Below, piece by piece: positions 1-64,000 of a stretch of 64,000 bases of DNA; positions within the stretch are counted from its first letter, which is position 1; the number at the start of each line of letters is the position of its first letter. Under the pieces are notes generated by a model, which was given only the letters and a program-made list of their open reading frames with translations, had not been told where the DNA came from and searched no databases. This stretch comes from Candidatus Iainarchaeum sp. (GTDB lineage: Archaea > Iainarchaeota > Iainarchaeia > Iainarchaeales > JAAZKV01): contig JAPLVR010000006.1 in assembly GCA_026397015.1 (NCBI GenBank), forward strand, positions 1 to 64,000, given 5' to 3'. A program made the position numbers and the translations under genes.

Positions 1-2
1 AA

Positions 3-113
3 GGATATTATATCAAAATAGTAACTAAATACGGGACTGGCGCAAAAATCGACTGCTTAAAAGAACACTTGGGAAAAACAGCCTACGTCATCATCCCAAA
101 AACAAAAAAATAA
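3..113 (+). CDS. DUF2080-family (transposon-associated) small protein, 3' part (5' end outside window)
   Basis: Manual translation GYYIKIVTKYGTGAKIDCLKEHLGKTAYVIIPKTKK* matches the V(T/K)xxGxxAKxxxxKxxxGKxAYVII pattern; not in ORF track. Confidence 0.65.
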   Translation, partial: GYYIKIVTKYGTGAKIDCLKEHLGKTAYVIIPKTKK

Positions 114-193
114 GCCCTTTATATACTTTTGTCCCAGAGTCGCTTTCGGGCATTGCAAATGCTTTTTTATACATTGACAGTTGTTATTTCAGC

Positions 194-1183
194 ATGCCTC
201 CGGAAAAAAACAGCTTGTTGTTCGGAAAATTCTGCTTCGACCCGGAAAAAAAGCACAGCACGAAAAATGTTTTTCTTTCGCACGCGCACGCGGACCACAC
301 AAACTTCCTAAAAAAATCGACAATACATTCAACGCCGGAAACCGCAGAAATAGCCATGAAACGCTTCGAGGGAAGGGCGAACGGAATCAGATTTGAAAAA
401 ATATCTTTCGGGGAGAAAAAAAAATTTGACGGCTTTGAATTGGAATTGTTTCCAAGCGGGCATGTGCTCGGCTCGGCGCAGGCAAAAATCTTTGACACCG
501 AATCGGGAAATGAAACTGCCATAACATCCGACTTCCGCCTCAAAGACTCTCTTCTCTTCAAAGGCGCGAAACCGCTGCACTGCGACACCCTCATAATTGA
601 AACCACTTTCGGCCGGCCGGAATACATTTTTCCGAAAGAGGAAGAAGTTGTTTCCAAAATGATAAAATGGATTTCGGAAAATTCTGAAAAAGGCTTAGTG
701 GTGCTTGCGGGCTATTCCCTTGGAAAGGCGCAGGAACTGACAAAAATTTCAAACGAAGCGGGAATTGTTCCCATTGTGCATGAAAGCATTTTTGAGGTGA
801 ACAAAATCTATGAAAAATTCGGAGTGAAGCTTGGGGAAAGCCTGCCGCTCAATCACAACCTCAAAGAATCCTCTGTTCTAATTGTTCCCCCTTCGCTTGT
901 GAACAAATATTTGTTTTCAACACTTGAATACTTCGACAAAAGAAAAATATTTTCGGCAATCGCCACGGGATGGCCTGATTTCGGCGGGCAGTATGACAGG
1001 GTTTTCTGCCTGAGCGATCACGCTGATTTCAACGACCTAATTTCATATGTGAAACAGGCGAATCCGAGATTGGTGCTTACGGACCACGGTTTCAGCGAAG
1101 AATTCGCACGCAAACTGAACAAACTGGGCTTCAACGCGAAACCGCTGAGCAGACACCAGCAGAGGATTTTGTCGGAATTTTGA
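194..1183 (+). CDS. Metallo-beta-lactamase/beta-CASP-type nuclease (putative RNA-processing exonuclease)
   Basis: SHAHADH, GHVLGSA, IIETTFGRP, GYSLGKAQE and LSDHAD motifs; TATA-like TTTTTATA about 24 nt upstream of the ATG. Confidence 0.85.
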   Translation: MPPEKNSLLFGKFCFDPEKKHSTKNVFLSHAHADHTNFLKKSTIHSTPETAEIAMKRFEGRANGIRFEKISFGEKKKFDGFELELFPSGHVLGSAQAKIFDTESGNETAITSDFRLKDSLLFKGAKPLHCDTLIIETTFGRPEYIFPKEEEVVSKMIKWISENSEKGLVVLAGYSLGKAQELTKISNEAGIVPIVHESIFEVNKIYEKFGVKLGESLPLNHNLKESSVLIVPPSLVNKYLFSTLEYFDKRKIFSAIATGWPDFGGQYDRVFCLSDHADFNDLISYVKQANPRLVLTDHGFSEEFARKLNKLGFNAKPLSRHQQRILSEF

Positions 1184-1196
1184 AAAAATTTAGGAA

Positions 1197-1481
1197 TTAA
1201 CCCCATCTTGCTTCATTCGCTTTTCTCAAAGAGATTCTGGCCCTTAGAAGGGCGCGTTTTTTCTTATTAGCCTCTTTTCCAAGCTCTTCTGTAATTTTCT
1301 GATCTTTCCTTCCACGCGCCAGCAAAAATTTTGATCTCGCTTCGTTCGCCGCCCGCCTTGCGCCCGCAACTTGTGTAACATGGTCGTTTATGCTCATCTT
1401 TTTTCGACCGAGCGGAACTTCTCTGCTCGAGCGCATGTCGAAAGGAGCCTTTTTTCTTTTTAAATTTCTGTTCACCTTCAT
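1197..1481 (-). CDS. Hypothetical, highly Arg/Lys-rich small protein
   Basis: Fills the gap between genes; GGTG SD-like element upstream of ATG 1481; no recognisable domain. Confidence 0.55.
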   Translation of the reverse strand: MKVNRNLKRKKAPFDMRSSREVPLGRKKMSINDHVTQVAGARRAANEARSKFLLARGRKDQKITEELGKEANKKKRALLRARISLRKANEARWG

Positions 1482-1642
1482 AAAAAACACCTTAAATAAA
1501 AAATTTATTTTTTCAACTTGAATGTATAGTAATTTTAAACAAGGAAGTATTTAAACCCAGCTACGTGCTATTTTTTTAATTGTTTTGAAGACTTTATCAT
1601 TAATAATTGCGTGAACAAAGCAACCGGCAAAAATTGGTTTAT

Positions 1643-2947
1643 ATGGAACGCACACTTTTCTCGGATTGCCCGAAAAAAGCCGGGCAAAGGGTTTCGGTAA
1701 GCGGGTGGGTCCAGGAAAACAGGGACATGGGCGGATTAAGGTTTGTAATACTAAAAGACTGCTCCGGCCTGCTTCAAATAGTAATAGTAAAAAAAGCCAC
1801 TTCAAAAGAAATAAACGACGCCGTTTCAGGGCTCACAAGGGAATCTGTCGTCGAAATTGAAGGCGCCTTAAAAGCAAGTGAAAAAGCGCCCAACGGAGTC
1901 GAATTGATCCCTGAAAAATTCGCCGTTTTGGGAAAAGCAGAAAGCCCGACACCGATTGACACGGGCGGAAAAATAGAAAGCGACCTTTCGAAAAGATTGG
2001 ACCACCGCTTCCTTGATTTGAGAAACGAAAAAAGCTTGGCGATTTTCAAGGTTAGAAGCAGGATTTACAAATCATGCGTTGATTTTTTTGATTCGAAAGG
2101 ATTTACAAATATCAACACGCCGAAAATTACTACCGGCGGGGCGGAGAGCGGAGCCGACCTTTTTCCAATAGTTTACTTCGGAAGGGAGGCATTCCTCTCA
2201 CAGAGTCCTCAACAATACAAGCAAATGATGGTCTGCGCCGGATTTGAAAAGGTTTATGAGATTGCGCCGGTTTTCAGGGCGGAAAATTCGAACACGCCGA
2301 GGCACCAGACCGAATTCACCGGAATCGATTTTGAGATGGGGTTCATAAAACACACCTCGGATGTAATGGACGTAATAGAAGAACTGTTCAAGCACGTACT
2401 CACGGATTTGAAAAATAATTGTTCAAAGGAATTGGCGCTCTGGAAAATCGAATTAAAAATTCCGAAAAAAATCCCAAGAATAACGATGGCTGAAGCGAAA
2501 AAATTGCTTAAGGAAAAGGGAAAAGTGCTTCCTGAAAACGAGGATTTCGACCCTGAAGGGGAAAGAATGGTCGGGGAAATTGCAAAGGAAAAATTCGGGG
2601 AAGAATTTATTTTTGTAACAAATTATCCGATAGGGAAAAGGCCATTCTACCACTACTATAATGCGGACGGAAAAACAACTGACGGATTCGATATGCTTTG
2701 GAATGGAGTCGAGATTGCAACCGGCGGGCAGAGGGAACACCGCTACGAAATACTGAAAAAGCAGGCGAAGGACAAGGGAATTGATTTGGATTCAATGGGC
2801 TGGTATGCCGAGCTTTTCAGGTACGGCGCACCGCCCCACGGCGGAGTCGGCTTTGGCTTGGACAGGATTGTTCAGCGCCTGTTCAAATTCGAAAATATCA
2901 GGGAAGCAGTTCTCTTGCCAAGAGACCCGATAAGGATTTCACCTTAA
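1643..2947 (+). CDS. aspS: Aspartyl-tRNA synthetase, archaeal type, probably non-discriminating
   Basis: OB-fold GWVQENRDMGG, motif 2 FRAE, motif 3 GAPPHGGVGFGLDR; KAP Pro in the anticodon-binding loop; close to gatCAB. ORF track starts at 1607, ATG 1643 preferred. Confidence 0.95.
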   Translation: MERTLFSDCPKKAGQRVSVSGWVQENRDMGGLRFVILKDCSGLLQIVIVKKATSKEINDAVSGLTRESVVEIEGALKASEKAPNGVELIPEKFAVLGKAESPTPIDTGGKIESDLSKRLDHRFLDLRNEKSLAIFKVRSRIYKSCVDFFDSKGFTNINTPKITTGGAESGADLFPIVYFGREAFLSQSPQQYKQMMVCAGFEKVYEIAPVFRAENSNTPRHQTEFTGIDFEMGFIKHTSDVMDVIEELFKHVLTDLKNNCSKELALWKIELKIPKKIPRITMAEAKKLLKEKGKVLPENEDFDPEGERMVGEIAKEKFGEEFIFVTNYPIGKRPFYHYYNADGKTTDGFDMLWNGVEIATGGQREHRYEILKKQAKDKGIDLDSMGWYAELFRYGAPPHGGVGFGLDRIVQRLFKFENIREAVLLPRDPIRISP

Positions 2948-3020
2948 ACTATTTCTCACCGGCACAGAACCTTCGCAACTCTTAAATAGCATTTTTATAA
3001 CCATTCGAATACTGATAATT

Positions 3021-3254
3021 ATGGTGGACTTTTTGAAATTCGATTTTTCGGCAGTAGTCACAAAAGGAGAAGTTGCATTCGTGGCGTATTGCCCTGAACT
3101 CGGTGTCGTAAGCCAGGGAAAGAACTCCAAAACAGCTTTGGAAAATCTAAAAGAAGCGGTTGAACTCTACCTTGAAGATGAAGACGTAAAAAAAATGATA
3201 AAGACGCACCCGATAAAAAAAGCAAAAATCGCCTCAATATCAGTAACTGCATAA
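3021..3254 (+). CDS. hicB: HicB-family antitoxin (short form)
   Basis: FVAYCPELGVVSQG...ALENLKEAVELYLE signature. Confidence 0.9.
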   Translation: MVDFLKFDFSAVVTKGEVAFVAYCPELGVVSQGKNSKTALENLKEAVELYLEDEDVKKMIKTHPIKKAKIASISVTA

Positions 3255-3264
3255 ACTGATTTTG

Positions 3265-3486
3265 ATGAGGCTTCCAATTCTTTCGGGCAAAGAAGTAATA
3301 AAATTTCTTAGCAGAAAGGGTTTCGAAATAGTTGGAAGAAAAGGAAGCCACATAAGGCTAAAAAGGGAAATAAATGGAAAAGTGCTGGTAACTGTCGTTC
3401 CTTTGCACAAAAAAATTGACGTTGGAACACTTCTCGCAATACTAAAACAGTGCGAAATTGAAAGGCAAGAATTGAAAAAACTCTAA
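3265..3486 (+). CDS. hicA: HicA-family mRNA interferase toxin
   Basis: LPILSGKEVIKFL..GF....KGSH...VVPLH...GTLLAIL signature; directly downstream of hicB. Confidence 0.9.
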   Translation: MRLPILSGKEVIKFLSRKGFEIVGRKGSHIRLKREINGKVLVTVVPLHKKIDVGTLLAILKQCEIERQELKKL

Positions 3487-3550
3487 AACCTATTATTCGG
3501 TTCACTCCGCCCTTCCACCTTTAAAAAACCTATACGCACTTATTATTAGC

Positions 3551-3853
3551 ATGGCAAAAGTCGAAGTAACAAAAGAGCTAATCAGGCGCGTGGCGCAAAA
3601 TGCACACCTCAATTTAAGCGAACAGGAACTGGAAAAATTCGCCCCCCAAATAAAGGAAATAATCCTTGATTCTTTCGACAGGCTGGACGAAATCGATGCG
3701 GCGGATGAGAAGCCGAGCTTCCAGCCGGTTGAAATGCAGAACGTTTTCCGAAAAGACGGGCCGAAAAAATGCTTAACGCAGGAAGAAGCGCTTGGCAACG
3801 CGAAAAAAGAGCTTAAAGAAAAAGGATATTTTAAGGGGCCGAAGGTATTGTAA
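3551..3853 (+). CDS. gatC: Asp/Glu-tRNA amidotransferase subunit C
   Basis: VAQNAHLNL...NVFRKD...ALGNA...GYFKGPKV; upstream of gatA/gatB. Confidence 0.92.
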   Translation: MAKVEVTKELIRRVAQNAHLNLSEQELEKFAPQIKEIILDSFDRLDEIDAADEKPSFQPVEMQNVFRKDGPKKCLTQEEALGNAKKELKEKGYFKGPKVL

Positions 3854-3889
3854 AGGGCGGAACATGGGTAAAAAATATTTTGTGGTTTT

Positions 3890-5302
3890 ATGAAAAGGGA
3901 AGAAACCGTTAATTTTTTTGCAGAAGAGGCGAAAAAAAACTTTTCCAAGGTAGCTGAAAACGCGCAAAAAATAATCGCCGAAATTCAAAATTCAGAAAAG
4001 AAAAAACTCAACTACATTGAAACCTTTGACGGCGGAAGCGTTTTAGCGCAGCTAAAAGAACTTGAAAAATGGGATGAAAACAAAAAGAAAAAAGCGAAGC
4101 TGTTCGGAGTCCCAATCACTGTAAAGGATTGCATCTGTGTTAAGGGAATGGAATCGAAAGCGGGTTCAAGAATATTAAAAGGATACAAACCGCTATTCGA
4201 CGCAACCGTAATTGAAAAGGCGAGAAAAGAAGGCGCAATAATTGTTGCAAAGACAACGCAGGACGAATTTGGGTTTGGAACGTTCAGCACGAACACGGAA
4301 AAGGTTCCGAAAAATCCTTTTGACAATGAGAGGAGCTGCGGGGGCTCTTCAGGCGGAGCGGCAGGTTTTACTTCGCACACGAAAAATTTTCACATTGCAT
4401 TGGGGCAAAGTACCGGCGGCTCGATAGCATGCCCGGCTTCTTTTTGCGGAGCAACGGGAATTACACCCACTTATGGCCTGGTTTCGCGATATGGATTGAT
4501 TGATTACGCGAACTCGATGGACAAAATCGGTTCAATCGGAAGAAATGTTGATGACGCCGCGCTGCTGCTTGAAACAATTGCAGGAAAGGATGAAAAAGAT
4601 TCAACTACGCTTGATGCAGGTTTTGTTGTTAATGAGGGCGCAATAAGAAAAGTCGCATTAGTAACCGATTTCTTTGAAAATTGCGACGAGAAAGTCCAGA
4701 AGGCAACGATGGCAAAAATAAAAAAATTGAAGGAGTTTTTTGAAATCGAAGAGGTTTCGCTCCCGCTAAATGTGAAATACGCGCTTGCCGCCTACTACAT
4801 CATTGCCACAGGCGAAGCTTCAACGAACCTTGCAAAACTTTCAGGCTTGAGATACGGGGTGCAGGGAAACGTTGAAGGGAAGCACTTCGATGAATATTTT
4901 TCAGAAATAAGGAGCGCAAATTTCACCGATGAAGCAAAGAGGAGAATCATTTTGGGAACTTTTGCGAGAATGTCAGGCTACCGCGATGCTTACTATTTGA
5001 AAGCGATGAAAGTGCGAACAAAACTTATTAATGAATTCAAAAAAGCTTTTTTGAAATACGATTTGCTTCTGAATCCCACAATGCCCGTTGTGGCGCCAAA
5101 ATTTTCGGAAATTGAAAAACTTACACCTTTGCAAAACTACGCAATGGACCTCTGCACAGTTCCCGCAAACCTTGCAGGGCTGCCGCACATAAGCTGCAAC
5201 GCGGGATTTGTTGGCGGATTGCCAGTTGGCTTAATGGCTACCGCGCCGCACCTGAAGGAAAGGAACCTCGTCTCATTTGGAAAGGTGATGGAAATTGAGT
5301 GA
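3890..5302 (+). CDS. gatA: Asp/Glu-tRNA amidotransferase subunit A (amidase)
   Basis: GVPITVKD, GGSSGGAA, STGGSIACPASFCG amidase signature, KRRIILGTF. Confidence 0.95.
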   Translation: MKREETVNFFAEEAKKNFSKVAENAQKIIAEIQNSEKKKLNYIETFDGGSVLAQLKELEKWDENKKKKAKLFGVPITVKDCICVKGMESKAGSRILKGYKPLFDATVIEKARKEGAIIVAKTTQDEFGFGTFSTNTEKVPKNPFDNERSCGGSSGGAAGFTSHTKNFHIALGQSTGGSIACPASFCGATGITPTYGLVSRYGLIDYANSMDKIGSIGRNVDDAALLLETIAGKDEKDSTTLDAGFVVNEGAIRKVALVTDFFENCDEKVQKATMAKIKKLKEFFEIEEVSLPLNVKYALAAYYIIATGEASTNLAKLSGLRYGVQGNVEGKHFDEYFSEIRSANFTDEAKRRIILGTFARMSGYRDAYYLKAMKVRTKLINEFKKAFLKYDLLLNPTMPVVAPKFSEIEKLTPLQNYAMDLCTVPANLAGLPHISCNAGFVGGLPVGLMATAPHLKERNLVSFGKVMEIE

Positions 5303-6737
5303 CTCCAAAAAAACGGGGCAAAATGCTGATGAACAAAAAATAATGATTGGATTGGAGATTCACGCTTCGCTCGGCACAAAAACAAAACTGTTCTGTGCAT
5401 GCACAACTGAAGAAGCTGAGCCGAACAGCGCCACCTGTGAAGTGTGCTTGGGACATCCCGGAAGCAAACCTGTTCTGAATAAAACGGCGGTTGAATTCGC
5501 AACAAAAATCGCTCTGGCGTTGAACTGCAAAACAAATGAAAGCTTCTTCTTCAGCAGAAAAACATATTTCTACCCGGACATGTCAAAAAACTTCCAAATA
5601 ACACAATATGAAATACCACTGGCGGAGCAGGGATTCGTCGAATTGCCTCTTGGCAAGAAAGTGAGAATCAGAAGGGTCCACATGGAAGAGGACCCCGCCG
5701 CGCTTATACATCCGAACGGAATGGGAAAAAGTAATTATGTTTTAATTGACTACAACAGGTCGGGGCTCCCGCTTGTTGAAATTGTAACGGAACCTGACAT
5801 TGAATCGCCAAAAGAAGCACGCGATTTCCTGGACAAAATGGAAAATGTTTTGAAATACTTAGGAGTTTTAAAAGGCGAAAACCCGCTGAAAGTTGACTGC
5901 AACATTTCTTTGGAAGGCGGGGCAAGAGTGGAGATAAAAAATGTTTCAGGATTCGCGGCAGTTGAAAAGGCGCTAAACTTTGAAATTATAAGGCAAAAAC
6001 AAGAAATCCGAATGGGAAAAAAAGTGGAACAGCATACACGCGCGTATGACGCTGAAACCGGGCTCACGGTTGCCTTAAGGAAAAAAGAAACCGAAGAGGA
6101 TTACGGGTATATTTTCGAACCCGATTTGGTGAAGATAGCGCTTTCGGAAAAAGAAATTTCGGAAATACAAAAAACAATGCCCGAACTCCCGGATTCAAAA
6201 GCAAAACGATTCCAACAAAAATATTCTCTCGCCGAATATGATGCGAAGGTTTTGTGCGCCGACTTTGAATTGGGAAAATTATTTGAAAAAATGGTTGAGC
6301 TCGGCGCCGAGCCGAAAACATCCTCAAAACTGCTGACGCGCGAACTTCTTGCCGTTTTGAACCATGATTCGCTTGAATTAAGCGAAATTAAAGTTTTTGC
6401 AAAGGATTTTGCGGAGCTGGTTGGATTGACTGTTGATGGAAAGGTTTCTGATAAAAATGTGAAAAATTCGATGATAAATTACATCAGCGGAAATAAGGAA
6501 AGCCCAAAACAATTCCTCGAAAAAAATAATTTGCTTATTTCATCCTCAATAAATGCCGATGAAATTGTGGAAAAAATAATTTCTTCAAACCAAAAGGCGG
6601 CGGATGATTACAAAAAAGGGAATGAAAAAGCTCTGAACTTCCTTGCCGGCCTCGTAATGCGCGAAACAAAAGGCACCCTTGACCCGAAAAAAGCGCAGGA
6701 ACTGTTAAAATCAAAATTAAAGAAAGCAGATAAGTGA
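5295..6737 (+). CDS. gatB: Asp/Glu-tRNA amidotransferase subunit B
   Basis: IGLEIH, RKTYFYPD, HMEED, DYNRSGLPLVEIVTEPD, C-terminal YqeY-like domain. Confidence 0.96.
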   Translation: MSDSKKTGQNADEQKIMIGLEIHASLGTKTKLFCACTTEEAEPNSATCEVCLGHPGSKPVLNKTAVEFATKIALALNCKTNESFFFSRKTYFYPDMSKNFQITQYEIPLAEQGFVELPLGKKVRIRRVHMEEDPAALIHPNGMGKSNYVLIDYNRSGLPLVEIVTEPDIESPKEARDFLDKMENVLKYLGVLKGENPLKVDCNISLEGGARVEIKNVSGFAAVEKALNFEIIRQKQEIRMGKKVEQHTRAYDAETGLTVALRKKETEEDYGYIFEPDLVKIALSEKEISEIQKTMPELPDSKAKRFQQKYSLAEYDAKVLCADFELGKLFEKMVELGAEPKTSSKLLTRELLAVLNHDSLELSEIKVFAKDFAELVGLTVDGKVSDKNVKNSMINYISGNKESPKQFLEKNNLLISSSINADEIVEKIISSNQKAADDYKKGNEKALNFLAGLVMRETKGTLDPKKAQELLKSKLKKADK

Positions 6738-6844
6738 AGGCAAAAAAACAGTTCTTGAAAATCAACCCGGCGGTTTATTCCAATTCTACCCGACAAATAT
6801 TAACCCCCTGCAAAGCAATTCCATTAACAGGGGGGAAATAAAAC

Positions 6845-7117
6845 ATGACAATCACCGTTTTGGAAAACGCATACCTCAGAAAAGCCGAGGAACACCCTTC
6901 CTTTTGTGAAATTCACAAAAAAATAATGCTGCTTTTAATGAATGAAAAAAAGTATTTCACAAAAGATGAGCTCATCTGCTTTTCGAATTATAATGAAAAA
7001 AAATTGAATAAAATATTGAAAGACCTAGAAGCCAAAGGAGTTATAACTGTGGATGGGTGGCTCGTAAAACTCGCCGACTACGAAAAAATGAGTGAAATAA
7101 TTTGCAAAAAACTCTGA
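6845..7117 (+). CDS. Small winged-helix protein (putative regulator)
   Basis: LNKILKDLEAKGVI wHTH-type pattern; GGGGG SD-like element upstream. Confidence 0.6.
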   Translation: MTITVLENAYLRKAEEHPSFCEIHKKIMLLLMNEKKYFTKDELICFSNYNEKKLNKILKDLEAKGVITVDGWLVKLADYEKMSEIICKKL

Positions 7118-7252
7118 TAAAATCCACTCGCCGATTCAAAATAGACGCACCCCCCAAAAAGCAGGACGCCAGGCGAGTTGGGAAAGCGATAAAGGCAAAT
7201 AATAGCTAAACAAAAGAAAGAATTAATAACCAGAGAAATCTTACTAGTAACT

Positions 7253-7462
7253 ATGAACTGCTTGGGCATCTCCAATAAAATAGCAATTGTGTCTGGCTGC
7301 GGCGAATCAGATATAAGCGAATTAAACGCCTTTGACAACGCACTAATAAACGCAGGAATTCACGATTGCAACCTAATCCCTGTTTCCTCAATAATTTCTA
7401 AGAATACAAAAATAATAAAAAAATTCGACTGCCGTGCTGCAGCAGTTGTTTATTTGTTTTAG
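7253..7462 (+). pseudogene. pdaD: Pyruvoyl-dependent arginine decarboxylase with internal deletion
   Basis: GxGES..ELNAFDNALINAGIHDCNLIPVSSII N-terminus with SS self-cleavage site joined directly to a PdaD-like C-terminus (KKFDCRAAAVVYLF); only 69 aa against about 150-180 aa normally. Confidence 0.75.
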
Positions 7463-7471
7463 TGATGAAAA

Positions 7472-8740
7472 ATGGTTTTTGAAGTTGGAATTGGAACAAG
7501 CCAAAACTGGGACGCTGAGAAAGCTTCGTTAGAAGCAACAACAGACGCCCTAAGCAAGCTAACGCACCCGCCGACATTTGTGCTTCTGTTCTCAACAATC
7601 CATTATGAGAAAAATAACGGCTTCCAGAAGATTCTTGACACGACATACACAAAAATACCGAAAGAAACGCCTTTAGTTGGGGGAACCACGCCTGGATTCA
7701 TGACAAATGCAGGCGTTTTTACAAAAGGAATCGTAGTTTTTCTTCTATACTCCGACGAAATAAATGTAACGGCAGCATGCGCCAATGGAACAAAAAGAAA
7801 TCCAAAATCTGCTGCAAAGAAATTAAGCGAAATACTTTCAAGGAGCCAATCGGGGAAAAAAAATAATTTGATTCTAGAATTCGTTAATGGGCCAACAGTT
7901 CCTCAGTTCCCATGGATAAAGGGGAAAAAAATATTAAAGAATGTTGCGATTGGAACCTTGTTTAAACACACTGCGGACATCTTTTTAAGCATTTTCCAGA
8001 ACGGGGTTGGGCGAGAAGAGGAAATCCTCGCAGAATTGGCAAATAAAAATCCGGACGTATACATTCTTGGAGGATCAACACTTGACAACAATGAATTGGG
8101 GCCGAATTTCCAATTTTTCAACAAAAAGGTTCTAACAAACAACATTGTCGCATTGTCCATAAAAACCGACAACAAACTAAGAATAAACACAACATACGCC
8201 CTGCAAAAAACAGGCATTAAATTCAAGGTCAAAAAAGCAAAGAACAACGAAAGAATAATCGAAAAACTAAATGACAAAAATGCAAAACAGGAATTTTTGG
8301 CGAGAATCGGTTGGAACGAAAACATCCTCGACGAAAGGCTTTACAGGAAAACCTTTCACTATGCAATAGGATACGAAAAAGACAAAATCACTTATCCAGA
8401 AATAATTGGGGCATTTTATGGAAATGATATTTGGACAGGGTATAAATTCGACTCTGACGAAGCAGAAATGCTTGTTTCAAATGGAAAAACACTTATGGCA
8501 GCAATAGATGAAAATATTGCTTCAATAGGGAACAAAAAACTAAGCTTTAATCTGTTTGTTGCGTGCGCATCCATATTGGAAACACTTGGTAAAAAGAATT
8601 ATTTTATTAAAGAAAAAATGGACGCAATTTTTAAAAACGATGAATATCTCATGCTATTTTTAGGTGGAGAGGATTCGTATTCCATGGAACACGGAATAAG
8701 ACATCTCAATTACAGTTTTAATTCCATTTCAATGAGTTGA
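7472..8740 (+). CDS. Stand-alone FIST-domain sensory protein
   Basis: PTFVLLFST, PLVGGTTPG, ILGGSTLD, FVACAS, GGED..HLNYS: FIST_N plus FIST_C architecture. Confidence 0.8.
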   Translation: MVFEVGIGTSQNWDAEKASLEATTDALSKLTHPPTFVLLFSTIHYEKNNGFQKILDTTYTKIPKETPLVGGTTPGFMTNAGVFTKGIVVFLLYSDEINVTAACANGTKRNPKSAAKKLSEILSRSQSGKKNNLILEFVNGPTVPQFPWIKGKKILKNVAIGTLFKHTADIFLSIFQNGVGREEEILAELANKNPDVYILGGSTLDNNELGPNFQFFNKKVLTNNIVALSIKTDNKLRINTTYALQKTGIKFKVKKAKNNERIIEKLNDKNAKQEFLARIGWNENILDERLYRKTFHYAIGYEKDKITYPEIIGAFYGNDIWTGYKFDSDEAEMLVSNGKTLMAAIDENIASIGNKKLSFNLFVACASILETLGKKNYFIKEKMDAIFKNDEYLMLFLGGEDSYSMEHGIRHLNYSFNSISMS

Positions 8741-8746
8741 TAAAAA

Positions 8747-9901
8747 CTAAACATTTTCAGCAATAATCCTCTTTATTTCGGAACAATCCTTGTTGTAAAA
8801 AGTTCTTATGTCTGGAAAATCAAATATGCCTGCTGACAGGGCCATGAAAAGCAAAGCTCTTTTTTTCGAATCTAATTTAAATATGTCTAACATAATTTCG
8901 GTCGTAGTATCGGAAACGTCGTAAAAATTTTTCATGTTCGAAACCATTTTTGTGTGATAATCCCCACTTTTAATGACAAAATCAATCGCTGTTTCGCCGG
9001 CAACATAACCACTTATGACTGCTGGCAAAATGCCTTCAATAAACGGCTTAATGTTTCTATTCGCGGCGTCTCCAGCAAACAAAATATTTCCAAACTCAAA
9101 TATCGGCTCTCTGTGAATTACTGCGGTACCGCTTTTTTCAGAGATAAATTTTGGCCTACCAACCTGGCATTTAACTGTTTTCAAACTCAAAAATTCATCA
9201 AAATACGTTTCCAATTTTTTTTTTGGAAGATAGGTTCCAACACCAACATTCGCAATTGATTTCGATTTTGGAAAAATATATGCATATCCGCAGGGGGCAA
9301 ATTCACCAAAAAAAATTTGTTCCAAATTCGGGACCGCGAGCTTCATACCAGTTATTTCCCAAGACAAAACCTTCGCCAAAATTTCTTCTTTCCTGCCGGG
9401 TTTCACAAAATCAAGCACTTTGGAGTCTACACCATCGCATGCAATAACGACTTTTGGGCAAATTCGTAGCTTAACGCCTGCCTTATCCACAACACAAGAT
9501 TCTGCGATAAGATTTTCGTTAATATTGATGTCTAATAATTCCGTAGACAAAAATATTTTGACGCCTTTTTTTTCAGCAATGTCTGCAAGCCACTGCTGCA
9601 ATCTCGGTTTATTAATTGTGTATCCTTTCCAGAGATCCCCGACTTTGTCAATACAAAAGTCATCCGCATAAAATCTAATACCGTCTATTTTCCAATCAAG
9701 GATTGTTTTTGGCAATTTTATCTGAACACTTTCTAACAAGTAATGTCCTATCCCTTCAGCACAGCTTACTGGGATGCCGAGTTTGTCTTTTTTGTCAATA
9801 CAAACAATTTTCACATTTGTGTTTTTGGAAGCAGCTATCGCTGCTCCCAGCCCAGCAGGGCCAGCGCCCACAATCAATACATCGCAACTTATTTGTTCCA
9901 T
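8747..9901 (-). CDS. Geranylgeranyl-reductase-family FAD-dependent oxidoreductase
   Basis: GAGPAG Rossmann motif, PVSCAEG, ACDGVDS, GYAYIFPK, GDAA. Confidence 0.88.
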   Translation of the reverse strand: MEQISCDVLIVGAGPAGLGAAIAASKNTNVKIVCIDKKDKLGIPVSCAEGIGHYLLESVQIKLPKTILDWKIDGIRFYADDFCIDKVGDLWKGYTINKPRLQQWLADIAEKKGVKIFLSTELLDININENLIAESCVVDKAGVKLRICPKVVIACDGVDSKVLDFVKPGRKEEILAKVLSWEITGMKLAVPNLEQIFFGEFAPCGYAYIFPKSKSIANVGVGTYLPKKKLETYFDEFLSLKTVKCQVGRPKFISEKSGTAVIHREPIFEFGNILFAGDAANRNIKPFIEGILPAVISGYVAGETAIDFVIKSGDYHTKMVSNMKNFYDVSDTTTEIMLDIFKLDSKKRALLFMALSAGIFDFPDIRTFYNKDCSEIKRIIAENV

Positions 9902-9909
9902 AAGTTCAA

Positions 9910-10299
9910 TTAAAAATTTCCAGAGGAATCATCTTTTCTCTCTATTATTCCCTTTATTTTCCTTTTTGAGTTCTCAACCTCAACATCAATCAATCCCATA
10001 TTGGCGAGCGAGGGAATTATCACCAGCAAGGAAAATGTCTGGCTTACGGGCGCAAAAATTATTGTGTACTCGCCTAGTTCAAAGTAAAGCCTGTCGATTT
10101 TGTAGATGAAAAATTTGTCAATTATGGGGAATATTTCGTTTGTGGTGCTTTTTACAAGGTTCCACAAATTAACGTCCCTTACTTTTACCCCCTCCGGAAC
10201 TATACCGCCGAGACCTTTTTTTGCCAACATGCAGGCTAAGACATCATCCATGCGGAGCAGGTCATTTAATATCGAGAGAACTTCTTCCTTTTTAGGCAT
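9910..10299 (-). CDS. Roadblock/LC7-like protein
   Basis: 129 aa helix-beta-beta-helix-beta3-helix pattern ending ANMGLIDVEVE, typical of Roadblock. Confidence 0.65.
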   Translation of the reverse strand: MPKKEEVLSILNDLLRMDDVLACMLAKKGLGGIVPEGVKVRDVNLWNLVKSTTNEIFPIIDKFFIYKIDRLYFELGEYTIIFAPVSQTFSLLVIIPSLANMGLIDVEVENSKRKIKGIIERKDDSSGNF

Positions 10300-10301
10300 A
10301 A

Positions 10302-10958
10302 TCAGTAATTAATAGCCTTATCATCATAATAAAACTTTCTGTGGTGCGCCAGATACTTGCTGTAGCGCATTATAAGGGCATACCCAATATCCCAAGCCAA
10401 AAAAGCAAAAAAGTACATAAAAGCGAAGAAATTAAATAAAGCAAAAAGGAAAACAGTTATCTTCATTACAAACCTGTATTCGAAAAACAAATGAATGTAT
10501 TTTCCAAAATACTTAACAGAGTGGTAAATATTGTTCTTGTCAACAAAATCATTTCCGACTTCATCCAAAACACCTGCAAGCGAGATTGTAATAAGTGCAA
10601 CAGGGTAAATTGCTACAAAATCCAGCGGTGAAGCGCTTAGGAAAAAGAACGCCAAATAAACGCATAAAACCCCCATTATGAAAGCAACATTGTCTATTTT
10701 TCCCTTTACAAGAACTCCTATTATTATTGCCGTCAAAAGAAGGGCAGAAGCAGGATTTAACGCCATTATGTAACCCCAATAAATTGCAGTTAAAGGCGCA
10801 AGAATCAGCGCAATCGCTCTTGGAAATGTTTTTTCATCAAACGCGTCATCGATGTACTTTATGCTGGCGCCCAGCAAAAAATACGAAATAATAAGAAGGG
10901 CACCATAAAGATTTAAGTCCTGCGCTAAAACTTCTTGAAAAATCAGAGGCAATACCAA
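10302..10958 (-). CDS. Multi-pass membrane protein with Asp-rich motifs
   Basis: About 6-7 hydrophobic segments; KYIDDAFDE, GKIDN and LDEVGND motifs. Confidence 0.7.
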   Translation of the reverse strand: MVLPLIFQEVLAQDLNLYGALLIISYFLLGASIKYIDDAFDEKTFPRAIALILAPLTAIYWGYIMALNPASALLLTAIIIGVLVKGKIDNVAFIMGVLCVYLAFFFLSASPLDFVAIYPVALITISLAGVLDEVGNDFVDKNNIYHSVKYFGKYIHLFFEYRFVMKITVFLFALFNFFAFMYFFAFLAWDIGYALIMRYSKYLAHHRKFYYDDKAINY

Positions 10959-11027
10959 TCAAAACACCTTGGGAGTTGTTTATGTTTTATTTATGTGCAC
11001 CGACTAAAATAAATTATACCAATTGGA

Positions 11028-11792
11028 CTATATCTCGGACTCTTTTATTACTATCCCTTCAGACTCCATCGCATAAGGTATCGTTGTCTTGTTGTGGTCT
11101 GTATAGCGCATTTTTCTTACAATCATACTTCTAAAATCAACCGAACCAACACCCACATAGTTAAGCATTACCACACCATCGGCAATAAACTCACTAACCC
11201 CATCAGCACTTAGCTCGCCGTCGCTCTCAGGAAGTTCAGTGGTCATAAGGGTAGTAACTCTGTATTTTCTTATTTCCTTGAAAAGTTTGTACAAAATGCT
11301 TTTTGCGATAACCTGTTCGGTCCGCGGAATAGGATTCACGCTTTCCGCTATCTGAACCATTGAGAAGCCCGCATCATCCGTAATGCCTGAAATAAGAAGT
11401 GAATCTGTAAGTGTAGTGAGCGAATCAATTACAATTCTCTTTGGGCCGAATTTTTGTATTGCATCACCAAGCTTGCCCATGAAATTGCTGCCTGATGTAA
11501 TGTCAAAATAAATTATTCTTAACAAACTCTTTTGCTCTAAATCATTGATATCCCAATTAAAGCAGGACGCCTGCTTAATCAGTTCTTCCCTTCCCTGCTC
11601 CGTGGATATGTAAAGCCCTTTTTCGCCAAAAAGTGTGGCGCCGCTAACTAGATATTGAAGCGCGAGAGTCGACTTTCCTGTTCCTGCGCCGCCGGAAATG
11701 AGAACTACATTCCCTTCAGGAATGCCGCCTTTCAGCGCCTGATCCAAACCTTGAATGCCGAGCTTGGTTCGTCTGATTTCCTCAAGAGGCAT
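11028..11792 (-). CDS. KaiC/RAD55-like RecA-superfamily ATPase (single domain)
   Basis: GGAGTGKS Walker A, RIVIDSL, EFIADGV, VRKMR; TATA TTTTAAATA on the minus strand near 11822-11830. Confidence 0.9.
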   Translation of the reverse strand: MPLEEIRRTKLGIQGLDQALKGGIPEGNVVLISGGAGTGKSTLALQYLVSGATLFGEKGLYISTEQGREELIKQASCFNWDINDLEQKSLLRIIYFDITSGSNFMGKLGDAIQKFGPKRIVIDSLTTLTDSLLISGITDDAGFSMVQIAESVNPIPRTEQVIAKSILYKLFKEIRKYRVTTLMTTELPESDGELSADGVSEFIADGVVMLNYVGVGSVDFRSMIVRKMRYTDHNKTTIPYAMESEGIVIKESEI

Positions 11793-11831
11793 AGTATCGG
11801 TAGTATAAAGCAAAGAAGTAGTATTTAAAAC

Positions 11832-12107
11832 TTACATTTTTGGGTTCCGCCCAAATTTGAGTTGGTTACAAAATGTAACCAACATACAAAGTATTGCCTT
11901 CAAAGGCAATTTCAGTTGTACCCAAATTGGGGACAACTCAAGCTGCTCAAATTCCCTGTCCTTTACTTTGCCCCAATACTGCCTCGGGCTCGGGCTGTCC
12001 GTCAACGCCTCGACTACATCAGTTATGCTGAAAAACCATTCTTCATTATGCCAAACCCTTCTAATTTTTTTGTCCTGAAAAACAACCAGCGCATTATGCT
12101 CATCCAT
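11832..12107 (-). pseudogene. Truncated Bro-N domain (phage antirepressor-like) protein
   Basis: FQDKKIRRVWHNEEWFFSITDVVEALTDS..PRQYW Bro-N N-terminus; homology stops after QLKLP. Confidence 0.75.
11838..11938. repeat. Four back-to-back inverted repeats
   Basis: TTTGGG-ttccg-CCCAAA; GTTGGTTACA-aaa-TGTAACCAAC (11861-11883); ATTGCCTT-ca-AAGGCAAT (11893-11910); AGTTGTACCCAA-a-TTGGGGACAACT (11914-11938, 1 mismatch). Confidence 0.85.
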
Positions 12108-12186
12108 AACAATTCACAAAGGATATCTCTTGAAAGCAGTTTATAACTTTTTCTGGGGTTTGATGCCGGTGAAAAAAAGGCAGACA

Positions 12187-12348
12187 TTAGTTTCGCGAAA
12201 TCAGCTTGTTTTGCTGCTTTGACCATTTTTTGTTCGGCGTTTTTTTGAGCCACTCGACGTACAGCTTGACAAATTCCATCCGCTGCTTCCTGTTCCTTTC
12301 CTTATCCTCTTCAAGTTCTTTGAAATCAATCTTTGGGAATTTATTCAT
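12187..12348 (-). CDS. 53-aa partner protein of the adjacent nucleotidyltransferase (probable TA component)
   Basis: Manual translation MNKFPKIDFKELEEDKERNRKQRMEFVKLYVEWLKKTPNKKWSKQQNKLISRN*; GGAGTG SD at the stop of the upstream gene; below the ORF-track size cutoff. Confidence 0.75.
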   Translation of the reverse strand: MNKFPKIDFKELEEDKERNRKQRMEFVKLYVEWLKKTPNKKWSKQQNKLISRN

Positions 12349-12353
12349 AAAAA

Positions 12354-12953
12354 TCACTCCAACACGCGCACCTTATCTTCAACATTTAACCTTTTCACAA
12401 ACCCTTCAAATAGCTCTTTGTCCAAATGTTCTTTAAACACTTGCCACAGGTGTGCAGCATCCTCAAAATCCTTATCCGAGCCGAGATAAAGCTTGTACGG
12501 AATCTGCAACTCAAGCCTTGAAGTATTTAACGCCTCACCGTTTAACCTGACCGACACTTTGTTTTTAAGGGAATACTTATTCAAGTCGCTCTCCGGGTAT
12601 TTCAATTCGAAGTTCGGAATAAACCTTCCCTTTTCAGCAAACCTTACAGCGAGCCGACTTTTTAGGTAATCCTCATACGCGTCTTTTGCGCTCGAAAAAT
12701 GTATGCACTCAAAACCCGCTTTTTTCAGTGCCGCCCAGAGCTTTTCGAACTTCCCGAGTGGCATTTCTTCGATAAATAAATCAACATCTTCAGTATTCCT
12801 GCTTCTCCCAAAAAGAATCGCAATATAACCCGAAATTATTACATAATCCACTTTTGTTTCATCGAGAATTCTTACAAACCTTATTACAAGTTTGTCCAAA
12901 TCAGAAAGCGCCCTTTCAAAAACAATCTCATTTTCCCTAAACTCAAATTCCAT
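12354..12953 (-). CDS. Nucleotidyltransferase-fold protein (DUF6036/AbiEii-like, putative toxin)
   Basis: YVIISGY.A...GRSRNTEDVD and C-terminal KL..GSDKD.ED motifs. Confidence 0.8.
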   Translation of the reverse strand: MEFEFRENEIVFERALSDLDKLVIRFVRILDETKVDYVIISGYIAILFGRSRNTEDVDLFIEEMPLGKFEKLWAALKKAGFECIHFSSAKDAYEDYLKSRLAVRFAEKGRFIPNFELKYPESDLNKYSLKNKVSVRLNGEALNTSRLELQIPYKLYLGSDKDFEDAAHLWQVFKEHLDKELFEGFVKRLNVEDKVRVLE

Positions 12954-13053
12954 AAAAAACTACTGACTGAGAGTTAATAAAAATGATTCGCAGGCGCCCT
13001 GCCGGCGCGCTGATTAGCTTTAAAAATAATGCGCAACTCACTTTTGCAAAAAA

Positions 13054-14619
13054 TCAAACCTGTAAAAACAATTTCTTGGCCCTTTCCAAATCAATCGTCA
13101 ATAAGAAACCGGAAAGCTTCGGACCGGCCTCCTTATTTATCAGGGCTAAGTAAGCGGCTTGGAAGAATTCCCCCGGCTGAAGGGAGTGCTTCGCCATCAA
13201 TGCGGAAAATAAATTCACTAATTCTTCTTCGCTTTGGTTTGACAATTTGCCGCCCAATTCGCGGAGCATGGACTTCTGTTTTTCGCTCAGCCTTGCAACG
13301 GTTTCGGAACGCACATTTTCCTGGACAGTGAATTTGAACTGCTCCCCGGCATAATTCCCAAGCCAGAATTTTGCGCGCGGAATCATTCCGTTCAAATAAT
13401 TTTTATCAATTCCATTGAATTGCGAAGCAACCTTTTTTTCGTCCATCTGGAAAATCTGGAGCAGCGACACAAGATGCTTGAAATTTACCTGCGAAGGCAT
13501 TTTTTTCGGAACCGAAACGCAGCTCAACTCGTAAAATCTTTTATTCAATTCCAAATCCTCTTTCAGGCAGTCTTCCCTTCCGAAATAAATCCTTTCAAGC
13601 TTCTGGAACTCGTCATAAAGGCGAATCACGTCCATTCCTTCAAAGCTGACTTCGAAATATTTGTGAGGGAGCTTTGAAGCGAACAAATAGCGAATTATTT
13701 CCGGCTGGTAAACATTAAGCATTCCCTCCAAATCAATTGTGTTGCCCTTTGAGGAGGACATTTTTCCTCCCTGCCCTTTAATCGAAATAAACTCGTACAT
13801 TATGTGCTTCGGGGGCTCTTTTTTCCAAATGGCGCGAATAATCTGTTCGCCCGTAGTATAGCTGCCGCCCAAACTCGAATGGTCTTTTCCCGAAGGCTCA
13901 AAATCAACATTTTCATAGTGCCAATGCATCGGCCAATCGATGCGCCAGCTCAATTTAATTATTCCTTTTTTTCTTATGTCAAAAGTATCTTTAAAGCCGC
14001 AAACGCACTCGTATGAAACCGAATATTCTTCGTCATAGCCTGTTATTTTTGTCTCATCCCGCCTGCATTTCTCGCAAAAAATTCTTGCCGGAAACCAGGT
14101 GGGGCCGTCAAACTCTTCCGCCCTGTATTTGTCCAATATTTCTTTTATCTTTGCGCGCCCGCGCATTGCAGTTCTAATTTCTTCGGCATAAACGCATTTC
14201 GTGTAACGTTCTGCCTGTGAAACAAACTCCGGAAAAATTCCAACTATCGGAAGATGCTTTTCAACCGCAACTTCATTGTGACGCGCGTAACTCTTTTCCT
14301 TTCCAAAAGGGTCGGGAACTTCAACTATCGGGTAGCGCAAATATTTCGCGAGCATTTCCTGGTTAGGCATATTTGCCGGAACTTTTCTAAAAACATCATA
14401 ATCATCCCAGGAATAAACGAAACGCACTTTTTTTCCGGCATTCTTCAAAGCCTTCGCAATCAAATCGACGGTAATTATTTCCCTGAAATTGCCAATATGA
14501 ACCACGCCGGAAGGGGTTATTCCCGCTTCAACTGTAAATTCATTTTTCTTCGGATTTGATTCAATCAGCTCTTTTGCTATCGCATCCGCCCAGTGAAGCT
14601 TTTCCTGCTTTGCACTCAT
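13054..14619 (-). CDS. lysS: Lysyl-tRNA synthetase, class I
   Basis: HWAD, GITPSGVVHIGN (HIGH), GKDH, KMSSSKG; ORF open to 14739, start near 14619-14628 preferred. Confidence 0.96.
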   Translation of the reverse strand: MSAKQEKLHWADAIAKELIESNPKKNEFTVEAGITPSGVVHIGNFREIITVDLIAKALKNAGKKVRFVYSWDDYDVFRKVPANMPNQEMLAKYLRYPIVEVPDPFGKEKSYARHNEVAVEKHLPIVGIFPEFVSQAERYTKCVYAEEIRTAMRGRAKIKEILDKYRAEEFDGPTWFPARIFCEKCRRDETKITGYDEEYSVSYECVCGFKDTFDIRKKGIIKLSWRIDWPMHWHYENVDFEPSGKDHSSLGGSYTTGEQIIRAIWKKEPPKHIMYEFISIKGQGGKMSSSKGNTIDLEGMLNVYQPEIIRYLFASKLPHKYFEVSFEGMDVIRLYDEFQKLERIYFGREDCLKEDLELNKRFYELSCVSVPKKMPSQVNFKHLVSLLQIFQMDEKKVASQFNGIDKNYLNGMIPRAKFWLGNYAGEQFKFTVQENVRSETVARLSEKQKSMLRELGGKLSNQSEEELVNLFSALMAKHSLQPGEFFQAAYLALINKEAGPKLSGFLLTIDLERAKKLFLQV

Positions 14620-14788
14620 TCCAATCATTTTTGAGGAAACTTTAGGCACCTTCCCTTGCACGCACTGCCGCGCATTTTGCAGAGCGGTTTTCTTCCCGCA
14701 CTTGCTTTTGCTCATTTTATTGTCTCTTATTTCCATCAATAAAAGTTAAGCCACAAAGGTTAAAAATAACAATCGCCAAGCATCTGTT

Positions 14789-15613
14789 ATGCAACAAACT
14801 GCAAAAGTTGAAATAATTCCATGGGAGCACATGCTTTACTACCAGCAACACGAGGACGTGATTAACTTTATCAGAAAAAACCCAAACAGATGCATTGCAC
14901 TAATTGGGATTGAGGCTTACCCTGAAGGGCACACATATTTCCAGCGAGTGTCTGACCGCTTTTCAACAAATTTCGGAAAAATTGGCCTGACGCCTGAAGA
15001 AGCAAAAAAAATCAAAAAAAAAGGCAGACCCTCAATGAAGAAAGTTGCCGGAGACCAGTGGGCGATGCTGGAACTAATTCATGAATGCAAAAGGCAAAAT
15101 GCCAGAATTTTTTTGCTGGAACCAACAGCAAGCGGGATAATATTAGAGGAGCTCCGGTGGGCTGCAAGCAAAAGAAATGCGTTCAGGGAAAAAAACATGG
15201 CGCAGCAAATAAGGTCCGTTTTATACAACCTGAAGGGAGAAAAGCTGCTTGCAATATGTGGCGCGGTGCACGCGTGCCCTCTCAAAAAGAGGCTTGCTGA
15301 AATTGGAATTGGCTCGGCAATAAACACGGAAATTTTCACAGAAAAAAATAAAATTCAAGAACTGTTAAGAAAAGCTGAGGCGGCAGTAAACTCCGGAAAC
15401 CCAAAAGAGATGGATAAGGTAGGAAGGTTTTTCTCAAAAATGAAATGGAAGCGAAGAAAGCAGAGTTCTGCACAGGTAAAAAAAAGAATTATTGGAGAGC
15501 TACAGCTAATAAAAAGAAAACAAATTGCAAGAGTGCGGAGAAAAATTGCAAGAAGCAAAATAAGACCGTGGCAACAAAGGACAATCATTAAAAAGAGAAA
15601 AGAGGTTGTATAA
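14789..15613 (+). CDS. Hypothetical protein, possible TraB/ChaN-like fold with basic C-terminal tail
   Basis: IGIE, REKNMAQQI...LAICGAVH pattern; last ~60 aa strongly Lys/Arg-rich. Confidence 0.55.
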   Translation: MQQTAKVEIIPWEHMLYYQQHEDVINFIRKNPNRCIALIGIEAYPEGHTYFQRVSDRFSTNFGKIGLTPEEAKKIKKKGRPSMKKVAGDQWAMLELIHECKRQNARIFLLEPTASGIILEELRWAASKRNAFREKNMAQQIRSVLYNLKGEKLLAICGAVHACPLKKRLAEIGIGSAINTEIFTEKNKIQELLRKAEAAVNSGNPKEMDKVGRFFSKMKWKRRKQSSAQVKKRIIGELQLIKRKQIARVRRKIARSKIRPWQQRTIIKKRKEVV

Positions 15614-15617
15614 TATC

Positions 15618-16745
15618 ATGCCGAAGAAGAGTGCGAATAAGGGCGCAAAAGAGGGAAAAGTGCTGGTTGATCCCTGGGGGAGCTCGCTAATTGAAGACTA
15701 CGAGAGGCTGATAAAGGAATTCGGACTGGAACACTTTGATAACAATGAGTTTCCGGAACCGAACCTCCAAATGCGCCGCGGCATCAACTTTGGCGGGCAG
15801 GATTTGAAAGCAATTTCAGATGCAATAAAACAAAAAAAACCGCACTACTGCTTAACAGGAATAATGCCCTCGAGCGAAAAAATACATTTGGGAACGGAAA
15901 CGGTTGTGCAGAACGTCAAATACTTCCAGGACCACGGCGCGAAAACATTTCTGCTTGTGGCGGATTTGGAGGCGCAGGCGACGCGCGGAGTAAGCTTGGA
16001 AGAGGGAAAAAGAAGGGCGCTGGAATTTCATATTCCCACATATGTCGCCCTCGGCCTTGACCCGAAAAAAACAATATTTTATTTGCAAAGCGAGAACAAG
16101 AAAGTGAGCAACCTCGCGGCTGTCTGCGCGCAAAAAATAACCGAAAACGAATTCAGAGCCATTTACGGTTCTGTTCACCCTGCGAAGGTAATGAGCGCAT
16201 TTATCCAAGTCGGAGACATTCTGTGGCCGCAGCTTGGGGAAGAAATGCCCGGAATAATCCCCGTTGGAATTGACCAGGCTCCGCACATCAGAATGACAAG
16301 GGATGTTGCAAGAAGGCTCAAAGGGGAACACAAATTTTTCCTTCCGAGCGCGGTTTACAACAAATACACCTCCGCGCTTGACGGCTCATTCAAAATGAGC
16401 AAAAACGAGGCAGTCGGAAAAATGGAACTTCCCGAAGAAAACATTTCATCGCTCGATAAAAAAATAAACAAGGCGCTCACGGGCGGAAGGGCAACGATGG
16501 AAGAACAGAGAAAAAAGGGCGGCATTCCTGAAAAGTGCGTCGTTTTTGAGTACTGCAAAAATCATTTCATCAGGGATGATAAAGGGCTGAATGAAATGTT
16601 CGAAGGATGCGTTTCCGGAAAAAATCTGTGCGGAGAATGCAAGGCAAAATACGGAATTCCTTACGCCAAAAAATTCTTCGAAGATTTCAACAAAAAGTTT
16701 GAGGAAGCAAAGAAAAACATCGGAAAAATAAATTTTTTAAAATAA
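15618..16745 (+). CDS. trpS: Tryptophanyl-tRNA synthetase
   Basis: VDPWG, TGIMPS.KIHLG, PVGIDQ.PH, KMSK, ALTGGR. Confidence 0.95.
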   Translation: MPKKSANKGAKEGKVLVDPWGSSLIEDYERLIKEFGLEHFDNNEFPEPNLQMRRGINFGGQDLKAISDAIKQKKPHYCLTGIMPSSEKIHLGTETVVQNVKYFQDHGAKTFLLVADLEAQATRGVSLEEGKRRALEFHIPTYVALGLDPKKTIFYLQSENKKVSNLAAVCAQKITENEFRAIYGSVHPAKVMSAFIQVGDILWPQLGEEMPGIIPVGIDQAPHIRMTRDVARRLKGEHKFFLPSAVYNKYTSALDGSFKMSKNEAVGKMELPEENISSLDKKINKALTGGRATMEEQRKKGGIPEKCVVFEYCKNHFIRDDKGLNEMFEGCVSGKNLCGECKAKYGIPYAKKFFEDFNKKFEEAKKNIGKINFLK

Positions 16746-16834
16746 TGAAAATTAAACAGTGAAAATTTTAAAAGAATAAAAGAGCCAAAGTAAAAAAAAT
16801 ATTTTAAATTAAAAAATGCGTTGGGTGAAAAAAA

Positions 16835-18127
16835 ATGCTTGATCCGAAAATAATAAGGGAAAACACGGAAGGGGTGGGCAAAAACCTGGCGAAAAGGGGC
16901 GACCCGAAAATAATCCAGGCTTTTGACGAATGGGTGCTGGAAGACAGGAAGTGGAGGGAATTAAAGGGAGAAGTGGATGATTTGCGGGCGGAGAGAAATA
17001 AAATAAGCGAAGAAATAAAGATTGCAAAGGGAAACAACGACAACAAAAAATTCGAGGAGCTGATGAAAAAGGCGAAGGAACTTCCGGCGCAATTGAGGGA
17101 AAAAGAATCCTTAATGAATGCGGCGGAGTTGAATGCAACCCACCTGATTTCGAAACTGCCGAACCTGCTGGATAAAAATGTGCCAATCGGGGAGAACGAG
17201 GAAAAAAACAAAATCGTGAGAAAATTGGGCAAGCCGAAGGCGGAAAAGTTTGAGTTGAAGCACCACGGGGAGTTTGCGAAAGAATTAGGCATTGCCGATT
17301 TTGAGGGCGCGGTAAAAATTGCCGGCTCGGGATTTTATTATTTGAAAGGAGATTTAGCGCTGCTTGATTTGGCGCTGCAAAGGTTCGCAATAGATCTGCT
17401 TCTGAAAAAAGGATTTACCCTCGTTCAGCCGCCGCTGATGATGAACAGAAAGGTTTATTCCGAAGTAACCGATTTGGGCGCATTCGAAGATGTCCTCTAC
17501 AAGATTGAAGGGCAGGACTTGTACTTGATTGCCACATCCGAACATCCATTGGTTGCAATGAATGCCGGCAGGATTTTTGAGGAAAAAGAAATCAAAAAAC
17601 CCATTTTGCTTGCGGGGGTGAGCCCGTGCTTCAGAAAAGAAGTCGGGAAGCACGGACTGGACGAGAGGGGATTTTTCAGGGTGCACCACTTCAACAAGGT
17701 TGAACAGGTTGCAATATGCAAACCCGAAGATTCGAAAAAAGTGTTTGAATCGCTTGTGAAGAGCCAGGAAGAGCTTTTCAAGAAACTAAAAATCCCCTAC
17801 AGGATTATGAGCATCTGTTCGGGAGAAATCGGTTTCGTTGCCTCAAAGAAATTCGATTTGGAAGGATGGTCGCCGCGCGAGAAAAAATATATTGAGCTGG
17901 GAAGCTGCTCCAACTGCACAAGCTACCAGTCAGCAGGGCTGAACATAAAATACAAGAAAGAGGACGGAACGAAAGAATATGTGCACACATTGAATGCCAC
18001 AATGGTGCCGACAACAAGGACTCTGAGGGCAATAATCGAAAATTACCAAACAAAAAAAGGGGCAATTAAGGTGCCTGCCGCGCTGCAAAAATACATGAAT
18101 GGAAAAAAAGAAATCAAAAAACAATAA
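16835..18127 (+). CDS. serS: Seryl-tRNA synthetase
   Basis: MLDPKIIR coiled-coil arm, LIATSEHPL, CFRKE, HHFNKVEQ, SCSNCT, HTLNAT. Confidence 0.96.
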   Translation: MLDPKIIRENTEGVGKNLAKRGDPKIIQAFDEWVLEDRKWRELKGEVDDLRAERNKISEEIKIAKGNNDNKKFEELMKKAKELPAQLREKESLMNAAELNATHLISKLPNLLDKNVPIGENEEKNKIVRKLGKPKAEKFELKHHGEFAKELGIADFEGAVKIAGSGFYYLKGDLALLDLALQRFAIDLLLKKGFTLVQPPLMMNRKVYSEVTDLGAFEDVLYKIEGQDLYLIATSEHPLVAMNAGRIFEEKEIKKPILLAGVSPCFRKEVGKHGLDERGFFRVHHFNKVEQVAICKPEDSKKVFESLVKSQEELFKKLKIPYRIMSICSGEIGFVASKKFDLEGWSPREKKYIELGSCSNCTSYQSAGLNIKYKKEDGTKEYVHTLNATMVPTTRTLRAIIENYQTKKGAIKVPAALQKYMNGKKEIKKQ

Positions 18128-18186
18128 TAACTAAAAATAACAACAAGACCAAAAAAACAAAAAAATTGCTTAAATAGTTTCTTGCC

Positions 18187-18750
18187 TTATTCGAAAACCA
18201 GCTGGTCGCGCACTTCCTTCGTCGAAAGGTCGAACTCGCTCTGCGGTTTTATTATGAATTTGCAGTTCGGGCTGTTCAAAGCGGCGCATTCCGATTCAAC
18301 ACAATCAACATCGATTCCGAAAACATTTGAAAAAATTCCGGCGAAGATTCCGCGGAGCATGGCATCAACGGGCCAGGACACCTTTCCCTTCAATGCTGCG
18401 GCAACGGGCGAATTCTCAACCAGAAGAATCGCGCGCTTTGCGTTGAAATCCAAATCAATCATTTGTATTTTTCCCCATCCTGAAGCAGTGAAAAAAGTTG
18501 TAAGCAATTCGAGCGCTTTTTCTTTGTTGAGCCCGAAGTCGATGTCAAACTGGCGCATAAGGTCAGATTTCACATTTTTCTTAATCACTTCGTAAATTTT
18601 TTTGTGCAACTCGGCATCAGGAACCTCGACGGCGGAGGTGATGACTTCAACGGGCACAATCAAAAACGGGATATTTACAAGATAAAAGTTATTGTGAGTG
18701 TACTTGAGATTATTGGTAAAAATGTATTTGTCAAAGAAGGAGTTAAGCAT
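18187..18750 (-). CDS. V4R (4-vinyl reductase) domain ligand-binding protein
   Basis: SGWG, RGIFAGIFS, CVESEC....PNCKF; start ATG 18750 overlaps the upstream gene. Confidence 0.85.
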   Translation of the reverse strand: MLNSFFDKYIFTNNLKYTHNNFYLVNIPFLIVPVEVITSAVEVPDAELHKKIYEVIKKNVKSDLMRQFDIDFGLNKEKALELLTTFFTASGWGKIQMIDLDFNAKRAILLVENSPVAAALKGKVSWPVDAMLRGIFAGIFSNVFGIDVDCVESECAALNSPNCKFIIKPQSEFDLSTKEVRDQLVFE

Positions 18751-19129
18751 CGAAAGCACCTCTGCCCGATGATTCTTTGGCGTCTTTGCCGCCGCTGTTC
18801 TTACCCGAAAGAATGATTTCCGATTCCTTCTCGTACTCCTTAAGTATTTCATGAATTGTCCTATATTTCTCAACCAAAAGAGGCCAAACAATGAGGGAAT
18901 TGCCTGCTCTTTTGCATAGGATAAGCTGCTTTTGGACAAGTTTTTTGATATAATACGCGTATTTGGTGCTCATCCTGCGCTTCTTTTCGCGCGTGGAAAT
19001 TTCCTCGTTGAAGTTTTCGGCAATCTCAAGAGCAGTTGTGGGCCAATGGTTAAGAATGAACTCAAAAATTTCGCGCTCGAAGTCGCTCAAACCGGTAAGG
19101 TCTGGCAAGACAGAAATCAGCTTATCCAT
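18743..19129 (-). CDS. Winged-helix DNA-binding protein
   Basis: LSDFEREIFEFI...PTTALEIA...YYIKKLVQKQLI...GNSLIVWP. Confidence 0.7.
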   Translation of the reverse strand: MDKLISVLPDLTGLSDFEREIFEFILNHWPTTALEIAENFNEEISTREKKRRMSTKYAYYIKKLVQKQLILCKRAGNSLIVWPLLVEKYRTIHEILKEYEKESEIILSGKNSGGKDAKESSGRGAFDA

Positions 19130-19284
19130 TGCGCCAAAATTAATGATTTAAGCAATATAAAAACATTCTCTTACTGGCATGACAGGAAAAAAACAAGGTC
19201 TTATACATAATTTGTTTCGGTTTTTTGAACAACTGTCCAAGAAATAGCGAGTTTTATTAAGTGGTTTGTTCAATTAATATTGGA

Positions 19285-20430
19285 ATGACTAAAAGAAAAA
19301 TAAGATCACAGAAGCCGATTCTGGCTGACATGCACACGCACCTCCTCGAAAAAAGGGTGAACCCGAAGAAGTGGTGGGCGGCGGCAAAAAAACGCGAACT
19401 CTCAGCAGTGGCAATAACCGAACACGGGGAAAAAAAGCCCCGTATCGCATATCTGAAGCTGCTCAAAAACAAGCCGGAGGAAATAATCCTCGTTCCGGGG
19501 CTTGAAGCGAAAACAAAAATAGGGCACGTCCTTGTTTATGGAAAGGACGAATCTGTCTACTGGCCAAAAGAGCTGCAGAAAAAAAACATCCCAATAACAA
19601 AAGTCCTTGAAATCGCGAAAAAAAACGGCTTCCTTGTGAGCATTTCACATCCCTACGGTTATAGGCTTGATTCAGCGTGCGGAATAATCGGCGAAAAAAA
19701 AGTAAAAAAGCTGCTAAAAGAAAACGATATTGGGGTGGAATATTATAACGGAATGCTCGGCTCGGCAAACGACTTCATTTTCAGGGCAAAATGGGCCCGG
19801 AAGCTCTACAACTTCCTCGACTTTGCGGAAAAAAACCGCGTCTTCAAAAGTCTGAGGCTGGCAAAGAGAAGCGGCAGGACAAAAAAATCCCTGGAAAAAA
19901 TTTCGATTGAAACTCTTGGGCGGGTGAGGAAAGCGGTAATGCTTTCGCAGCACGCAAAATTCATAACTGTCGGAAGCGACGCGCATTACCCGAAAAATAT
20001 AGGGAGTGCAATTGTTCAACTGAAAAGAAAGCCGAAAAACGCCGGAACCTTTCTGCAAATGATTAAAAGAAATGAAATTATTTTGGCCGGGCCGAATTTC
20101 TATTTGGCAAAGCCGGTCGACGAACTCAAAAAGAAGGAGCTCTTTGAAGGGCTTAAATACATCACCCAGGGAAAAATAGGCGGAATAGGAAAAGCGAAAA
20201 TTGTGCGGAAGATAACAAAAAAGGTTTCAGGCGGAAAAAGAAAAATCGCCGGAAGGATAAAAAAGATAAGGAAGGCAAGAATCGGAAAAAAATTAAAGAA
20301 AAGAATCGGCGGGCGGGGTTGGAGGCTGCGGAAAAGAATATTGAAAATAAGGAAAGCACGTTTTGGAAAAAAACTGAGAAAGGCATTCATCAAGCTTAGA
20401 AAAAAAAGATTCAGGAGGAAGAAAAAATGA
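19285..20430 (+). CDS. PHP-family metal-dependent phosphoesterase with long Lys/Arg-rich tail
   Basis: DMHTH, ITEH, GLE, GHVL, SHPY, GSDAH motifs. Confidence 0.85.
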   Translation: MTKRKIRSQKPILADMHTHLLEKRVNPKKWWAAAKKRELSAVAITEHGEKKPRIAYLKLLKNKPEEIILVPGLEAKTKIGHVLVYGKDESVYWPKELQKKNIPITKVLEIAKKNGFLVSISHPYGYRLDSACGIIGEKKVKKLLKENDIGVEYYNGMLGSANDFIFRAKWARKLYNFLDFAEKNRVFKSLRLAKRSGRTKKSLEKISIETLGRVRKAVMLSQHAKFITVGSDAHYPKNIGSAIVQLKRKPKNAGTFLQMIKRNEIILAGPNFYLAKPVDELKKKELFEGLKYITQGKIGGIGKAKIVRKITKKVSGGKRKIAGRIKKIRKARIGKKLKKRIGGRGWRLRKRILKIRKARFGKKLRKAFIKLRKKRFRRKKK

Positions 20431-20834
20431 AATATGCAGTTTCAAACAATACGGAAGTTGAAAAGATTCCGCGCGACACGGAAGAAATTCACATGACGCG
20501 GCCAATAAAATCCAAGACCCTGAAAAAGCTTCTGGAAAAGTGCCACATAAACATGATAACTCTCTCGAACTCGTGCTTCCAGAGGCTTTCGCCAAAAACA
20601 AGAAAAATTGCGAACGAAAAGGGGGCCCAGTTTGCAATTGAAAAAAAACGCGGGCGCGCCATCAGCATCCCGCTGAAAACGCTCCTTTACATAATTGAAC
20701 TGAAGAGGGACTACCAAAGCATAAGGGAAATCGAAAGGCTCACGGGAATTCCAAAGTCAACGGTGCATTACCTGATAAAATACGCGAAAAGGGTCAAAGT
20801 AAAAAAAGGAAAGGAAATAATTTATTTGAAATAA
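20427..20834 (+). CDS. DUF1699-like protein with C-terminal HTH
   Basis: EEIHMTRP; SIREIERLTGIPKSTVHY helix-turn-helix; ATGA overlap with the PHP gene. Confidence 0.65.
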   Translation: MKYAVSNNTEVEKIPRDTEEIHMTRPIKSKTLKKLLEKCHINMITLSNSCFQRLSPKTRKIANEKGAQFAIEKKRGRAISIPLKTLLYIIELKRDYQSIREIERLTGIPKSTVHYLIKYAKRVKVKKGKEIIYLK

Positions 20835-20887
20835 AAAACAAGATAAAAATAAACCAGAATAATTTTCGACGCCTTTCAGCCGCGGTT

Positions 20888-21874
20888 TTATTGCCGCGCA
20901 TCCGCCAGCCGCGCCTTTATTATTGAAACGCATCTTTCAAGAACTTCTTCCGGCTTTGTGTTTCCCTTCCACTGTGCCGCGCCCGAATGGCCGCCGACTT
21001 CTCCGCCGATTTCTTTCTGCAGCGGAATAAGCAGGTGTCTCATCAGGCTGAATTTATTTTTGCCCATGAACCCGGTTTCTGCCCTGCCCGAAAGCACTGT
21101 TGTTCCGTTTTTTTCGGCTCCGCAAACCAATGCAATGTGCGCTCCGAGCTCCAAAAGTTTTGATGCCGCCGAACCCTGGTAGAAGGAAAGAACGCTTGTG
21201 ACAATAACGGTTCCGTTGAAATCGGAGACGGACGCTCTCTGCGCCGCCTTAAAAAAAGCTATTTTTTCATCATCCTGGGCGACATGCCTTGAAAATTCAA
21301 GCACATCCGCATAGTTTTTTCCCGAATTTTTCAGGCACTGCGCAAAATCTCCGAAACTCTCCGCATTTGAGGTAATGAATCTGCCGGTGTCCTCGACAAT
21401 CCCCACACACGCATAAAAAAACATTTTTTTGAAAAATTGCCTCCAAAATTTTCTAAAAAGAACCTGTGTTGATGAAACACAGTTTGGATCGATAAACGCA
21501 TTTTTTCCTTTCACTATTCTTCGCTTTTCAATTATGTGGTGGTCGAAGGCAAAAAGCTCGACGGATTTTTTGAGCGCCTGAAACTTTTGCCGGAGCCGTC
21601 CGAGTTGCTCAAAATCATTGAAATCAAAAATAATTATCGCGTCAAAATTTTCCAAAGAAGGGTTTACTTCAAATGAAATCTTTTGCGAAACCGCAAAATG
21701 AAGCGCCTGCTCATTTATATGCGATGGAACCGCAATCGAAGAAAAAATTTTTTTGCCGCCCAAAAGTTCGCGCATTATTGCAGCCGAACAGAAAGAATCA
21801 AGGTCGGCATTTTCATGAGTGAGAAGCAGAATTCTCTTCCCCTTCAGCTTTTCAAGCATGCCTGTTTTCGCCAT
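20888..21874 (-). CDS. DHH-family phosphoesterase (NrnA-like)
   Basis: THENADLDS, FDHH, GIVEDTGRF, GGHSGAA; at the end of the exosome superoperon. Confidence 0.88.
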   Translation of the reverse strand: MAKTGMLEKLKGKRILLLTHENADLDSFCSAAIMRELLGGKKIFSSIAVPSHINEQALHFAVSQKISFEVNPSLENFDAIIIFDFNDFEQLGRLRQKFQALKKSVELFAFDHHIIEKRRIVKGKNAFIDPNCVSSTQVLFRKFWRQFFKKMFFYACVGIVEDTGRFITSNAESFGDFAQCLKNSGKNYADVLEFSRHVAQDDEKIAFFKAAQRASVSDFNGTVIVTSVLSFYQGSAASKLLELGAHIALVCGAEKNGTTVLSGRAETGFMGKNKFSLMRHLLIPLQKEIGGEVGGHSGAAQWKGNTKPEEVLERCVSIIKARLADARQ

Positions 21875-21945
21875 GTTAACATTTATCCATTGCCGGTGAC
21901 AATCAAGCTCTGAAATTTGATCCGCGATTTTCCGGTATTTGCCGC

Positions 21946-22320
21946 TTACTTGCCTGCTTTCTTTTTCGGCTCTTTTTTCCCTTCCGGGCTTTTTTTTGCC
22001 GCACCCTCTATTTCGGACTTGATTGAATTAAGCTTTTTCAGCACTGTTTCTTCCTGTTTTTGGATTGTCTTCAGCCTCAGTTCGACATTCTCTTTCTTCT
22101 CCGCAATTTCTTTTTCCATTTCTTTCTTGCCCTTTTTTATCAAAATATTGCCCACCGCTTTCAAAACCGATTCTTCTTTGCTTTTCCCGAGCTCGTCAAG
22201 GGAAGCCTGCATTATTTCCTTCTGGAAAGAAAGCTGCTGCTTCTGTGCGGAAATGCCCGCGAGGAACTGCCTGTTCCTTTCGAACTCGATTATTGCCGCC
22301 CTTTTTTCTTCATCATTCAT
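21946..22320 (-). CDS. pfdB: Prefoldin beta subunit
   Basis: Coiled coil with VLKAVGNILIK hairpin; conserved operon position. Confidence 0.9.
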   Translation of the reverse strand: MNDEEKRAAIIEFERNRQFLAGISAQKQQLSFQKEIMQASLDELGKSKEESVLKAVGNILIKKGKKEMEKEIAEKKENVELRLKTIQKQEETVLKKLNSIKSEIEGAAKKSPEGKKEPKKKAGK

Positions 22321-22574
22321 TCTAATTCCTCCAATTTTTTTAAAATCCCAAATGGCTTCAAAATCGAATTTTCGGATGCGCGCAATGCCGTTTTATCCGA
22401 AGCGCTGATACTGATTTTCACCAAATTTTTTTCAACCACGACTTTCACGCTGCTTCTTAAAAATTTTTCTTCCAGCTCGGGAGCTATCGATTCGAAAAAA
22501 ACTTTTGCCTCCCTGTTTGAATCAAATTCCAAATTAAAATTGCGCTTATACATGCAAACTCTTCTGTTTTTCAT
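22317..22574 (-). CDS. pcc1: KEOPS complex subunit Pcc1
   Basis: SIAPE...RSSV...ISASDKTALRASENS; between rpoP and pfdB. Confidence 0.85.
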   Translation of the reverse strand: MKNRRVCMYKRNFNLEFDSNREAKVFFESIAPELEEKFLRSSVKVVVEKNLVKISISASDKTALRASENSILKPFGILKKLEELE

Positions 22575-22595
22575 TTTCCAATGTCTTCAATTTTT

Positions 22596-22730
22596 TCAAA
22601 CTGCCTTTAATTCCTTTGAAATCGGCTCCCTTGTCTTGTAAAGAATCCTGTAACCGCATTTCGGGCACCTGACTGTTCCTTCCACGACGCTCATTACTTC
22701 CGCCCCGCATTTAACGCATCTAAATGTCAT
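22596..22730 (-). CDS. rpoP: DNA-directed RNA polymerase subunit P (Rpo12)
   Basis: MTFRCVKCG...VRCPKCGYRILYKTR zinc ribbon; true start ATG 22730. Confidence 0.92.
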   Translation of the reverse strand: MTFRCVKCGAEVMSVVEGTVRCPKCGYRILYKTREPISKELKAV

Positions 22731-23214
22731 CAAAATCACTTCCTTTTTTCTTTCCTTTTTCTTTGGCCGCTCTTCGTCCGCCTTCCTTTTTCCTGTTTTT
22801 TGATTCTTTTTCTCTTGCCCCTGCGGACTTTTCCTCGGCTTTTTCTTCCGCAAATTTCACTGTGCCTTCCTGCGTCAAAACTTTTTCAACTTCGCGCTCA
22901 ATATCGGCGAAGCTGCTTTCTTTCAGTTTTGAAATATCAAGGGTTCCAAACACAAAAGATTTTTGCGAAACAGCTTTGTGAACGGCTTTTCCAGGAAGGG
23001 TTTCGATTTCGTATGCCCCGCCTGTGAATCGAATCCCGCATTTTGTGCATGCAAACAATCCCGCCGCGATTCTTTTCACGCGCGAAAATCCGCATGCCGG
23101 ACACGGACCGAGGTCCTTCTGCCTGGCAGAAACCTTGAGCAGCCTCCTTCTTATTCCCACTCCGTAGCGGGAACCGTACTTTCCTGCCACATCAACTTTT
23201 TTAGTTTTTCCCAT
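22720..23214 (-). CDS. rpl37ae: 50S ribosomal protein L37Ae (eL43) with long C-terminal extension
   Basis: TKKV..AGKYGSRYG, CPAC...CTKC, FTGGAY. Confidence 0.92.
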   Translation of the reverse strand: MGKTKKVDVAGKYGSRYGVGIRRRLLKVSARQKDLGPCPACGFSRVKRIAAGLFACTKCGIRFTGGAYEIETLPGKAVHKAVSQKSFVFGTLDISKLKESSFADIEREVEKVLTQEGTVKFAEEKAEEKSAGAREKESKNRKKEGGRRAAKEKGKKKGSDFDDI

Positions 23215-23268
23215 TTATGCCCACCAGCAAATTACTTTTTTTCGACAAAATTCTGGGAAAAAGCATTT

Positions 23269-24060
23269 TTAAAGCTTAGAGATTTTTGCCCTAACCCCTT
23301 TTCCCACTTCAAATGCTTTTTCAATCATTTCATCAATCTCTCCGGCCTTGAACGAACCGCCTATTCCCTTCTGCATTGCGGCCATAAAACCGTCTTCGGT
23401 TGTTGAAACCGAAAATCTCGCTTCAGCTGCTTTCTCCTCTATGTATGTAGGGTCCAGAAGAATTGTTCCGCCTACTTTCACAAAGGTCGTTAAAATCGGC
23501 AGCCTTTTTAGTTCAAGCTTTCCCGTGAATTCGCCTTTGATTATTTTGTCTTTTTCATCCAACTTAGGAATTTTTCCCTGCATGAAGCACAACAACGCTG
23601 CTATTGCTCCGGCATCGAAAATGTTTCCATCGCTGTTTATTGCATAGAAATCAATAAAGCCAATCCAGGACAACTCGCCCTCTCTGATACAGAGCTTGCT
23701 GAAATCGATTGCCTTGCTTTCCCTTATTCCCCTGTCTACTACTCTTCCTATCTCGACTTCCACCATTGAAGGTGGCCCGGATTCGTAATCCGGATTTGCA
23801 AGCGGCAAAAGTTCCGCGCCGATTGAGATTGAGCCCTCATTCGGACTATCGGGGTATGGAACGCCTGTCAGCATTTTCAAACCTGCGACTACTTCCGTTT
23901 CTCCCAGCCTCACCCTTGCTGAGCCCTCTGCATTTCCCGCGAAGCCCGTTTCGATTGTGAGCTTTCTCATTTCATCGGCTTTCCTTCCGTCAAGCCTTTT
24001 CCCTTCTTTGGCCATTTCGACCACTTTTGATATTTCATATTCCAATATTGTAGATCTCAC
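23269..24060 (-). CDS. rrp42: Exosome complex component Rrp42
   Basis: RLDGRK, AEGSARVRLGET, PYPDSPNEG, RVVDRGIRES. Confidence 0.95.
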   Translation of the reverse strand: MRSTILEYEISKVVEMAKEGKRLDGRKADEMRKLTIETGFAGNAEGSARVRLGETEVVAGLKMLTGVPYPDSPNEGSISIGAELLPLANPDYESGPPSMVEVEIGRVVDRGIRESKAIDFSKLCIREGELSWIGFIDFYAINSDGNIFDAGAIAALLCFMQGKIPKLDEKDKIIKGEFTGKLELKRLPILTTFVKVGGTILLDPTYIEEKAAEARFSVSTTEDGFMAAMQKGIGGSFKAGEIDEMIEKAFEVGKGVRAKISKL

Positions 24061-24914
24061 TTTTTCACCTTCTTTTCCTTTTCACTTCTTTCCTTTATTT
24101 TTTCTTTTCCCTTTTCTTCTTTCATTTTTTTTCCGGTTTCCTTTTTCTTTTCCAACGCATTGCCTGAGTCGTCCGATTCAGAAACATTGCCGAGTTCAAA
24201 TTTTTCTTTCAACGCATTTTTCTGAATCTCGTAAACCTGCTTGCATCCTTTTATTCCGAGTGCAATTACTTTTTTCCACTCCTCTTTTGTGAGCAAGCCG
24301 TCCATTTGCAGCAAAACGATTTCGTCGCTGTTGGGCAGGATGCCGAGCGGAACGTCAACCGCGTCCGGCGCGTCTTCCTCTTCCTTGTTAAGGTCCAAAA
24401 TTATTTCATTGAACGCCTTTCCAACTCCCGTCGCGGAAATCAAATCCCTCATCGGAATTCCCGCATCCGCCATTGCAACGCTTGCCGCCACAAGGCATGC
24501 AACCCTTGAACCAGCGTTTGAATCAATCACTTCGACAAAAACGCTTATTTCCGTATTTGGGAATTGCTCGACAAAAACTGATTTTTCAAGAGCTTCCGAA
24601 AGAACCTTCGAAATTTCTTGGTCTCTCCTGTTCGGCCTCGGATTTTTCCTGTCCGGAACGGAAAAAGCGGCCATCCTGTAAGTCGCTTTCACAACAGCCT
24701 TGAACGGATTCTGCGTGTGTTTCGGCAGCGCCTCTCTCGGCCCGTAAACAGTCGCATAAACCTTGTTCTGCCCCCATTCCACATAAGCCGAACCGTTCGC
24801 GTTCGGAATCACTCCCACTTTTATGCTAAGAGGCCTTAACTCATCCATTTTTCTCCCGTCTACCCTTTTCTTATCCTTCTTGTAGTCAGGAATTTCTTCA
24901 CCTTTTTTACTCAT
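24057..24914 (-). CDS. rrp41: Exosome complex component Rrp41
   Basis: RVDGRKMDELRP, GSAYVEWG, YGPRE, YRMAAFS, AGSR, DLNKEEED, LLQMDG. Confidence 0.95.
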   Translation of the reverse strand: MSKKGEEIPDYKKDKKRVDGRKMDELRPLSIKVGVIPNANGSAYVEWGQNKVYATVYGPREALPKHTQNPFKAVVKATYRMAAFSVPDRKNPRPNRRDQEISKVLSEALEKSVFVEQFPNTEISVFVEVIDSNAGSRVACLVAASVAMADAGIPMRDLISATGVGKAFNEIILDLNKEEEDAPDAVDVPLGILPNSDEIVLLQMDGLLTKEEWKKVIALGIKGCKQVYEIQKNALKEKFELGNVSESDDSGNALEKKKETGKKMKEEKGKEKIKERSEKEKKVKK

Positions 24915-25162
24915 TTTTTTCACCTTTTCCTTTTTAAATTCCAATTTTTTTTATTTTATTTTACCTTATTCTATTTTAATTTTTCTTTTTTTAATTTACT
25001 TCTATTTTGCTTTTATTCTGATTTTTTCTTTCCTTATCTTACTTTTATTTTACTTTCTCTCTTCTTAATTTATTTTTATTTTAATTTCGTTTTAATTTTT
25101 TTTATTTTTCTCTTACCTCACTTTTATTTTGCTTTTTTGTTTTTTCCACTCTTGCTCGAGTT
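24915..25162. repeat. Low-complexity T-rich spacer (A-rich on the operon's sense strand)
   Basis: About 250 nt of TTTTA/TTTTC runs, nearly G-free on the + strand. Confidence 0.8.
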
Positions 25163-25780
25163 TTATTTTAATTTCTTTTTCTTTTTCAGCATTTCTTCAA
25201 TCGTGCTGGTCAGATGGCTCTTGTACGAATTCGCCTCGATAAAAGAAACAAGTTCTTTCAAAAGCCCGATGTCGCCGTCGCGCGCCCAAACCCTTCCGTT
25301 TTTTCCTATTATTATGTTTGCACCCGTTCCGCTTTTCAACAATTCGAGCATCGAAGCGTTTTTCCCAATCAATCTTGGAACCCTTACCGGCGTAACTTCT
25401 ATTATTTCTCCGCCCTGCATTTTTCTGGCGAAATCCAGGTCAGCTTCCCTAAGCTCGTTCACGTAACTGACCTTTGCCGAAATAACATCGCCGACTCTCA
25501 GTTCTTCCCTCATCGCCGATTTCGGGATGAATGAAGTCGCAAAAGAATTCATGTCGATGCCGAATCCGGCAAAAACAACCCTTGAAACAATCCCTATTAC
25601 CGCGTCGTCCTGAACCGGCATGTAAAGCCCGTTCAAAGGCACGACATTCGCGTATTCTCCTTCCGTATCAGTTATTCCCAATACCTTGGAATATATTCTT
25701 CCGTTTGCAACGTAAACATTGCTTCCCAATTTTTTTCTGTCTTCCGAAACGATCTGCCCCGGAACCACCACTTCTTTCAT
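25163..25780 (-). CDS. rrp4: Exosome RNA-binding cap protein Rrp4
   Basis: VVVPG, VVPLNGLY.P S1 domain, KH motif VPRLIGKNASM, GKNGRVW. Confidence 0.93.
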   Translation of the reverse strand: MKEVVVPGQIVSEDRKKLGSNVYVANGRIYSKVLGITDTEGEYANVVPLNGLYMPVQDDAVIGIVSRVVFAGFGIDMNSFATSFIPKSAMREELRVGDVISAKVSYVNELREADLDFARKMQGGEIIEVTPVRVPRLIGKNASMLELLKSGTGANIIIGKNGRVWARDGDIGLLKELVSFIEANSYKSHLTSTIEEMLKKKKKLK

Positions 25781-25789
25781 TTATCCACC

Positions 25790-25950
25790 TTCTCTCCTTT
25801 TAATTTTCACAGTATTAATTTCATTTTCATTCTTGATTTTTTTTATTTCGCCCATTTTTTCATCATTTTTATTTTTTTCTCATTCTTACTTTCTTCTCAT
25901 TCTCATTTTTTTATCATTTTTATTTTTTTCATGCCGCCAATCAAAATAAA
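25790..25950. repeat. Low-complexity T-rich spacer with short duplicated unit
   Basis: ATCATTTTTATTTTTT occurs twice (near 25862 and 25913). Confidence 0.7.
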
Positions 25951-25959
25951 GTTATGTTT

Positions 25960-26652
25960 TCATCCCACAATTTTCACAGTAATGTCGCCGTGTGTCACCG
26001 AATTCAATTTGTTCAGCAAATCCTGTTTTAAACCAGCCGGCAATTGGAACTCTGCGGCAAGCGAACCATCATTTAACCACTGCTCCCTTTTCATTTCAAA
26101 CTTGTGAATTATTGAGGAACATTTTCCGGCATGCTCCGCCGGAATCTTAACCGCGAAATCAATTTTTTCAAGCGAAATCGGTATTATCGGCCTCAAAGCC
26201 TTCACAATGTCCTCAATCTGCTCTTCCGTGCTTTTGAAAGCATCAACATGAACTTTTGCCTGCTCCATCGCATTTTGTATTCTCTGCGGCGGATGGGGCG
26301 TTTTTGTCTGCGGATTTATCGCATTTCTTGAAATGAAATCAAAAATCTCCGACTTCTTTTTTTCAAGCAGCATCCTTCTCTGTTCTGTTGTGAGCTGCAC
26401 CTCTCCGTTCTGAATTATTTTTTTCGCAATCTCCTTCAAATCAGCCGTTAGGAAAACTTTTTGAATGGTTTCCTTTCCCTGTTCATCGCCCTTTCTCGCG
26501 TCTTTGAAAACCCTTTCAATCGCGAGCAAACTTGCAAGCTCGATTTCCTTTCCGTGCTTTACTTCCATCGCCAAATGCGGGTCGACAAGCAATTCAAATG
26601 TGTGCCCGCCCTTCTCAATCCTCGCTATAACAGCGTCTTCCATTTTTACCAT
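25960..26652 (-). CDS. Ribosome maturation factor SBDS/Sdo1
   Basis: [36 protein letters not shown]; ATG 26652 preferred. Confidence 0.95.
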
Positions 26653-26749
26653 TTTACCACTTCGTTTTACTCGCCCGCCAAAAAAATTCCGTTCAAACCG
26701 CCCAGGGATTCGCAAAGAAATTATTAGAAACCAAAAAGGTATTCCACAA

Positions 26750-27466
26750 TTATTTCATCAACTGCTTTACTTCCTGCGAATTCAGATTCCTGAAACCATT
26801 CTCATCAATAACAGCAAATTCCAGCCTTTCCGATCCCATCTTTTCCTTTTCCGGAAGGCTTTTTTCAATCGCCCTATAAACCAACGAAACCGCCTTTTCC
26901 AGCGGCAACCCGTCCTTGTATTCTTTTTCCAAAAAATGCATCGCTTTTTCCTTGTTTCTTCCGATTGCTATCGCCTTGTACTGCGCCAACGCACCGCTCG
27001 GCTCCGTTTCAAACAATTTTGCGCCGGTTTCATCAACGCCCGCAACAATAAAAGCAACTCCAAAAGGTCTGAGGCCGCCGTACTGCGTAAAAGCCTGCTT
27101 TGTTTCTGCAATCTCCTTCGCCATTACATTCACCTGAATTTTTTCGCCAAAAACCATTCTATTGTCCTGCGCCTGCCTTCTCGCGATTCCTACAAGCCTT
27201 CTCGCATCCCCCACAAGGCCTGCGGAAACGACTCCAATATTTTCATCAATTTTAAATATTTTTTCAACCGAATCGGAAACCATTATTTCGCTTTTTATCA
27301 TTTTATCGGCGCCAAGAAGTATTCCGTCCTTGTAAATTATTCCCGCGCCGGTCGTTCCCTGCTCCACAATTTTTGAAGCGTACTCCACCTGGTAAAGCCT
27401 CCCGTCGGGGGAGAACATTGTGGGAACCTTGTCATATGCCGGAACCTTTGATACTTGAGGATACAT
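26750..27466 (-). CDS. psmA: Proteasome subunit alpha
   Basis: YD...[31 protein letters not shown]. Confidence 0.96.
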
Positions 27467-27588
27467 AAAAATCAACTCTCAAAAAGGAGCAAAATCTTCC
27501 TTTCCCTTTCTTCCTTGTCCAACAAATCTATTAAAAGAGAATCTTTTTAAAGGTTGTTAAAACTGCCAAAACAACCACAAATTTGGAA

Positions 27589-29589
27589 CTATTGCCAGCT
27601 TAAAGTAGGGTATTCCCCTAACCAAACCCAGTTACCGTCATCCCAAGCCGGCGAACCCGTGTAAACGCCGTAACCGCTTGAGTAAAAGTCGGAAGCTTCG
27701 ACTGCATGTGTGCAGTTCGCATCGCCGCTGTGATAGCACGCGGTTGCGCTGTCGGACAGGTTGGAATCCAGCCAGTAAAGATTAAGCACTGACGCAGGAT
27801 CGTTATTGCCAACAACCCCCTCCGAATAGACGCCTCCTCCGTTAATCGTGCTGACAGAAAAAGAATTTTTTACGACCGAATCCCCATTGGTCCCAACTAT
27901 GCCTCCCGTATAACCACAACAACCCCCAGCGTTTATTGTTCCCGTGTTATATGAATTCACAATATAAGAAGGGCCATTATAACCAAACCCGTCCCATCCT
28001 ACCATGTTCAGCCCGGCTATCCCCCCGGTACGGACTCCTCCGGTTATGGTTCCGGTATTATAAGAATTCACCACCAAAGAGTCGGAGTTGAACCCTACTA
28101 TTCCCCCCACACTATCATCCTCCGGGCCGAGTGAGGTTATATTCCCCGCATTGTAAGAACCTTCCACGACCGACAAATATTCGTTTGACCCCGCCATTCC
28201 CCCGACCCATGCATACCCACTTACGGTTCCAGTATTATAAGAATTCACAACCGAAGAAGAATAATTCCACCCTGTTATTCCCCCGGCACAGCTCTCCTCG
28301 CCGCCACCGGCTGCAGTTACGGTTCCAGTATTATAAGAATTCACAACCGAAGAGTAATCGGCCTTTCCAACTATTCCCCCAATATGATAGTATCCGGTTA
28401 TGCTTGAGTTTTCCATCCCCAGATCCTTTACTTCTGAATGGTCAATCCGCCCAAACAAACCAACATAAGTTGTACTGGGACGGTAAATGTACAAGTCATT
28501 TATGGAGTAGTTCCTTCCATCAAATGTGCCGCTATATGGAGGCGTCACCACCCAAGTGCTTTCACAATCGTACTCGCAAGACCAACTGTTATCGCAATTC
28601 GGATTCGGATTTTCGCAATAACCCGCTTTGCCAATCGGCGCAAATCCCAAGTACTGCTCAAAAGTTTCGCTTTCCTCATCTTCATCCATATTCCAATTCA
28701 CTGTGTCGGAACAATCAATATCCTGCGCAAGCGCATAATTCGCATCCAAATCCAAACTCATATTTTGCAATTCAACACAACTTGACAAAAGGAACGGATG
28801 CGCATAACTGCCGTCCTGTAAAATAGAAAAATTCACATCCCAAGGACCGCCGTTATTACTACCAGCCCAATTACTATTCCCATCAACACAATTCACATCC
28901 CAAGAGTAAACTCCCTCCCCAATCGGAACAAAATTTTTATCGAAAGAGCCCGAATTGCCTGACTGGTCAAAACTGGTGCCAATAATCAAATTACAATTTG
29001 AAACCGCAACATTATCGCTTGCGGTGTAAGTAAAAGTAACAAAACCATCCTCATCAACGGTTCCGCTTAAAGGAGAAACCAAAGCAACACTCGGAGGAGT
29101 CGTATCACCCGGAACATACACCTGAACAGGAACATCAGGGGTACAACTCATAACAAACTCGGAAGGACCAACAGTATTTTGAACACCATATTTGTTTTTG
29201 TAAGTAATCTTCACGGAATAAGTCCGCGAACCACCAACACAACCAGACAGATTAGAAACAGTAACCGTTTGATCATCGCCCCCGGAAATCTTGGCGGAAT
29301 CAACATTCAAATCCACGCCATCAACATTAATCCCAGTGACAGTGACCTCTTCAAGCCCAGAATTTTTAAACTTAAAAATCGCATCACCATTCGAATCAGC
29401 ACCTGCATCAACAATCGCAAGACCCTGCGAAGACCAAAACAAATCAGCCCTGCCCTTATTAATGCCCGGGGTAGAATCAACAAAATCAGAAGCAAGAACA
29501 ACAACAACCAAACCAATAACAACAATAATCGCCAACAAAACAACATACTCAATAGTGCCCTGCGCAGATAGTTTAGAATGGGTTTGCAT
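27589..29589 (-). CDS. Class III signal peptide (pilin-like) GLUG-repeat surface protein, paralogue 1, with Ig-like insert
   Basis: SAQGTIEYVVLLAIIVVIGLVVV; DGSYAHPF..C.ELQ, GTFDG.NY.I..LYI, repeated (V/A)GGIxG...NSYNTG units, C-terminal YPTLSWQ; TATA TTTATATA about 23 nt upstream. Confidence 0.85.
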   Translation of the reverse strand: MQTHSKLSAQGTIEYVVLLAIIVVIGLVVVVLASDFVDSTPGINKGRADLFWSSQGLAIVDAGADSNGDAIFKFKNSGLEEVTVTGINVDGVDLNVDSAKISGGDDQTVTVSNLSGCVGGSRTYSVKITYKNKYGVQNTVGPSEFVMSCTPDVPVQVYVPGDTTPPSVALVSPLSGTVDEDGFVTFTYTASDNVAVSNCNLIIGTSFDQSGNSGSFDKNFVPIGEGVYSWDVNCVDGNSNWAGSNNGGPWDVNFSILQDGSYAHPFLLSSCVELQNMSLDLDANYALAQDIDCSDTVNWNMDEDEESETFEQYLGFAPIGKAGYCENPNPNCDNSWSCEYDCESTWVVTPPYSGTFDGRNYSINDLYIYRPSTTYVGLFGRIDHSEVKDLGMENSSITGYYHIGGIVGKADYSSVVNSYNTGTVTAAGGGEESCAGGITGWNYSSSVVNSYNTGTVSGYAWVGGMAGSNEYLSVVEGSYNAGNITSLGPEDDSVGGIVGFNSDSLVVNSYNTGTITGGVRTGGIAGLNMVGWDGFGYNGPSYIVNSYNTGTINAGGCCGYTGGIVGTNGDSVVKNSFSVSTINGGGVYSEGVVGNNDPASVLNLYWLDSNLSDSATACYHSGDANCTHAVEASDFYSSGYGVYTGSPAWDDGNWVWLGEYPTLSWQ
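28221..28353. repeat. 37-bp exact direct repeat within GLUG repeats
   Basis: TTACGGTTCCAGTATTATAAGAATTCACAACCGAAGA at 28221-28257 and 28317-28353. Confidence 0.9.
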
Positions 29590-29628
29590 AACGAAGAATA
29601 GCGCTGAACTGTATATAAACTTTTTTAA

Positions 29629-29979
29629 CTAACTGATTTTGCCAACTTCTTTCAGTGTCCTCATCGTTCCGGAAACGGCAATCGTGTTAAGTATGACCTT
29701 CTTGTTCCTAATCTTGCGGATGAATGCGAGACCCGCGATTAATTCCGTTTCTTTTCCGCGCCTGCATTTCAAAATCGCCTTGTTTTCCCTGTAAAGCACC
29801 AGTTTCGGGCTGATTTCCGCCAAGCCCTTCGAGCCGAAAAAGGAAAGCATTTCAATCCAGAAGCCGAAATAAAAATCCTTTTCATTTACCGCCGCGTTAA
29901 GCACTTCAAGAAGAACATACCTTTTCCTTTCCCGCTTCGACAGGGGAACAATCGCCTTCTTTTTCTTTTCTATTTTCAT
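29629..29979 (-). CDS. rnp2: RNase P protein component 2 (Pop5/Rpp14)
   Basis: KRERKRYV, FFGSKG, AILKCRR, VSGTMRTL. Confidence 0.9.
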   Translation of the reverse strand: MKIEKKKKAIVPLSKRERKRYVLLEVLNAAVNEKDFYFGFWIEMLSFFGSKGLAEISPKLVLYRENKAILKCRRGKETELIAGLAFIRKIRNKKVILNTIAVSGTMRTLKEVGKIS

Positions 29980-30530
29980 TTAATTACCCCGAATACTTCC
30001 TTCATTCTGTTTCTATCGGCGCCAAGGATTATTGCGATTGCTTCGCGCATCTTTTCCGGGCGCAAATACAGCGGCTCTTTTGCCCCCGACGCGACAACGA
30101 ATTTCGCTTTCTTTTTTTTGCAGTAAAAGGCGATTTCCGAATAGTTCTTCCACATCTGGAACCGCTCAAAGGAATTTTTGTCCAGGAGCTCGGCAAACAT
30201 GAGCACGGTCACGATTTCGGCTTCCGCCAATTTTTTTGCCAAACCCAGATCAAAAAATTGCTTCGTGCCGGAAGGCTGGAGAAGAAAATCAACTTTTGCT
30301 TTTACGGCGAACTCGTTCGCCTTTACGCTTCCGCCGAGAACAGCCTTTTTTTTTGAAGAAAGCTTTTGAATGTTTTGAGTTGATTCAGAAACAAGGTAGC
30401 AGGGAATCATTTCCGCTTTTTTTACTTTTTGTTCCTGCGCTTCGTTTTCCACAAGAACAATGAGTTTCTCTTTGAAATAGGAACCTATCTGCAGCAGCTC
30501 TTTGAGCGGCTGGAAATACACTATATCCAT
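29976..30530 (-). CDS. rnp3: RNase P protein component 3 (Rpp30), divergent
   Basis: GGSVKANEFAV..KVDFL, VVASGAKEPLYLRP; between rpl15e and rnp2. Confidence 0.8.
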   Translation of the reverse strand: MDIVYFQPLKELLQIGSYFKEKLIVLVENEAQEQKVKKAEMIPCYLVSESTQNIQKLSSKKKAVLGGSVKANEFAVKAKVDFLLQPSGTKQFFDLGLAKKLAEAEIVTVLMFAELLDKNSFERFQMWKNYSEIAFYCKKKKAKFVVASGAKEPLYLRPEKMREAIAIILGADRNRMKEVFGVIK

Positions 30531-30554
30531 AAATTAAATGCGCGACCAAATTTT

Positions 30555-31148
30555 TTAGCCGTGAGTATGATCCATCGCCTGTTTTCTGTGCCTTTTTCTC
30601 GTGTTAGCAAGGTTCGCGCGCTTGTTTACGCGGCCGAAAAATGTTTTCCCTCTTTCCGCCCTTCCCTGTTGCCCGTGGTTAATCCATTTCAAATTCTTGT
30701 CCGCCAAAACACTTGGCGCATCCCTGTCGGCAAGAACGACTTCATAATAATGCTTCGTTCCATCTTCCGCAATTTTGTAAGAACCCAAAACTTCCGCGTT
30801 CTCAAATTTTTTTGACGCTCTCTCCTCCGCAATCGCCTGAACGCTTTTCCTTCTGGACAATGTTGCCTGCCCCTGTCTCTTTGGCCTTCTCTTATTCTTC
30901 GGCCTGTGATGAGTTCCCGTTCCTTTTCTGACCCTCACGCGCGCAACAAAAACTCCCTGCTTCGCCTTGTAACCGATGCTCCTTGCCGCGGGAATATTTG
31001 TGGGGCCCCCAAGCTTTACAATAGCCTTGTCCTCGTTTCTGTATTCAAGGGTTCGCTGCTTCATCATGCCCGCATAATTGTAATCCCTGTCTTTCTGGCC
31101 CTTCCATTCTCTCTGGAAATTCGCCCTTATGTACTTCCATGCGCCCAT
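30555..31148 (-). CDS. rpl15e: 50S ribosomal protein L15e
   Basis: MGAWKYI, ARSIGYKAKQG, RVRVRKG, IAEERA, YYEVVL, RGKT. Confidence 0.96.
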   Translation of the reverse strand: MGAWKYIRANFQREWKGQKDRDYNYAGMMKQRTLEYRNEDKAIVKLGGPTNIPAARSIGYKAKQGVFVARVRVRKGTGTHHRPKNKRRPKRQGQATLSRRKSVQAIAEERASKKFENAEVLGSYKIAEDGTKHYYEVVLADRDAPSVLADKNLKWINHGQQGRAERGKTFFGRVNKRANLANTRKRHRKQAMDHTHG

Positions 31149-31264
31149 AAAAAACACTTCCAAATAAAAAAACCCAACTAACTAAATGCCCACCAGTTAC
31201 GCCAAATAAACTTTCGAATCAAAGAAGTTCATAAAAAAGATTTTATAAAGCTAACTAAGGCGGT

Positions 31265-31561
31265 TTAGCGGCTCCTTCCGCGCGGAGGCGTCTTTCTTCT
31301 TGTCAAAGCAGGATTGTTGCGCGGAACATTTCCCTGCCTTGAAATTCTCTTCGCGCCCGTATCAAAAAATCCGCCTTTTCGCGGGTAAACCTTTCTGCCA
31401 TTCGGCAAGTGCTCTACCAGATAAGTGGAAGCGCCTGCTGATTTATTCGCCAGCCTTAACACCCTTTTGAATGTAGTACTAACAATTGTATCTCCGCCGG
31501 TTTTCCTCGGCGCCGGCCCCTGCCCCCAAAAAGGCTCCGGTCTTTTTGCAGGTTTTCTCAT
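31265..31561 (-). CDS. Hypothetical Arg/Pro-rich small protein
   Basis: Fills the gap; GGTGTG SD-like element before TTG start; no known domain. Confidence 0.45.
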   Translation of the reverse strand: MRKPAKRPEPFWGQGPAPRKTGGDTIVSTTFKRVLRLANKSAGASTYLVEHLPNGRKVYPRKGGFFDTGAKRISRQGNVPRNNPALTRRKTPPRGRSR

Positions 31562-31611
31562 TCAACACACCTTTACATATTTCTTAAAGGTTTTACTATT
31601 TAAATGTTAGC

Positions 31612-32592
31612 ATGGCAAAAAAAGAAAAGGAGCCGGCTGGGCAAAAAAAATGCGACCGGTGCGGGGCAAAAGCGGCAATAACTCTCGCCTACGGTCCGCA
31701 CCATTTCTGCGAAAAACATTTCACCGATTTTTTTGAAAAAAGATTCAGAAAAACGGCAAGAAAATACGGGCTCATTAGGAACGGCGAAAAAATACTTGTT
31801 GCGCTGAGCGGAGGAAAAGATTCAACGCTTCTTCTTCACCTGCTGAAAAAGTTTTATTCGCGAAACCACAAAATCGAAGCGCTGATAATCGACGAAGGAA
31901 TAAGCGGATACAGGGATGAGGCGATAAAAATCGCGGTAAAAAACTGCAAAAAATTGGGGGTCAAACCGAAAATAGTTTCGTTCAAAAAAGAATTTGGAGT
32001 TACAAACGACAAAATAATGCCGCTGATTTTCAAGAACAGCAAACTCGGGGGCACATGCGCCTTCTGCGGAACGATGAGAAGAAACCTGATGAACAGGGGG
32101 GCGAAAAGGCTTGGCGCGGATAAGCTTGCAACGGGGCATAACCTTGATGACGAGGCGCAAAGCATTTTGATGAATATCTTCAACAACGATTTTGAGAGGT
32201 TCAGGAGGACTGGCGCAACAGCAGGAGTGATGGAACACAACGGCTTTGTGAAAAGGATAAAGCCGTTCTACGAAACGCCTGAAGACGAGATACTTGCTTA
32301 TTGTTCGTTCAGGGGAATCGAACATTTTTCGGGCGACTGCTGCCCCTACAGCTGGACAGCAAAAAGAAACGAATACAGAAAAATAATCGATGACTTGGAA
32401 AAAAAATTCCCGAATACAAAATTTTCGCTGCTCCGCTTTTATGAAAATTTGAAGCCTTTGCTCGCCCAAAAAAAAGGCGAAAAGAAGGCGGCGAAAAAGG
32501 CGCTTGGAAAATGCGAAAAATGCGGCGAACCCACCGAACACGAATTGTGCATGGCGTGCAAACAGGTCAAAAAAATTATTGATTTGATTTAA
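31612..32592 (+). CDS. tRNA 2-thiolation protein TtuA/Ncs6 family (TIGR00269-like)
   Basis: N-terminal CxxC..CxxH, SGGKDS PP-loop, CAFCG, TGHNLDD, CPY, C-terminal CxxC..CxxC. Confidence 0.92.
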   Translation: MAKKEKEPAGQKKCDRCGAKAAITLAYGPHHFCEKHFTDFFEKRFRKTARKYGLIRNGEKILVALSGGKDSTLLLHLLKKFYSRNHKIEALIIDEGISGYRDEAIKIAVKNCKKLGVKPKIVSFKKEFGVTNDKIMPLIFKNSKLGGTCAFCGTMRRNLMNRGAKRLGADKLATGHNLDDEAQSILMNIFNNDFERFRRTGATAGVMEHNGFVKRIKPFYETPEDEILAYCSFRGIEHFSGDCCPYSWTAKRNEYRKIIDDLEKKFPNTKFSLLRFYENLKPLLAQKKGEKKAAKKALGKCEKCGEPTEHELCMACKQVKKIIDLI

Positions 32593-32639
32593 GCCGGGCA
32601 AAATTAAAAATTACTGATTTGATTTAGTTCGGCACGAAA

Positions 32640-34481
32640 TTATTTCTTGCCCAGCAGAGTTTGGATGTAACCCGCAAATTCGTTTTCAAACTTTTCAAGC
32701 CCTTCTATTTTTGCGTCAAAAATCAAAACTCTTTCTTTGATTTGCCTTTCAGCATCAACGTTTTTCTGGTCCAGCGCATTTATCGAATCGTTCATTCTCA
32801 CAAGCGTTTCTTCCATGTTTTTCAGGAACTGTTTCTTGAACTCGTCAAGGATTTCTATCTTCTGCTTTAGAGTGTCAAGAGAAAGCTGTTTCTCCGCCGC
32901 CTTTATTTTGTTTAATTCCACTTCCATTTCCTGAATCAAGCCTTCCGCTTTTTGAATCGCGAGCTCGTCAATCCTCTGCTCGGCTTCCTGCAGCATTCCT
33001 TCCGCAATATTTTTTTCAAGTTCAAGCGTTTTCGCAATCCTATCGTCCATTTCCTTCAGGTGCGCATCCGCCGCGTCAATGAATTCCTGCGTCTGCGATT
33101 TTATTCTTATTAACTCCGAATTTGACTCTGAAATAACCTGCACTTTTGTCCTTCGCACCTCGTCGATTGCGGCCGTGAGCTGTGCAAGCGCATCATCCCG
33201 CTCCCGCCTTGTTTTTTCAAGAGTAACGAGGTTTGATTTGAGCTCGTTGTTGTACTGCCTCAGCTCCGCTATTTTCGAATCGATTATGAAGGCGATTTCC
33301 CTCAATTTTTCTTCAAGCGCTTCGGTGTTGCTGGAAATAATCAATTCTTTCTGGGAGTCGAGCAGAATCTTGAATTTTTCTGTTTCCTTTCTAACTGCCG
33401 CATCAACCTTTTGGTCCACAACAGCATCAACATCGCTCTTTAATTTTTTCATTTCAGAAAGTTTTGCGTTTATCGCAATAACTATCCCTTTCTTCCAAAG
33501 CTGTTCAATGTCATTGTCGGAAACGGCGTCAAGGGAACTCGGCTTTCTTTGCGGCACAACCTTTTTAATTTCTTGAACCGGGATCTCCTGCGCGAAACTT
33601 TTTTGCAAATTTTTTGCTTCAACTTGCTGCACACTTTTTTGCCCGGCTTTTTTTGAGGTTTCAGAAGCAACTTCGCTAATTATTTTATTCACAATAAGAT
33701 TTTCAGATTCCTCCTGTGTTGGAGCCTCTTCCTGTTTTTCTTCAACCGATTTTGCGGTTGAAAATAAGGGCCTGACAACCTGCCTTGAACTTGCTGCCTT
33801 CAAAGCGTCTTCCTTTTCCTGCCGCTGGCGCTGAGGACTTTTCGAAAGCTTTCTCAGCGCATTAAGCGCATCGCTTTCCTCTTCAGCTTCCGATTCTGTT
33901 TGGTTTCCACTTCCACCCATTCCTTTTGTTCCCGCGCCTACCGCATTTTTTGCGGAATTCACTTCTGCGTTAAGGGAGTCCGCCTGCGCGTCAAGGGATT
34001 CCTCGGTTTCCGGCGCGTCCTCCTCTATTTTAATTCCAGTGTCGATTTCTGAAGGTTCTATTTCATTGTCGTCTTCATCCTCGACGCCTGAAATGTTTTC
34101 AACGGAACCGTTTTTTTGCTGTGCAGATGATTGGCCCTGTGAAACTTGCGAAAGGTTTTGCTGGCTCTTGGTAAGCTGTTCTGTTATTTCATCGAAAACG
34201 TCCTTTGAACCTTCTTCTTTTGAAGAGCCGTATTGAGAAGGCTGGGAAATCTGCCGCGAATAAGAAGGCTGCGCATTCGATTGTATCGAAACATATTCCT
34301 CAATCTTCGGCTGGCCAAAAGAACTCGCGGCAGTTGAACCGCTTCTGGCTTCCATCGTAAGTTCAAGGGCTTCTTTTTTGTCAACACCGACGTCAGCCAG
34401 GTTTGACACTATTTCTTCGTCAGAAACTCCGAGGGCAATGAGCTTTTTTATGGAGTCAAGTATGAGTTCGCGCTTGTCCAT
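32640..34481 (-). CDS. Large protein: small helical N-domain, acidic disordered linker, ~290-aa C-terminal coiled coil
   Basis: Heptad-rich E/K/L C-terminal half; S/Q/E-rich middle. Confidence 0.7.
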   Translation of the reverse strand: MDKRELILDSIKKLIALGVSDEEIVSNLADVGVDKKEALELTMEARSGSTAASSFGQPKIEEYVSIQSNAQPSYSRQISQPSQYGSSKEEGSKDVFDEITEQLTKSQQNLSQVSQGQSSAQQKNGSVENISGVEDEDDNEIEPSEIDTGIKIEEDAPETEESLDAQADSLNAEVNSAKNAVGAGTKGMGGSGNQTESEAEEESDALNALRKLSKSPQRQRQEKEDALKAASSRQVVRPLFSTAKSVEEKQEEAPTQEESENLIVNKIISEVASETSKKAGQKSVQQVEAKNLQKSFAQEIPVQEIKKVVPQRKPSSLDAVSDNDIEQLWKKGIVIAINAKLSEMKKLKSDVDAVVDQKVDAAVRKETEKFKILLDSQKELIISSNTEALEEKLREIAFIIDSKIAELRQYNNELKSNLVTLEKTRRERDDALAQLTAAIDEVRRTKVQVISESNSELIRIKSQTQEFIDAADAHLKEMDDRIAKTLELEKNIAEGMLQEAEQRIDELAIQKAEGLIQEMEVELNKIKAAEKQLSLDTLKQKIEILDEFKKQFLKNMEETLVRMNDSINALDQKNVDAERQIKERVLIFDAKIEGLEKFENEFAGYIQTLLGKK

Positions 34482-34557
34482 CCAATATCAAACTATAAAT
34501 AGTTCTTATTGAATAAAAAGCTGTTGGTGGGGTTTAATTCGGCTTTAAGAGACCTGT

Positions 34558-34791
34558 TTAAGGAGAAATCATTACTATGCTGTCGCCGCGAACCATAATC
34601 TTGCCGTAATTTGTTTTCAGCTGGCCGTCAACTATCTGGGAAGCGTTTTCAAGGACTATATTCATGTGAATGTCGAAAGCTTTGAGCTTTCCCCTCACCT
34701 GTGTGCTTCCCTTCATTACAACAAGCACTTCTTTTCCGAGAGAATCGTTCAACAAATCGAACGGCCTGTTGCTCATTTTTTCATTCATCAT
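34558..34791 (-). CDS. Sm-like archaeal protein (SmAP1/Lsm)
   Basis: RPFDLL..SLGK.VLV, GKLKAFDIHMNIVL, VRGDSIVMISP. Confidence 0.95.
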   Translation of the reverse strand: MMNEKMSNRPFDLLNDSLGKEVLVVMKGSTQVRGKLKAFDIHMNIVLENASQIVDGQLKTNYGKIMVRGDSIVMISP

Positions 34792-35579
34792 TTCTTCCAC
34801 CAGAAAAATAATCTTGCAAGCAAACCTTTTTTAATGAACCCTTCCTTCTGCGCATCTTCCTGCACTTTCAACCCTGTTAGGCGCGAAGCGATTCGCTGGA
34901 ACTCAATTGCAGCCGGAGAATTCGGAATACGCGCAATTACCGGCGCAGCCTTTTCCTGAGAAAATGTTCTTCTTACTTCAGGGTCGTCTGGAACGGAACC
35001 GTAAACAGGGGTTTCCAAAAAATTCGCAATATCCTGCTGAGGAATTTCGCCCTTCTCCTTCCGCACAAAATTAATTATAACGCCCGTTACTTTCGCCCCG
35101 AGGCGCTGGGCAATCTGCCGGGTTTTCTCCGCATCCGCCAAAGCGGGCGGATTCGGCATCGTAACAAGAAGCATTTCCTGCGAAGCGCTTATCGCGCTGA
35201 TTACCTGCTTTTCAATTCCTGCCGCCGCATCCAGCAAAATATAATCGTAATCTTCCTCAATTTCTTTTATCACCCCGGCTAATCTTTCGCTGTCCAACCG
35301 CTTGTAATTTTCCAGGCTCATTCCGGACGGAACCAAATGAATGCCGCCCGGCCCGTCATAAATGGAATCCCTTATCTGCGCCTCGCCCAAAAGAACATCG
35401 TGCAAAGTTATCGGCGAACTCTGCATTCCCAAAATGAGCGAAAGGTTCGCCATCGCGACGTCCGCGTCGATTAACAAAACTTTTTTTCCTAATTTAGAAA
35501 GTGCTATTCCCAAATTTGCCGTAAGAGTTGTTTTTCCTGTTCCGCCCTTTCCGGAAGCAATTACCATTATGCGCGCCAT
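34788..35579 (-). CDS. minD: MinD-family ATPase
   Basis: SGKGGTGKTT deviant Walker A, DADVAMANL, C-terminal amphipathic KGLLARLF. Confidence 0.92.
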   Translation of the reverse strand: MARIMVIASGKGGTGKTTLTANLGIALSKLGKKVLLIDADVAMANLSLILGMQSSPITLHDVLLGEAQIRDSIYDGPGGIHLVPSGMSLENYKRLDSERLAGVIKEIEEDYDYILLDAAAGIEKQVISAISASQEMLLVTMPNPPALADAEKTRQIAQRLGAKVTGVIINFVRKEKGEIPQQDIANFLETPVYGSVPDDPEVRRTFSQEKAAPVIARIPNSPAAIEFQRIASRLTGLKVQEDAQKEGFIKKGLLARLFFWWKK

Positions 35580-35750
35580 TCAATCCCACCGATTTATAAC
35601 CTATAAAAGCTGTAAGAGTATAAAACTGTTTCCCTTAATATAAAATAAAAAAAATACCATGCTGTCCCGAAATTGAATATTTGTCACTAAGCAAAAACAA
35701 AAAACTATCAAAAATCAAAAAAATTTAAAAAAAATGAGGCGCTTTTTGAA

Positions 35751-38201
35751 TTAGTCAGTCTGCCACTTCAAAATGGGGTAATCGTTGCCCTGCTCGGTCC
35801 AGACGTTGGTAAAGTCCCAGCCGGAGTGGAACGGTTCTTTTTCTTCGGAATAAACCGAACCCTTGAAATAATCGGCGCCGGAACTTTCATAAGTCCTGTT
35901 GCAGTAAAAAACAGTGTCCATCGCGGTGCCGTTATTTCCGCTTCCGCTTGAATCATTCAGGTCGCCGTCCAATTGCCAAAATCCCAAAGCTCCGGAAACT
36001 GTGCCGCCGCCGAAGAGAGTGGCGACTTCGTCGGCACTTAAATTACGGTCCCAGATGCCGACCTCATCTATTCTCCCCTTCCACTGCCTCTCCGCACCGG
36101 TATTATACCCTGTTCCAAGTGCAAGGTTCGGAAGGCTGGTTGGCCACAGAGTGCTTTTCGCGGCGTTGAAAATCAGCGAATTATCCAGGTAGCCTTTGAC
36201 ATTGCTCGCGTTTTTGTCCCAAACAAATACCACATGATACCATCTGTTGGCATCCATCGGGTTCCCGAGGCCGGTATTCATATGTTGGTTTGCAGTAAAG
36301 TCTCCGGTCCCGATAACAACGCCGAATGATCTATCGCCCGCTTCCTCAAATCTTATGCCGTTGTTTCCGCCATTGTAATTGGTTGTAAGAGGGTTTCTGT
36401 AATTTGCAACTTCGTCAGCGTACATCCAGAAGCTTATTGTACCCTTGTCAGGGAAGTTGGCTGAAATGTTCCCGATGCTTATGTAAGTGGTTCCGCTAAT
36501 GAATCTGTACGCTGAATTGGGGTTGCTGAGCCTGTCATCAACAAAGTTCTGGTCAACAGTATATTGGTTGTTAGTGTAGTATGAGTTGGATGCCGCACTG
36601 CTACAGTTGCCGAAACCACGCGCATTGGTTCCGCTCATCGCACTCGTCGTAAAACTGTTGCTTGTATTGTTATGCACCCCCGCAAAACCGCCTATGTTTG
36701 ATGCGCCGGTTCCGTTCACGGTTCCCGTCGAATACGCTCTCGAAGCGGTTCCAGAACCTTCAATAACCCCTGCAAGCCCCCCAACATAGTTGCTGGTGCC
36801 GGTTACATTCCCGGTCGCATAAGAATCATAAATCGAGGTCCCGCTCCCGCTGTTCCCAACCAGACCGCCGATACGCTGAGAACCTGAAACATTCCCTCCC
36901 GCAAAGGACTCGGAAACAGGACAGCCTGCCCCCGTTAGCCCCCCAACACGCTCGCCGCCAGAAACACTTGCAAGAGAATACGATTCCGAAATGCTCCCAC
37001 AGACGCCCGAAAGCCCTCCGACATAATTGCTAACCCCTCTGACAGTGCCCGTAGTGTACGAACCGGTGATAGCTGCCCCTTGGCCCACCAATCCGCCAAC
37101 AATATCCTTGCCAGTCACATTGATATCCGCCAAACCCACATCCCTTATCGTTACGGACGAATTCATGTAGCCAAGCAGCCCGACATAATTCTCGCTCGGC
37201 CGATTTATGTACAAATTACTTATCGTGTGGTTTTGGCCGTTGAAAGAGCCGCTGAAGTCAGTATGCAACCAAGTGCCTCCGCAGCCGTCGGATTCGCGGG
37301 TACAACTCTCCGCATCTGTGCATCCTGTATTCAACCAGTTCTGTTCATATCCGCAATATGGTTCGGTTATCCATGTGCACTCATCATTTTCGCAGTCCTC
37401 CTGGCTACCGTACTCTCCACGCCACCCCCCCTCCTCACCATACATATAGAAGCACACTGGAAGGCTTTCTGTAATCCACTCCAGCCCGCAGCCTCCCGCT
37501 TCGCGTTCGCATGATGCCTCGTCACCGCACCCTCCCACCGTGCAACTAGCCGGGTCGCCTATCGGGTTGAAACCCGCGCCGCCATTCCAAGTATTGGTAT
37601 CAGAACAATCGATATTCTGTGCGAGCGCGTAATTCGCATCCAAATCATTGTTCATGTCCTGCAATTCATTACAGTCGGACAAAAGGAACGGGTGCGCGTA
37701 ACTACCATCCTCATATACTGAAGGTATAACATCAGTGGTACAACTCACGACCAGCTCCCCGCCGGAAACAATATGCAACAAACCATCCGCATCCCTATAA
37801 ACAACTCTTACCAAATAAGTCCTTGAACCGCCAACACAAGGAGACAAATCACCAACCGAAACACTCGCCTCCCCCCCCCCCAAAACCCTCGAAAAAGAAA
37901 CATTCACATCAACACCATCAACACTCAAACCAACAACATTAACATCCCCCACACCATTATTCCTAAACCTAAACAACGCATCCCCATTAGAATCAGCAAC
38001 AGACCCAACAATCCCCACACTCTGAAAAGCCCAAAACAAATCAGACTTATTCTTCGCAATACTAGGCGCAGACTCGATAAAAGAAGCCACCAAACTAACA
38101 ACAACCAAACCAATAACAACAATAATTGCGAGCAAAACAATATACTCAATAGTACCCTGCGCCTTTGGAGATTTAATGCGCGCCAAAAAATAGTTCCACA
38201 T
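35751..38201 (-). CDS. Class III signal peptide GLUG-repeat surface protein, paralogue 2, with Cys-rich insert and LamG domain
   Basis: KAQGTIEYIVLLAII; GLUG units; LamG motifs TISFW, WYHVVFVWD, KGRIDEVGIWDRNLS; C-terminal YPILKWQ; TATA TTTATATA about 21 nt upstream. Confidence 0.87.
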   Translation of the reverse strand: MWNYFLARIKSPKAQGTIEYIVLLAIIVVIGLVVVSLVASFIESAPSIAKNKSDLFWAFQSVGIVGSVADSNGDALFRFRNNGVGDVNVVGLSVDGVDVNVSFSRVLGGGEASVSVGDLSPCVGGSRTYLVRVVYRDADGLLHIVSGGELVVSCTTDVIPSVYEDGSYAHPFLLSDCNELQDMNNDLDANYALAQNIDCSDTNTWNGGAGFNPIGDPASCTVGGCGDEASCEREAGGCGLEWITESLPVCFYMYGEEGGWRGEYGSQEDCENDECTWITEPYCGYEQNWLNTGCTDAESCTRESDGCGGTWLHTDFSGSFNGQNHTISNLYINRPSENYVGLLGYMNSSVTIRDVGLADINVTGKDIVGGLVGQGAAITGSYTTGTVRGVSNYVGGLSGVCGSISESYSLASVSGGERVGGLTGAGCPVSESFAGGNVSGSQRIGGLVGNSGSGTSIYDSYATGNVTGTSNYVGGLAGVIEGSGTASRAYSTGTVNGTGASNIGGFAGVHNNTSNSFTTSAMSGTNARGFGNCSSAASNSYYTNNQYTVDQNFVDDRLSNPNSAYRFISGTTYISIGNISANFPDKGTISFWMYADEVANYRNPLTTNYNGGNNGIRFEEAGDRSFGVVIGTGDFTANQHMNTGLGNPMDANRWYHVVFVWDKNASNVKGYLDNSLIFNAAKSTLWPTSLPNLALGTGYNTGAERQWKGRIDEVGIWDRNLSADEVATLFGGGTVSGALGFWQLDGDLNDSSGSGNNGTAMDTVFYCNRTYESSGADYFKGSVYSEEKEPFHSGWDFTNVWTEQGNDYPILKWQTD
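37871..37881 (-). repeat. G11 homopolymer in coding strand (LGGGE)
   Basis: 11 consecutive C on the + strand. Confidence 0.9.
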
Positions 38202-38265
38202 ACTCTAATATGCGCCTCGGCTATATAAATATTTTCCCAAAAATCAGCAGGGACAAAATGAGACC

Positions 38266-38727
38266 TTAAATTTTCAAATCGCCCAAGCCGTAAGATTCGA
38301 AAACGCCCGCTTCCTTTTTTTCCGCCTGGAAATTGTCGGAAAAAACCGCCGGAACCATTTTTGCCACGTCCTTCAAAGAAAGATTTGCGGGAAGCAGAAG
38401 CTCCTCGTCAAAAGCGGTAACCAAATCAATCTGCGACCGCGCCAATTCAACCGCCTGAAAGTAACCCTTTCCCTTTGCCCCGTTCAAAAAATATTTTAGA
38501 GCTTCTTTTCCCTTGAAGCCCGCCCCTACCGACAGGCATTCGGCAAAGCAGGCGTACATTTTTCCTTCCTTGAAAAACAAAACGCTCTCCTCTATGCAGG
38601 ACGCCTTAACTGTTTGTATCAGATAGCCGCTGAAACCGCCGTCAACCAGGCTTTTCGCAATCGTCTCAAAATCGAACGGAATCGTTCCCTTCAAAACAAC
38701 CTTTCCTGCGGGAAAATTCATTTGCAC
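38266..38727 (-). CDS. DUF2226-family protein
   Basis: MNFPAGKVV...GFSGYLI...EESVLFFKEG pattern. Confidence 0.65.
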   Translation of the reverse strand: MQMNFPAGKVVLKGTIPFDFETIAKSLVDGGFSGYLIQTVKASCIEESVLFFKEGKMYACFAECLSVGAGFKGKEALKYFLNGAKGKGYFQAVELARSQIDLVTAFDEELLLPANLSLKDVAKMVPAVFSDNFQAEKKEAGVFESYGLGDLKI

Positions 38728-38818
38728 ACCACAATTTTAAAAATCAAATCCTGAAAACAAAATTCAACCAAATTATTGCTCGCCCCTCAAATAAATTACT
38801 GCTCTCAATTCAAAAAAA

Positions 38819-39271
38819 TTACTGCTTGCCCTTCAAAAAAATAACTTTATCGGCCGTATTCTTCAAAGCAGCCGCACTCATCTTTTCGCCCATTATCGCA
38901 ATCGTTTCCTTTCCCCTGTTCTTTGCCTTTATTATCGCGGGCAAAAAATCGGAGTCGCGCGTCACAAAAACAATCGCATCAATCGAATCATTGAAAACAG
39001 TTTCAGTTGCATCACAAGCCATCGCAACATCAATATCCGTTGTTGAAACCAAAGGCTCGAAACCCTGATTCACAACAGCTTCTACCAGCTTTTCGGAAGC
39101 AAACTGATTCAAATAAACTTTTCCGACTTTCATCGAACCGAGCTTCTGGACCTCTTTCTTAATCAAGTCCAAATCGATGCCCAATTCTTTCCTCAAAATG
39201 TTCGGACCGTCAACGAAAACCGCCAAACGCTTCTCCTTCTGGCCGAAACGCTTCTTAAATCTCTCAAACAC
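38819..39271 (-). CDS. NYN-domain (PIN-like) protein, TIGR00288 family
   Basis: FVDGPNILRKE, TDIDVAMA, TRDSDFLP, LKNTAD; GTG start near 39271 (ORF open to 39370). Confidence 0.9.
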   Translation of the reverse strand: MFERFKKRFGQKEKRLAVFVDGPNILRKELGIDLDLIKKEVQKLGSMKVGKVYLNQFASEKLVEAVVNQGFEPLVSTTDIDVAMACDATETVFNDSIDAIVFVTRDSDFLPAIIKAKNRGKETIAIMGEKMSAAALKNTADKVIFLKGKQ

Positions 39272-39374
39272 AAAAACCACTTTCCACCGATTCCCGCCGA
39301 AACGGGAACAAAAATAAGTTAGCCTGAAAGGGTATAAAACTGTTTCTCTTGCTGAAAAAAAAGAACACAAAAAA

Positions 39375-41195
39375 TCATTCCACTTGCCAAGTCAATATTG
39401 GATAATTATCAACACGTGCTGTCCAGTTCTTATCTAAGCCGAAAGTCCAGTAAGGTACCACCGTATCATAAACATTATGGTCTTGAGAATAGAAAACAGT
39501 TTTATCCGCTTCATTATAAGTCACATTCCCGTCAGGGTTCCCTATCGCATTCCAATCCCCAGCACCAGTCCACCAGCCGCAATTGGAAACTGTTCCTTCT
39601 TTGAATCCGACTAGACCCCCAACATCAATAGTTCCAGATACAGCCCCTGTCGAATAAGAGTTAGAAACAGCACCCCCGGCCCAGCCGACTAGTCCCCCGA
39701 CATAATTAGTGCCAATTGTAATCCCCGTTGAATAAGAATTAGAAATCGACCCATCCCATTGACCTCCAACTAGCCCACCAACATCATAACCGCCAGTTAC
39801 ATTCCCTATTGAATAAGAATCAGAAATTGCCCCCCCTTCTTGGTCTCCGACTAGGCCCCCAACCTCATCAGAATCAGGAGTGCCAGTTACATTCCCTGTT
39901 GAATAAGAATTAGAAATTGCCCCACTATTTTTGAACCCGACTAGGCCCCCAAGAGAATCAGAAGTTCCATTTACGCTTCCTGTTGAATAAGAATCAGAAA
40001 TCGTTCCATATTGGTGTCCGGCTAGGCCACCGACATCATAACCAGAACCATTTACGCTTCCTGTTGAATAAGAAGCAGAAACCGTTCCCTCTTGGGTTCC
40101 GACAAGGCCCCCGACTTCATTAACACCATTTACAGCCCCTGTTGAATAAGAATTAGAAATCGCCACCCCTGGATATTGGAGTCCTACCAGGCCTCCGACT
40201 TCATTAACACCATTTACAGCCCCTGTTGAGTGAGAGTTAGAAATCGACCCATACTGCCATCCAACGAGACCCCCGATACCATCATTAGAACTGGTTACGC
40301 TTCCTGTTGAATAAGAATCAGAAATTGCCCCCCCTTCTTGGTCTCCGACTAGGCCCCCAACCCCTTCACCAGAACTATTTATGCTTCCCGCCGAATAAGA
40401 ACCAGAAATCACCCCATATTGGTATCCGACGAGACCCCCGACATAGTTACCGCTGCCAGTTACACTCCCTGTTGAATAAGAACCAGAAACCGTTCCAGAC
40501 TCTTGATATCCGATTATTCCCCCAACCTCCGAGTTTCCGGTTATATTCGAGTTTTCCATTCCCAAATCCTTTACTTCCGAACCATTAACATACCCGAATA
40601 AGCCAACATTGTTCGTGTTTGGCCGGTAAATGTACAAATTGCTTACCGAGTAGTTCCCTCCGTCAAGGCTGCCGGTAAACTCATTCATAGCATCCCCAAT
40701 CGGCACAAAGCCAGATTCAGGCGGTGGCGAGAAGTCCAAGTGCCGCCCAAAAACTCCGCTGCCCTCATCTTCTTGTAGGTTCCAATTAATGGTATTAAAA
40801 CAATTAATGTCCTGCGCGAGCGCGTAGTTCGCATCCAAATCATTGCTCATACCCTGCAACTCATTACAATCGGACAAAAGGAACGGATGCGCATAACTAC
40901 CGTCCTCAAATGGTGGAGCAGGAACAACAGGAACATCAGGCGTACAATTGACAACAAACTCGGAGGGGCCGACAGTATGCTGGATACCATACTTATCCTT
41001 GTAAGTAATCTTCACGGAATAAGTCCGCGAACCACCAACACAACCAGACAAATCGGAAACTATAATCGTTCTATCATCGCCTCCGGAAATACTGGCGGAA
41101 TCGAAATTCAAATCCACACCATCAACATTAATCCCAGTAACAGTAACATTCTCAAACGTTTCTTTTTTAAAAACAACCCAATTCATTTTATTCAA
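39375..41195 (-). CDS. GLUG-repeat surface-protein paralogue 3, lacking the class III signal peptide (5'-truncated)
   Basis: Homology to paralogue 1 begins at about VTVTGINVDG; more than ten VGGLVG...SNSYSTG units; C-terminal YPILTWQ; no QGTIEY/hydrophobic helix upstream. Confidence 0.75.
   Translation of the reverse strand: MNKMNWVVFKKETFENVTVTGINVDGVDLNFDSASISGGDDRTIIVSDLSGCVGGSRTYSVKITYKDKYGIQHTVGPSEFVVNCTPDVPVVPAPPFEDGSYAHPFLLSDCNELQGMSNDLDANYALAQDINCFNTINWNLQEDEGSGVFGRHLDFSPPPESGFVPIGDAMNEFTGSLDGGNYSVSNLYIYRPNTNNVGLFGYVNGSEVKDLGMENSNITGNSEVGGIIGYQESGTVSGSYSTGSVTGSGNYVGGLVGYQYGVISGSYSAGSINSSGEGVGGLVGDQEGGAISDSYSTGSVTSSNDGIGGLVGWQYGSISNSHSTGAVNGVNEVGGLVGLQYPGVAISNSYSTGAVNGVNEVGGLVGTQEGTVSASYSTGSVNGSGYDVGGLAGHQYGTISDSYSTGSVNGTSDSLGGLVGFKNSGAISNSYSTGNVTGTPDSDEVGGLVGDQEGGAISDSYSIGNVTGGYDVGGLVGGQWDGSISNSYSTGITIGTNYVGGLVGWAGGAVSNSYSTGAVSGTIDVGGLVGFKEGTVSNCGWWTGAGDWNAIGNPDGNVTYNEADKTVFYSQDHNVYDTVVPYWTFGLDKNWTARVDNYPILTWQVE
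39809..40362. repeat. Tandem ~81-90 bp GLUG coding repeats, including a 56-bp exact duplicate
   Basis: 39809-39864 identical to 40307-40362 (encodes VGGLVGDQEGGAISDSYS). Confidence 0.9.
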
Positions 41196-41253
41196 ACAGT
41201 TTTAAGCCTAAATTAATTTAATTTCGCTTGAGAAAGGAAAAATAGGTGGTTTT

Positions 41254-41646
41254 ATGGTTGATGAGAAGAAATTTGAGGGCGCCGGCTCGTTAAAGCCGGG
41301 CAGCCACGTTTTAATAGACGGCGAAGTTTGCCAGGTTAAGAGCGTTGAAAAATCAAAGCCGGGAAAGCACGGCGCCGCGAAGGTAAGGGTAGTCGCATTT
41401 AACATTTTTACAGGGCAAAAAAGAGGGTTGCTCAAGGGAACTGATGCGGAAGTAGAAATACCGATTATTCCAAAGGGAACGGCGCACGTAGTCGCAATAA
41501 TGGGCGACGTTATCCAGATAATGGACATTGAAAATTACGAAACCTACAACGCGCCGAAACCCGCAGAAATTCCCGGATTGGCTTCGGGCGTAACCGTGGA
41601 ATACCAAAAATACGGCGAAAATGTGAAAATAACGAGAAAGAAATAA
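41254..41646 (+). CDS. eif5a: Translation factor aIF5A
   Basis: KSKPGKHGAAK hypusine-site motif; GGTGG SD. Confidence 0.96.
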   Translation: MVDEKKFEGAGSLKPGSHVLIDGEVCQVKSVEKSKPGKHGAAKVRVVAFNIFTGQKRGLLKGTDAEVEIPIIPKGTAHVVAIMGDVIQIMDIENYETYNAPKPAEIPGLASGVTVEYQKYGENVKITRKK

Positions 41647-41721
41647 TTCACATAAACCGTTCGAACAAAAATTCGGCTTGAAAGCGCAAGCCTAATTAAA
41701 CCAATCTTTAATACTTCATTC

Positions 41722-42357
41722 ATGGCAACACCTGCAAAAAAACCAAAGGCGCTTCTTTTAATTTCCGGCGGCATCGACTCGCCCGTCGCCGGGCTGCTTG
41801 CGCAGAAAAAATTTGAAATCGGGGCGGTTCATTTCTCACAAACACCTTTCACAGATGACAGCCCGGAAAAAAAATCAATTGCGGCGTGCAAAAAATTGGG
41901 CTTGAAAGAACTCGCCGTTATTGAGGCGGGAAACGAGTTCAAGGAAATCGCTGAAAACGGCGGAAGGCCGTTTTACTTTGTATTGATGAAAAGATTCATG
42001 ATGAAGACCGGGGAAAAAATCGCGGAGCAAAGGGGCGCTGAATTTTTAATCACGGGGGAAAGCATCGGGCAGGTAAGCTCGCAGACGATGAGCAACCTCA
42101 ACACAATAAACTCCGCCACAAAAATGGAAATTTTGCGGCCGCTGATGTTCATGCATAAGCAGGAAATAGTTGACCTAAACATTGCGAACGGCTTTTTCGA
42201 GATTTCAAAGGGGCCGGAGCTCTGCGATGCTCTCGCAACCGAAAAGCCGAAAACAAAAACAAAAATAAAAGAAGTGCTATTTGAAGAGGAACGGTGCGGA
42301 ATGGAAGCGCTGGTCGAAAGGGCGATGAATAAAATAAGAATTGTTGCAATTAATTAA
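41722..42357 (+). CDS. ThiI-like PP-loop catalytic domain only (no THUMP)
   Basis: LLISGGIDSPVA, TGESIGQVSSQT..NL, ILRPL...KQEI, GPELC. Confidence 0.85.
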   Translation: MATPAKKPKALLLISGGIDSPVAGLLAQKKFEIGAVHFSQTPFTDDSPEKKSIAACKKLGLKELAVIEAGNEFKEIAENGGRPFYFVLMKRFMMKTGEKIAEQRGAEFLITGESIGQVSSQTMSNLNTINSATKMEILRPLMFMHKQEIVDLNIANGFFEISKGPELCDALATEKPKTKTKIKEVLFEEERCGMEALVERAMNKIRIVAIN

Positions 42358-42362
42358 TTCAC

Positions 42363-42683
42363 TTGGTTGTGAATGCTGTGGAGCTGGGCGATTTTGTCGG
42401 GAAGCCGTGCAAAAGCAGGGTTGCTTTTGAATTCCGGCCGAAAAGGGAAGTCAAAATCGATTTGGCGGCGGCGGGCGAAGCACTGAGAAAAGAATTTTCA
42501 ATTGAATTGGAATCAAAGCTCCTTCTAATTGTGGGAATCGAAAGTCATCGCGTTTCAATCTTCCCTTCCGGAAAAATTCTTGTAAGGGGGGAAAGGGAGG
42601 AGGCGAAAGCAAGGAAGCTGGCGGAAAAAATTGTCAAATATTTTGGGCAGAAAGGCGGAGCAAAAAGTTTTATTAAAAGTTAA
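42363..42683 (+). CDS. Hypothetical protein (small alpha/beta, TBP-like pattern)
   Basis: KPC...AFEF, VSIFPSGKILVRG; 5 nt downstream of the ThiI-like gene. Confidence 0.6.
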   Translation: MVVNAVELGDFVGKPCKSRVAFEFRPKREVKIDLAAAGEALRKEFSIELESKLLLIVGIESHRVSIFPSGKILVRGEREEAKARKLAEKIVKYFGQKGGAKSFIKS

Positions 42684-42719
42684 GCGCTACTCTGTAATGG
42701 AATTTGAATCGGTGGGTGA

Positions 42720-43154
42720 ATGGGCATAATACAAAAAAACGACTGCATTTTCTGCAAATTCGTTACGGGAGAAATAAAGCCTGCAGTTGTTTTCAAAAAT
42801 GAAAGCGTTTTGGCAATTCTTGACATCAATCCCGCAGGGGCGTTGTGTGGGCACACGCTCGTAATGCCAAAAAAACATTTCGAAACGATTGAGGACTGCC
42901 CGGAAAAGGAGCTGAAAGAGGCAATCGCCGCGGTAAAAAAGCTTGTTCCGGCAATAAAAATGGTTTCCGGTGCGGAAGGAATCAATGTAATACAAAACAA
43001 CGGGCAGGCCGCAGGACAGCTGGTGAATCACGTTCATTTTCACATAATCCCGCGGGCACGCGGCGACGGAATCCATTTCAACGAGAACAGGCGGAAGCCG
43101 AGACCGATGGAACTGACCGAAGCGGCTGAGGCGATTAAAAAAGCATTGGAATAG
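42720..43154 (+). CDS. HIT-family hydrolase
   Basis: DCIFCK, GHTLVMPKKH, NNGQAAGQ.VNHVHFHIIPR. Confidence 0.95.
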   Translation: MGIIQKNDCIFCKFVTGEIKPAVVFKNESVLAILDINPAGALCGHTLVMPKKHFETIEDCPEKELKEAIAAVKKLVPAIKMVSGAEGINVIQNNGQAAGQLVNHVHFHIIPRARGDGIHFNENRRKPRPMELTEAAEAIKKALE

Positions 43155-43185
43155 AAACCATAAACACAAGGAAGGTTTTGTTGGA

Positions 43186-43470
43186 ATGGAAAACGGGCAG
43201 GGCGCAATAGAATACCTTTTGCTGCTCGCAGCAGGGGTTGTTGTAGTCGCAGTGGTTATTTCTTTCCTTATAATGCTTATCAACCAGACACAGGAAGCGG
43301 GGTGCGAAGGGCTGAAAGGAATGCTGTGCGACAGCCTCGACTCAAATATTGAGGTTTGCGCATGCTACAACGGAAATGAAGCCTATTTTGGCAGCCCCGC
43401 GGAAGGAAAAAGCTACTGTTGCAGCCAGAAATGCCCGAAGCTCAGGGCCAAATGGAACTGCGGGCAGTGA
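43186..43470 (+). CDS. Small class III signal peptide (type IV pilin-like) Cys-rich protein
   Basis: NGQGAIEYLLLLAAGVVVVAVVI; 8 Cys in the short mature domain. Confidence 0.8.
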   Translation: MENGQGAIEYLLLLAAGVVVVAVVISFLIMLINQTQEAGCEGLKGMLCDSLDSNIEVCACYNGNEAYFGSPAEGKSYCCSQKCPKLRAKWNCGQ

Positions 43471-43828
43471 AAAAATTAAGGGCGCACTTCCACAAAAAAT
43501 AATCCTAATAACTCTGAAAAAATAATTTGGGGAAAAAGAAAGAAAACCAATTTTCCCATTTTCAATTTTTTATTTTCAAATTTTTTTAAAAATTCAGAAA
43601 AAAATTCGGTTTTATGTTTGAAAGAAACAAAAGCATTTTGCTTTCCGAACCAAGAAGATATTAATCCAAGTTAGGCAATATACTATAAGAAAAAAAATTT
43701 TTAAAATTTTGGAGCTTTTTTCACTGGGAAGGGCTTCAAACTGATTCTCCCACACACCGGCATAGAACCCTGAAAGGGTTTTTAACCGGAAAAAGCGCAT
43801 TTTTAACGGAAACACGTCTTGTGATTTT

Positions 43829-46800
43829 ATGCAAATAAACCTGGAAGAAATCGAGAAGCAGGAGGGAAGCCCCTTTGTTGAGAAGTTCGAGGAATTTTTC
43901 AACAGCGAGTACAGAAAAGAGATAGAGAAGATACTTGAGAACTACCCTGAAAAAAGAAGCGTTGTTGTAGATTTCAAACTGCTTGAAAGGTTCGATCCGG
44001 CGCTGGCGGACGAGCTCACTGACAACCCGGACGCGATAATTGCGGCTGCGCAATCCGCAATAAAAAATGTGAATATTCCTTCTCTGAACGTCGATTCTTT
44101 CGAACCGCACATAAGGTTTTCAAATCTGCCCGCAGACAGCGAACTCAACATCAGGGATATCGGCTCGAAACACCTTGGAAAATTTATTTCGGTTGAAGGA
44201 GTGGCGAGGCTTATCACTGATGTTCTGCCAAAAATAAAACTCGCTGTGTGGAAGTGCAAGCGCTGCGGAAACATTTACAAGACGCCGCAGGAAAAACAGA
44301 ACATAAAAATGCCAAACATGTGCGAATGCAATCACCGCGATTTCGAACTTATCGAGGACAAAAGCGATTTTGTCGATTACCAAAAGGTGCAGATACAGGA
44401 GCCATTGGACAAACTGAAGGGAAGCGAACAAGCCGCCCACATAGACGTTTACATAATGGATGATTTGGTGAACAAGGTTTCGGGAGGAGACAAAACGAGG
44501 TTCTCAGGGGTGTTAAGGCTTTCCCCGCCGGACAAGGAAAAAAAATCCGTTTACAGGTGGTTCCTTGAAACGAATTATCTCGATGAAACGCAAAAAGAAT
44601 TTGACGAAATTGATGTTTCAAAAGAAGACGAGGAAGAAATAAGAAAACTCGCAAAAAACCCTCTTGTATACGACATGCTGAAGGACAGCATCGCGCCTGC
44701 AATTTACGGGCACGATGTTGTGAAGGAAAGCATAGGACTGCAATTGTTCAGCGGAGTAACAAAGCATTTGCCAAACAACCAAAAAATAAGGGGCAATATC
44801 CACATTTTATTAATCGGCGATCCTGGGTGCTTAGTTGGAGATGAGCGGGTCGTAATGGGGGACGGCACAATAAAAAGGATTGAAGACCTTGGAGAAAACC
44901 ACCTTCAAAAAGTCGATTTCCAAATTCTCACCGGCGAAGGCGGAAAAAAAAGGGATTCCGCCACAACATTCTTTTACTATCCTCAAAAAAAAGTGATGGA
45001 AATAATTACCGAAAGCGGAAAAAGCATAAAGGGGACACACGACCATCCGCTGCTCTGCGTCTCAAAAGAAAACGGGCGAGTAAAAAGAGAATGGAAACGC
45101 CTAGACAACTTTAAAATAAAAGATAAAGTAGCAGTAGTAACCGGAATCCCCTGTACAATCACAAAATATGTCCCGACAGGATTCAAAAAAACCGAAAGCA
45201 CGAGCGGGCCAAAATTCAAGGGAAAACTCCCGGAAAAAGTTACACCCGAACTTGGAGCGCTTCTCGGATATATGCTCGGGGACGGCTGGGTGAGAAAAAA
45301 AGAAGCGTACTTTGTGGTTTCTGACCCGGAAAAAGATCTGCTCCCAAAACTCGAAAAAATTGTTAAAGATTTATTTGGCATTGCACCCGGAATAACCTCA
45401 AAAAAAGGCCCGGGAAGAAAAGTGATTCTGCACAGAGCAGGAATACACTCAAAGGATGTCGCACACAACTTGCTTTTTTTGCGGGAAAAAAGGGTTCCAA
45501 AGATAATACTTGAATCCGGAAACAAAGTTGTCGCAGAATTCCTAAAATGGCTTTACGAGGCGGACGGCTGCGTTTTCAGCAAGGGAAGGGGAAGCCGCTC
45601 AATATCGCTCAAAGCGAAAAATCTTGAATTGCTTAGAGATGTTCAAATTTTGCTGTTAAGATTCAGCATCCATTCAAGAATTATCGAAAATTCATTGATG
45701 ATACGCAGGGGTAAATCAATAAAAAAATTTGCCACAAAAATCGGGTTCGCTTCAAAAAAGAAAAAAGAAAAAATGAACGAAGCGGCAAAAAATGCAGAGA
45801 AACACGCAAGACTCAAACAACAAAGAAGCGAAAAAATAGTAAAAATAATTGACCACGGATTGGAAGACGTTTACGACATCGAAGTACCACAAAGCCACAG
45901 ATTCATCGCAAACGGAATAATATCCCACAACTGCGGAAAATCACAACTCTTATTGGCGGCGAACAGCATTGCGCCGAAAAGCATTTATGTCGGCGGAAAG
46001 ACCACAAGCGGGGTTGGATTAACCGCGAGTGCAGTTAAAGACGATTTCGGGGAAGGGGGCTGGACCCTAAAGGCAGGGGCATTGGTTTTGAGTTCCGGCG
46101 GAATCTGCATGGCTGATGAACTCGACAAAATGACTCCGGAAGACAGAAGCGCTTTGCACGAAGCAATGGAACAGGGAACGATTTCGGTTGCAAAAGCCGG
46201 AATAGTTGCGAGATTCAAAGCGGATACTTCCCTTTTGGCCGCGGCGAACCCGAAGCACCACAGATTCGATAAATTTCAGCTATTCACCGATCAGATAGAT
46301 TTGCCTCCGTCGCTTATTTCAAGATTTGACTTATTCTTCATGATAAAAGATATTCTTGATAGGGACAGGGACAAAAAAATTTCCGAGCACATACTGATGA
46401 CGCACCAGGGGGGCGAAAAACTCAGGCAGTCGGAGAAAACAGGAAAGCCCCTTTCAAAAAAAGAATCCGATTATATAACAAAACTGACCACTCCGATAAT
46501 AGACGGAATGCTTCTAAGAAAATACGTTTCATTTGCGAGGCAAACCTGTTTCCCTGTTTTAAGCCCAGAGGCGATTGAAAAAATAACCGATTTTTACATC
46601 GCTCTTAGAGACCAGGGAAGAAACGAATCAAGGTATGCGGCAACAGCAAGACAGCTTGAAGGGCTCGTAAGGCTGGCGGAAGCGAGCGCAAAAGTAAGGC
46701 TGAGCGACACAGTAACAATTGAAGACGCCGAAAGGTCGATAAGAATTGTAAGGGATTCGCTGCAGGATACAATGGTTGACCCTGAAACAGGAAAAATAGA

Positions 46801-47053
46801 TATAGACATTGCGACAAGCGGAACCACTCACACCAAACAGAACAGCTGGTTTACCGTTTTAAAAATAATAAAAGACACCATCGGAAGAGGCGAAGATTCG
46901 GCGCCGCTTGAAATGATAATTGAAGAAGCGGGGCAAAAGGGATTAACGCCTGAAAAAGTAAAGGAAACAATCAAGGAACTTGAGAGCAAGGGAGAAATTT
47001 ATTCGCCGAGATACGGATTGTTCAAGCCGACCGATCCGGAAAGAAAAAAATGA
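43829..47053 (+). CDS. mcm: Replicative helicase MCM (intein-containing)
   Basis: Zn finger CKRC..C, IAPAIYG, HILLIGDPG/CGKSQLL, GLTA, ADELDKM, AAANP, SRFD, ARQLE. Confidence 0.97.
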   Translation: MQINLEEIEKQEGSPFVEKFEEFFNSEYRKEIEKILENYPEKRSVVVDFKLLERFDPALADELTDNPDAIIAAAQSAIKNVNIPSLNVDSFEPHIRFSNLPADSELNIRDIGSKHLGKFISVEGVARLITDVLPKIKLAVWKCKRCGNIYKTPQEKQNIKMPNMCECNHRDFELIEDKSDFVDYQKVQIQEPLDKLKGSEQAAHIDVYIMDDLVNKVSGGDKTRFSGVLRLSPPDKEKKSVYRWFLETNYLDETQKEFDEIDVSKEDEEEIRKLAKNPLVYDMLKDSIAPAIYGHDVVKESIGLQLFSGVTKHLPNNQKIRGNIHILLIGDPGCLVGDERVVMGDGTIKRIEDLGENHLQKVDFQILTGEGGKKRDSATTFFYYPQKKVMEIITESGKSIKGTHDHPLLCVSKENGRVKREWKRLDNFKIKDKVAVVTGIPCTITKYVPTGFKKTESTSGPKFKGKLPEKVTPELGALLGYMLGDGWVRKKEAYFVVSDPEKDLLPKLEKIVKDLFGIAPGITSKKGPGRKVILHRAGIHSKDVAHNLLFLREKRVPKIILESGNKVVAEFLKWLYEADGCVFSKGRGSRSISLKAKNLELLRDVQILLLRFSIHSRIIENSLMIRRGKSIKKFATKIGFASKKKKEKMNEAAKNAEKHARLKQQRSEKIVKIIDHGLEDVYDIEVPQSHRFIANGIISHNCGKSQLLLAANSIAPKSIYVGGKTTSGVGLTASAVKDDFGEGGWTLKAGALVLSSGGICMADELDKMTPEDRSALHEAMEQGTISVAKAGIVARFKADTSLLAAANPKHHRFDKFQLFTDQIDLPPSLISRFDLFFMIKDILDRDRDKKISEHILMTHQGGEKLRQSEKTGKPLSKKESDYITKLTTPIIDGMLLRKYVSFARQTCFPVLSPEAIEKITDFYIALRDQGRNESRYAATARQLEGLVRLAEASAKVRLSDTVTIEDAERSIRIVRDSLQDTMVDPETGKIDIDIATSGTTHTKQNSWFTVLKIIKDTIGRGEDSAPLEMIIEEAGQKGLTPEKVKETIKELESKGEIYSPRYGLFKPTDPERKK
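44828..45931 (+). mobile_element. Intein with LAGLIDADG homing endonuclease (368 aa) in MCM Walker A
   Basis: N-terminal CLVGD, block B THDHPL, LLGYMLGDG and FLKWLYEADG, C-terminal VYDIEV...FIANGIISHN followed by +1 Cys. Confidence 0.95.
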
Positions 47054-47199
47054 TTATTCAGCAGGATGGCGGAGGCGGAACAAAGTTGAATGTTCGCGCC
47101 GCGCAAAAAATCCCTTCCGCCAAAAAATCTTTTCCGTCCAAAAATCTTTTCCATGCCTTTCAGAAACTAATTAAAAACCCTTCAGCGCACATTTTTCTG

Positions 47200-48057
47200 A
47201 TGCGAAAAAAGAAAACTCCCAAAAAAACAAAAATCGCTCAAAAAAAAGAAAACTTTTTTAACAACAGGGCGTTTTTTCTCCTTCTCGGAGTTTTTATTGC
47301 AACTGAATTTATCGGCCTGACTGTCGCCCATTCGCTTGCGAAAACAATTGAAATCCAGCCGATCTTCGGCGAAACAATAAATGACCCGATTAATGCCGCA
47401 TACCTTTTTGGAACAATAATCGTGATGACCGCATTAATACTTTTACTGCTTAAATTCAGGCAAAAGCGAAATTTTTTGCTAATAATAGAATCGCTCGCAG
47501 TTCTCTCAACCTCGATAATTGTTTTTGGAGTCGCAATAGGAGACTACGCAATAATCGCCGCACTGCTTCTTATCATGCTGAGGCACCTGCACAGGGAAAA
47601 CATCTGGCTGAGAAATTTTGTCGGAATAATAGCGATAGCGGGCGCAGGCGCCTACATAGGAATATCTTTGGGCCTTCTCCCGATACTTATCTTCATTACC
47701 GCGCTTTCATGCTACGACATCATCGCTGTTTTCGGAACCAAGCACATGGTTTCAATCGGGAAAGAGGTCAGCCGGGGAAATTTTGCTTTTACAATCGCGC
47801 TGCCGACAAAAGAGCACAAGTTTGAGCTGGGAAACGGCGATCTTGTAATTCCGCTCATGGTCGCTTCCGGAATAATGGTCAACGGGCCGTTCAGAAATAA
47901 TCTGGCCGTTTCGGCGCTGTGCATTGCCTCAAGTTTCATCGGGCTGGCTTACAGCATTGAAACAGTTTCGAAAAAGAAAATAGCGCTGCCTGCCCTGCCG
48001 CCTCAAACCGCCCTAATGCTCTGTGCGATTCTTCTCGCATCCGTTTTCGGAATGTGA
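47200..48057 (+). CDS. Presenilin/signal-peptide-peptidase-like GxGD intramembrane aspartyl protease
   Basis: YD (CYDIIAV...HM), LGNGD and PALP motifs, multiple TM helices; ATG 47200 preferred. Confidence 0.9.
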   Translation: MRKKKTPKKTKIAQKKENFFNNRAFFLLLGVFIATEFIGLTVAHSLAKTIEIQPIFGETINDPINAAYLFGTIIVMTALILLLLKFRQKRNFLLIIESLAVLSTSIIVFGVAIGDYAIIAALLLIMLRHLHRENIWLRNFVGIIAIAGAGAYIGISLGLLPILIFITALSCYDIIAVFGTKHMVSIGKEVSRGNFAFTIALPTKEHKFELGNGDLVIPLMVASGIMVNGPFRNNLAVSALCIASSFIGLAYSIETVSKKKIALPALPPQTALMLCAILLASVFGM

Positions 48058-48063
48058 AAAAAA

Positions 48064-48708
48064 TCATTCCCTGTCAAAATAAAATTTTTTCACCAATACA
48101 ACAACCAGTAGAATAAAAAGAAGCAGCGCAAAAAGCGCAGCCCAAAAATAAATCGTGCCCTTCAAAACGCTTCCAATCCACTGAAATCCGAAATAAACAA
48201 CATATGCGAAAATGAAATACCTTGCCGCCTTTCCTATCCAACAGCCGAGAAAAAATTTTTCGACAGGATACCTGATGAGCCCGGCAGAAATTCCTATCAC
48301 ATCGAATGGCACGGGAATAAAGGCGAGAAAAGCTATGACGGGCAAACCCCTGCCTGCAAGGTTTTCCTTCAATTCCTTGAGTTTCTGAACCTCGCTTTTC
48401 TTCATTTTTTCAAAACTGCTTATGCCGAACAAACCGACAAAATAACCTGACAATTCGCCTATTGCCGCGCCTGTGCCGTAAAGAATTCCGAGAAACCCGA
48501 CTGTTAAAATCCCCATGCCGAAATAATCGATGTTGCCGCCGATTATCAGGATAAACACCAAGTCGGTCGGCATCGGCAGAACAATCGAAGCATTTCCTAT
48601 TATTGCGGCAAGAAAAAGGCCGAGCGGCCCGATTTTCGCAAACGCAATCATAAGCGAAGTGAGCATCGGCTGGATTGAGGCCAAAAAACTCGGCGCAATT
48701 TCAATCAT
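48064..48708 (-). CDS. DedA/VTT (SNARE-associated) membrane protein
   Basis: GAAIGELSGYFVG, P.PFDVIGISAG..RY..KFF..GK..RY; ATG 48708. Confidence 0.85.
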   Translation of the reverse strand: MIEIAPSFLASIQPMLTSLMIAFAKIGPLGLFLAAIIGNASIVLPMPTDLVFILIIGGNIDYFGMGILTVGFLGILYGTGAAIGELSGYFVGLFGISSFEKMKKSEVQKLKELKENLAGRGLPVIAFLAFIPVPFDVIGISAGLIRYPVEKFFLGCWIGKAARYFIFAYVVYFGFQWIGSVLKGTIYFWAALFALLLFILLVVVLVKKFYFDRE

Positions 48709-48762
48709 AAAATAAATACAGGACGCCGGTTTATATAGTTTTTGCTGTGCAAGTTTTCTTAC

Positions 48763-49170
48763 ATGGCAGAATACGAAAAAATGCTTGAAAACGCGTATGC
48801 AACTCTTCCAAAAAAAGCTTTGGAACACGAGAGGTTTGAAATTCCAAGGGTTGAATCCTTCATTCAGGGAAGCAAAACAATCGTTCCCGGCTTTAATGCG
48901 CTCATAAAAGAAATCAGGAGGGATGAGAAACATCTGTTGAAATATTTGACGAAAGAAACCGGAACAAGCATAACCAAGGGAAACAGCCAGCTTACAATAA
49001 ACGGAAAAGTCGGCGCAATACAGCTGAACAAGCTAATTCAAAATTATTTCAACCAGTTCGTGCTCTGCCCCGAGTGCAAAAAACCGGACACGAAGATTAT
49101 TGCGCAAAAAGAAACGAAAATGATGAAGTGCGAGGCGTGCGGAGCGATGCGCCCTGTAAAAGGAATCTGA
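48763..49170 (+). CDS. eif2b: Translation initiation factor aIF2 beta
   Basis: YEKMLE.AY..LP, RFEIP, CPECKKPDT, CEACGA. Confidence 0.95.
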   Translation: MAEYEKMLENAYATLPKKALEHERFEIPRVESFIQGSKTIVPGFNALIKEIRRDEKHLLKYLTKETGTSITKGNSQLTINGKVGAIQLNKLIQNYFNQFVLCPECKKPDTKIIAQKETKMMKCEACGAMRPVKGI

Positions 49171-49218
49171 TTTTTTTTTGAAGACATCGAAAAAAATTAT
49201 TGCGAAGAGGGGGATTGT

Positions 49219-49509
49219 TTGATAGCAAAAATACACCAATTTGAGTTAAAAACGATTCTTGCGGTCTGCGACAAGGAGCATATCGGAAAAACTTTTGGGG
49301 ACGAAAAAATTTCAATAACAATTTCTGAAAAATTTTTTAAAGGAAAAAATGTTTCGGAATCGGAACTCGAAAAAATGCTCGAGGAAGCCGATAGCGCCAA
49401 CCTTTTCGGCAACAAATGCGTCGCGATAGCACAAAAAAAAGGTTTAATAAGCAAAGCTGGCTTGATTGTAATAGGCGGGATAAAGCACGCGCAAATTTAC
49501 AGAGTTTGA
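49219..49509 (+). CDS. DUF424-family protein
   Basis: LAVCD..IGK.F, FFKG, ANLFG..CV, GIKHAQI. Confidence 0.85.
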   Translation: MIAKIHQFELKTILAVCDKEHIGKTFGDEKISITISEKFFKGKNVSESELEKMLEEADSANLFGNKCVAIAQKKGLISKAGLIVIGGIKHAQIYRV

Positions 49510-49534
49510 ATAATTTTTTTAAAACGGTGAATCA

Positions 49535-49924
49535 ATGGCGAACTTTAACAGTCAAAAAAGAAAAAATCTTCCCTTCAAAAACAAGGGCGGAAGTTTCAAC
49601 AGGCCGGCGTTCGCGACCGAAGCGGAAGAAAATGAGGCATACCAGAGGCTCAGGATTCCCAATAGGGATGAACTCGAACAATTCGGGCTGGTTACGCAAT
49701 TAATGGGCGGGAGCCAGATAAAGGCGATTTGCGAAGACGGAATCGAAAGAAACCTGAGAATTCCTGGAAAAATGAAAAAAAAATTCTGGATTCGTGAGAA
49801 CGACATTGTTATTGTAAAATTGTGGGATTTCCAGCCAATCAAAGGCGACATCATCTGGCGCTACATGGGCAGCCAGGTCGGCTGGCTCAAAAGAAACGGA
49901 CGATTGGGGAAGCTGCCTGTTTAA
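49535..49924 (+). CDS. eif1a: Translation initiation factor aIF1A
   Basis: RLRIP, CEDG..R..RIPGKMKK..WIR..D, GDIIWRY. Confidence 0.95.
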   Translation: MANFNSQKRKNLPFKNKGGSFNRPAFATEAEENEAYQRLRIPNRDELEQFGLVTQLMGGSQIKAICEDGIERNLRIPGKMKKKFWIRENDIVIVKLWDFQPIKGDIIWRYMGSQVGWLKRNGRLGKLPV

Positions 49925-49987
49925 ATTTTCGCATTTTATTTTACCCAACCTATTTCCTTAAAAAATCCAGCAAACAATTCTTTTTCT

Positions 49988-50773
49988 ATGAGGGAAATCG
50001 AAAATCCGAAAACAAGGGAAAGGGCGCCGAAAAAATTCGTCGAAACAATAATAAAGGATGATAACACAAGGCGCATATTCAACGACGTTTTTGACGGGGC
50101 GACAATCGCAACAGTGCACGAGCTCGCGAGAAAAGGGCACTTTACCGAGGTAGAATTTTTGGTTTCGGTTGGAAAAGAAGGAAACGTTTTCAGATGCAAG
50201 GGGGGAAACAATTACTACGCGCTCAAAATCTACAAAATCGAAACCTCCAACTTCAAGCACATGCAGGATTATATTGTTGGAGATGAGCGGTTCAAAAATG
50301 TCAGAAAGAGCAAGCTCGAAACCGTGATAGCGTGGACAAAAAAAGAGTTCAGGAATTTAAGTGAATTCACAAAAGCTGGAATAAGGGTGCCGACTCCGAT
50401 TGCGTTCAAAAGAAACTGCCTGGTGATGGAATTCATCGGCAAAGACGGGGAAGCTGCGCCGACCGCAAAAAATAAGCCGTTTGAGGAGCCGGAGAAACAA
50501 TACAAAATAATGTGCGAATACATGGCAAAAATGGTCGAGGCAAAAATTGTTCACGCCGATTTGAGCGAATACAACCTGCTGAATAACGGAGAGGAGTTGG
50601 TCATAATCGACTGCGGACAGGCGGTAAGCACCCTTCACCCGAAGGCGCAGGAATTTTTTGAAAGGGATGTTTTAAATCTCTCGAAGTGGTTTTCAAAACT
50701 CGGCGTTGAAACGAATTATGAAAAAATGTATTCCGAAATAAAAAAGAGAAAAACCAAAAAGGCTGAAAATTGA
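49988..50773 (+). CDS. rio1: RIO1-type serine/threonine kinase
   Basis: SVGKEGNVF, KIYK, W..KEFRNL, VHADLSEYN, IDCGQAV. Confidence 0.95.
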   Translation: MREIENPKTRERAPKKFVETIIKDDNTRRIFNDVFDGATIATVHELARKGHFTEVEFLVSVGKEGNVFRCKGGNNYYALKIYKIETSNFKHMQDYIVGDERFKNVRKSKLETVIAWTKKEFRNLSEFTKAGIRVPTPIAFKRNCLVMEFIGKDGEAAPTAKNKPFEEPEKQYKIMCEYMAKMVEAKIVHADLSEYNLLNNGEELVIIDCGQAVSTLHPKAQEFFERDVLNLSKWFSKLGVETNYEKMYSEIKKRKTKKAEN

Positions 50774-50915
50774 AAAAATTTTTCGAAAACGAAGGAACCC
50801 TTAAAACATTTTTAAACATTTGTAACCCCTTTTATATGGAGAGCAAGAGTTATTCTGGCCATTTGCCTTATTTGGATTTTATTTTTGAATCAAGTGAAAT
50901 GCAACAGGTGCTTTG

Positions 50916-51434
50916 ATGGAAGAAATCGTAAGAATCCCGCATAACAGAATCGGCGTGCTGATAGGCCCGAAAGGAGAAATCAAAAAAACCATTTCGCAAA
51001 AAACACAGACAACAATGGAAATTGATTCTGCAAGCGGGGAGGTCGCAATAACAGGCGACGGCGAAAATTTTTTCAAAGCAACAGACATAGTAAAAGCAAT
51101 CGGGCGCGGCTTTTCTCCGGCAAGGGCGTTCGCACTGCTGAAAGACGATTATCTGCTTAGGATAATCGAGATACCTGAATTTGTCGGAAAAAACGCATCA
51201 AAACAAAAGGCGAGAAGAGGCAGGGTAATTGGAAAAGGCGGGCTGGCCCGCACGCAAATCGAGAAAAAAACCCGTTCCCTTATTTCTGTTCAGGGAAAAA
51301 CAGTTGCAATAATTGCAAGAGACACGGACATCGAATTGGCGGAAGGCGCCGTTGAAATACTGCTGGAAGGCGCGAGGCACGAAACCGCCACAAAATTCAT
51401 TGACAGGGCGCAAAGGGAAAGATTCGAATTATAA
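50916..51434 (+). CDS. KH-domain rRNA-processing protein (Dim2/Pno1-like)
   Basis: RIGVLIGPKG, AIGRGFSP, GRVIGKGG, GARH. Confidence 0.92.
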   Translation: MEEIVRIPHNRIGVLIGPKGEIKKTISQKTQTTMEIDSASGEVAITGDGENFFKATDIVKAIGRGFSPARAFALLKDDYLLRIIEIPEFVGKNASKQKARRGRVIGKGGLARTQIEKKTRSLISVQGKTVAIIARDTDIELAEGAVEILLEGARHETATKFIDRAQRERFEL

Positions 51435-51548
51435 AAAAACAAGTCATGATTAAAAACAAAAAAAGAGCGGAAACCCTGCAAGGCATGTAATAAAAAGTTT
51501 ATTGTGTTAAAACTATTGGACAAAAACAAAAAAATTGCTGGTGAGCGA

Positions 51549-53312
51549 ATGGCGGAAAAAGTCAAGGAAAAGGAAAAAGCCAAAAAGGAAGAAGAGAAAT
51601 CGGGGAAAGCGGAACTCTCCGACGAAGAAACGGACGCAAACAACGCTGTTTTGGTGAAAAACCTTGACAAGGAATTCAAGGAGCACAGCGTCGCGGAATT
51701 CTTTAAAAAAAATAAACAAATGCTCGGTCTCTACGGAAAGGTAAGGACGCTCACAATGGTAATCCATGAGTATGTTACAAACAGTTTGGATGCGTGTGAG
51801 GAGGCAAATATTCTGCCGGAAATAGACGTAAAGATTGACGAGCTCGGGCCGGAATATTATCAAGTAACTGTAACAGATAACGGGCCGGGAATTTCAAAAG
51901 AAAATGTAGGAAAAGCATTCGGAAAGCTTTTGGCGGGAACGAAATTTCACCGCCTTATACAGGCGAGGGGGCAGCAGGGAATCGGATGTTCAGGATGCAC
52001 GATGCTTTCACAGATGACAACAGGAAAGCCGTCAAAAATAATCACAGGACGAAAAGGGCAAAAAGCGATGTCGCTCGAAGTCTCCGTCGACCCGAAAGAC
52101 AACGAACCGAAAATATCAAATATGCAAGAACTTGGAAAAGATTTTCAGGGCACAGCCGTTCAGGCAAAATTCAAAAATATTGTTTACAGGGAATCGGAAC
52201 AGGGCCCGATGGAATACCTGAGAAGGACGGCAATAGCGAATCCGCACGCTCAAATTTCTTTTAGGGATCCGGCTGGAAAAAAAGTTGTATTCAAGAGGAC
52301 GGGAAAAGAAATTCCGAAACCGCCGCAGGAAATAAAGCCGCACCCAAAAGGCTCAACAATCGACGATCTGCTTTCACTTAGCAGGGTTTCAAAGGCGCGA
52401 ACCGTTTCAAGTTTCCTTTCAACCGATTTTGACAGGATGGGCGCAAAAGCCGCTGATGAAGTAAAAAAAAGGGTAAATTTCGACATGGCAAAGGACCCGA
52501 AAAAATTGGGCTGGGACGAAGCCGAAGAAATAATCAAGGCGTTTAAGGAAATTGATTTTATCGCACCGAGCACGGATGCTCTGCGACCGATCGGAGAAGA
52601 AAGGATAAAAAATTCCTTGCAAAGCATTGTCCAGCCGGAATTTTTGACTGTGCTTACGAGAAAACCCGCGGTTTATGCAGGGGGCTTTCCTTTCCAGATA
52701 GAAATCGGAATCGCTTACGGGGGGAACGCCGGAAGGGCGATGGGCGAGGAAAAGAAAATAGAAATAATGCGGTTTGCAAACAAATCGCCGCTTCTTTTCG
52801 ACCCGGGAAGCTGTGCGCTCACAAAAGCCGTTCAAACAGTTGACTGGAAAAGGTACGGAATAAAGGATGTGGAACAGGCGCCGCTCACTGTGCTGGTAAA
52901 TTTTATTTCCGTTCACATTCCGTACACGGGCGCGGGAAAGCAGGCGATTGCGGACGAAGAGGAAGTTCTTGAAGAAATCAGGCTGGCGCTGATGCAGACT
53001 GGAAGAAGGGCAGGCATTTACATTTCAAAGAGAAGAAGGGAACAGGAAAACCAGTTGAAAAGGGAATTATTTTACAAATACATACCTGAAATAGTCGAGG
53101 CACTTCACAAACTTACCGGGGAGAGCAAGGCGTCGATGCAAAAAAGACTTGAAAAAATAGTGCTTGAAAAACTAAAACTTGAGGACGTGGAAGAGGCGAA
53201 AAAATCAAAAGCGGAAAACAAGGCAATGAAAGAGCTTGACAGCGACAGCACATACATACAACAACCGAAAAAAGAAAATAAGAAAGAAAAAAATGCGAAG
53301 GGTGGGAAATAA
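51549..53312 (+). CDS. top6B: DNA topoisomerase VI subunit B
   Basis: [37 protein letters not shown]. Confidence 0.96.
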
Positions 53313-54454
53313 TGGCCAGAAAAATACCGAAAGAAAAAATAAAGTCAAAAGAGGAAAAAATCGGGCCTAAAGAAATAGCTGAGCGCCTCAAAAAAATGTC
53401 CGAAGGAATAGTAAAAGAAATAAACGCGGAAAAGGACCCGACTTTTACCACAATACAAAGAGGAAAGGGAAATGTCGAATGGGACGAAAAAAAAGGCTAC
53501 CTTGGGTTGGGGGAAAAAACCGCAACAAGAAACTTCCTGAACATAGCGCACGCAAAAAAATTCATGCAAACAACCATTATCGCCGCAAAAACCCACGACT
53601 ACTTGAGGCACAACAAAACCGCTTCCATCCGTGAAATTTATTACGAATTAAAACACACCATTGAAGGCACAAAAGAAAACACCTTCGAGGGGCAGGACGA
53701 AAGTGACCCAATAATTGTAGACATAGAGCACAGCGTTGACACAATAAGGGAAAAGTTGAATCTCCACGCGAACCCGAAGGGAACACTCTATGGAGACATA
53801 ACTTTGAAAGACAAGATGCACCACAACGACAAGTTCAACGCATCAAAACTTGGAAGGGGCGGCTGGAGCATAATGTCGAGAGTTGAGCCTGAAGAAATAG
53901 AGCTCATTGACGCGGACGCGGATTACTGTCTGGTTGTTGAAACCGAAGCGATGTTTGAAAGACTGATAGAAGAAGGGTATCCCGCCGACAACAGATGCCT
54001 ACTAATAGGAACCGGGGGGCAGGCTGCAAGGGGAACAAGAAGGCTGGTTCACAGGGTTCACGAAGAACTGGAGATGCCAATTTACGTTTTCACTGATGGG
54101 GACCCGTACGGCTGGTATATTTATTCAGTAATAAAACAGGGCTCGATGGCGTTGGCTGCGCACTCCGAATTCCTTTCGGTGCCCGACGCAAAATACATCG
54201 GGATGACGCTTGATGACGTTGAAACTTACGATTTGAAAAATGTGACTGAAAGGATGAAAGACGCTGACATAAAAAGGGCGGAAGAAATGCTGGAATATCC
54301 GTGGTTCAAAAACGAGGGATGGCAGAGGCAACTCAAGAAAGCGCTCAGCATGAAAATCAGGATAGAGCAGCAGGCGCTCGCAAACAAAAGCCTTGACTTC
54401 GTTGCAACAAAATACCTCCCGGAAAAAATCAAAAAGAAGGATTTCTTGGAATAA
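53312..54454 (+). CDS. top6A: DNA topoisomerase VI subunit A
   Basis: REIYY catalytic Tyr, Q.ESD, TOPRIM VVETEAMF, TDGDPYG, EQQAL. Confidence 0.96.
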   Translation: MARKIPKEKIKSKEEKIGPKEIAERLKKMSEGIVKEINAEKDPTFTTIQRGKGNVEWDEKKGYLGLGEKTATRNFLNIAHAKKFMQTTIIAAKTHDYLRHNKTASIREIYYELKHTIEGTKENTFEGQDESDPIIVDIEHSVDTIREKLNLHANPKGTLYGDITLKDKMHHNDKFNASKLGRGGWSIMSRVEPEEIELIDADADYCLVVETEAMFERLIEEGYPADNRCLLIGTGGQAARGTRRLVHRVHEELEMPIYVFTDGDPYGWYIYSVIKQGSMALAAHSEFLSVPDAKYIGMTLDDVETYDLKNVTERMKDADIKRAEEMLEYPWFKNEGWQRQLKKALSMKIRIEQQALANKSLDFVATKYLPEKIKKKDFLE

Positions 54455-54488
54455 ATTCGGTTCGCCAATAACACGCGACAAAATTTTT

Positions 54489-55694
54489 TTATTCGCCGAG
54501 CAAAACCTTTTCTGCTTTTTCGGTTTCATCCGCCGCCAAAAGGTCAAATATTCTCCGTGTTTCAAAATTTTCGAGCTTTGCCTCTTCAACATGCTTCTCC
54601 AACATATCGACGCCGATTTCCAAAATACTTTTCTTCTTCAAATGCTCTTCCTTAAACGACCCGATTTTTTTTCCAAACTGCTCGGCTGAAAATTCCTTCG
54701 AAATTGAAAATACCGCCATGCCCGCCCCGTCGCCAAAATCAAACGAAACGTCGCTCTGCAAAAACCCCTTTGAAAGCGTTCCCATTAATTTAAAACGGAT
54801 GAGCGGCTTCATGCCTAAACTCTCACACAAAATCTTGGACACTTTTTCCTCGACAACTTTTTTCACCTCTTCGGGCTTCGCATCCTTGAAACTGATTTTC
54901 TCATAAAACAATTTCCTTTGCTCCGCAAAAGGAACGAACTCGATTTTTTTTGTTTTCGTGTCAAACAAAAAAACGCCCTTTTCTTTTTTCGCCTCTAACT
55001 TTTTCATCTGCGTAAAAATAGTCGAACCCGTTAAAAGAAACCTTTTGCCGCCGACATTTTGCTCGTCGTGCCAATGCAGGTGCCCGTCAACAATCAAATC
55101 AAAACCGCTCGGGAGATTGGAGAGGGAAAGCGACGCAATCGCCTCATCGCCGAACGGAAGAAATTCAATAAAAGACTGGTGCAGCAAAAGAATATTTACT
55201 GCGCCGCTCGCCGGTTTAGGGTCGAACTTTTCGAGCACCTGTTTCGCATTTCTCTCTGGAACCCCCCCGAGCCCCTGAATGGCAATCTTTTCTCCGAAAT
55301 TTTCCAAAATAATTTTTGCGCCGTGCAGTTGAATCATGCAGCCGGCGGACTCTAAAACTTCCAATGCGTTAACAAAATCTTTTCCCCTGAATTCATGGGT
55401 CCCATGAATTGCAATAAAGGGAATCCCCCTTAACCGAATTTTTTCGCGCGCCCCAAACCTTTCCCTTGTCATTTCGACTTCGTTTCCGCCATTTTCGGAA
55501 AAACATTCAAAAGCCCTCAACCAGACTTCCTGCTTCGGAACAGCATCATCAAACAGGTCGCCCGCGTGCAGAATCGCATTTACCTTCTTTTCCTTGAAAA
55601 TTCCAAGCGCCTCCTTGAAACGCGCAAATGATTCCTCATAAAGGTCTCCATCGCCGAAACCGAGGTGGGTGTCCGAGAAAATTCCCAAAAGCAT
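54489..55694 (-). CDS. mre11: Mre11/SbcD-family DNA repair nuclease
   Basis: SDTHLG, AGDLFD, IHGTHE, LHQS, DGHLH, GS motifs. Confidence 0.88.
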   Translation of the reverse strand: MLLGIFSDTHLGFGDGDLYEESFARFKEALGIFKEKKVNAILHAGDLFDDAVPKQEVWLRAFECFSENGGNEVEMTRERFGAREKIRLRGIPFIAIHGTHEFRGKDFVNALEVLESAGCMIQLHGAKIILENFGEKIAIQGLGGVPERNAKQVLEKFDPKPASGAVNILLLHQSFIEFLPFGDEAIASLSLSNLPSGFDLIVDGHLHWHDEQNVGGKRFLLTGSTIFTQMKKLEAKKEKGVFLFDTKTKKIEFVPFAEQRKLFYEKISFKDAKPEEVKKVVEEKVSKILCESLGMKPLIRFKLMGTLSKGFLQSDVSFDFGDGAGMAVFSISKEFSAEQFGKKIGSFKEEHLKKKSILEIGVDMLEKHVEEAKLENFETRRIFDLLAADETEKAEKVLLGE

Positions 55695-55761
55695 GAAGTA
55701 TCAACAATAGGAAAGAATTAAATTAGCTGTTTTTGTTGTGCGCCGGTGAACCAAAAAGACA

Positions 55762-56622
55762 TCAATCAAACGGTGTTTTTGAGGGATTGAAAAGCTGCGG
55801 CGCGAAAACCTTTGCGCCAAAAATTTTATTCAACTCATGAATTTTCTTCAAATCCGTTTCGGGAGTGAAAAACGCTGTTATCCTCCAGGCTTCGCATCTT
55901 CTCCTGCATTCATCAATTGAAACTTTTTTTAAATTTTCAAATGAATTCCATTCCGCTAATTTTTTTAATTCCGCGCCAGGAAAATTCTCGGGGCTTGCAA
56001 TAACAACTCTGCAGCCGCTGCGCATCAAAAGCCACGCAACCCTCAAATTTTCAGAATTTTTTTTCGAGGGAATGAACGCGACGCACCCCTGCGAGCCAAC
56101 CGGAAAACCGTTTGCGCCCTTTTCAACTTCGAAATAAAAAAATGCTTTTCCATTCCCTGAAATGCAGTGGCAAACTTTGTCGGGTTTTGAGAGGCTTACT
56201 TTGAGCCTTTTATTTTGAGAAAGAATTTTCGCACCCAAAAGATTTTCAATATCCTTTGAGCTGAAATCGTTTGAATAGCTTTTTCCTTTCACCGCAAAAG
56301 TTCCTTTCTCCAAAACCGACTTTGAAATTTCCGCGCCCTTTTCAGAGAGCCTGTCCAAATTGTTGAAAGGAACTTTTTGAGCCAGTGAAATCAGATAAAT
56401 GCCGAAACATTTTTTCAACGCGCCTAGAACCTTTTTCGGCTCGCCGGATGAAATTACATACCGCGCGCCAAAAAGTTCAATTGAATCAAAGGAAACTTTT
56501 TTTTCTTTGAGAGCCGCTTTAATATTTTCCCGCAATTTTTTTTCTATGAAGCGCCTGACGAAAAATGTTTTTAGCGAAACTTCTGGAGCGATTGTAACAA
56601 TGACGCAATTCGGCTCGAACAT
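55762..56622 (-). CDS. ThiI-like NFLD+THUMP protein with degenerate PP-loop domain
   Basis: PEVSLK...RR..E..L..NI, FGI, TFAVK...FSS..IE..LGA, VSLSKPD, GFPVGSQG, AWLLMRSGC; SGGIDS absent. Confidence 0.8.
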   Translation of the reverse strand: MFEPNCVIVTIAPEVSLKTFFVRRFIEKKLRENIKAALKEKKVSFDSIELFGARYVISSGEPKKVLGALKKCFGIYLISLAQKVPFNNLDRLSEKGAEISKSVLEKGTFAVKGKSYSNDFSSKDIENLLGAKILSQNKRLKVSLSKPDKVCHCISGNGKAFFYFEVEKGANGFPVGSQGCVAFIPSKKNSENLRVAWLLMRSGCRVVIASPENFPGAELKKLAEWNSFENLKKVSIDECRRRCEAWRITAFFTPETDLKKIHELNKIFGAKVFAPQLFNPSKTPFD

Positions 56623-56694
56623 GACAAAAGATTCGGAAAAAGAGGTTTTTAAAGAAAACGCTCGACAAATTTTGACAATGCGATTCGAGAGCTT

Positions 56695-56832
56695 TCCTGA
56701 ACGAAGTGAAGGATGCTTTATCGAGCAACAGCGAAGATAATGCTTTTCGCCAACCTATAAAGGCATTTGCGAAGCAAGACCTATCGAGCATCAGCGAAGA
56801 TAGGGCTTTTCGCCAACCTTTAACAAAGGTTG
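56695..56832 (+). repeat. Hairpin/direct-repeat element upstream of tRNA-Cys
   Basis: 38-bp imperfect direct repeat (56719-56756 vs 56782-56819, 35/38 identical); three stem-GA-NN-loop-NN-GA-stem hairpins; CAACCTTT-aac-AAAGGTTG. Confidence 0.8.
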
Positions 56833-56902
56833 CAGGGGTGGCAGACCGGTCATGCACTCGCCTGCAGAGCGAGTTAAGTGGGTTCAACTCCCGCCCCTTG
56901 CT
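56832..56902 (+). tRNA. tRNA-Cys (GCA), intronless, CCA not encoded
   Basis: Acceptor GCAGGGG/CCCTTGC, anticodon arm CTCGC-CT-GCA-GA-GCGAG, T-arm GTGGG-TTCAACT-CCCGC, U73 discriminator, followed by T-run. Confidence 0.95.
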
Positions 56903-56908
56903 TTTTTT
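56902..56908 (+). terminator. Oligo-T archaeal terminator after tRNA-Cys
   Basis: T7 run beginning at the discriminator position. Confidence 0.5.
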
Positions 56909-57018
56909 GTCCAAGCAAAGAAGCTTTATAAATATTTCAGAAGCATTCTATTTGAATTGGTGAGCTAAAGAAAGTAAGCAAAATCTGCTGTTTTTGAACA
57001 ATTAAAAGTGATTTGAAG

Positions 57019-57795
57019 ATGGGTTTGAGACCTGGAAAGTGTTACAGGAATACCGGCTTGAAGCAAAGAGCCTATACAAGGGTGGCACCCGGTGTGCCGA
57101 GAAAGAGCTATGTCAAGGCGGCGCCCGCGCTAAAAATAAGGCAATTCAATATGGGAAACCCGTTGGCAGCGTACGATACCGTCGCAGATTTGTATGTAAA
57201 AGAATATTTTGATTTGAGAGACAACGCAATTGAAAGCGCGAGAATCGCAATCAACAGAAAACTTGTAAAGGAGCTTGGAAAAGACGGCTTCTTCATGAAA
57301 ATAAGGGTTTACCCGAGCCACCTTCTCAGGGAAAACAAACAGGCACAAGGCGCAGGAGCAGACCGTGTCAGCCAGGGAATGAGTTTATCATTCGGCGTGC
57401 CAATCGGAAGAAGCGCGAGAGTGAAAAAAGGGCAGGTAATTTTCAGCGTTCTCCTGATAGATTCACAGAAAGAAATTGTGAAAAGCGCTTTGCTCAGGGC
57501 AAAGGCAAAATTTCCATGCAGCGTCGGCGTTACAATCCACAAAGACATAAAGAGCATAGGAACACTGCCGAAGAAAGCAGTTGAAGAAGTTATAATTGAA
57601 ACTAAAAAAGCCGAAGCGGGTCCTGCAGAAGGCGCGGCAGCAGCGACGGCTCCGGAAGCCGGTGCGGAGGCAGGAAAACCCGGCGCAGCAACTGGGAAGA
57701 CCGGCACAGCGACGGGAGCAGAAGCTGGAAAGAAAGAAGCGGCTGCCGCTGCCGGAAAAGCTCCTGCGAAAGAACCGGAAAAAAAAGGAAAATAG
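57019..57795 (+). CDS. rpl10e: 50S ribosomal protein uL16 (L10e) with Ala/Gly/Lys-rich tail
   Basis: MGLRPGKCYR, AIESARIA, RENKQA.GAGADRVSQGM..SFG.P.G. Confidence 0.95.
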   Translation: MGLRPGKCYRNTGLKQRAYTRVAPGVPRKSYVKAAPALKIRQFNMGNPLAAYDTVADLYVKEYFDLRDNAIESARIAINRKLVKELGKDGFFMKIRVYPSHLLRENKQAQGAGADRVSQGMSLSFGVPIGRSARVKKGQVIFSVLLIDSQKEIVKSALLRAKAKFPCSVGVTIHKDIKSIGTLPKKAVEEVIIETKKAEAGPAEGAAAATAPEAGAEAGKPGAATGKTGTATGAEAGKKEAAAAAGKAPAKEPEKKGK

Positions 57796-57897
57796 TTATT
57801 TCAGACTTTTTCAAATTCGAAAAATTAAAGATTTTTTATTTGCTTTTCAAACCTAGTAAATCTTTTTAATGAGAATAGGCTTCTCTTTATGGGCTGA

Positions 57898-60345
57898 ATG
57901 AAAAATATTCTCTGGTTTAATGAAATACACATAGCGGATATTCCGATGGTCGGGGGAAAAGGCGCCTCACTTGGGGAGATGGCCAACAACGGCTTTCCAG
58001 TTCCACCCGGATTCGCGGTAACGGCACAGGCATATTTTCATTTTATTCAAAAAACAAAAATTCAGGACCAAATCGTCGCCAAAATTGACGCAATCGATGT
58101 TGAAAACACGGATGAACTGGAAAAGGCAAGCGCGGAAGTGCGCGAACTAATAATGAACACAAAAATGCCTCTCGAAATAAAAACCGAAATAATCGCGCAC
58201 TACAAAAAACTCGGGGAATCGCAATTCGCATGGATTACGAGCAAGCGGGAAGAATACGTTGCCGTAAGAAGCTCCGCAACCGCGGAAGATTTGCCGGAAG
58301 CGAGCTTCGCAGGGCAACAGGAAACCTATTTGAATGTAAGAGGCTACGATCCGGTTGTTCACGCGGTTAAAAAATGCTGGGCATCGCTTTTCACCGCACG
58401 CGCAGTTTATTACAGAAAGAAAAATGGCTTCGGCACAAAAGACGTCGGTTTATCGGCAATCGTGCAAAAAATGATTCAAAGCGATGTAAGCGGAATACTG
58501 TTTACCGCGGATCCATCTGGAGGAGACACAACAAAAATAATAATCGAAGCGGGGCTCGGACTGGGCGAAACCGTCGTGAGCGGAAGCATTACTCCGGACA
58601 ACTATGTTGTTGACAAGGAAACAATGGGAATCATAGGGAAAAAAATAAATTACCAGGAATGGAAGCTCATAAAAAAAGGCGGCGAGAATCGGCGCATCGA
58701 ACTCTCAAAATCCGAAGGGCAACTCCAAAAACTCCCTGAAGAAAAAATAATCGAACTCGCAAGAATAGGAAAGCACGTAGAAGACCATTACAAGAAACCG
58801 ATGGACATTGAGTGGGCGATGGAAAAAAATGTTTTATACATTGTGCAGGCGCGGCCGATAACGGCGCTCGACAAAAAAATTGCAAAAACAAAAGTTGAAA
58901 CTGGAGAGAAACCGATTGTCGAAGGATTGGGCGCATCCCCGGGAATAGTTACCGGAAAAGTGCGGGTCGCGGTAGACATAAGCGAGAGTTCGAAAATTGT
59001 GCAGGGCGACATCCTTGTAACAAAAATGACTTCCCCTTCCTGGGTGCCGATAATGAAAAGAACTTCGGGAATAATAACGGATGAAGGGGGGTCGACATGC
59101 CACGCTGCAATCGTTAGCCGCGAGCTCGGCATACCCTGCATAGTCGGAACAGGAAATTCAACGCAAATCCTTGTTGATGGAGAAGAAGTGACGCTTGATG
59201 GATTCAGGGGAAAAGTTTATCGGGGAAAACTCGAAATAAAAGCGGATAAAAAAGAAATAACTGTTTTGGAGGAAAAAGAAGTCGATGAACTCGAAGAGGG
59301 AGTAGTCAAAGAATCAAAAAAAGAAATAAACATAGGGAATTTGAGCGACCGGGCTTCTGAGATAAGGGAAAAATATAAAGAAAAATTCGAAACAATGGCT
59401 CCTGAAAAAAAGGCCGCCGAAGAAAAGGAACTTCTCGGACTTCTAAAAGAACTTTCAATAAAGGTGAAGGTAAATGTTGCGCTGCCGGATGCCGCGGAAC
59501 AGGCCGCAAAAACAAACGCCGACGGCGTTGGTTTATTGAGAGCCGAACACATGATTACAAGCTCAGGAATGCACCCCGCGGAATTCATACGGCAGGGAAA
59601 ATATAATGAACTCAAGGAAACAGTTAAAAAAGGAATCAAAATCGTTGCTGAAAAATTTTCTGGGCCCGTATGGTTCAGGACATTTGACGCAAGAACAGAT
59701 GAATTCAAGGAACTCGCCGGCGGAGAAAAAGAACAAAAGGAAGATAACCCTATGATTGGCTGGCACGGAATAAGAAGGGATTTAGACGAACCTGGAATGT
59801 TCAAGGCACAGATTGAGGCAATTAAGGAACTGCATGACGAGGGGCTGAAAAATGTCGGGGTGATGCTGCCTTTTGTTCAAAGCGTCGAGGAAGTTACGGG
59901 CGCGAAACAGATTGCAAAAGAAATCGGCCTGCAAAAAGAAGTTGATTTCGGAATAATGGTTGAGACGCCCGCTGCGGTCTGGATAATTGATGAAATGATT
60001 CCGCACATAAATTTTATTTCATTCGGCACAAACGACCTCACCCAGCTCACTTTGGGCCTCGACAGGAACAACCAGAAAATCCAGAAACAATTCAACGAAA
60101 TGCACCCTGCGGTTTTAAGAGAGCTTGAATATGTAATAAACAAATGCAAAAAGGCTGGCGTGAAAACAAGCATCTGCGGGCAGGCGGCAAGCAATCCTGA
60201 AATGGTAAAAAGGCTTGTTTGGATGGGAATTGATTCCGTTTCCGCAAACATAGATGCGGTTGAAGAGATAAGAAAAATTGTAATGATTGAGGAAAAGAAA
60301 AAAATAATTGAGAACTACGAGAGGGGACTGCAAACAAAAAAATAA
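57898..60345 (+). CDS. ppsA: Phosphoenolpyruvate synthase
   Basis: VGGKGASLGE, VRSSATAEDLPEASFAGQQET, GGSTCHAAIVSRELG (phospho-His), GTNDLTQ, ICGQA. Confidence 0.96.
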   Translation: MKNILWFNEIHIADIPMVGGKGASLGEMANNGFPVPPGFAVTAQAYFHFIQKTKIQDQIVAKIDAIDVENTDELEKASAEVRELIMNTKMPLEIKTEIIAHYKKLGESQFAWITSKREEYVAVRSSATAEDLPEASFAGQQETYLNVRGYDPVVHAVKKCWASLFTARAVYYRKKNGFGTKDVGLSAIVQKMIQSDVSGILFTADPSGGDTTKIIIEAGLGLGETVVSGSITPDNYVVDKETMGIIGKKINYQEWKLIKKGGENRRIELSKSEGQLQKLPEEKIIELARIGKHVEDHYKKPMDIEWAMEKNVLYIVQARPITALDKKIAKTKVETGEKPIVEGLGASPGIVTGKVRVAVDISESSKIVQGDILVTKMTSPSWVPIMKRTSGIITDEGGSTCHAAIVSRELGIPCIVGTGNSTQILVDGEEVTLDGFRGKVYRGKLEIKADKKEITVLEEKEVDELEEGVVKESKKEINIGNLSDRASEIREKYKEKFETMAPEKKAAEEKELLGLLKELSIKVKVNVALPDAAEQAAKTNADGVGLLRAEHMITSSGMHPAEFIRQGKYNELKETVKKGIKIVAEKFSGPVWFRTFDARTDEFKELAGGEKEQKEDNPMIGWHGIRRDLDEPGMFKAQIEAIKELHDEGLKNVGVMLPFVQSVEEVTGAKQIAKEIGLQKEVDFGIMVETPAAVWIIDEMIPHINFISFGTNDLTQLTLGLDRNNQKIQKQFNEMHPAVLRELEYVINKCKKAGVKTSICGQAASNPEMVKRLVWMGIDSVSANIDAVEEIRKIVMIEEKKKIIENYERGLQTKK

Positions 60346-60394
60346 TTCGGCCGTTTTAGAAAGCAATTTAATCCTTCCCGAACCATTTATTTTC

Positions 60395-61381
60395 ATGCTC
60401 AAGCTCGAACTGAACGAGGCGGTGGAAAAACTCAAAAAAATTCACGCGAAAAAAATACTCCTTCAAATTCCGGAGGGATTGAAAACAAAAGTAGATGATA
60501 TAATTGAAGAGCTTGAGAGCAACGGATTTGATATTGCCGCGTCGATGGACCCGTGCTTCGGTGCCTGTGATTTAAAGGAAAACGAGGCAAAAATACTGGG
60601 CTGCGACGCGATTTTGCACTTGGGCCACAGCCCCTTTATTGAAAAAACAAAAATTCCGACAATTTATGCGTTCCTGCGCTATGACCTCGGCGGCGGATTT
60701 GAAGAAATTTCAGAAACACTTGCAAAATACCTGAAAAAAAGCGGAATAAATTCAATTGGGCTGACAACAACAATCCAGTTCATAGAATATTTGCCAAAGC
60801 TGAAACGGGTGCTTGAAAAAAACAAAATCAAGGCGGTAATCGGAAAAGGGAAAAGGGTTCTTGACGGGCAGGTTCTCGGCTGCAACTACTCTTCCGCAGC
60901 AGTCGGCACAAACACAATTCTTTTCTTTGGAGACGGTTTATTCCACCCGCTTGGAATCAGCTTTGCAACCGGAAAAAAAGTTATAACAGTGAATCCGTTC
61001 ACAAAAGAAATCAAGGAACTCTGCGAAGAAAAAGAAACTTTCATGCGGCGGAGAATAATGCTAATAGAAAAAGCGAAGGAAGCGGGCGATTTCGGAATAC
61101 TTGTTTCAACAAAAACCGGGCAGAACAGGATTTCGCTCGCAAAAAAAATAAAGGAGCTGCTGGAGCTTGCCGGCAAAAAAGCAAAAATATATTCGACTGA
61201 TACAATTTCAGAATCTTCGCTGCTTGGCGCGAAAGCTGAAGTGCTGATAAACACTGCCTGCCCGAGGATTGCGTTTGACGATTTCGGCAGCTTCAAACAG
61301 CCGATTTTGAATTCAAATGAAGTCGGAATACTTTTGGGGAAGAAAACTTACGACGATTATTTTATTGAGGAAACCTATTAG
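60395..61381 (+). CDS. dph2: 2-(3-amino-3-carboxypropyl)histidine synthase (diphthamide biosynthesis)
   Basis: LQIPEGLK, PCFGACD, HLGHS, GQVLGC, FHPLG, ACPRI. Confidence 0.94.
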   Translation: MLKLELNEAVEKLKKIHAKKILLQIPEGLKTKVDDIIEELESNGFDIAASMDPCFGACDLKENEAKILGCDAILHLGHSPFIEKTKIPTIYAFLRYDLGGGFEEISETLAKYLKKSGINSIGLTTTIQFIEYLPKLKRVLEKNKIKAVIGKGKRVLDGQVLGCNYSSAAVGTNTILFFGDGLFHPLGISFATGKKVITVNPFTKEIKELCEEKETFMRRRIMLIEKAKEAGDFGILVSTKTGQNRISLAKKIKELLELAGKKAKIYSTDTISESSLLGAKAEVLINTACPRIAFDDFGSFKQPILNSNEVGILLGKKTYDDYFIEETY

Positions 61382-61443
61382 AACCTATTAACAGACTTTG
61401 TTCCAAAAATTAATCTTCAACAAAATCTAATTTTCAGCGAAAT

Positions 61444-62280
61444 TTAATCTTCCTCGTCTTCTTTTTCTTCGGAAGCCGAAGCCGTTTGAACAATTGTTCC
61501 CTTGAATTGTTCCCCGCGAATACATGCCTTGAAATTAGTTAAGTCGCTTCCATTTATGAAAAAGCTTCTTACCTTGCTGCGCCACAAAATATTTGCAGCG
61601 TGAACGTCGACAAAGGTGTGCGCACCCGGCTTTGAGGCAATCGCCTTAACGAGCGAAAGCATTTTCGTGTGGGTAAGCTCTTCAAACATTTTAGTACCTG
61701 GATGAACAGCAGGGTCGGAAGCATAAATTCCGTCAACGTTGCTTAGGTTGCAAAAATCACACTGCAAATACTCCGCAATCGAAGCAGCAACCGCATCAGT
61801 CGTCTGGCCCGGCATGTTGCCCGCGAAAACAGGCGTTCTTCCGAATGAGAGCACTTTGCGCGCCATTTTGACATCCTGCAAAACGTCCTTCCACGCATTT
61901 TCAATATTGTAGGTGAAAAGCAGAACATTGGATTTTGTAACGGAAATTCCAACCTCATCCATTTCAAAATTGTTCGCCCCCAGGGATTTCGCGGACGCCT
62001 GATAGGTTCGCGCAACCTGCCCGCCGCCCACAACCAAAACAAACGCAAACCCCCCCTTAATCAAATCATTAACAGTTTCACAAAACTTTGCTATGTGCGC
62101 CGTTTTTGGTTTATCATCAAAAAAAAGCGAGCCGCCGACGCTAAGAACAATCGTTTTTTTGGGATTATAATAACCTATCGAGGCGCTGTTTGAACCGGTT
62201 GCAGAAGACGGTGAACCTTCGCCCCTTGCTTCGTCTGCCTGTTTATTCTGGTCGTCCCAGTTCTGAAACATGTCAAACAT
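61444..62280 (-). CDS. pyrH: UMP kinase (archaeal) with N-terminal low-complexity extension
   Basis: VLSVGGS, VVGGG..AR.Y, PGQTTDAVA, NVDGIY..DP, FKGTIV. Confidence 0.92.
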   Translation of the reverse strand: MFDMFQNWDDQNKQADEARGEGSPSSATGSNSASIGYYNPKKTIVLSVGGSLFFDDKPKTAHIAKFCETVNDLIKGGFAFVLVVGGGQVARTYQASAKSLGANNFEMDEVGISVTKSNVLLFTYNIENAWKDVLQDVKMARKVLSFGRTPVFAGNMPGQTTDAVAASIAEYLQCDFCNLSNVDGIYASDPAVHPGTKMFEELTHTKMLSLVKAIASKPGAHTFVDVHAANILWRSKVRSFFINGSDLTNFKACIRGEQFKGTIVQTASASEEKEDEED

Positions 62281-62459
62281 CAAAAACCACTCTCAACCAA
62301 TTGCTAAAAAACCTTTTTTGCCCCAAAGCGCTTAATAGCATTTATTAATTTAATGATACCGAAATATATGAATTTACTCATTTAAATACGTTTCTGAACG
62401 CATAAAAGGCGCGTGCAAAAAACTGCCCAAAACGGGGATTAAAATTAAAAGTGGTTTTT

Positions 62460-63704
62460 ATGAAGCAGATAGAAGAGGTTTCAAGCTCTGACCTGGCGGT
62501 GTTCAGAAAGAAGTTGAAGATGCTTGAAAAGTTCAAGGGCAAAAATACCGAGCTGATAACGGTTTACATACCGGAGGCCGCCGACAGGAGCTCCGTAATG
62601 GGCCAACTCACCGAAGAAATAAGCCAGAGCTCGAACATAAAGAGCCCAAGCACAAGGAAAAACGTTCAGGGCGCGCTTAGAAAAATAACAACCTTCCTTA
62701 AAAAAATAAATTTCAAAATTCCGCACAACGGGCTGGTGGTGTTTGCCGGCAATGTTTCGCCGGTTGATGGAAGGGGCGACATCAGGATTTTCACGGTAAA
62801 TCCGGTAAAAAATCTGAAAATCAAACTTTATTGGTGCGACTCCGAATTTCATCTCGATTATTTGAAGGAAATGATGGCGCCGAATGATTTTTATGCAATA
62901 ATCACAATCGACAAGAACGAGGCGACGATTGCGCAGCTTTACGGAAGAAAATACGAAATTTTGGGCCATTTTACGTCAATGGTGCCTGGAAAGACGAGGG
63001 CGGGTGGTCAGAGTGCCCCCCGCTTCGAAAGGCTGAGGGAGGAAGCGGCCCAGGACTTTTTCAAAAGGATAAGCGAAAAGGTGAACAATTATTTTGTAAG
63101 CTACGGCGACAGGCTGAAGGGCGTGATTATCGGCGGCCCGGGAATAACAAAAAATTATTTCATAAACAAAGGACTCATCCACCACGAGATTTCAAAAAAA
63201 ATAATCGGCGTGCTTGACATATCCTACACCGACGAGTCGGGAGTAAGGGAGATAGTCCAAAAAAGCGAAGAGCTGCTGAAAGACACCGACCTGATGAAAG
63301 AAAAGGTGATGATGGACAAGTTTCTGGGCGAAATAGCAAAAAACGGGCTGGCAACTTACGGGCAGAAGGAAGTCGAAGAGGCGCTTGAAGCCGGGAGGGT
63401 TTCGAAGCTTGTAATTTCAGAAGGAATCGAATGGATGGTTGTGAAAAAAATCTGCGGCAAATGCAACAGCGAAGAAATCGAAATCGTAAAAACCGACAAA
63501 GACTATGAAAATTCAAAATGGCGCTGCTCTAAGTGCGATGCAACCGGCGAAATAGTCGAAGAGGTAGATTACCTTGATTACATGCTGGAAAAAGCAAAAG
63601 CGGTCGGCGCGGAAGTGATGGTGGTGAGCACCGAAACGGCGGAAGGGAAGCAATTCTACGAAGGCTTCGGCGGGCTCGGCGCGATGCTCCGCTACAAAGG
63701 GTAA
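62460..63704 (+). CDS. prf1: Peptide chain release factor aRF1
   Basis: NIKS, YWCDSEF, GGQSA, GGPG, Zn ribbon CxxC..CxxC, GGLGAMLRY. Confidence 0.96.
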   Translation: MKQIEEVSSSDLAVFRKKLKMLEKFKGKNTELITVYIPEAADRSSVMGQLTEEISQSSNIKSPSTRKNVQGALRKITTFLKKINFKIPHNGLVVFAGNVSPVDGRGDIRIFTVNPVKNLKIKLYWCDSEFHLDYLKEMMAPNDFYAIITIDKNEATIAQLYGRKYEILGHFTSMVPGKTRAGGQSAPRFERLREEAAQDFFKRISEKVNNYFVSYGDRLKGVIIGGPGITKNYFINKGLIHHEISKKIIGVLDISYTDESGVREIVQKSEELLKDTDLMKEKVMMDKFLGEIAKNGLATYGQKEVEEALEAGRVSKLVISEGIEWMVVKKICGKCNSEEIEIVKTDKDYENSKWRCSKCDATGEIVEEVDYLDYMLEKAKAVGAEVMVVSTETAEGKQFYEGFGGLGAMLRYKG

Positions 63705-63723
63705 TCTAAGTTTTTTGATTTTT

Positions 63724-64000
63724 ATGGAACCAGTCTTTGTTACAAGTACTGAAACGCTTGGCGGAAGAATAAAGCAGCGCTACTCCGATTTTATTGTCGA
63801 AGAAGTTTTAACCGACGGAAGAATCTGCAAAGTCGAAAAATTTGACAAGGGATTTACCGAAAGGCCCGAAATTGAAAAAATGAATGTTCCACCCTCGGAT
63901 GGAAAGGAACAGCTTTTGCTTGACTTGGAAAAAATAAACCAGGACACAAACTTTGTTTTCGCAAGGCTTGCCCGCGGGCTGAATGTGAGCAAAACAAGAA
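63724..64000 (+). CDS. truD: tRNA pseudouridine(13) synthase TruD, 5' part
   Basis: Manual translation MEPVFVTSTETLGGRIKQRYSDFIVEEV...LEK...DT....RLAR.L; runs off the window. Confidence 0.88.
   Translation, partial: MEPVFVTSTETLGGRIKQRYSDFIVEEVLTDGRICKVEKFDKGFTERPEIEKMNVPPSDGKEQLLLDLEKINQDTNFVFARLARGLNVSKTR

Follow-up and report, generated by a model that had tools for sequence, protein, structure and literature searches.

Three predicted modular type IV pilin genes with GLUG passengers in a Candidatus Iainarchaeum genome

Related systems and the three genes

Pilin antigenic variation is known from the pilE/pilS system of Neisseria. Bacterial modular type IV pilins join an N-terminal pilin module of the IPR012902 type, through a short linker, to an adhesive module, as in Streptococcus sanguinis PilB with vWA and PilC with a concanavalin-A-like lectin module, and the available text of the catalogue shows many architectures on one handle (Raynaud et al. 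2021, 10.1101/2021.01.27.428410). The same text lists pilins with PF13385 (LamG_3) and pilins with IPR011493, assigned M26, and argues for a tip location from the inability of bulky modules to pack in the filament body. In archaea, the available part of PMC11178815, where PDB code 8Q30 appears, identifies AapB as the subunit of the Aap pilus, the adhesive pilus of Sulfolobus acidocaldarius. AapB is the major pilin, has 141 residues with no added module, and builds the entire filament. The accessible sections of Sivabalasarma and Albers (2026; PMC13705601) describe class-III-signal substrate-binding and adhesin-like proteins of archaeal type IV filaments, with genes that co-localise with other genes, and give these filaments as less widespread in DPANN. 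The genes studied here resemble them in a conserved class III N-terminus, diverse C-terminal binding parts and a position away from the assembly machinery. In contrast, the proteins of those sections are mostly solute-binding, from Sulfolobales and Methanobacteriati, and the text of those sections has 0 occurrences of GLUG.

The window analysed is a 64,000-nt stretch of a Candidatus Iainarchaeum sp. contig and holds three paralogues:

27589..29589, minus strand: g1, modular pilin of 666 residues (ORF and translation; Pfam Glug 46.6 bits)
35751..38201, minus strand: g2, modular pilin of 816 residues (ORF and translation; Pfam; synteny)
39375..41195, minus strand: g3 as assembled, 606 residues, TTG start (ORF and translation; Pfam; feature coordinates)

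All three had been reported in the initial annotation and are recovered at the same positions. The alignment of the three copies contains DGSYAHPFLLS.C.ELQ, GLUG repeats and a YP.L.WQ end as common motifs, the strings SDCNELQ.M.NDLDANY and EVKDLGMENS stand as annotated, and Glug exceeds the cut-off of 20.5 bits also in g2 (22.5) and g3 (135.2). In g1 a pilin module (residues 1–153) is followed by an Ig-like insert (161–254) and by a cap with a GLUG beta-helix (259–666). In g2 the pilin module (1–158) precedes a cap from residue 165, a Cys-rich insert (216–314), a GLUG helix (315–569), LamG (570–727) and a terminal piece (728–816). As assembled, g3 carries the second half of the pilin module only (14–88) and then a cap and long GLUG helix (98–606). 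The pilin-anchored scaffold ascribed to all three genes holds for g1 and g2, which display the class III motif and hydrophobic helix, and fails for g3 as assembled, which is devoid of the signal peptide and the first half of the N-domain. The neighbours of the three genes are housekeeping genes; no type IV pilus gene adjoins any of them and no recombinase is found among their neighbours.

The original observation as a whole is partly confirmed, and the interpretation placed on it, that recombination between copies generates variant pilus-borne adhesins, is supported in part. The reading that we prefer, with a probability of about 0.6, is that nothing sets g1, g2 and g3 apart within an extensive family of archaeal modular type IV pilins found across the lineage, a family that diversifies slowly, with no dedicated switching machine at this locus.

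Pilin module, secretion machinery and passengers

The handle is best described from g1:

29131..29589, minus strand: g1 pilin module (single sequence against PDB 8Q30 (AapB), E=8.6e-4; family profile, E=1.4e-7; alignment with stand-alone pilins)

The leader MQTHSKLS leads into AQGTIEY and a hydrophobic helix; the head that follows is beta-rich and has two conserved Cys. A profile of 41 N-domains matches AapB through both helix and head (E=1.4e-7; profile positions 10–133, chain residues 5–137 of 141). Stand-alone pilins of 171 and 175 residues, in this genome and in its congener G001, stop at the second Cys, which is where the passengers start, and the one in this genome adjoins the type IV pilus locus on contig 3. 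The module is N-terminal in all 150 best of 2293 representative-cluster matches. All matches to Pfam Class_IIIsignal fall below the cut-off (16.7–23.3 against 23.7), and g1 has no match to it at all. The pilin-like character claimed for the N-domain is borne out by the AapB profile match and the alignment with stand-alone pilins, sequence comparisons that show it to be a whole type IV pilin module of the archaeal kind. The handle, A|QGTIEY with an AapB-like head, sets the family apart from the bacterial modular pilins, as do its expansion to about 1–21 copies in genomes of about 1 Mb, and the variation of passengers at syntenic sites between congeners. In contrast to AapB, genes of this type carry 450–650 further residues, and a major-subunit role is unlikely.

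The genome encodes two Peptidase_A24 prepilin peptidases and five T2SSE-type ATPases, with six T2SSF matches in three loci with paired platform genes; at least 13 of its genes, g1–g3 among them, carry class III signals. The encoded pre-pilin opens with a leader that is short and basic and runs into the class III motif, which has Glu at +5; a hydrophobic alpha-1 helix comes next, and then a head of about 110 residues, predicted as a beta-sandwich, with a C-terminal Cys pair. One of the two A24 peptidases would cleave the leader, and one of the three ATPase/platform sets would then build this module into a type IV filament, where a place at the tip or as a minor subunit is most likely. A rather unlikely alternative is that the class III signal serves export and membrane anchoring only, the products standing as single helix-anchored stalks or in short pseudopilus- or bindosome-like assemblies, in the manner of the class-III-signal sugar-binding proteins of Sulfolobales, and not on long pili. 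This would suit genes scattered among housekeeping genes outside pilus operons, passengers of 450–650 residues too bulky for the filament body and the described class-III-signal binding proteins, whose conserved N-termini and diverse C-termini go with one shared machinery (available sections of PMC13705601). Against it, the N-domain extends beyond signal and helix to a whole head homologous to a filament-forming pilin, and the module is common to stand-alone pilins, one of which adjoins a pilus locus.

Behind the pilin module lie the following parts:

28828..29109, minus strand: g1 Ig-like insert, placed after the pilin module and before the cap (Big_7 scanned alone, 23.2 bits, E=1.1e-4, cut-off 24.1)
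28552..28623, minus strand: g1 short Cys-rich loop after GFAPIG (residues 323–346; alignment)
37260..37556, minus strand: g2 Cys-rich insert of 99 residues with repeated C-x-C-x-W units (alignment)
36021..36494, minus strand: g2 Laminin_G_3 (concanavalin-A-like lectin) module (Pfam PF13385, 73.1 bits, E=3.6e-20)
39685..40489, minus strand: g3 GLUG array, 9.8 copies of an 81-nt unit (TRF; direct-repeat families D1, D4, D5)

The passengers are indeed of adhesin type (GLUG, LamG, Ig-like), with Glug and LamG_3 above the Pfam cut-offs. LamG is confined to g2 and the Ig-like insert to g1, as described; the latter scores just below the Big_7 cut-off, its homologue in relative L083 reaches 28.8 bits, and the module is common to SBBP- and Kazal-type paralogues. 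The slot after GF.PIG likewise holds what had been reported, a 24-residue Cys-rich loop in g1, the 99-residue insert in g2 and nothing in g3. The cap and first GLUG rungs of g3 align with the GLUG/M26_N region of the Streptococcus pneumoniae IgA1 protease (6XJA, 6XJB, 7JGJ; chain residues 162–335 of 6XJA, E=1.4e-5), and relative L089 matches Peptidase_M26_N. Unlike the protease, g1–g3 present the GLUG region as a stand-alone passenger behind a pilin, with no peptidase domain found by Pfam. We take IPR011493 to be the GLUG motif entry. That the GLUG part is a beta-helix, that the Ig-like insert has an Ig fold and that the inserts are exposed are predictions from sequence families. The GLUG beta-helix would form a stalk grafted behind the pilin module. 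Fixed slots can each take an optional part: an Ig domain may precede the cap, the loop that follows the first rung may hold Cys-rich knots, and a LamG lectin may sit at the distal end. All of these would provide binding surfaces that may serve adhesion and perhaps, as had been proposed, host recognition.

Family turnover and mosaic ancestry

The family is present in 23 of 24 same-family genomes searched, with 1–21 matches each. A Pfam scan of 29 of the 39 relatives' proteins (the remaining 10 being genes of this genome and G001 already scanned and short plain pilins) returns eight with Glug, five with LamG_3, two with Lcl_C and one each with SBBP, Kazal, MopE and InlB-B-repeat only, while 10 of the 29 have no Pfam match at 1e-4. 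With this range, and with at least 13 class-III-signal genes in the genome, g1–g3 are not a local system. In G001 the site between PsmA and Pop5 holds a pilin-Ig-Cys-rich gene of 489 residues, and that between NYN and aIF5A a pilin-Ig-SBBP gene. The g2 gene is missing from G001, where at the syntenic site the MinD gene and ORF153 lie about 100 nt apart; also missing are c5b, a family gene on contig 5 of this genome, and any cap-GLUG passenger (G001 is 88% complete). The differences sit in long syntenic contigs, and the case for module turnover between congeners is strong.

The exact 52-nt identity between g1 and g3 (29198–29249 = 40999–41050) is reproduced; such a run among the 35 mismatches of a 231-nt block arises in 30–37 of 20000 random placements. 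The patch of g3 described as g2-like gives a maximum-chi-square signal (21/31 informative sites against 53/194 elsewhere, reached by 7 of 1000 permutations). This resemblance is not seen at synonymous sites: at codons where g1, g2 and g3 all encode one residue, g3 differs from g2 at 8/31 and from g1 at 9/31, so the patch consists of amino-acid changes only. The g1–g3 comparison shows one homogeneous relationship along the gene, with 24/89 same-residue codons differing against 239/635 for orthologues. The PHI test on six full N-domains gives no signal: 1024 of 2000 permutations equal the observed value or fall under it.

The copy clearly of mixed ancestry is g2, in which the pilin and cap are young and the beta-helix is old. 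On the N-terminal side of the Cys-insert slot 24/64 of its same-residue codons differ from those of g1, compared with 19/25 on the C-terminal side (p=0.0018); the corresponding counts against g3 are 20/64 and 18/25 (p=0.0007). The synonymous-site heterogeneity either side places the insert at or near the breakpoint. For the g2 helix, sequences of other genera (47–56% identity, E 1e-32 to 5e-27) rank above g3 and g1, and GC3 varies by module. Modules have thus been exchanged between family members over evolution, as congener turnover and the g2 mosaic attest. On the preferred reading of a slowly diversifying family, variety at this locus would arise on the evolutionary scale by duplication, by exchange of whole modules at linkers, by short conversion tracts in the conserved pilin part and by gain and loss of GLUG repeats, with no dedicated switching machine. 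The variant generator by ongoing recombination proposed in the initial annotation is disfavoured by the homogeneous g1–g3 relationship, the PHI result, the lack of a nearby recombinase and the lack of an unambiguous chimeric allele of the three copies in contigs of four public runs (X1–X4).

The 5' end of g3 and the high-depth segment

Three further features bear on how recent the exchanges are:

40927..41158, minus strand: block R, which spans the second half of the pilin module (identity to contig 5 3899–4134, gene c5b: 230/231)
41156..41160, no strand: disputed junction, where the 5' leader is joined straight to block R in the window (X1/X2 contigs; G001 comparison)
36778..40440, no strand: high-depth segment of about 3.6 kb (about 4.5-fold contig depth in X1 and X2; boundary homology)

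As assembled, g3 lacks a TATA box or promoter, the native start, the signal peptide and about 75 residues. Its homology to g1 begins at FENVTVTG (about 41156–41158), upstream of which lie 58 bp and then the divergent aIF5A gene, whereas the G001 gene at this site is full length. The class III signal peptide ascribed to g3 is therefore absent in the window, and g3 as assembled could not be secreted. Block R is sharp at both ends, with unrelated flanks and passengers in g3 and c5b, and both genes are 5'-truncated at the same nucleotide as assembled; among the 150 N-domain matches listed (41 genomes), only these two start beyond residue 9. Identity over block R is 84–100% among g1, g3 and c5b and 58–64% to positional orthologues, with 71–78% for flanking housekeeping genes; like the g1–g3 codon comparison, this speaks for exchange at a recent date.

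Both truncations are contradicted by the X1 and X2 contigs, which have full 5' ends at the g3 and c5b loci; there the aIF5A-bearing contig shows, instead of block R, 130 other letters resembling the 5' leader of the G001 orthologue. It is very improbable that the mosaic and truncation signals altogether are products of assembling a multi-copy family from a metagenome, with no biological meaning. Such an origin would agree with the absence of the joins at 41158 and contig-5 4134 among the contigs listed from the two best holder runs, where other continuations stand instead and which hold 93% of the sampled words of 39300–41700, with a paralogue running off the start of contig 5 and with two G001 contigs broken inside the same family. 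Against it, independent contigs stop exactly at the start of the 52-nt shared block (record 3 ends at 29227) and present both exits from block R (loose end at 40928) and both alleles at 41016, so the repeats are real. Moreover, the g2 heterogeneity sits inside one contig of uniform identity, the G001 differences lie in long syntenic contigs, and the left flank of the window ends 130 nt short of a point at which even a k=31 contig continues, unlike a usual scaffold join.

The high-depth contigs cover 36778–39398 and 39389–39838, with depths of 101.7 and 103.8 in X1 (flanking contigs of the same genome 22.2, 21.3 and 15) and 88.2 and 75.1 in X2 (20.3, 22.8 and 17.6); in X3 the ratio falls to about 1.6, and in X4 to about 1. 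Depth is a single figure per contig, and the tool itself cautions against ranking by it. The segment takes in the N-terminal 475 residues of g2, then ORF153 and the NYN gene, and the part of g3 that runs from about residue 254 to the end. At its two boundaries lie GLUG units, one of g2 and one of g3, that are homologous (36775–36835 and 40432–40492, 75%) and by arithmetic in the same codon phase, and no second copy is found in the assembly or in 37 other family genomes.

These features would fit active variation in the population, with ongoing recombination among paralogues creating new adhesin alleles, an explanation that we consider improbable. If GLUG units of g2 and g3 crossed over unequally, the 3.6-kb unit would be amplified or excised, and it would carry an in-frame hybrid whose pilin, cap and Cys insert come from g2 and whose helix comes from g3. 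Deletion or conversion in the middle of the pilin module would silence copies or draw on 5'-truncated donors, as in Neisseria pilE/pilS. The likeness to that system lies in the several pilin-related copies, two of them as assembled without promoter and 5' coding part, and in the near-identical 231-nt tract at two loci; in contrast, it is here the conserved part that is shared and whole passengers that differ. Also in favour are a third, g2-like copy with unrelated upstream sequence at the same codon region (X1 and X3 contigs; loose end 37944) and one low-depth contig that joins g3-like block R to g1-like Ig ends (29121>40914, 28911>29071). However, the joints come from a likeness setting of 90, which can let in paralogues from other organisms, truncated starts are rare, and the predicted g2-to-g3 hybrid joint does not occur among the contig joints and loose ends listed. 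In addition, g1–g3 are directly oriented around essential genes, so simple crossovers would delete housekeeping genes. The depth anomaly and the sharp-ended shared block still hint at events more recent than slow family evolution, possibly ongoing. Length variants of the g3 GLUG array, a further point in favour of active variation, are present in X3 and X4 contigs, with 123 skipped at 39913 and 498 back at 40306.

Pilin module and passengers of the three window genes

The window, the initial 64 kb of contig 1 in an archaeal genome of 898,628 bp (six contigs, rated 85% complete), holds three genes whose products combine an N-domain with a passenger made of a cap and a GLUG helix.

27589-29589, minus strand: g1, ORF of 666 aa
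35751-38201, minus strand: g2, ORF of 816 aa
39375-41195, minus strand: g3, ORF as assembled of 606 aa

These paralogues had been described in the initial annotation as sharing a scaffold and differing at fixed slots, and both observations agree with the ORFs, with Pfam and with a protein alignment of the three (A1). Glug (PF07581) is matched in all, at 46.6, 22.5 and 135.2 bits in g1, g2 and g3, respectively (gathering cut-off 20.5). Laminin_G_3 is present in g2 alone of the three (residues 570-727, E=3.6e-20), and g1 alone displays an insert of ~94 aa at the junction of N-domain and cap, which when scanned on its own matches the Ig-like Big_7 at 23.2 bits (E=1.1e-4), slightly below the cut-off. 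The Cys-rich sequence that follows GF.PIG forms a 24-aa loop in g1 and a 99-aa insert in g2 and is absent in g3. No peptidase family of Pfam, M26 included, matches g1-g3 at E<=0.01, and the likeness to M26 IgA1-specific metallopeptidases is confined to their N-terminal non-catalytic region. NCBIfam yields nothing useful: a match to TafC scores 24 bits where the cut-off is 410.

A short basic leader followed by K/S-x-A|QGTIEY, with Glu at +5, is found in g1, in g2 and, genome-wide, in 10 ORFs, and not in g3 as assembled; we take A|QGTIEY to be the cleavage site by likeness to Methanococcus EppA substrates. Matches to PF04021 (Class_IIIsignal) stay under the 23.7 cut-off, with 18.7 bits for g2, 16.7-23.3 for other family members and no match for g1. 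The N-domains of this genome and its relatives, 41 in number, gave a profile (A3) that matches chain 8Q30_A through both helix and head (E=1.4e-7, chain residues 5-137 of 141), the second match being 6W8U, a 'pilin', at E=0.22; as a single sequence g1 matches 8Q30_A at E=8.6e-4. The deposit names this chain a DUF4352 protein; it is part of a filament, represented by 139 chains in 3 entries, and the available text of the paper that contains the code 8Q30 gives AapB as the subunit of the Sulfolobus acidocaldarius adhesive pilus (PMC11178815). Two stand-alone pilins, of 171 aa beside the contig-3 pilus locus of this genome and of 175 aa in a genome of the same genus (G001), align over their full length with the N-domain and stop at the second conserved Cys, exactly where the passengers of the long proteins start. 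The ESM Atlas neighbours of the N-domain are archaeal clusters of 150-160 aa in which 25-45% of members carry PF04021. The genome also encodes the machinery, with all matches over cut-off: two A24 prepilin peptidases (PF01478), five T2SSE-type ATPases (PF00437) and, at three loci, paired platform genes (six PF00482 matches). The AapB match, the stand-alone pilins, the ESM Atlas neighbours and this machinery thus identify the N-domain as a whole pilin module. Glug, Laminin_G_3 and Big_7-like domains lie C-terminal to it, the arrangement by which modular pilins are recognised, and judged from sequence the g1-g3 family proteins fit the modular-pilin definition, given for bacteria by Raynaud et al. 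2021.

The entry IPR011493 in the catalogue of modular pilins is, as we take it, the GLUG motif. That catalogue, as far as its accessible text goes, comprises >1200 bacterial proteins in 264 architectures, including pilin with PF13385, and also lists pilin with IPR011493, assigned to M26 (Raynaud et al. 2021, 10.1101/2021.01.27.428410). Archaeal binding and adhesin-like proteins with class III signals have similarly been described, in a paper whose accessible part does not contain the word GLUG (Sivabalasarma and Albers 2026, PMC13705601). The closest kind is therefore already known. A full-text search joining GLUG, archaea and pilin found no paper, and the titles and abstracts of the literature on Iainarchae and pili include none on these proteins. 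The present family departs from that kind in having an AapB-like handle of archaeal type, in the extent to which it has expanded in genomes of ~1 Mb and in its turnover at syntenic sites.

A further ORF of 94 aa at 43186-43470 on the plus strand, 2 kb from g3, carries a class III signal motif (MENGQGAIEYLLLLAAGVVVV...) and is a short Flp/Epd-like pilin candidate with no Pfam match at 1e-5.

Passenger turnover and family size

The three genes are scattered, forming neither an operon nor an island. A conserved gene row (exosome/SBDS/proteasome-alpha on one side, RNase P Pop5-Rpp30/L15e on the other) encloses g1, while g2 is flanked by a MinD-type ATPase on one side and by an unassigned ORF (ORF153) and a NYN protein on the other, and g3 by NYN and aIF5A. 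The shufflon of R64 (PilV/Rci) consists of a recombinase gene and inverted segments adjoining the pilin gene. In contrast, g1-g3 are all on the same strand and neither a recombinase nor a pilus gene is found among the 22 neighbouring ORFs scanned. A sigma-70 and terminator scan returned fewer sites than shuffles, such signals being not applicable to archaea.

Synteny with G001 extends over the entire region, where the housekeeping genes share 71-78% nucleotide identity, and the three sites differ in content. Between PsmA and Pop5 (window 26750-29979), where g1 sits, G001 has a different pilin-fusion gene, for a 489-aa pilin-Ig protein with a Cys-rich end and no GLUG; this end is Kazal-like by eye only and gives no Kazal match in Pfam at E<=0.01. 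The g2 site is empty, ~100 nt separating the flanking genes, and the g3 site is occupied by a full-length pilin-Ig-SBBP gene spread over two overlapping contig ends. Similarly c5b, a contig-5 gene that shares part of its pilin module with g3, is absent from G001, where 46 nt separate the flanking genes. What comes after the Ig module also varies: GLUG in g1, SBBP in three genes, the Kazal-like part in a single gene. These differences between congeners at syntenic sites and the varied successors of the Ig module make the exchange of passenger modules over evolution well supported. Thus the 'shuffled passenger modules' of the initial annotation hold in the evolutionary sense; nothing here demonstrates a diversification system at work today.

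Class-III-signal genes number at least 13 in the genome: the 10 ORFs with the motif, g3, c5b and a member of which the start of contig 5 preserves only the N-terminus. Their passengers include GLUG, LamG, Ig with an SBBP propeller, MopE/Cys-rich sequence and parts to which no family is assigned. The pilin module is found in 23 of the 24 same-family genomes searched (1-21 matches each) and in 4/16 genomes from other families of the order, and the cap-GLUG passenger in 13 of 15 same-family genomes and not in G001. Pfam was run at E<=1e-4 on 29 of the relatives' 39 proteins, the remainder being genes of this genome and G001 scanned earlier and short plain pilins. Glug is the most frequent passenger (8/29), followed by LamG_3 (5/29), Lcl_C (2/29) and SBBP, Kazal, MopE and an InlB-type B-repeat only (1/29 each), and 10/29 have no match at that threshold. 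Among 1.84 billion representatives, 2293 clusters match the profile at E<=1e-3, 338 of them at E<=1e-30; in the best 150 of the 2293 the pilin module is always N-terminal, in proteins of 138-1122 aa. No JGI metagenome contig matches 57 nt of the block shared by g3 and c5b exactly, a protein-guided metagenome scan with g3 residues 14-265 returned one distant relative only (37% identity), and viral contigs scanned with g2 gave nothing.

Small archaea of the DPANN type are believed to rely on contact with other cells. One pilin handle here bears interchangeable GLUG, lectin, propeller, Kazal-like and Cys-rich heads, and these heads, the 2293 clusters at 50% identity and the differences between congeners make the family a candidate contact apparatus and a testable set of adhesins. 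Overall, the initial annotation was mostly right in what it observed and half right in its interpretation: g1-g3 are pilin-based adhesin candidates with exchanged modules.

Several further features were noted. The contig-5 N-terminus (1-144) is 81% identical to g1 over residues 8-55 and the rest of that member is absent from the assembly. The two G001 contig ends that carry the pilin-Ig-SBBP gene (end of contig 2, start of contig 1) overlap by ~127 nearly identical bases, so the family also breaks the assembly of this relative. Three tandem pilin-GLUG genes lie at ~788727-794815 of contig 1 in another same-family genome (G006). In the window, a minus-strand gene at 32640-34481 encodes a protein of 613 aa whose N-half is of low complexity and acidic/Ser-Gln-rich, whose C-half is long and coiled-coil-like and which has no family match, and it adjoins a MinD/ParA-type ATPase gene (34788-35579, minus strand); both are syntenic in G001. 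An MCM helicase gene (43829-47053, plus strand) is split by an intein bearing a LAGLIDADG homing-endonuclease domain and is directly followed 3' by a gene for a presenilin/signal-peptide-peptidase-type membrane protease (PF06550; 47050-48057, plus strand). T-rich low-complexity direct repeats (family D3) lie on either side of the Rrp4 gene, at 25017-25142 and 25799-25931.

Mosaic ancestry and the copies truncated as assembled

The exact 52-nt match between g1 and g3 reported initially (29198-29249 = 40999-41050) is true and longer than expected, since only 30-37 of 20000 random placements of 35 mismatches in a 231-nt block reach such a length. It belongs to block R, the second half of the pilin module in g3. 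In this region the copies group by genome: g1, g3 and c5b are mutually 84-100% identical and the two G001 SBBP genes 75-86%, against 58% for g1 and 64% for g3 with their positional orthologues. Codons for an identical residue served as a near-neutral clock.

Same-residue codons that differ between copies on either side of the Cys-insert slot
Pair; before slot (block R + cap); after slot; Fisher p
g1-g3; 16/64; 8/25; 0.6
g1-g2; 24/64; 19/25; 0.0018
g2-g3; 20/64; 18/25; 0.0007

The g1-g3 divergence is homogeneous along the gene (24/89 overall, 27%), compared with 239/635 (38%) for four housekeeping orthologue pairs of this genome and G001, and in the N-terminal half of g1-g2 7/41 differ. Searches with the g2 helix rank proteins of other genera (E 1e-32 to 5e-27, with 47-56% identity) over g3 (E 1e-23) and g1 (E 1e-16), and GC3 is 0.33-0.39 in the pilin modules and 0.48, 0.55 and 0.35 in the helices. 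Because of the codon heterogeneity across the slot, this search ranking and GC3 by module, g2 is a mosaic, in which a young pilin and cap precede an old helix and the breakpoint falls in or close to the Cys-rich insert slot.

The PHI test on six full N-domains is flat, with no recombination signal. Max-chi-square on g1/g2/g3 singles out a patch (21/31 vs 53/194 informative sites, 7/1000 permutations) in the cap, where g3 had been said to turn g2-like. Same-residue codons differ in 8/31 for g2-g3 and 9/31 for g1-g3, and the g2-like patch, having no backing at synonymous sites, was rejected. Polarising the cap substitutions by outgroup was dropped, the relatives being too diverged.

Pilin anchoring, also proposed initially, stands for g1 and g2, which have the whole pilin module, and fails for g3 as assembled, whose similarity starts at FENVTVTG, ~residue 78 of g1. 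Upstream of this point lie 58 bp and then the divergent aIF5A gene. The G001 gene adjoining aIF5A is full length, with a TATA-like box, start codon and signal peptide; the window retains the distal part of the 5' leader seen in G001 and then enters the mid-pilin module directly. The contig-5 gene c5b (2657-4134) is truncated at the same nucleotide. It has a block of 231 nt in common with g3 (230/231 identical), bounded sharply at either end. The two genes have unrelated passengers, that of c5b consisting of a MopE-type Cys-rich motif and LRAYxFDGSxF repeats, and the 5' end of c5b consists of a promoter-like box, ATG and eight codons (MSQLFARA) followed by an out-of-frame entry into the block.

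In pilE/pilS-type variation, promoterless 5'-truncated donor copies stand beside an expressed copy. Here g3 and c5b are truncated in this assembly, and contigs of two public runs of one study (X1, X2) have full 5' ends at both loci. The public-run evidence consists of contigs, for the parts of the window with listed contig cover; 93% of sampled words of 39300-41700 are present in X1 and X2, whose contigs agree with the window at every position over stretches of 7.3 and 2.6 kb. A 9820-nt contig with aIF5A (depth 21-23) bypasses block R at 41158 and carries 130 other letters instead, the 30 shown being similar to the 5' leader in G001, and an X2 contig joins the upstream flank of c5b to g1-like signal-peptide sequence. 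Therefore independent assemblies support neither truncation, and the reading of g3 and c5b as silent cassettes was lowered to a minority rival. The two truncations are either assembly errors or minority deletion variants; one of the three window copies, g3, is accordingly either wrongly rendered in the assembly or a deletion variant. The left flank of the window ends 130 nt before the k=31 contig does, both truncations have a common right-hand breakpoint, and a third, g2-like copy in contigs of X1 and a third run (X3) displays unrelated sequence upstream of nearly the same codon, which together suggest that something real may recur at the mid-pilin breakpoint. Among the N-domain matches listed in 41 genomes the other 148 all start at residue 9 or earlier. 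In this family the shared pilin block cannot be trusted as assembled, so that pseudogenes or 'silent cassettes' called from MAGs should be checked against reads.

Shared blocks and the high-depth segment

The common blocks are real repeats, as confirmed by contigs of the public runs, which break at 29227, leave block R by both exits and carry both alleles at 41016. Two adjacent contigs, 36778-39398 and 39389-39838, have depths of 102-104 in X1 and 75-88 in X2 against 15-23 for their flanks; the ratio is ~1.6 in X3 and ~1 in the fourth run (X4), each depth being a single figure per contig by which ranking is cautioned against. This segment ends in homologous GLUG units of g2 and g3 (75% over 61 nt, in the same codon phase). 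Its simplest reading, a lead and not a result, is amplification or excision via unequal recombination between g2 and g3, which would generate an in-frame g2/g3 hybrid. The hybrid joint is in none of the listed contigs, the assembly has no second copy of the segment, and a search for a hybrid among short protein fragments spanning g2 residues 380-560 reached at best 54% identity, none of them being near-identical. Other species of the family have no near-identical segment (best match 78%). As to mobile-element hallmarks, ORF153 has no family and the NYN protein matches only PHROGs of unknown function. In one contig of low depth (8-10) a g3-like block R is joined to Ig-insert ends that are g1-like; at a likeness of 90 this contig may be a further paralogue. 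GLUG-array length variants occur in contigs of X3 and X4.

It is unlikely, on this evidence, that the adhesin genes are rearranging now, with a GLUG-repeat recombination unit, a hybrid adhesin and breaks in the middle of the pilin module amounting to recombination-based surface variation in a DPANN archaeon. Were they doing so, the 3.6-kb unit would exist in 4-5 copies, arranged in tandem or as a circle, the hybrid would consist of g2 pilin, cap and Cys insert followed in frame by the g3 helix, and recurrent mid-pilin-module breaks would switch off or convert single adhesin genes. Read-level evidence of such ongoing rearrangement stands a modest chance, and an amplified hybrid unit, if true, would offer a rare direct view of adhesin rearrangement under way in an uncultured archaeal population. 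Within the high-depth segment, between ORF153 and the end of the NYN gene, a 23-nt unit (TTCAAAAAAATTACTGCTCGCCC) is repeated 3.7 times in tandem at 38763-38846.

What the first reader, a model, noticed from the sequence alone, without database searches (positions are those of the whole stretch)
37700..38130. Strand-specific A>G / C>T drift concentrated in the 5' module of the adhesin genes
Seen: the + strand at 37921-37980 is A26 C23 T10 G1, so the coding strand is G/T-rich. All 19 complete codons there end in G or T (GCG TTG TTT AGG TTT AGG AAT AAT GGT GTG GGG GAT GTT AAT GTT GTT GGT TTG AGT). The 3' end of the same gene uses many C-ending codons (GAC ACC AAC GTC ACC GGC AAC TAC CCC), and housekeeping genes here are A-rich on the coding strand. 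In the aligned codons checked, differences from paralogue 1 are mainly A>G and C>T: FKFKN>FRFRN (AAG/AAA>AGG) and ITYK>VVYR (ATT ACT TAC AAA > GTT GTT TAT AGG). The 5' parts of #1 (~28800-29589) and #3 show a milder version. Inference: this resembles deamination of an exposed single strand, or repeated error-biased copying of a conserved 5' cassette. That would be a localised mutational process unlike a classical DGR, since no RT or TR/VR is present here.
Basis: partly seen in the sequence, partly recalled or inferred. Interest (0 to 1): 0.72.

Follow-up and report, generated by a model that had tools for sequence, protein, structure and literature searches.

The report
G/T-skewed head of archaeal adhesin gene
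The first 450 bases of a surface-adhesin gene in a tiny archaeon have lost almost every A and C that the genetic code lets them lose, the strongest such bias in its genome; the bias is real and old rather than an active mutator, and its cause remains open.

Summary
Window 37700-38150 is the most G+T/A+C-skewed stretch of the 899-kb genome. It is the 5' head of a pilin-like adhesin gene (p2, 35751-38201, minus strand). G/T ends 91% of its first 150 codons, against 55% expected from its amino acids and its strand, and 81 codons in a row end in G or T.

Amino-acid composition and the genome-wide strand skew do not explain the bias; intergenic DNA reaches only 0.54. It is not a clean A>G/C>T signature, because T>G is as frequent and T is enriched beyond what transitions allow. 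It is not specific to p2 or to 5' ends. Six to eight other surface-protein gene segments show it, one opposite-strand gene shows its mirror image, and paralogues in the sister species are at 0.73-0.86. Once polarised, p2's own changes are nearly balanced, so the skew is ancestral and close to equilibrium. Contig pieces covering 37671-37917 and 38034-38220 in a second study, and all of it in the possible source run, match exactly, so nothing shows active hypermutation. No reverse transcriptase was found.

The best reading is a long-standing, local, strand-asymmetric mutation pressure on a separately inherited head module. Selection for G/T-rich recombination substrate is the main rival. This scan has noted similar blocks in other genomes.

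The parts
35751..38201 (-). p2: an 816-aa pilin-like adhesin gene. It has a class III signal-peptide-like N-terminus, a ~150-aa head module, a Cys-rich region, GLUG repeats and a Laminin_G_3 domain.
   Evidence: ORF and translation. Pfam: Laminin_G_3 at 3.6e-20; Glug at 22.5 bits (cut-off 20.5); Class_IIIsignal at 18.7 bits, below its 23.7 cut-off.
37766..38162 (-). The skewed block, about codons 14-145 of p2. The coding strand is about T 40%, G 34%, A 16%, C 10%, and GT3 is 0.92-0.93.
   Evidence: Likelihood change point at codon 145 = 37766, with GT3 0.92 before and 0.52 after. Composition by codon position. Genome-wide rank 1.
37833..38075 (-). An unbroken run of 81 codons (43-123) that all end in G or T.
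   Evidence: this is the longest such run in the genome; the next longest are 39 and 28 codons.
38082..38165 (-). The part of the head that encodes the KAQGTIEY motif and the hydrophobic helix (class III signal-peptide / pilin-like N-terminus). It is conserved among paralogues.
   Evidence: Motif scan of the genome found 11 such N-termini. Alignment. The Pfam PF04021 match is sub-threshold.
38222..38229 (-). A TATA-like box about 21-28 nt upstream of the p2 start codon. This is inferred, and it suggests a leaderless or short-leader transcript, so the skew would begin within ~40 nt of the likely transcription start.
   Evidence: Read from the sequence. No promoter tool for archaea was run and no RNA data exist.
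37871..37881 (-). An 11-base G homopolymer in the coding strand (codons GGG GGG GGG). It is the longest G/C homopolymer in the genome.
   Evidence: only two G/C runs of 9 or more exist in 899 kb. No length variant appears in the contigs laid.
27589..29589 (-). p1: a 666-aa paralogue. Its milder skew covers 28710-29589 (codons 1-293, GT3 0.81), ending near the DGSYAHPF junction motif.
39375..41195 (-). p3: a paralogue that lacks the signal peptide and the first ~85 codons of the head. Its first 30-codon bins have GT3 0.7-0.9.
   Evidence: In the sister species the gene beside aIF5A has an intact head.
40924..41158 (-). A 236-nt head-module cassette, 99.2% identical to C5:3899-4134. Both copies start at the same point and have unrelated DNA upstream.

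Best explanation
The block is the promoter-proximal head module of a mosaic, multi-copy pilin-like adhesin gene. The module carries the signal peptide and the pilin-like N-domain. For a long time it has evolved under a local, strand-asymmetric substitution pressure that strips A and C from the coding (non-template) strand.

The most likely cause is mutational. The coding strand of this module spends extra time single-stranded, which favours C>T and A>G deamination-type changes plus some changes towards T. This adds to the weaker genome-wide strand asymmetry of the same sign. The most probable local amplifier is transcription from the gene's own promoter, through the transcription bubble or R-loops. 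The pressure also pushed the protein towards G/T-rich codons (K>R, I/T>V).

The skew ends where the head is joined to a body of different history. The module is at or near compositional equilibrium. It is not an active hypermutation or diversity-generating system.

Shown here: the skew, its limits, its independence from amino-acid composition and from the genome-wide skew, its age, and its stability between samples. Inferred: single-strand exposure, the role of transcription, and the recombinational mosaic.
For: Magnitude and controls: GT3 is 0.913 against 0.548 expected. Intergenic DNA is only 0.54 keto on the same strand. Adjacent same-strand housekeeping genes are ordinary, at 0.48-0.60.

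Two-fold sites are almost fixed for T and G: 33 of 34 and 26 of 28.

All three codon positions are shifted. Keto fractions at positions 1 and 2 are 0.71 and 0.61, against 0.53-0.65 and 0.47-0.50 in paralogues. The keto fraction expected from the amino acids alone is already 0.606. This points to pressure at the nucleic-acid level, not to synonymous codon choice.

The sign matches the genome-wide asymmetry. All 40 top windows, from 14 genes, lie on the favoured strand of their contig.

The skew starts within ~40 nt of the start codon and TATA-like box.

In relatives the head modules exceed their strand-matched background whichever strand they lie on. The regression intercept is 0.62 against 0.49, with slope 0.88 on the local strand effect, across 40 modules. 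Examples on the unfavoured strand are L030 at 0.91, L048 at 0.83, L031 at 0.82 and L035 at 0.73.

The trait is inherited along module lineages. p1, p2 and two modules of the sister species have 0.79-0.91, and the positional orthologue of p1 has 0.73 against 0.58-0.63 for its neighbours. It appears to decay in one copy: C5_329949 has 26 private changes away from G/T and 3 towards.

No EndoV (hypoxanthine repair) was found in the 85%-complete genome.
Against: Ribosomal-protein and translation-factor genes, which are normally highly transcribed, show no excess: L37ae 0.41, L15e 0.57, L10e 0.41, aIF5A 0.42, aIF1A 0.44.

Small pilin genes on the other strand have GT3 0.37-0.42.

A surface-protein gene on the opposite strand (C5:204490-207780) shows the mirror image, with four-fold sites at A 0.59 and T 0.06. 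That fits a chromosome-strand process and not transcription.

In other genes the skewed part lies in the middle or at the 3' end: C5:336018, C5:339035 and C3:26043.

The spectrum is not purely deamination-type: T>G 23, C>G 13 against G>C 4, and four-fold pyrimidines 0.65 against 0.53.

Some relatives' head modules fall below background: L059 at 0.20 against 0.35, L046 at 0.33, L028 at 0.36.

No expression data exist. The association with the local strand effect in relatives is weak (Pearson r 0.33; Spearman 0.24, p 0.14), and related sequences are not independent.
Confidence: 0.38

Rival explanations
1. Selection at the DNA level. The G/T-rich coding strand of the conserved head module is kept because it favours homologous pairing or R-loop/G-rich structures. 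These would drive exchange of adhesin modules between expressed genes and 5'-truncated copies, much as the strong coding-strand GC skew of Borrelia vls cassettes is thought to serve gene conversion.
For: The skewed part is the part shared among paralogues. It ends near the conserved junction motifs where module exchange is seen or suspected: the p2 change point is at 37766 and the p1 change point at 28710.

Contigs from the possible source sample join the p2 head to the p1 body at 37667>28781, and the p3 head to p1 at 29121>40914.

Two 99.2%-identical cassettes are truncated at the same point. A third, p2-type, truncation lies about 10 nt away and is seen in two studies.

Six of the eight extreme segments examined have paralogous or internal repeat DNA.

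Coding-strand GC skew is 0.55 here. vls cassettes average 0.52, against 0.18 for the chromosome's leading strand (PMC11499132, passages read).

RadA is present. The preference of RecA/Rad51-family proteins for GT-rich DNA is recalled from Tracy and Kowalczykowski 1996/1997; it was not found.
Against: Paralogues share only 72-85% DNA identity in the head, which is low for efficient homologous exchange.

The GLUG repeats, which are also repeated DNA, have only moderate GT3 of 0.5-0.7.

Two skewed segments, the C5:339035 3' half and C1:204474, have no repeat partner. One of them looks cytoplasmic.

Many relatives' head modules are unskewed.

The joints were found at 85% likeness in a metagenome, so they may come from other organisms.

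No contiguous silent-cassette array exists.
Confidence: 0.2
2. Single-strand exposure that comes from replication or recombination intermediates, not from transcription. Repeated, hard-to-copy or frequently recombining gene segments would stall forks or be resected, so the same chromosomal strand is repeatedly left single-stranded. That would locally amplify the genome-wide asymmetry.
For: In this genome every extreme follows the chromosomal strand. All 14 genes with the highest GT3 lie on the favoured strand. The opposite-strand Cys-rich repeat gene C5:204490 is the mirror image. Pilin genes on the unfavoured strand lie slightly below background. Most extreme segments are repeats or paralogous modules. 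Block ends coincide with module junctions.
Against: In relatives several head modules are strongly G/T-rich on the locally unfavoured strand: L030 0.91, L035 0.73, L048 0.83, L031 0.82, L052 0.70 and L056 0.66. The slope on the local strand effect is about 1, which means the effects add and do not amplify. Transfer of modules between loci could blur this test.
Confidence: 0.17
3. Foreign origin. The head module, or the set of skewed segments, was acquired from a donor with uniformly skewed composition, for example a rolling-circle or single-stranded DNA element or a relative with much stronger strand bias.
For: The skew is patchy across mosaic genes. A 3.6-kb segment containing the block has about five times the depth of its flanks in the possible source sample, so other genomes or copies carry it. 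Adhesin genes diverge far faster than their neighbours: 48% against 79-87% identity with the sister species.
Against: The skew stops at codon ~145, while the high-depth segment runs on to codon ~467 and through two ordinary genes with GT3 0.59 and 0.69. The head family is native to this archaeal family: 23 of 24 genomes carry it, at 1-21 copies each. The skew is shared by the sister species' paralogues. No background gene set in any of the 40 fetched 20-kb loci exceeds about 0.64. No close relative was found in metagenome contigs.
Confidence: 0.08
4. Translational or RNA-level selection. The skew would reflect a slow-codon ramp for a secreted protein, use of wobble-decoded codons only, or an unstructured 5' mRNA.
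For: Many codons favoured in the block are rare in same-strand genes: AGT 0.09, GGT 0.15, TCT 0.15, GCT 0.16. The block covers the signal peptide.
Against: tRNAs with C at position 34 exist for Ala, Gly, Lys, Arg, Ser and Glu, so G-ending codons are not wobble codons. The predicted folding energy of the first 300 nt is ordinary: -65.3 against -69.6 +/- 12.0, rank 66 of 200. The bias also changes amino acids. It runs for 150-293 codons, and in other genes it lies at the 3' end. A probably cytoplasmic gene also has it. The mirror-image gene contradicts any RNA-level rule.
Confidence: 0.04
5. An active, targeted hypermutation system, either DGR-like copying through an error-prone reverse transcriptase or a dedicated DNA deaminase, that is diversifying the adhesin head today.
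For: Only the strand-specific loss of A and C, and the location in a surface protein.
Against: No RVT_1 match was found (the genome is 85% complete). There is only one ordinary cytidine/dCMP-type deaminase gene, hit by both PF00383 and PF14437. The block has no template-like near-identical repeat; the best matches are 72-81%. The block is identical in contigs of the possible source run (36778-39398 without a difference), and the pieces that cover parts of it in two runs of a second study (37671-37821, 37721-37917, 38034-38220) also match exactly. p2's private changes are few and balanced.
Confidence: 0.02

Closest known systems
Heavy/light-strand asymmetry of vertebrate mitochondrial DNA, with the G+T-rich ND6 gene (recalled; no paper read here)
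   Same: One strand is stripped of A and C wherever the code allows. Third positions are nearly saturated. Amino-acid content is dragged along, towards V, G, F, L and R. The usual explanation is C>T and A>G deamination of the strand that stays single-stranded longest.
   Different: Here the block is 0.4-0.9 kb inside single genes of a cellular chromosome, not a whole replicon. The neighbours are unaffected. T is enriched beyond what transitions give. No strand-displacement replication is known or shown.
Borrelia vls antigenic-variation cassettes (PMC11499132, passages read)
   Same: Both are surface-protein gene families with pronounced coding-strand GC skew: about 0.52 in vls against 0.18 for the leading strand, and 0.55 here against 0.12 for same-strand genes. 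Both have promoterless or 5'-truncated copies and intact reading frames in those copies.
   Different: vls has a contiguous array of about 90%-identical silent cassettes, high G+C and AT skew near zero. Here G+C is ordinary (0.40-0.45), AT skew is strong (-0.43), the paralogues are 72-85% identical and scattered, and no switching was observed.
Transcription-associated strand asymmetry and R-loop-linked GC skew (E. coli non-transcribed-strand C deamination; mammalian G+T excess on the coding strand, strongest near the 5' end; recalled, with PMC10030826 seen only in the search listing)
   Same: There is a G+T excess on the coding strand that begins near the transcription start and decays downstream.
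   Different: The magnitude here is far larger. It is absent from ribosomal-protein genes of the same genome. It ends abruptly at a module junction.
Replication-linked strand-specific codon usage, as in Borrelia burgdorferi (recalled)
   Same: The genome does have such an effect: GT3 is 0.555 against 0.434 on contig C1, constant along 220 kb. The block has the same sign.
   Different: The genome-wide effect is about +/-0.06 and the block deviates by +0.36. Intergenic DNA reaches only 0.54.
Neisseria pilE/pilS pilin variation (recalled)
   Same: Both involve type IV pilin-like genes, with extra copies that lack the conserved 5' part encoding the signal peptide and N-terminal helix (p3 and C5:2657-4134).
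   Different: No evidence of unidirectional gene conversion into an expression site was obtained, there is no G4-type element, and the truncated copies carry different long C-terminal bodies.
Diversity-generating retroelements
   Same: Both involve targeted change in a surface or binding protein, and adenine is a base that is lost.
   Different: There is no RT, no template repeat and no population variability, and C is lost as well as A.

Membership tests
Diversity-generating retroelement (DGR) | A reverse transcriptase gene in the element or genome | tested here: not met
   PF00078 found no match in the own genome, which is 85% complete; the control rang in 3 of 14 genomes.
Diversity-generating retroelement (DGR) | A template repeat nearly identical to the variable region, differing at template adenines | tested here: not met
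   The best DNA matches to the block are 72-81% identical paralogues, with changes of all kinds.
Diversity-generating retroelement (DGR) | Variability of the target region within populations | tested here: not met
   In the possible source run (X1) one contig covers 36778-39398 with 0 differences. In a second study, pieces cover 37671-37821 (X4) and 37721-37917 and 38034-38220 (X5) with 0 differences, so only part of the block is covered outside the source run. Contigs can hide rare variants.
Replication-associated strand compositional asymmetry | The same sign of skew as the surrounding chromosome strand, affecting genes of both orientations | tested here: met
   Minus-strand genes of C1 have GT3 0.555 and plus-strand genes 0.434, constant along the contig. 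The block lies on the favoured strand. A mirror-image gene lies on the other strand.
Replication-associated strand compositional asymmetry | A magnitude shared with neighbouring genes and non-coding DNA on the same strand | tested here: not met
   Neighbouring genes have 0.48-0.60 and intergenic DNA 0.54, against 0.91 in the block. The expected value given strand and amino acids is 0.548.
Single-strand deamination signature (C>T plus A>G on one strand) | An excess of T over C and of G over A at two-fold degenerate sites of one strand | tested here: met
   T/(T+C) is 0.971 (n=34) and G/(A+G) is 0.929 (n=28), against 0.564 and 0.455 in the background.
Single-strand deamination signature (C>T plus A>G on one strand) | Transitions alone account for the shift, with the purine/pyrimidine balance at four-fold sites unchanged and transversions symmetric | tested here: not met
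   Four-fold pyrimidines are 0.65 in p2, 0.73 in p1 and 0.70 in C3:26043, against 0.53. Counts are T>G 23 against G>T 15, and C>G 13 against G>C 4.
Transcription-associated strand asymmetry | A G+T excess on the non-template strand that starts near the transcription start | tested here: met
   The block starts about 40 nt after the start codon and TATA-like box, on the coding strand. The transcription start is inferred, not mapped.
Transcription-associated strand asymmetry | The effect scales with transcription level | tested here: inconclusive
   Ribosomal-protein and initiation-factor genes show no excess. No RNA run holds this DNA, so p2's expression is unknown.
vls/pilS-type cassette antigenic variation | One expression site plus promoterless partial copies with high identity to it | tested here: inconclusive
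   5'-truncated copies exist: p3, C5:2657-4134, and a p2-type loose end at 37944. They are 72-85% identical to the expressed genes, scattered, and fused to different bodies. An assembly artefact is not fully excluded.
vls/pilS-type cassette antigenic variation | Segmental gene-conversion variants in the population | tested here: inconclusive
   Hybrid joints (p2 head with p1 body, p3 head with p1 body) appear at depth 8-9 against 22 in the possible source sample. They were found at 85% likeness in a metagenome.
Class III signal peptide / archaeal type IV pilin-like proteins (PF04021) | An N-terminal class III signal peptide followed by a hydrophobic helix | tested here: inconclusive
   PF04021 scores 18.7 bits, below its cut-off of 23.7. 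The KAQGTIEY-plus-hydrophobic-stretch pattern is shared with 10 other N-termini in the genome. Calling this pattern a class III signal is recalled knowledge.

The most novel reading that the evidence does not exclude
The G/T-skewed head module is a cis-acting recombination element. Its extreme coding-strand G and T excess would promote R-loops or RadA pairing. Expressed pilin-like adhesin genes of this DPANN archaeon could then swap modules with 5'-truncated, signal-peptide-less copies (p3, C5:2657-4134, and a p2-type copy seen in two studies). That would be an archaeal counterpart of pilE/pilS or vls surface variation, and the skew would be both its tool and its scar.
Probability: 0.12. Interest if true: 0.8.

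Novelty: new variant of a known kind. Interest (0 to 1): 0.45.

Why it matters
Strand asymmetry of this strength is textbook for mitochondria and whole replicons. It is not known for a few hundred bases inside single chromosomal genes. If the cause is mutational, these blocks mark places where one DNA strand of an archaeal chromosome is chronically exposed, strongly enough to rewrite a protein's amino-acid composition. If the cause is selective, it would point to a cis element for exchange of surface-protein modules in host-dependent DPANN archaea, whose attachment proteins are central to their biology.

The scan has noted comparable local blocks in unrelated bacteria and archaea (unchecked notes e1-2150092, e1-1168641, e1-2474384). 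The phenomenon may therefore be general and still unexplained.

Tried and rejected
1. Unstructured 5' mRNA. The minimum free energy of the first 300 nt of p2 is -65.3 kcal/mol, against -69.6 +/- 12.0 for 200 randomly sampled genes, rank 66. An earlier attempt on all genes timed out. Rejected.

2. The idea that G/T-ending codons are all wobble-decoded. ARAGORN finds 26 tRNAs, among them C34 species for Ala, Gly, Lys, Arg, Ser and Glu. Rejected for G-ending codons.

3. Amino-acid composition as the cause. Rejected.

4. Relaxed selection under the genome-wide skew. Intergenic DNA is only 0.535-0.541 keto on the favoured strand in the four contigs examined. Rejected.

5. RT and extra deaminases. 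None were found beyond one ordinary gene.

6. Close alleles of the p2 head for a fine-scale spectrum. The search for related loci on metagenome contigs matched 555 patterns, and none was confirmed. The second scan was not used.

7. Model-based polarisation. Only site-pattern counts on extant sequences were made, and their counts are small.

8. Within-population SNP spectrum from reads. All nine listed runs are kept as contigs only, so rare variants could not be seen.

9. Expression. No RNA holder is listed.

10. A literature search for GT-rich pairing preference returned nothing usable.

11. Parts of the laid stretch without cover in X3-X5 are not interpreted.


Full report
WHAT IS THERE

The window is the first 64 kb of contig C1 of an 899-kb, six-contig genome that is 85% complete. 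The gene content is archaeal housekeeping: the exosome, proteasome and RNase P cluster, aIF5A, aIF1A, MCM with an intein, and topoisomerase VI. Earlier unchecked notes of this scan call the organism a DPANN (Iainarchaeota) archaeon.

The finding lies in gene p2 (35751-38201, minus strand, 816 aa). Its parts are:
- an N-terminus with the KAQGTIEY motif and a hydrophobic helix; the Pfam Class_IIIsignal match is sub-threshold at 18.7 against 23.7 bits;
- a head module of about 150 aa;
- a Cys-rich stretch;
- GLUG repeats;
- a Laminin_G_3 domain.

Paralogues p1 (27589-29589) and p3 (39375-41195) share the head and the GLUG repeats. The head family is very large in this taxonomic family: 23 of 24 other genomes searched have it, at 1-21 matches each.

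Whole-genome rank. Of 17,939 windows of 300 nt, the five most extreme for G+T against A+C all lie at 37651-38200. The keto fraction is 0.22-0.27 on the plus strand, against a genome mean of 0.489 and sd of 0.051.

Third positions. I made a crude gene set of 806 ORFs covering 88% of the genome. In it, G/T at third positions (GT3) of p2 codons 1-150 is 0.913. This ties for the top among 3,263 windows, which have mean 0.487 and sd 0.080.

Run length. Codons 43-123 are 81 consecutive G/T-ending codons. The next longest runs are 39 and 28 codons.

Limits of the block. A likelihood change point puts the end of the block at codon 145 (37766), with GT3 0.92 before and 0.52 after. In p1 the change point is at codon 293 (28710), with 0.81 before and 0.57 after. 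Both lie near the conserved DGSYAHPF junction motif.

WHAT DOES NOT EXPLAIN IT

Amino-acid composition. Given p2's residues and the codon usage of same-strand genes, the expected GT3 is 0.548 (sd 0.039; the maximum of 10,000 simulations was 0.68). The rest of p2 is exactly as expected, 0.520 against 0.518.

Genome-wide strand skew. A genome-wide asymmetry exists. Minus-strand genes of C1 have GT3 0.555 (n=112) and plus-strand genes 0.434 (n=100), constant along the 220-kb contig. All 40 top windows, from 14 genes, lie on the favoured strand of their contig. The effect is small, however. Intergenic DNA is only 0.535-0.541 keto on the favoured strand. The same-strand neighbours of p2 have 0.48-0.60.

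Other explanations tested:
- mRNA folding of the 5' end is ordinary.
- G-ending codons have their own tRNAs.
- No reverse transcriptase was found.
- There is one ordinary cytidine/dCMP-type deaminase gene.
- UDG and RadA are present, and EndoV was not found.

WHAT THE SIGNATURE LOOKS LIKE

Two-fold sites. The block is nearly fixed for T (33 of 34) and G (26 of 28), against 0.564 and 0.455 in the background.

Four-fold sites. The composition is T 0.59, G 0.29, C 0.07 and A 0.05. Pyrimidines are therefore 0.65 against 0.53 in the background, and 0.73 and 0.70 in p1 and in C3:26043. Transitions alone cannot give that.

Differences from p1 to p2. The counts are A>G 25, T>G 23, C>T 22, G>T 15, G>A 14 and C>G 13, with smaller classes below.

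Codon positions 1 and 2. They are shifted too, to 0.71 and 0.61 keto. The replacements run K>R, I/T>V and N>S/D. The pressure therefore acts on the nucleic acid and drags the protein with it.

IT IS OLD, SHARED AND STABLE

In a tree of seven head modules, p2 groups with two modules of the sister species and with p1. All four have GT3 0.79-0.91. The two outgroup modules have 0.49-0.54.

I counted columns where the other four ingroup modules agree:
- p2 has 22 private differences, 8 towards G/T and 6 away. Per site this is 0.133 against 0.041, or 3.2-fold.
- The least skewed member, C5_329949, has 26 away and 3 towards.

These counts are small, and conditioning on agreement biases them. Ancestral reconstruction was not available.

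The positional orthologue of p1 in the sister species is only 48% identical, while the flanking proteins are 79-87% identical. Its GT3 is 0.73, against 0.58-0.63 for its neighbours.

Contigs of one run of the possible source sample cover the whole block without a difference, and pieces from two runs of a second study cover 37671-37917 and 38034-38220 without a difference. No raw reads were available, so rare variants are not excluded.

IT IS NOT SPECIFIC TO 5' ENDS OR TO THIS GENE

In the own genome the same composition occurs in:
- the 3' part of C5:336018-337169;
- the 3' half of C5:339035-341083;
- the repeat region of C3:26043-27752;
- all of C5:2657-4093;
- a probably cytoplasmic gene, C1:204474-205145.

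A Cys-rich repeat gene on the other strand, C5:204490-207780, is the mirror image, with four-fold sites at A 0.59 and T 0.06. Small pilin genes on the unfavoured strand have 0.37-0.42. Six of eight extreme segments have paralogous or internal repeat DNA.

In relatives I examined 41 head modules in 40 fetched 20-kb loci. One was dropped because its locus had no opposite-strand genes. The modules range from 0.20 to 0.91. Regression on the local strand effect gives an intercept of 0.62 and a slope of 0.88 (Pearson r 0.33, p 0.035; Spearman 0.24, p 0.14). The modules are related, so they are not independent. Several are strongly skewed on the locally unfavoured strand, and a few fall below background.

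HOW IT MOST LIKELY WORKS

I favour, at about 0.4, a long-acting local mutational asymmetry. The coding strand of a separately inherited, promoter-proximal head module would spend extra time single-stranded. This adds to the weak genome-wide bias, with transcription as the likeliest local amplifier.

The main facts against this are:
- the ordinary composition of ribosomal-protein genes;
- the mirror-image gene;
- the 3'-located blocks in other genes.

These facts keep two rivals alive. One is exposure during replication or recombination of repeated DNA (about 0.17). The other is selection for a G/T-rich recombination substrate (about 0.2). The second is encouraged by the parallel with Borrelia vls cassettes, whose coding-strand GC skew of about 0.52 is held to serve gene conversion (PMC11499132, passages read). 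The skew here is 0.55.

Foreign origin, translational selection and an active hypermutator are unlikely, for the reasons given under the rivals.

THE SURROUNDINGS ARE AS INTERESTING AS THE SKEW

Truncated copies. p3 lacks the first ~85 codons of the head. Its 236-nt start is 99.2% identical to C5:3899-4134, which is truncated at the same point and sits next to unrelated genes. In the sister species the gene beside aIF5A has an intact head. A p2-type copy that breaks about 10 nt from the same point appears in two studies.

Hybrid contigs. Contigs in the possible source sample join the p2 head to the p1 body and the p3 head to p1. They were laid at 85% likeness, so other organisms are possible sources.

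Depth. A contig covering 36778-39398 has depth 102, against 22 for the flanks, in one run. In the other three runs the ratio is about 1.4-2.

VERDICT

This is a real and very strong local strand bias. It is not an active diversifier. The mechanism is unresolved. This scan has noted similar local blocks in other genomes (those notes are unchecked).

Noticed in passing
window 36778-40500: In run X1 (the possible source sample) the contig covering 36778-39398 has depth 101.7, and bins up to ~40526 have ~100-124. The flanks have ~22 (29499-36807 and 41158-42000). In X3-X5 the ratio is only about 1.4-2. The segment runs from the GLUG repeats of p3 to those of p2. It may be shared with other strains, or it may be amplified.
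   Followed up: partly
window 40924-41158 and G000:C5:3899-4134: This is a 236-nt head-module cassette in two loci, 99.2% identical. Both copies start at the same point, lack the signal peptide, and are fused to different bodies (GLUG repeats in one, propeller-like repeats in the other). The sister species has an intact head at the aIF5A-adjacent position.
   Followed up: partly
window 37667/28781, 29121/40914 and 37944: Metagenome contigs join the p2 head to the p1 body at the DGSYAHPF junction (depth 9.3). Others join the p3 head to p1 at the CTPDVP junction (depth 8.3). A p2-type head with unrelated upstream DNA from 37944 is seen in X1 and X4. These were laid at 85% likeness, so they may come from relatives.
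   Followed up: no
window 37871-37881: An 11-base G run inside the p2 reading frame. It is the longest G/C homopolymer in the genome and a candidate slip-strand switch. No length variant appears in the contigs.
   Followed up: partly
window 26750-31163: p1 sits inside the conserved cluster of proteasome alpha, RNase P (Pop5, Rpp30) and L15e, in the same orientation. The sister species has an adhesin at the same place, but it is only 48% identical, against 79-87% for the neighbours.
   Followed up: yes
G000:C5:204490-207780 (+): A 1096-aa Cys-rich repeat surface protein whose middle part has the mirror-image bias. Third positions are A 0.45 and C 0.32; four-fold sites are A 0.59 and T 0.06.
   Followed up: partly
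G000:C3:26043-27752 (+): A secreted protein with repeats of a WSGW...C...NPSP..C..G..C..G pattern. They look like thrombospondin type 1 repeats (a recalled label, not tested). The repeat region has GT3 0.86-0.9.
   Followed up: no
G000:C1:204474-205145 (-): A 223-aa protein with no signal peptide and whole-gene GT3 0.74-0.8. It lies convergent with the radA gene (203514-204230). This is the one clearly non-surface gene with the skew.
   Followed up: no
window 43829-47053 (+): An MCM helicase gene interrupted by an intein with a LAGLIDADG domain.
   Followed up: no
window 38266-39370 (-): Two small genes lie between p2 and p3, inside the high-depth segment. One is 153 aa with no Pfam family. 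The other is a 183-aa NYN-domain (ribonuclease-like) protein.
   Followed up: partly
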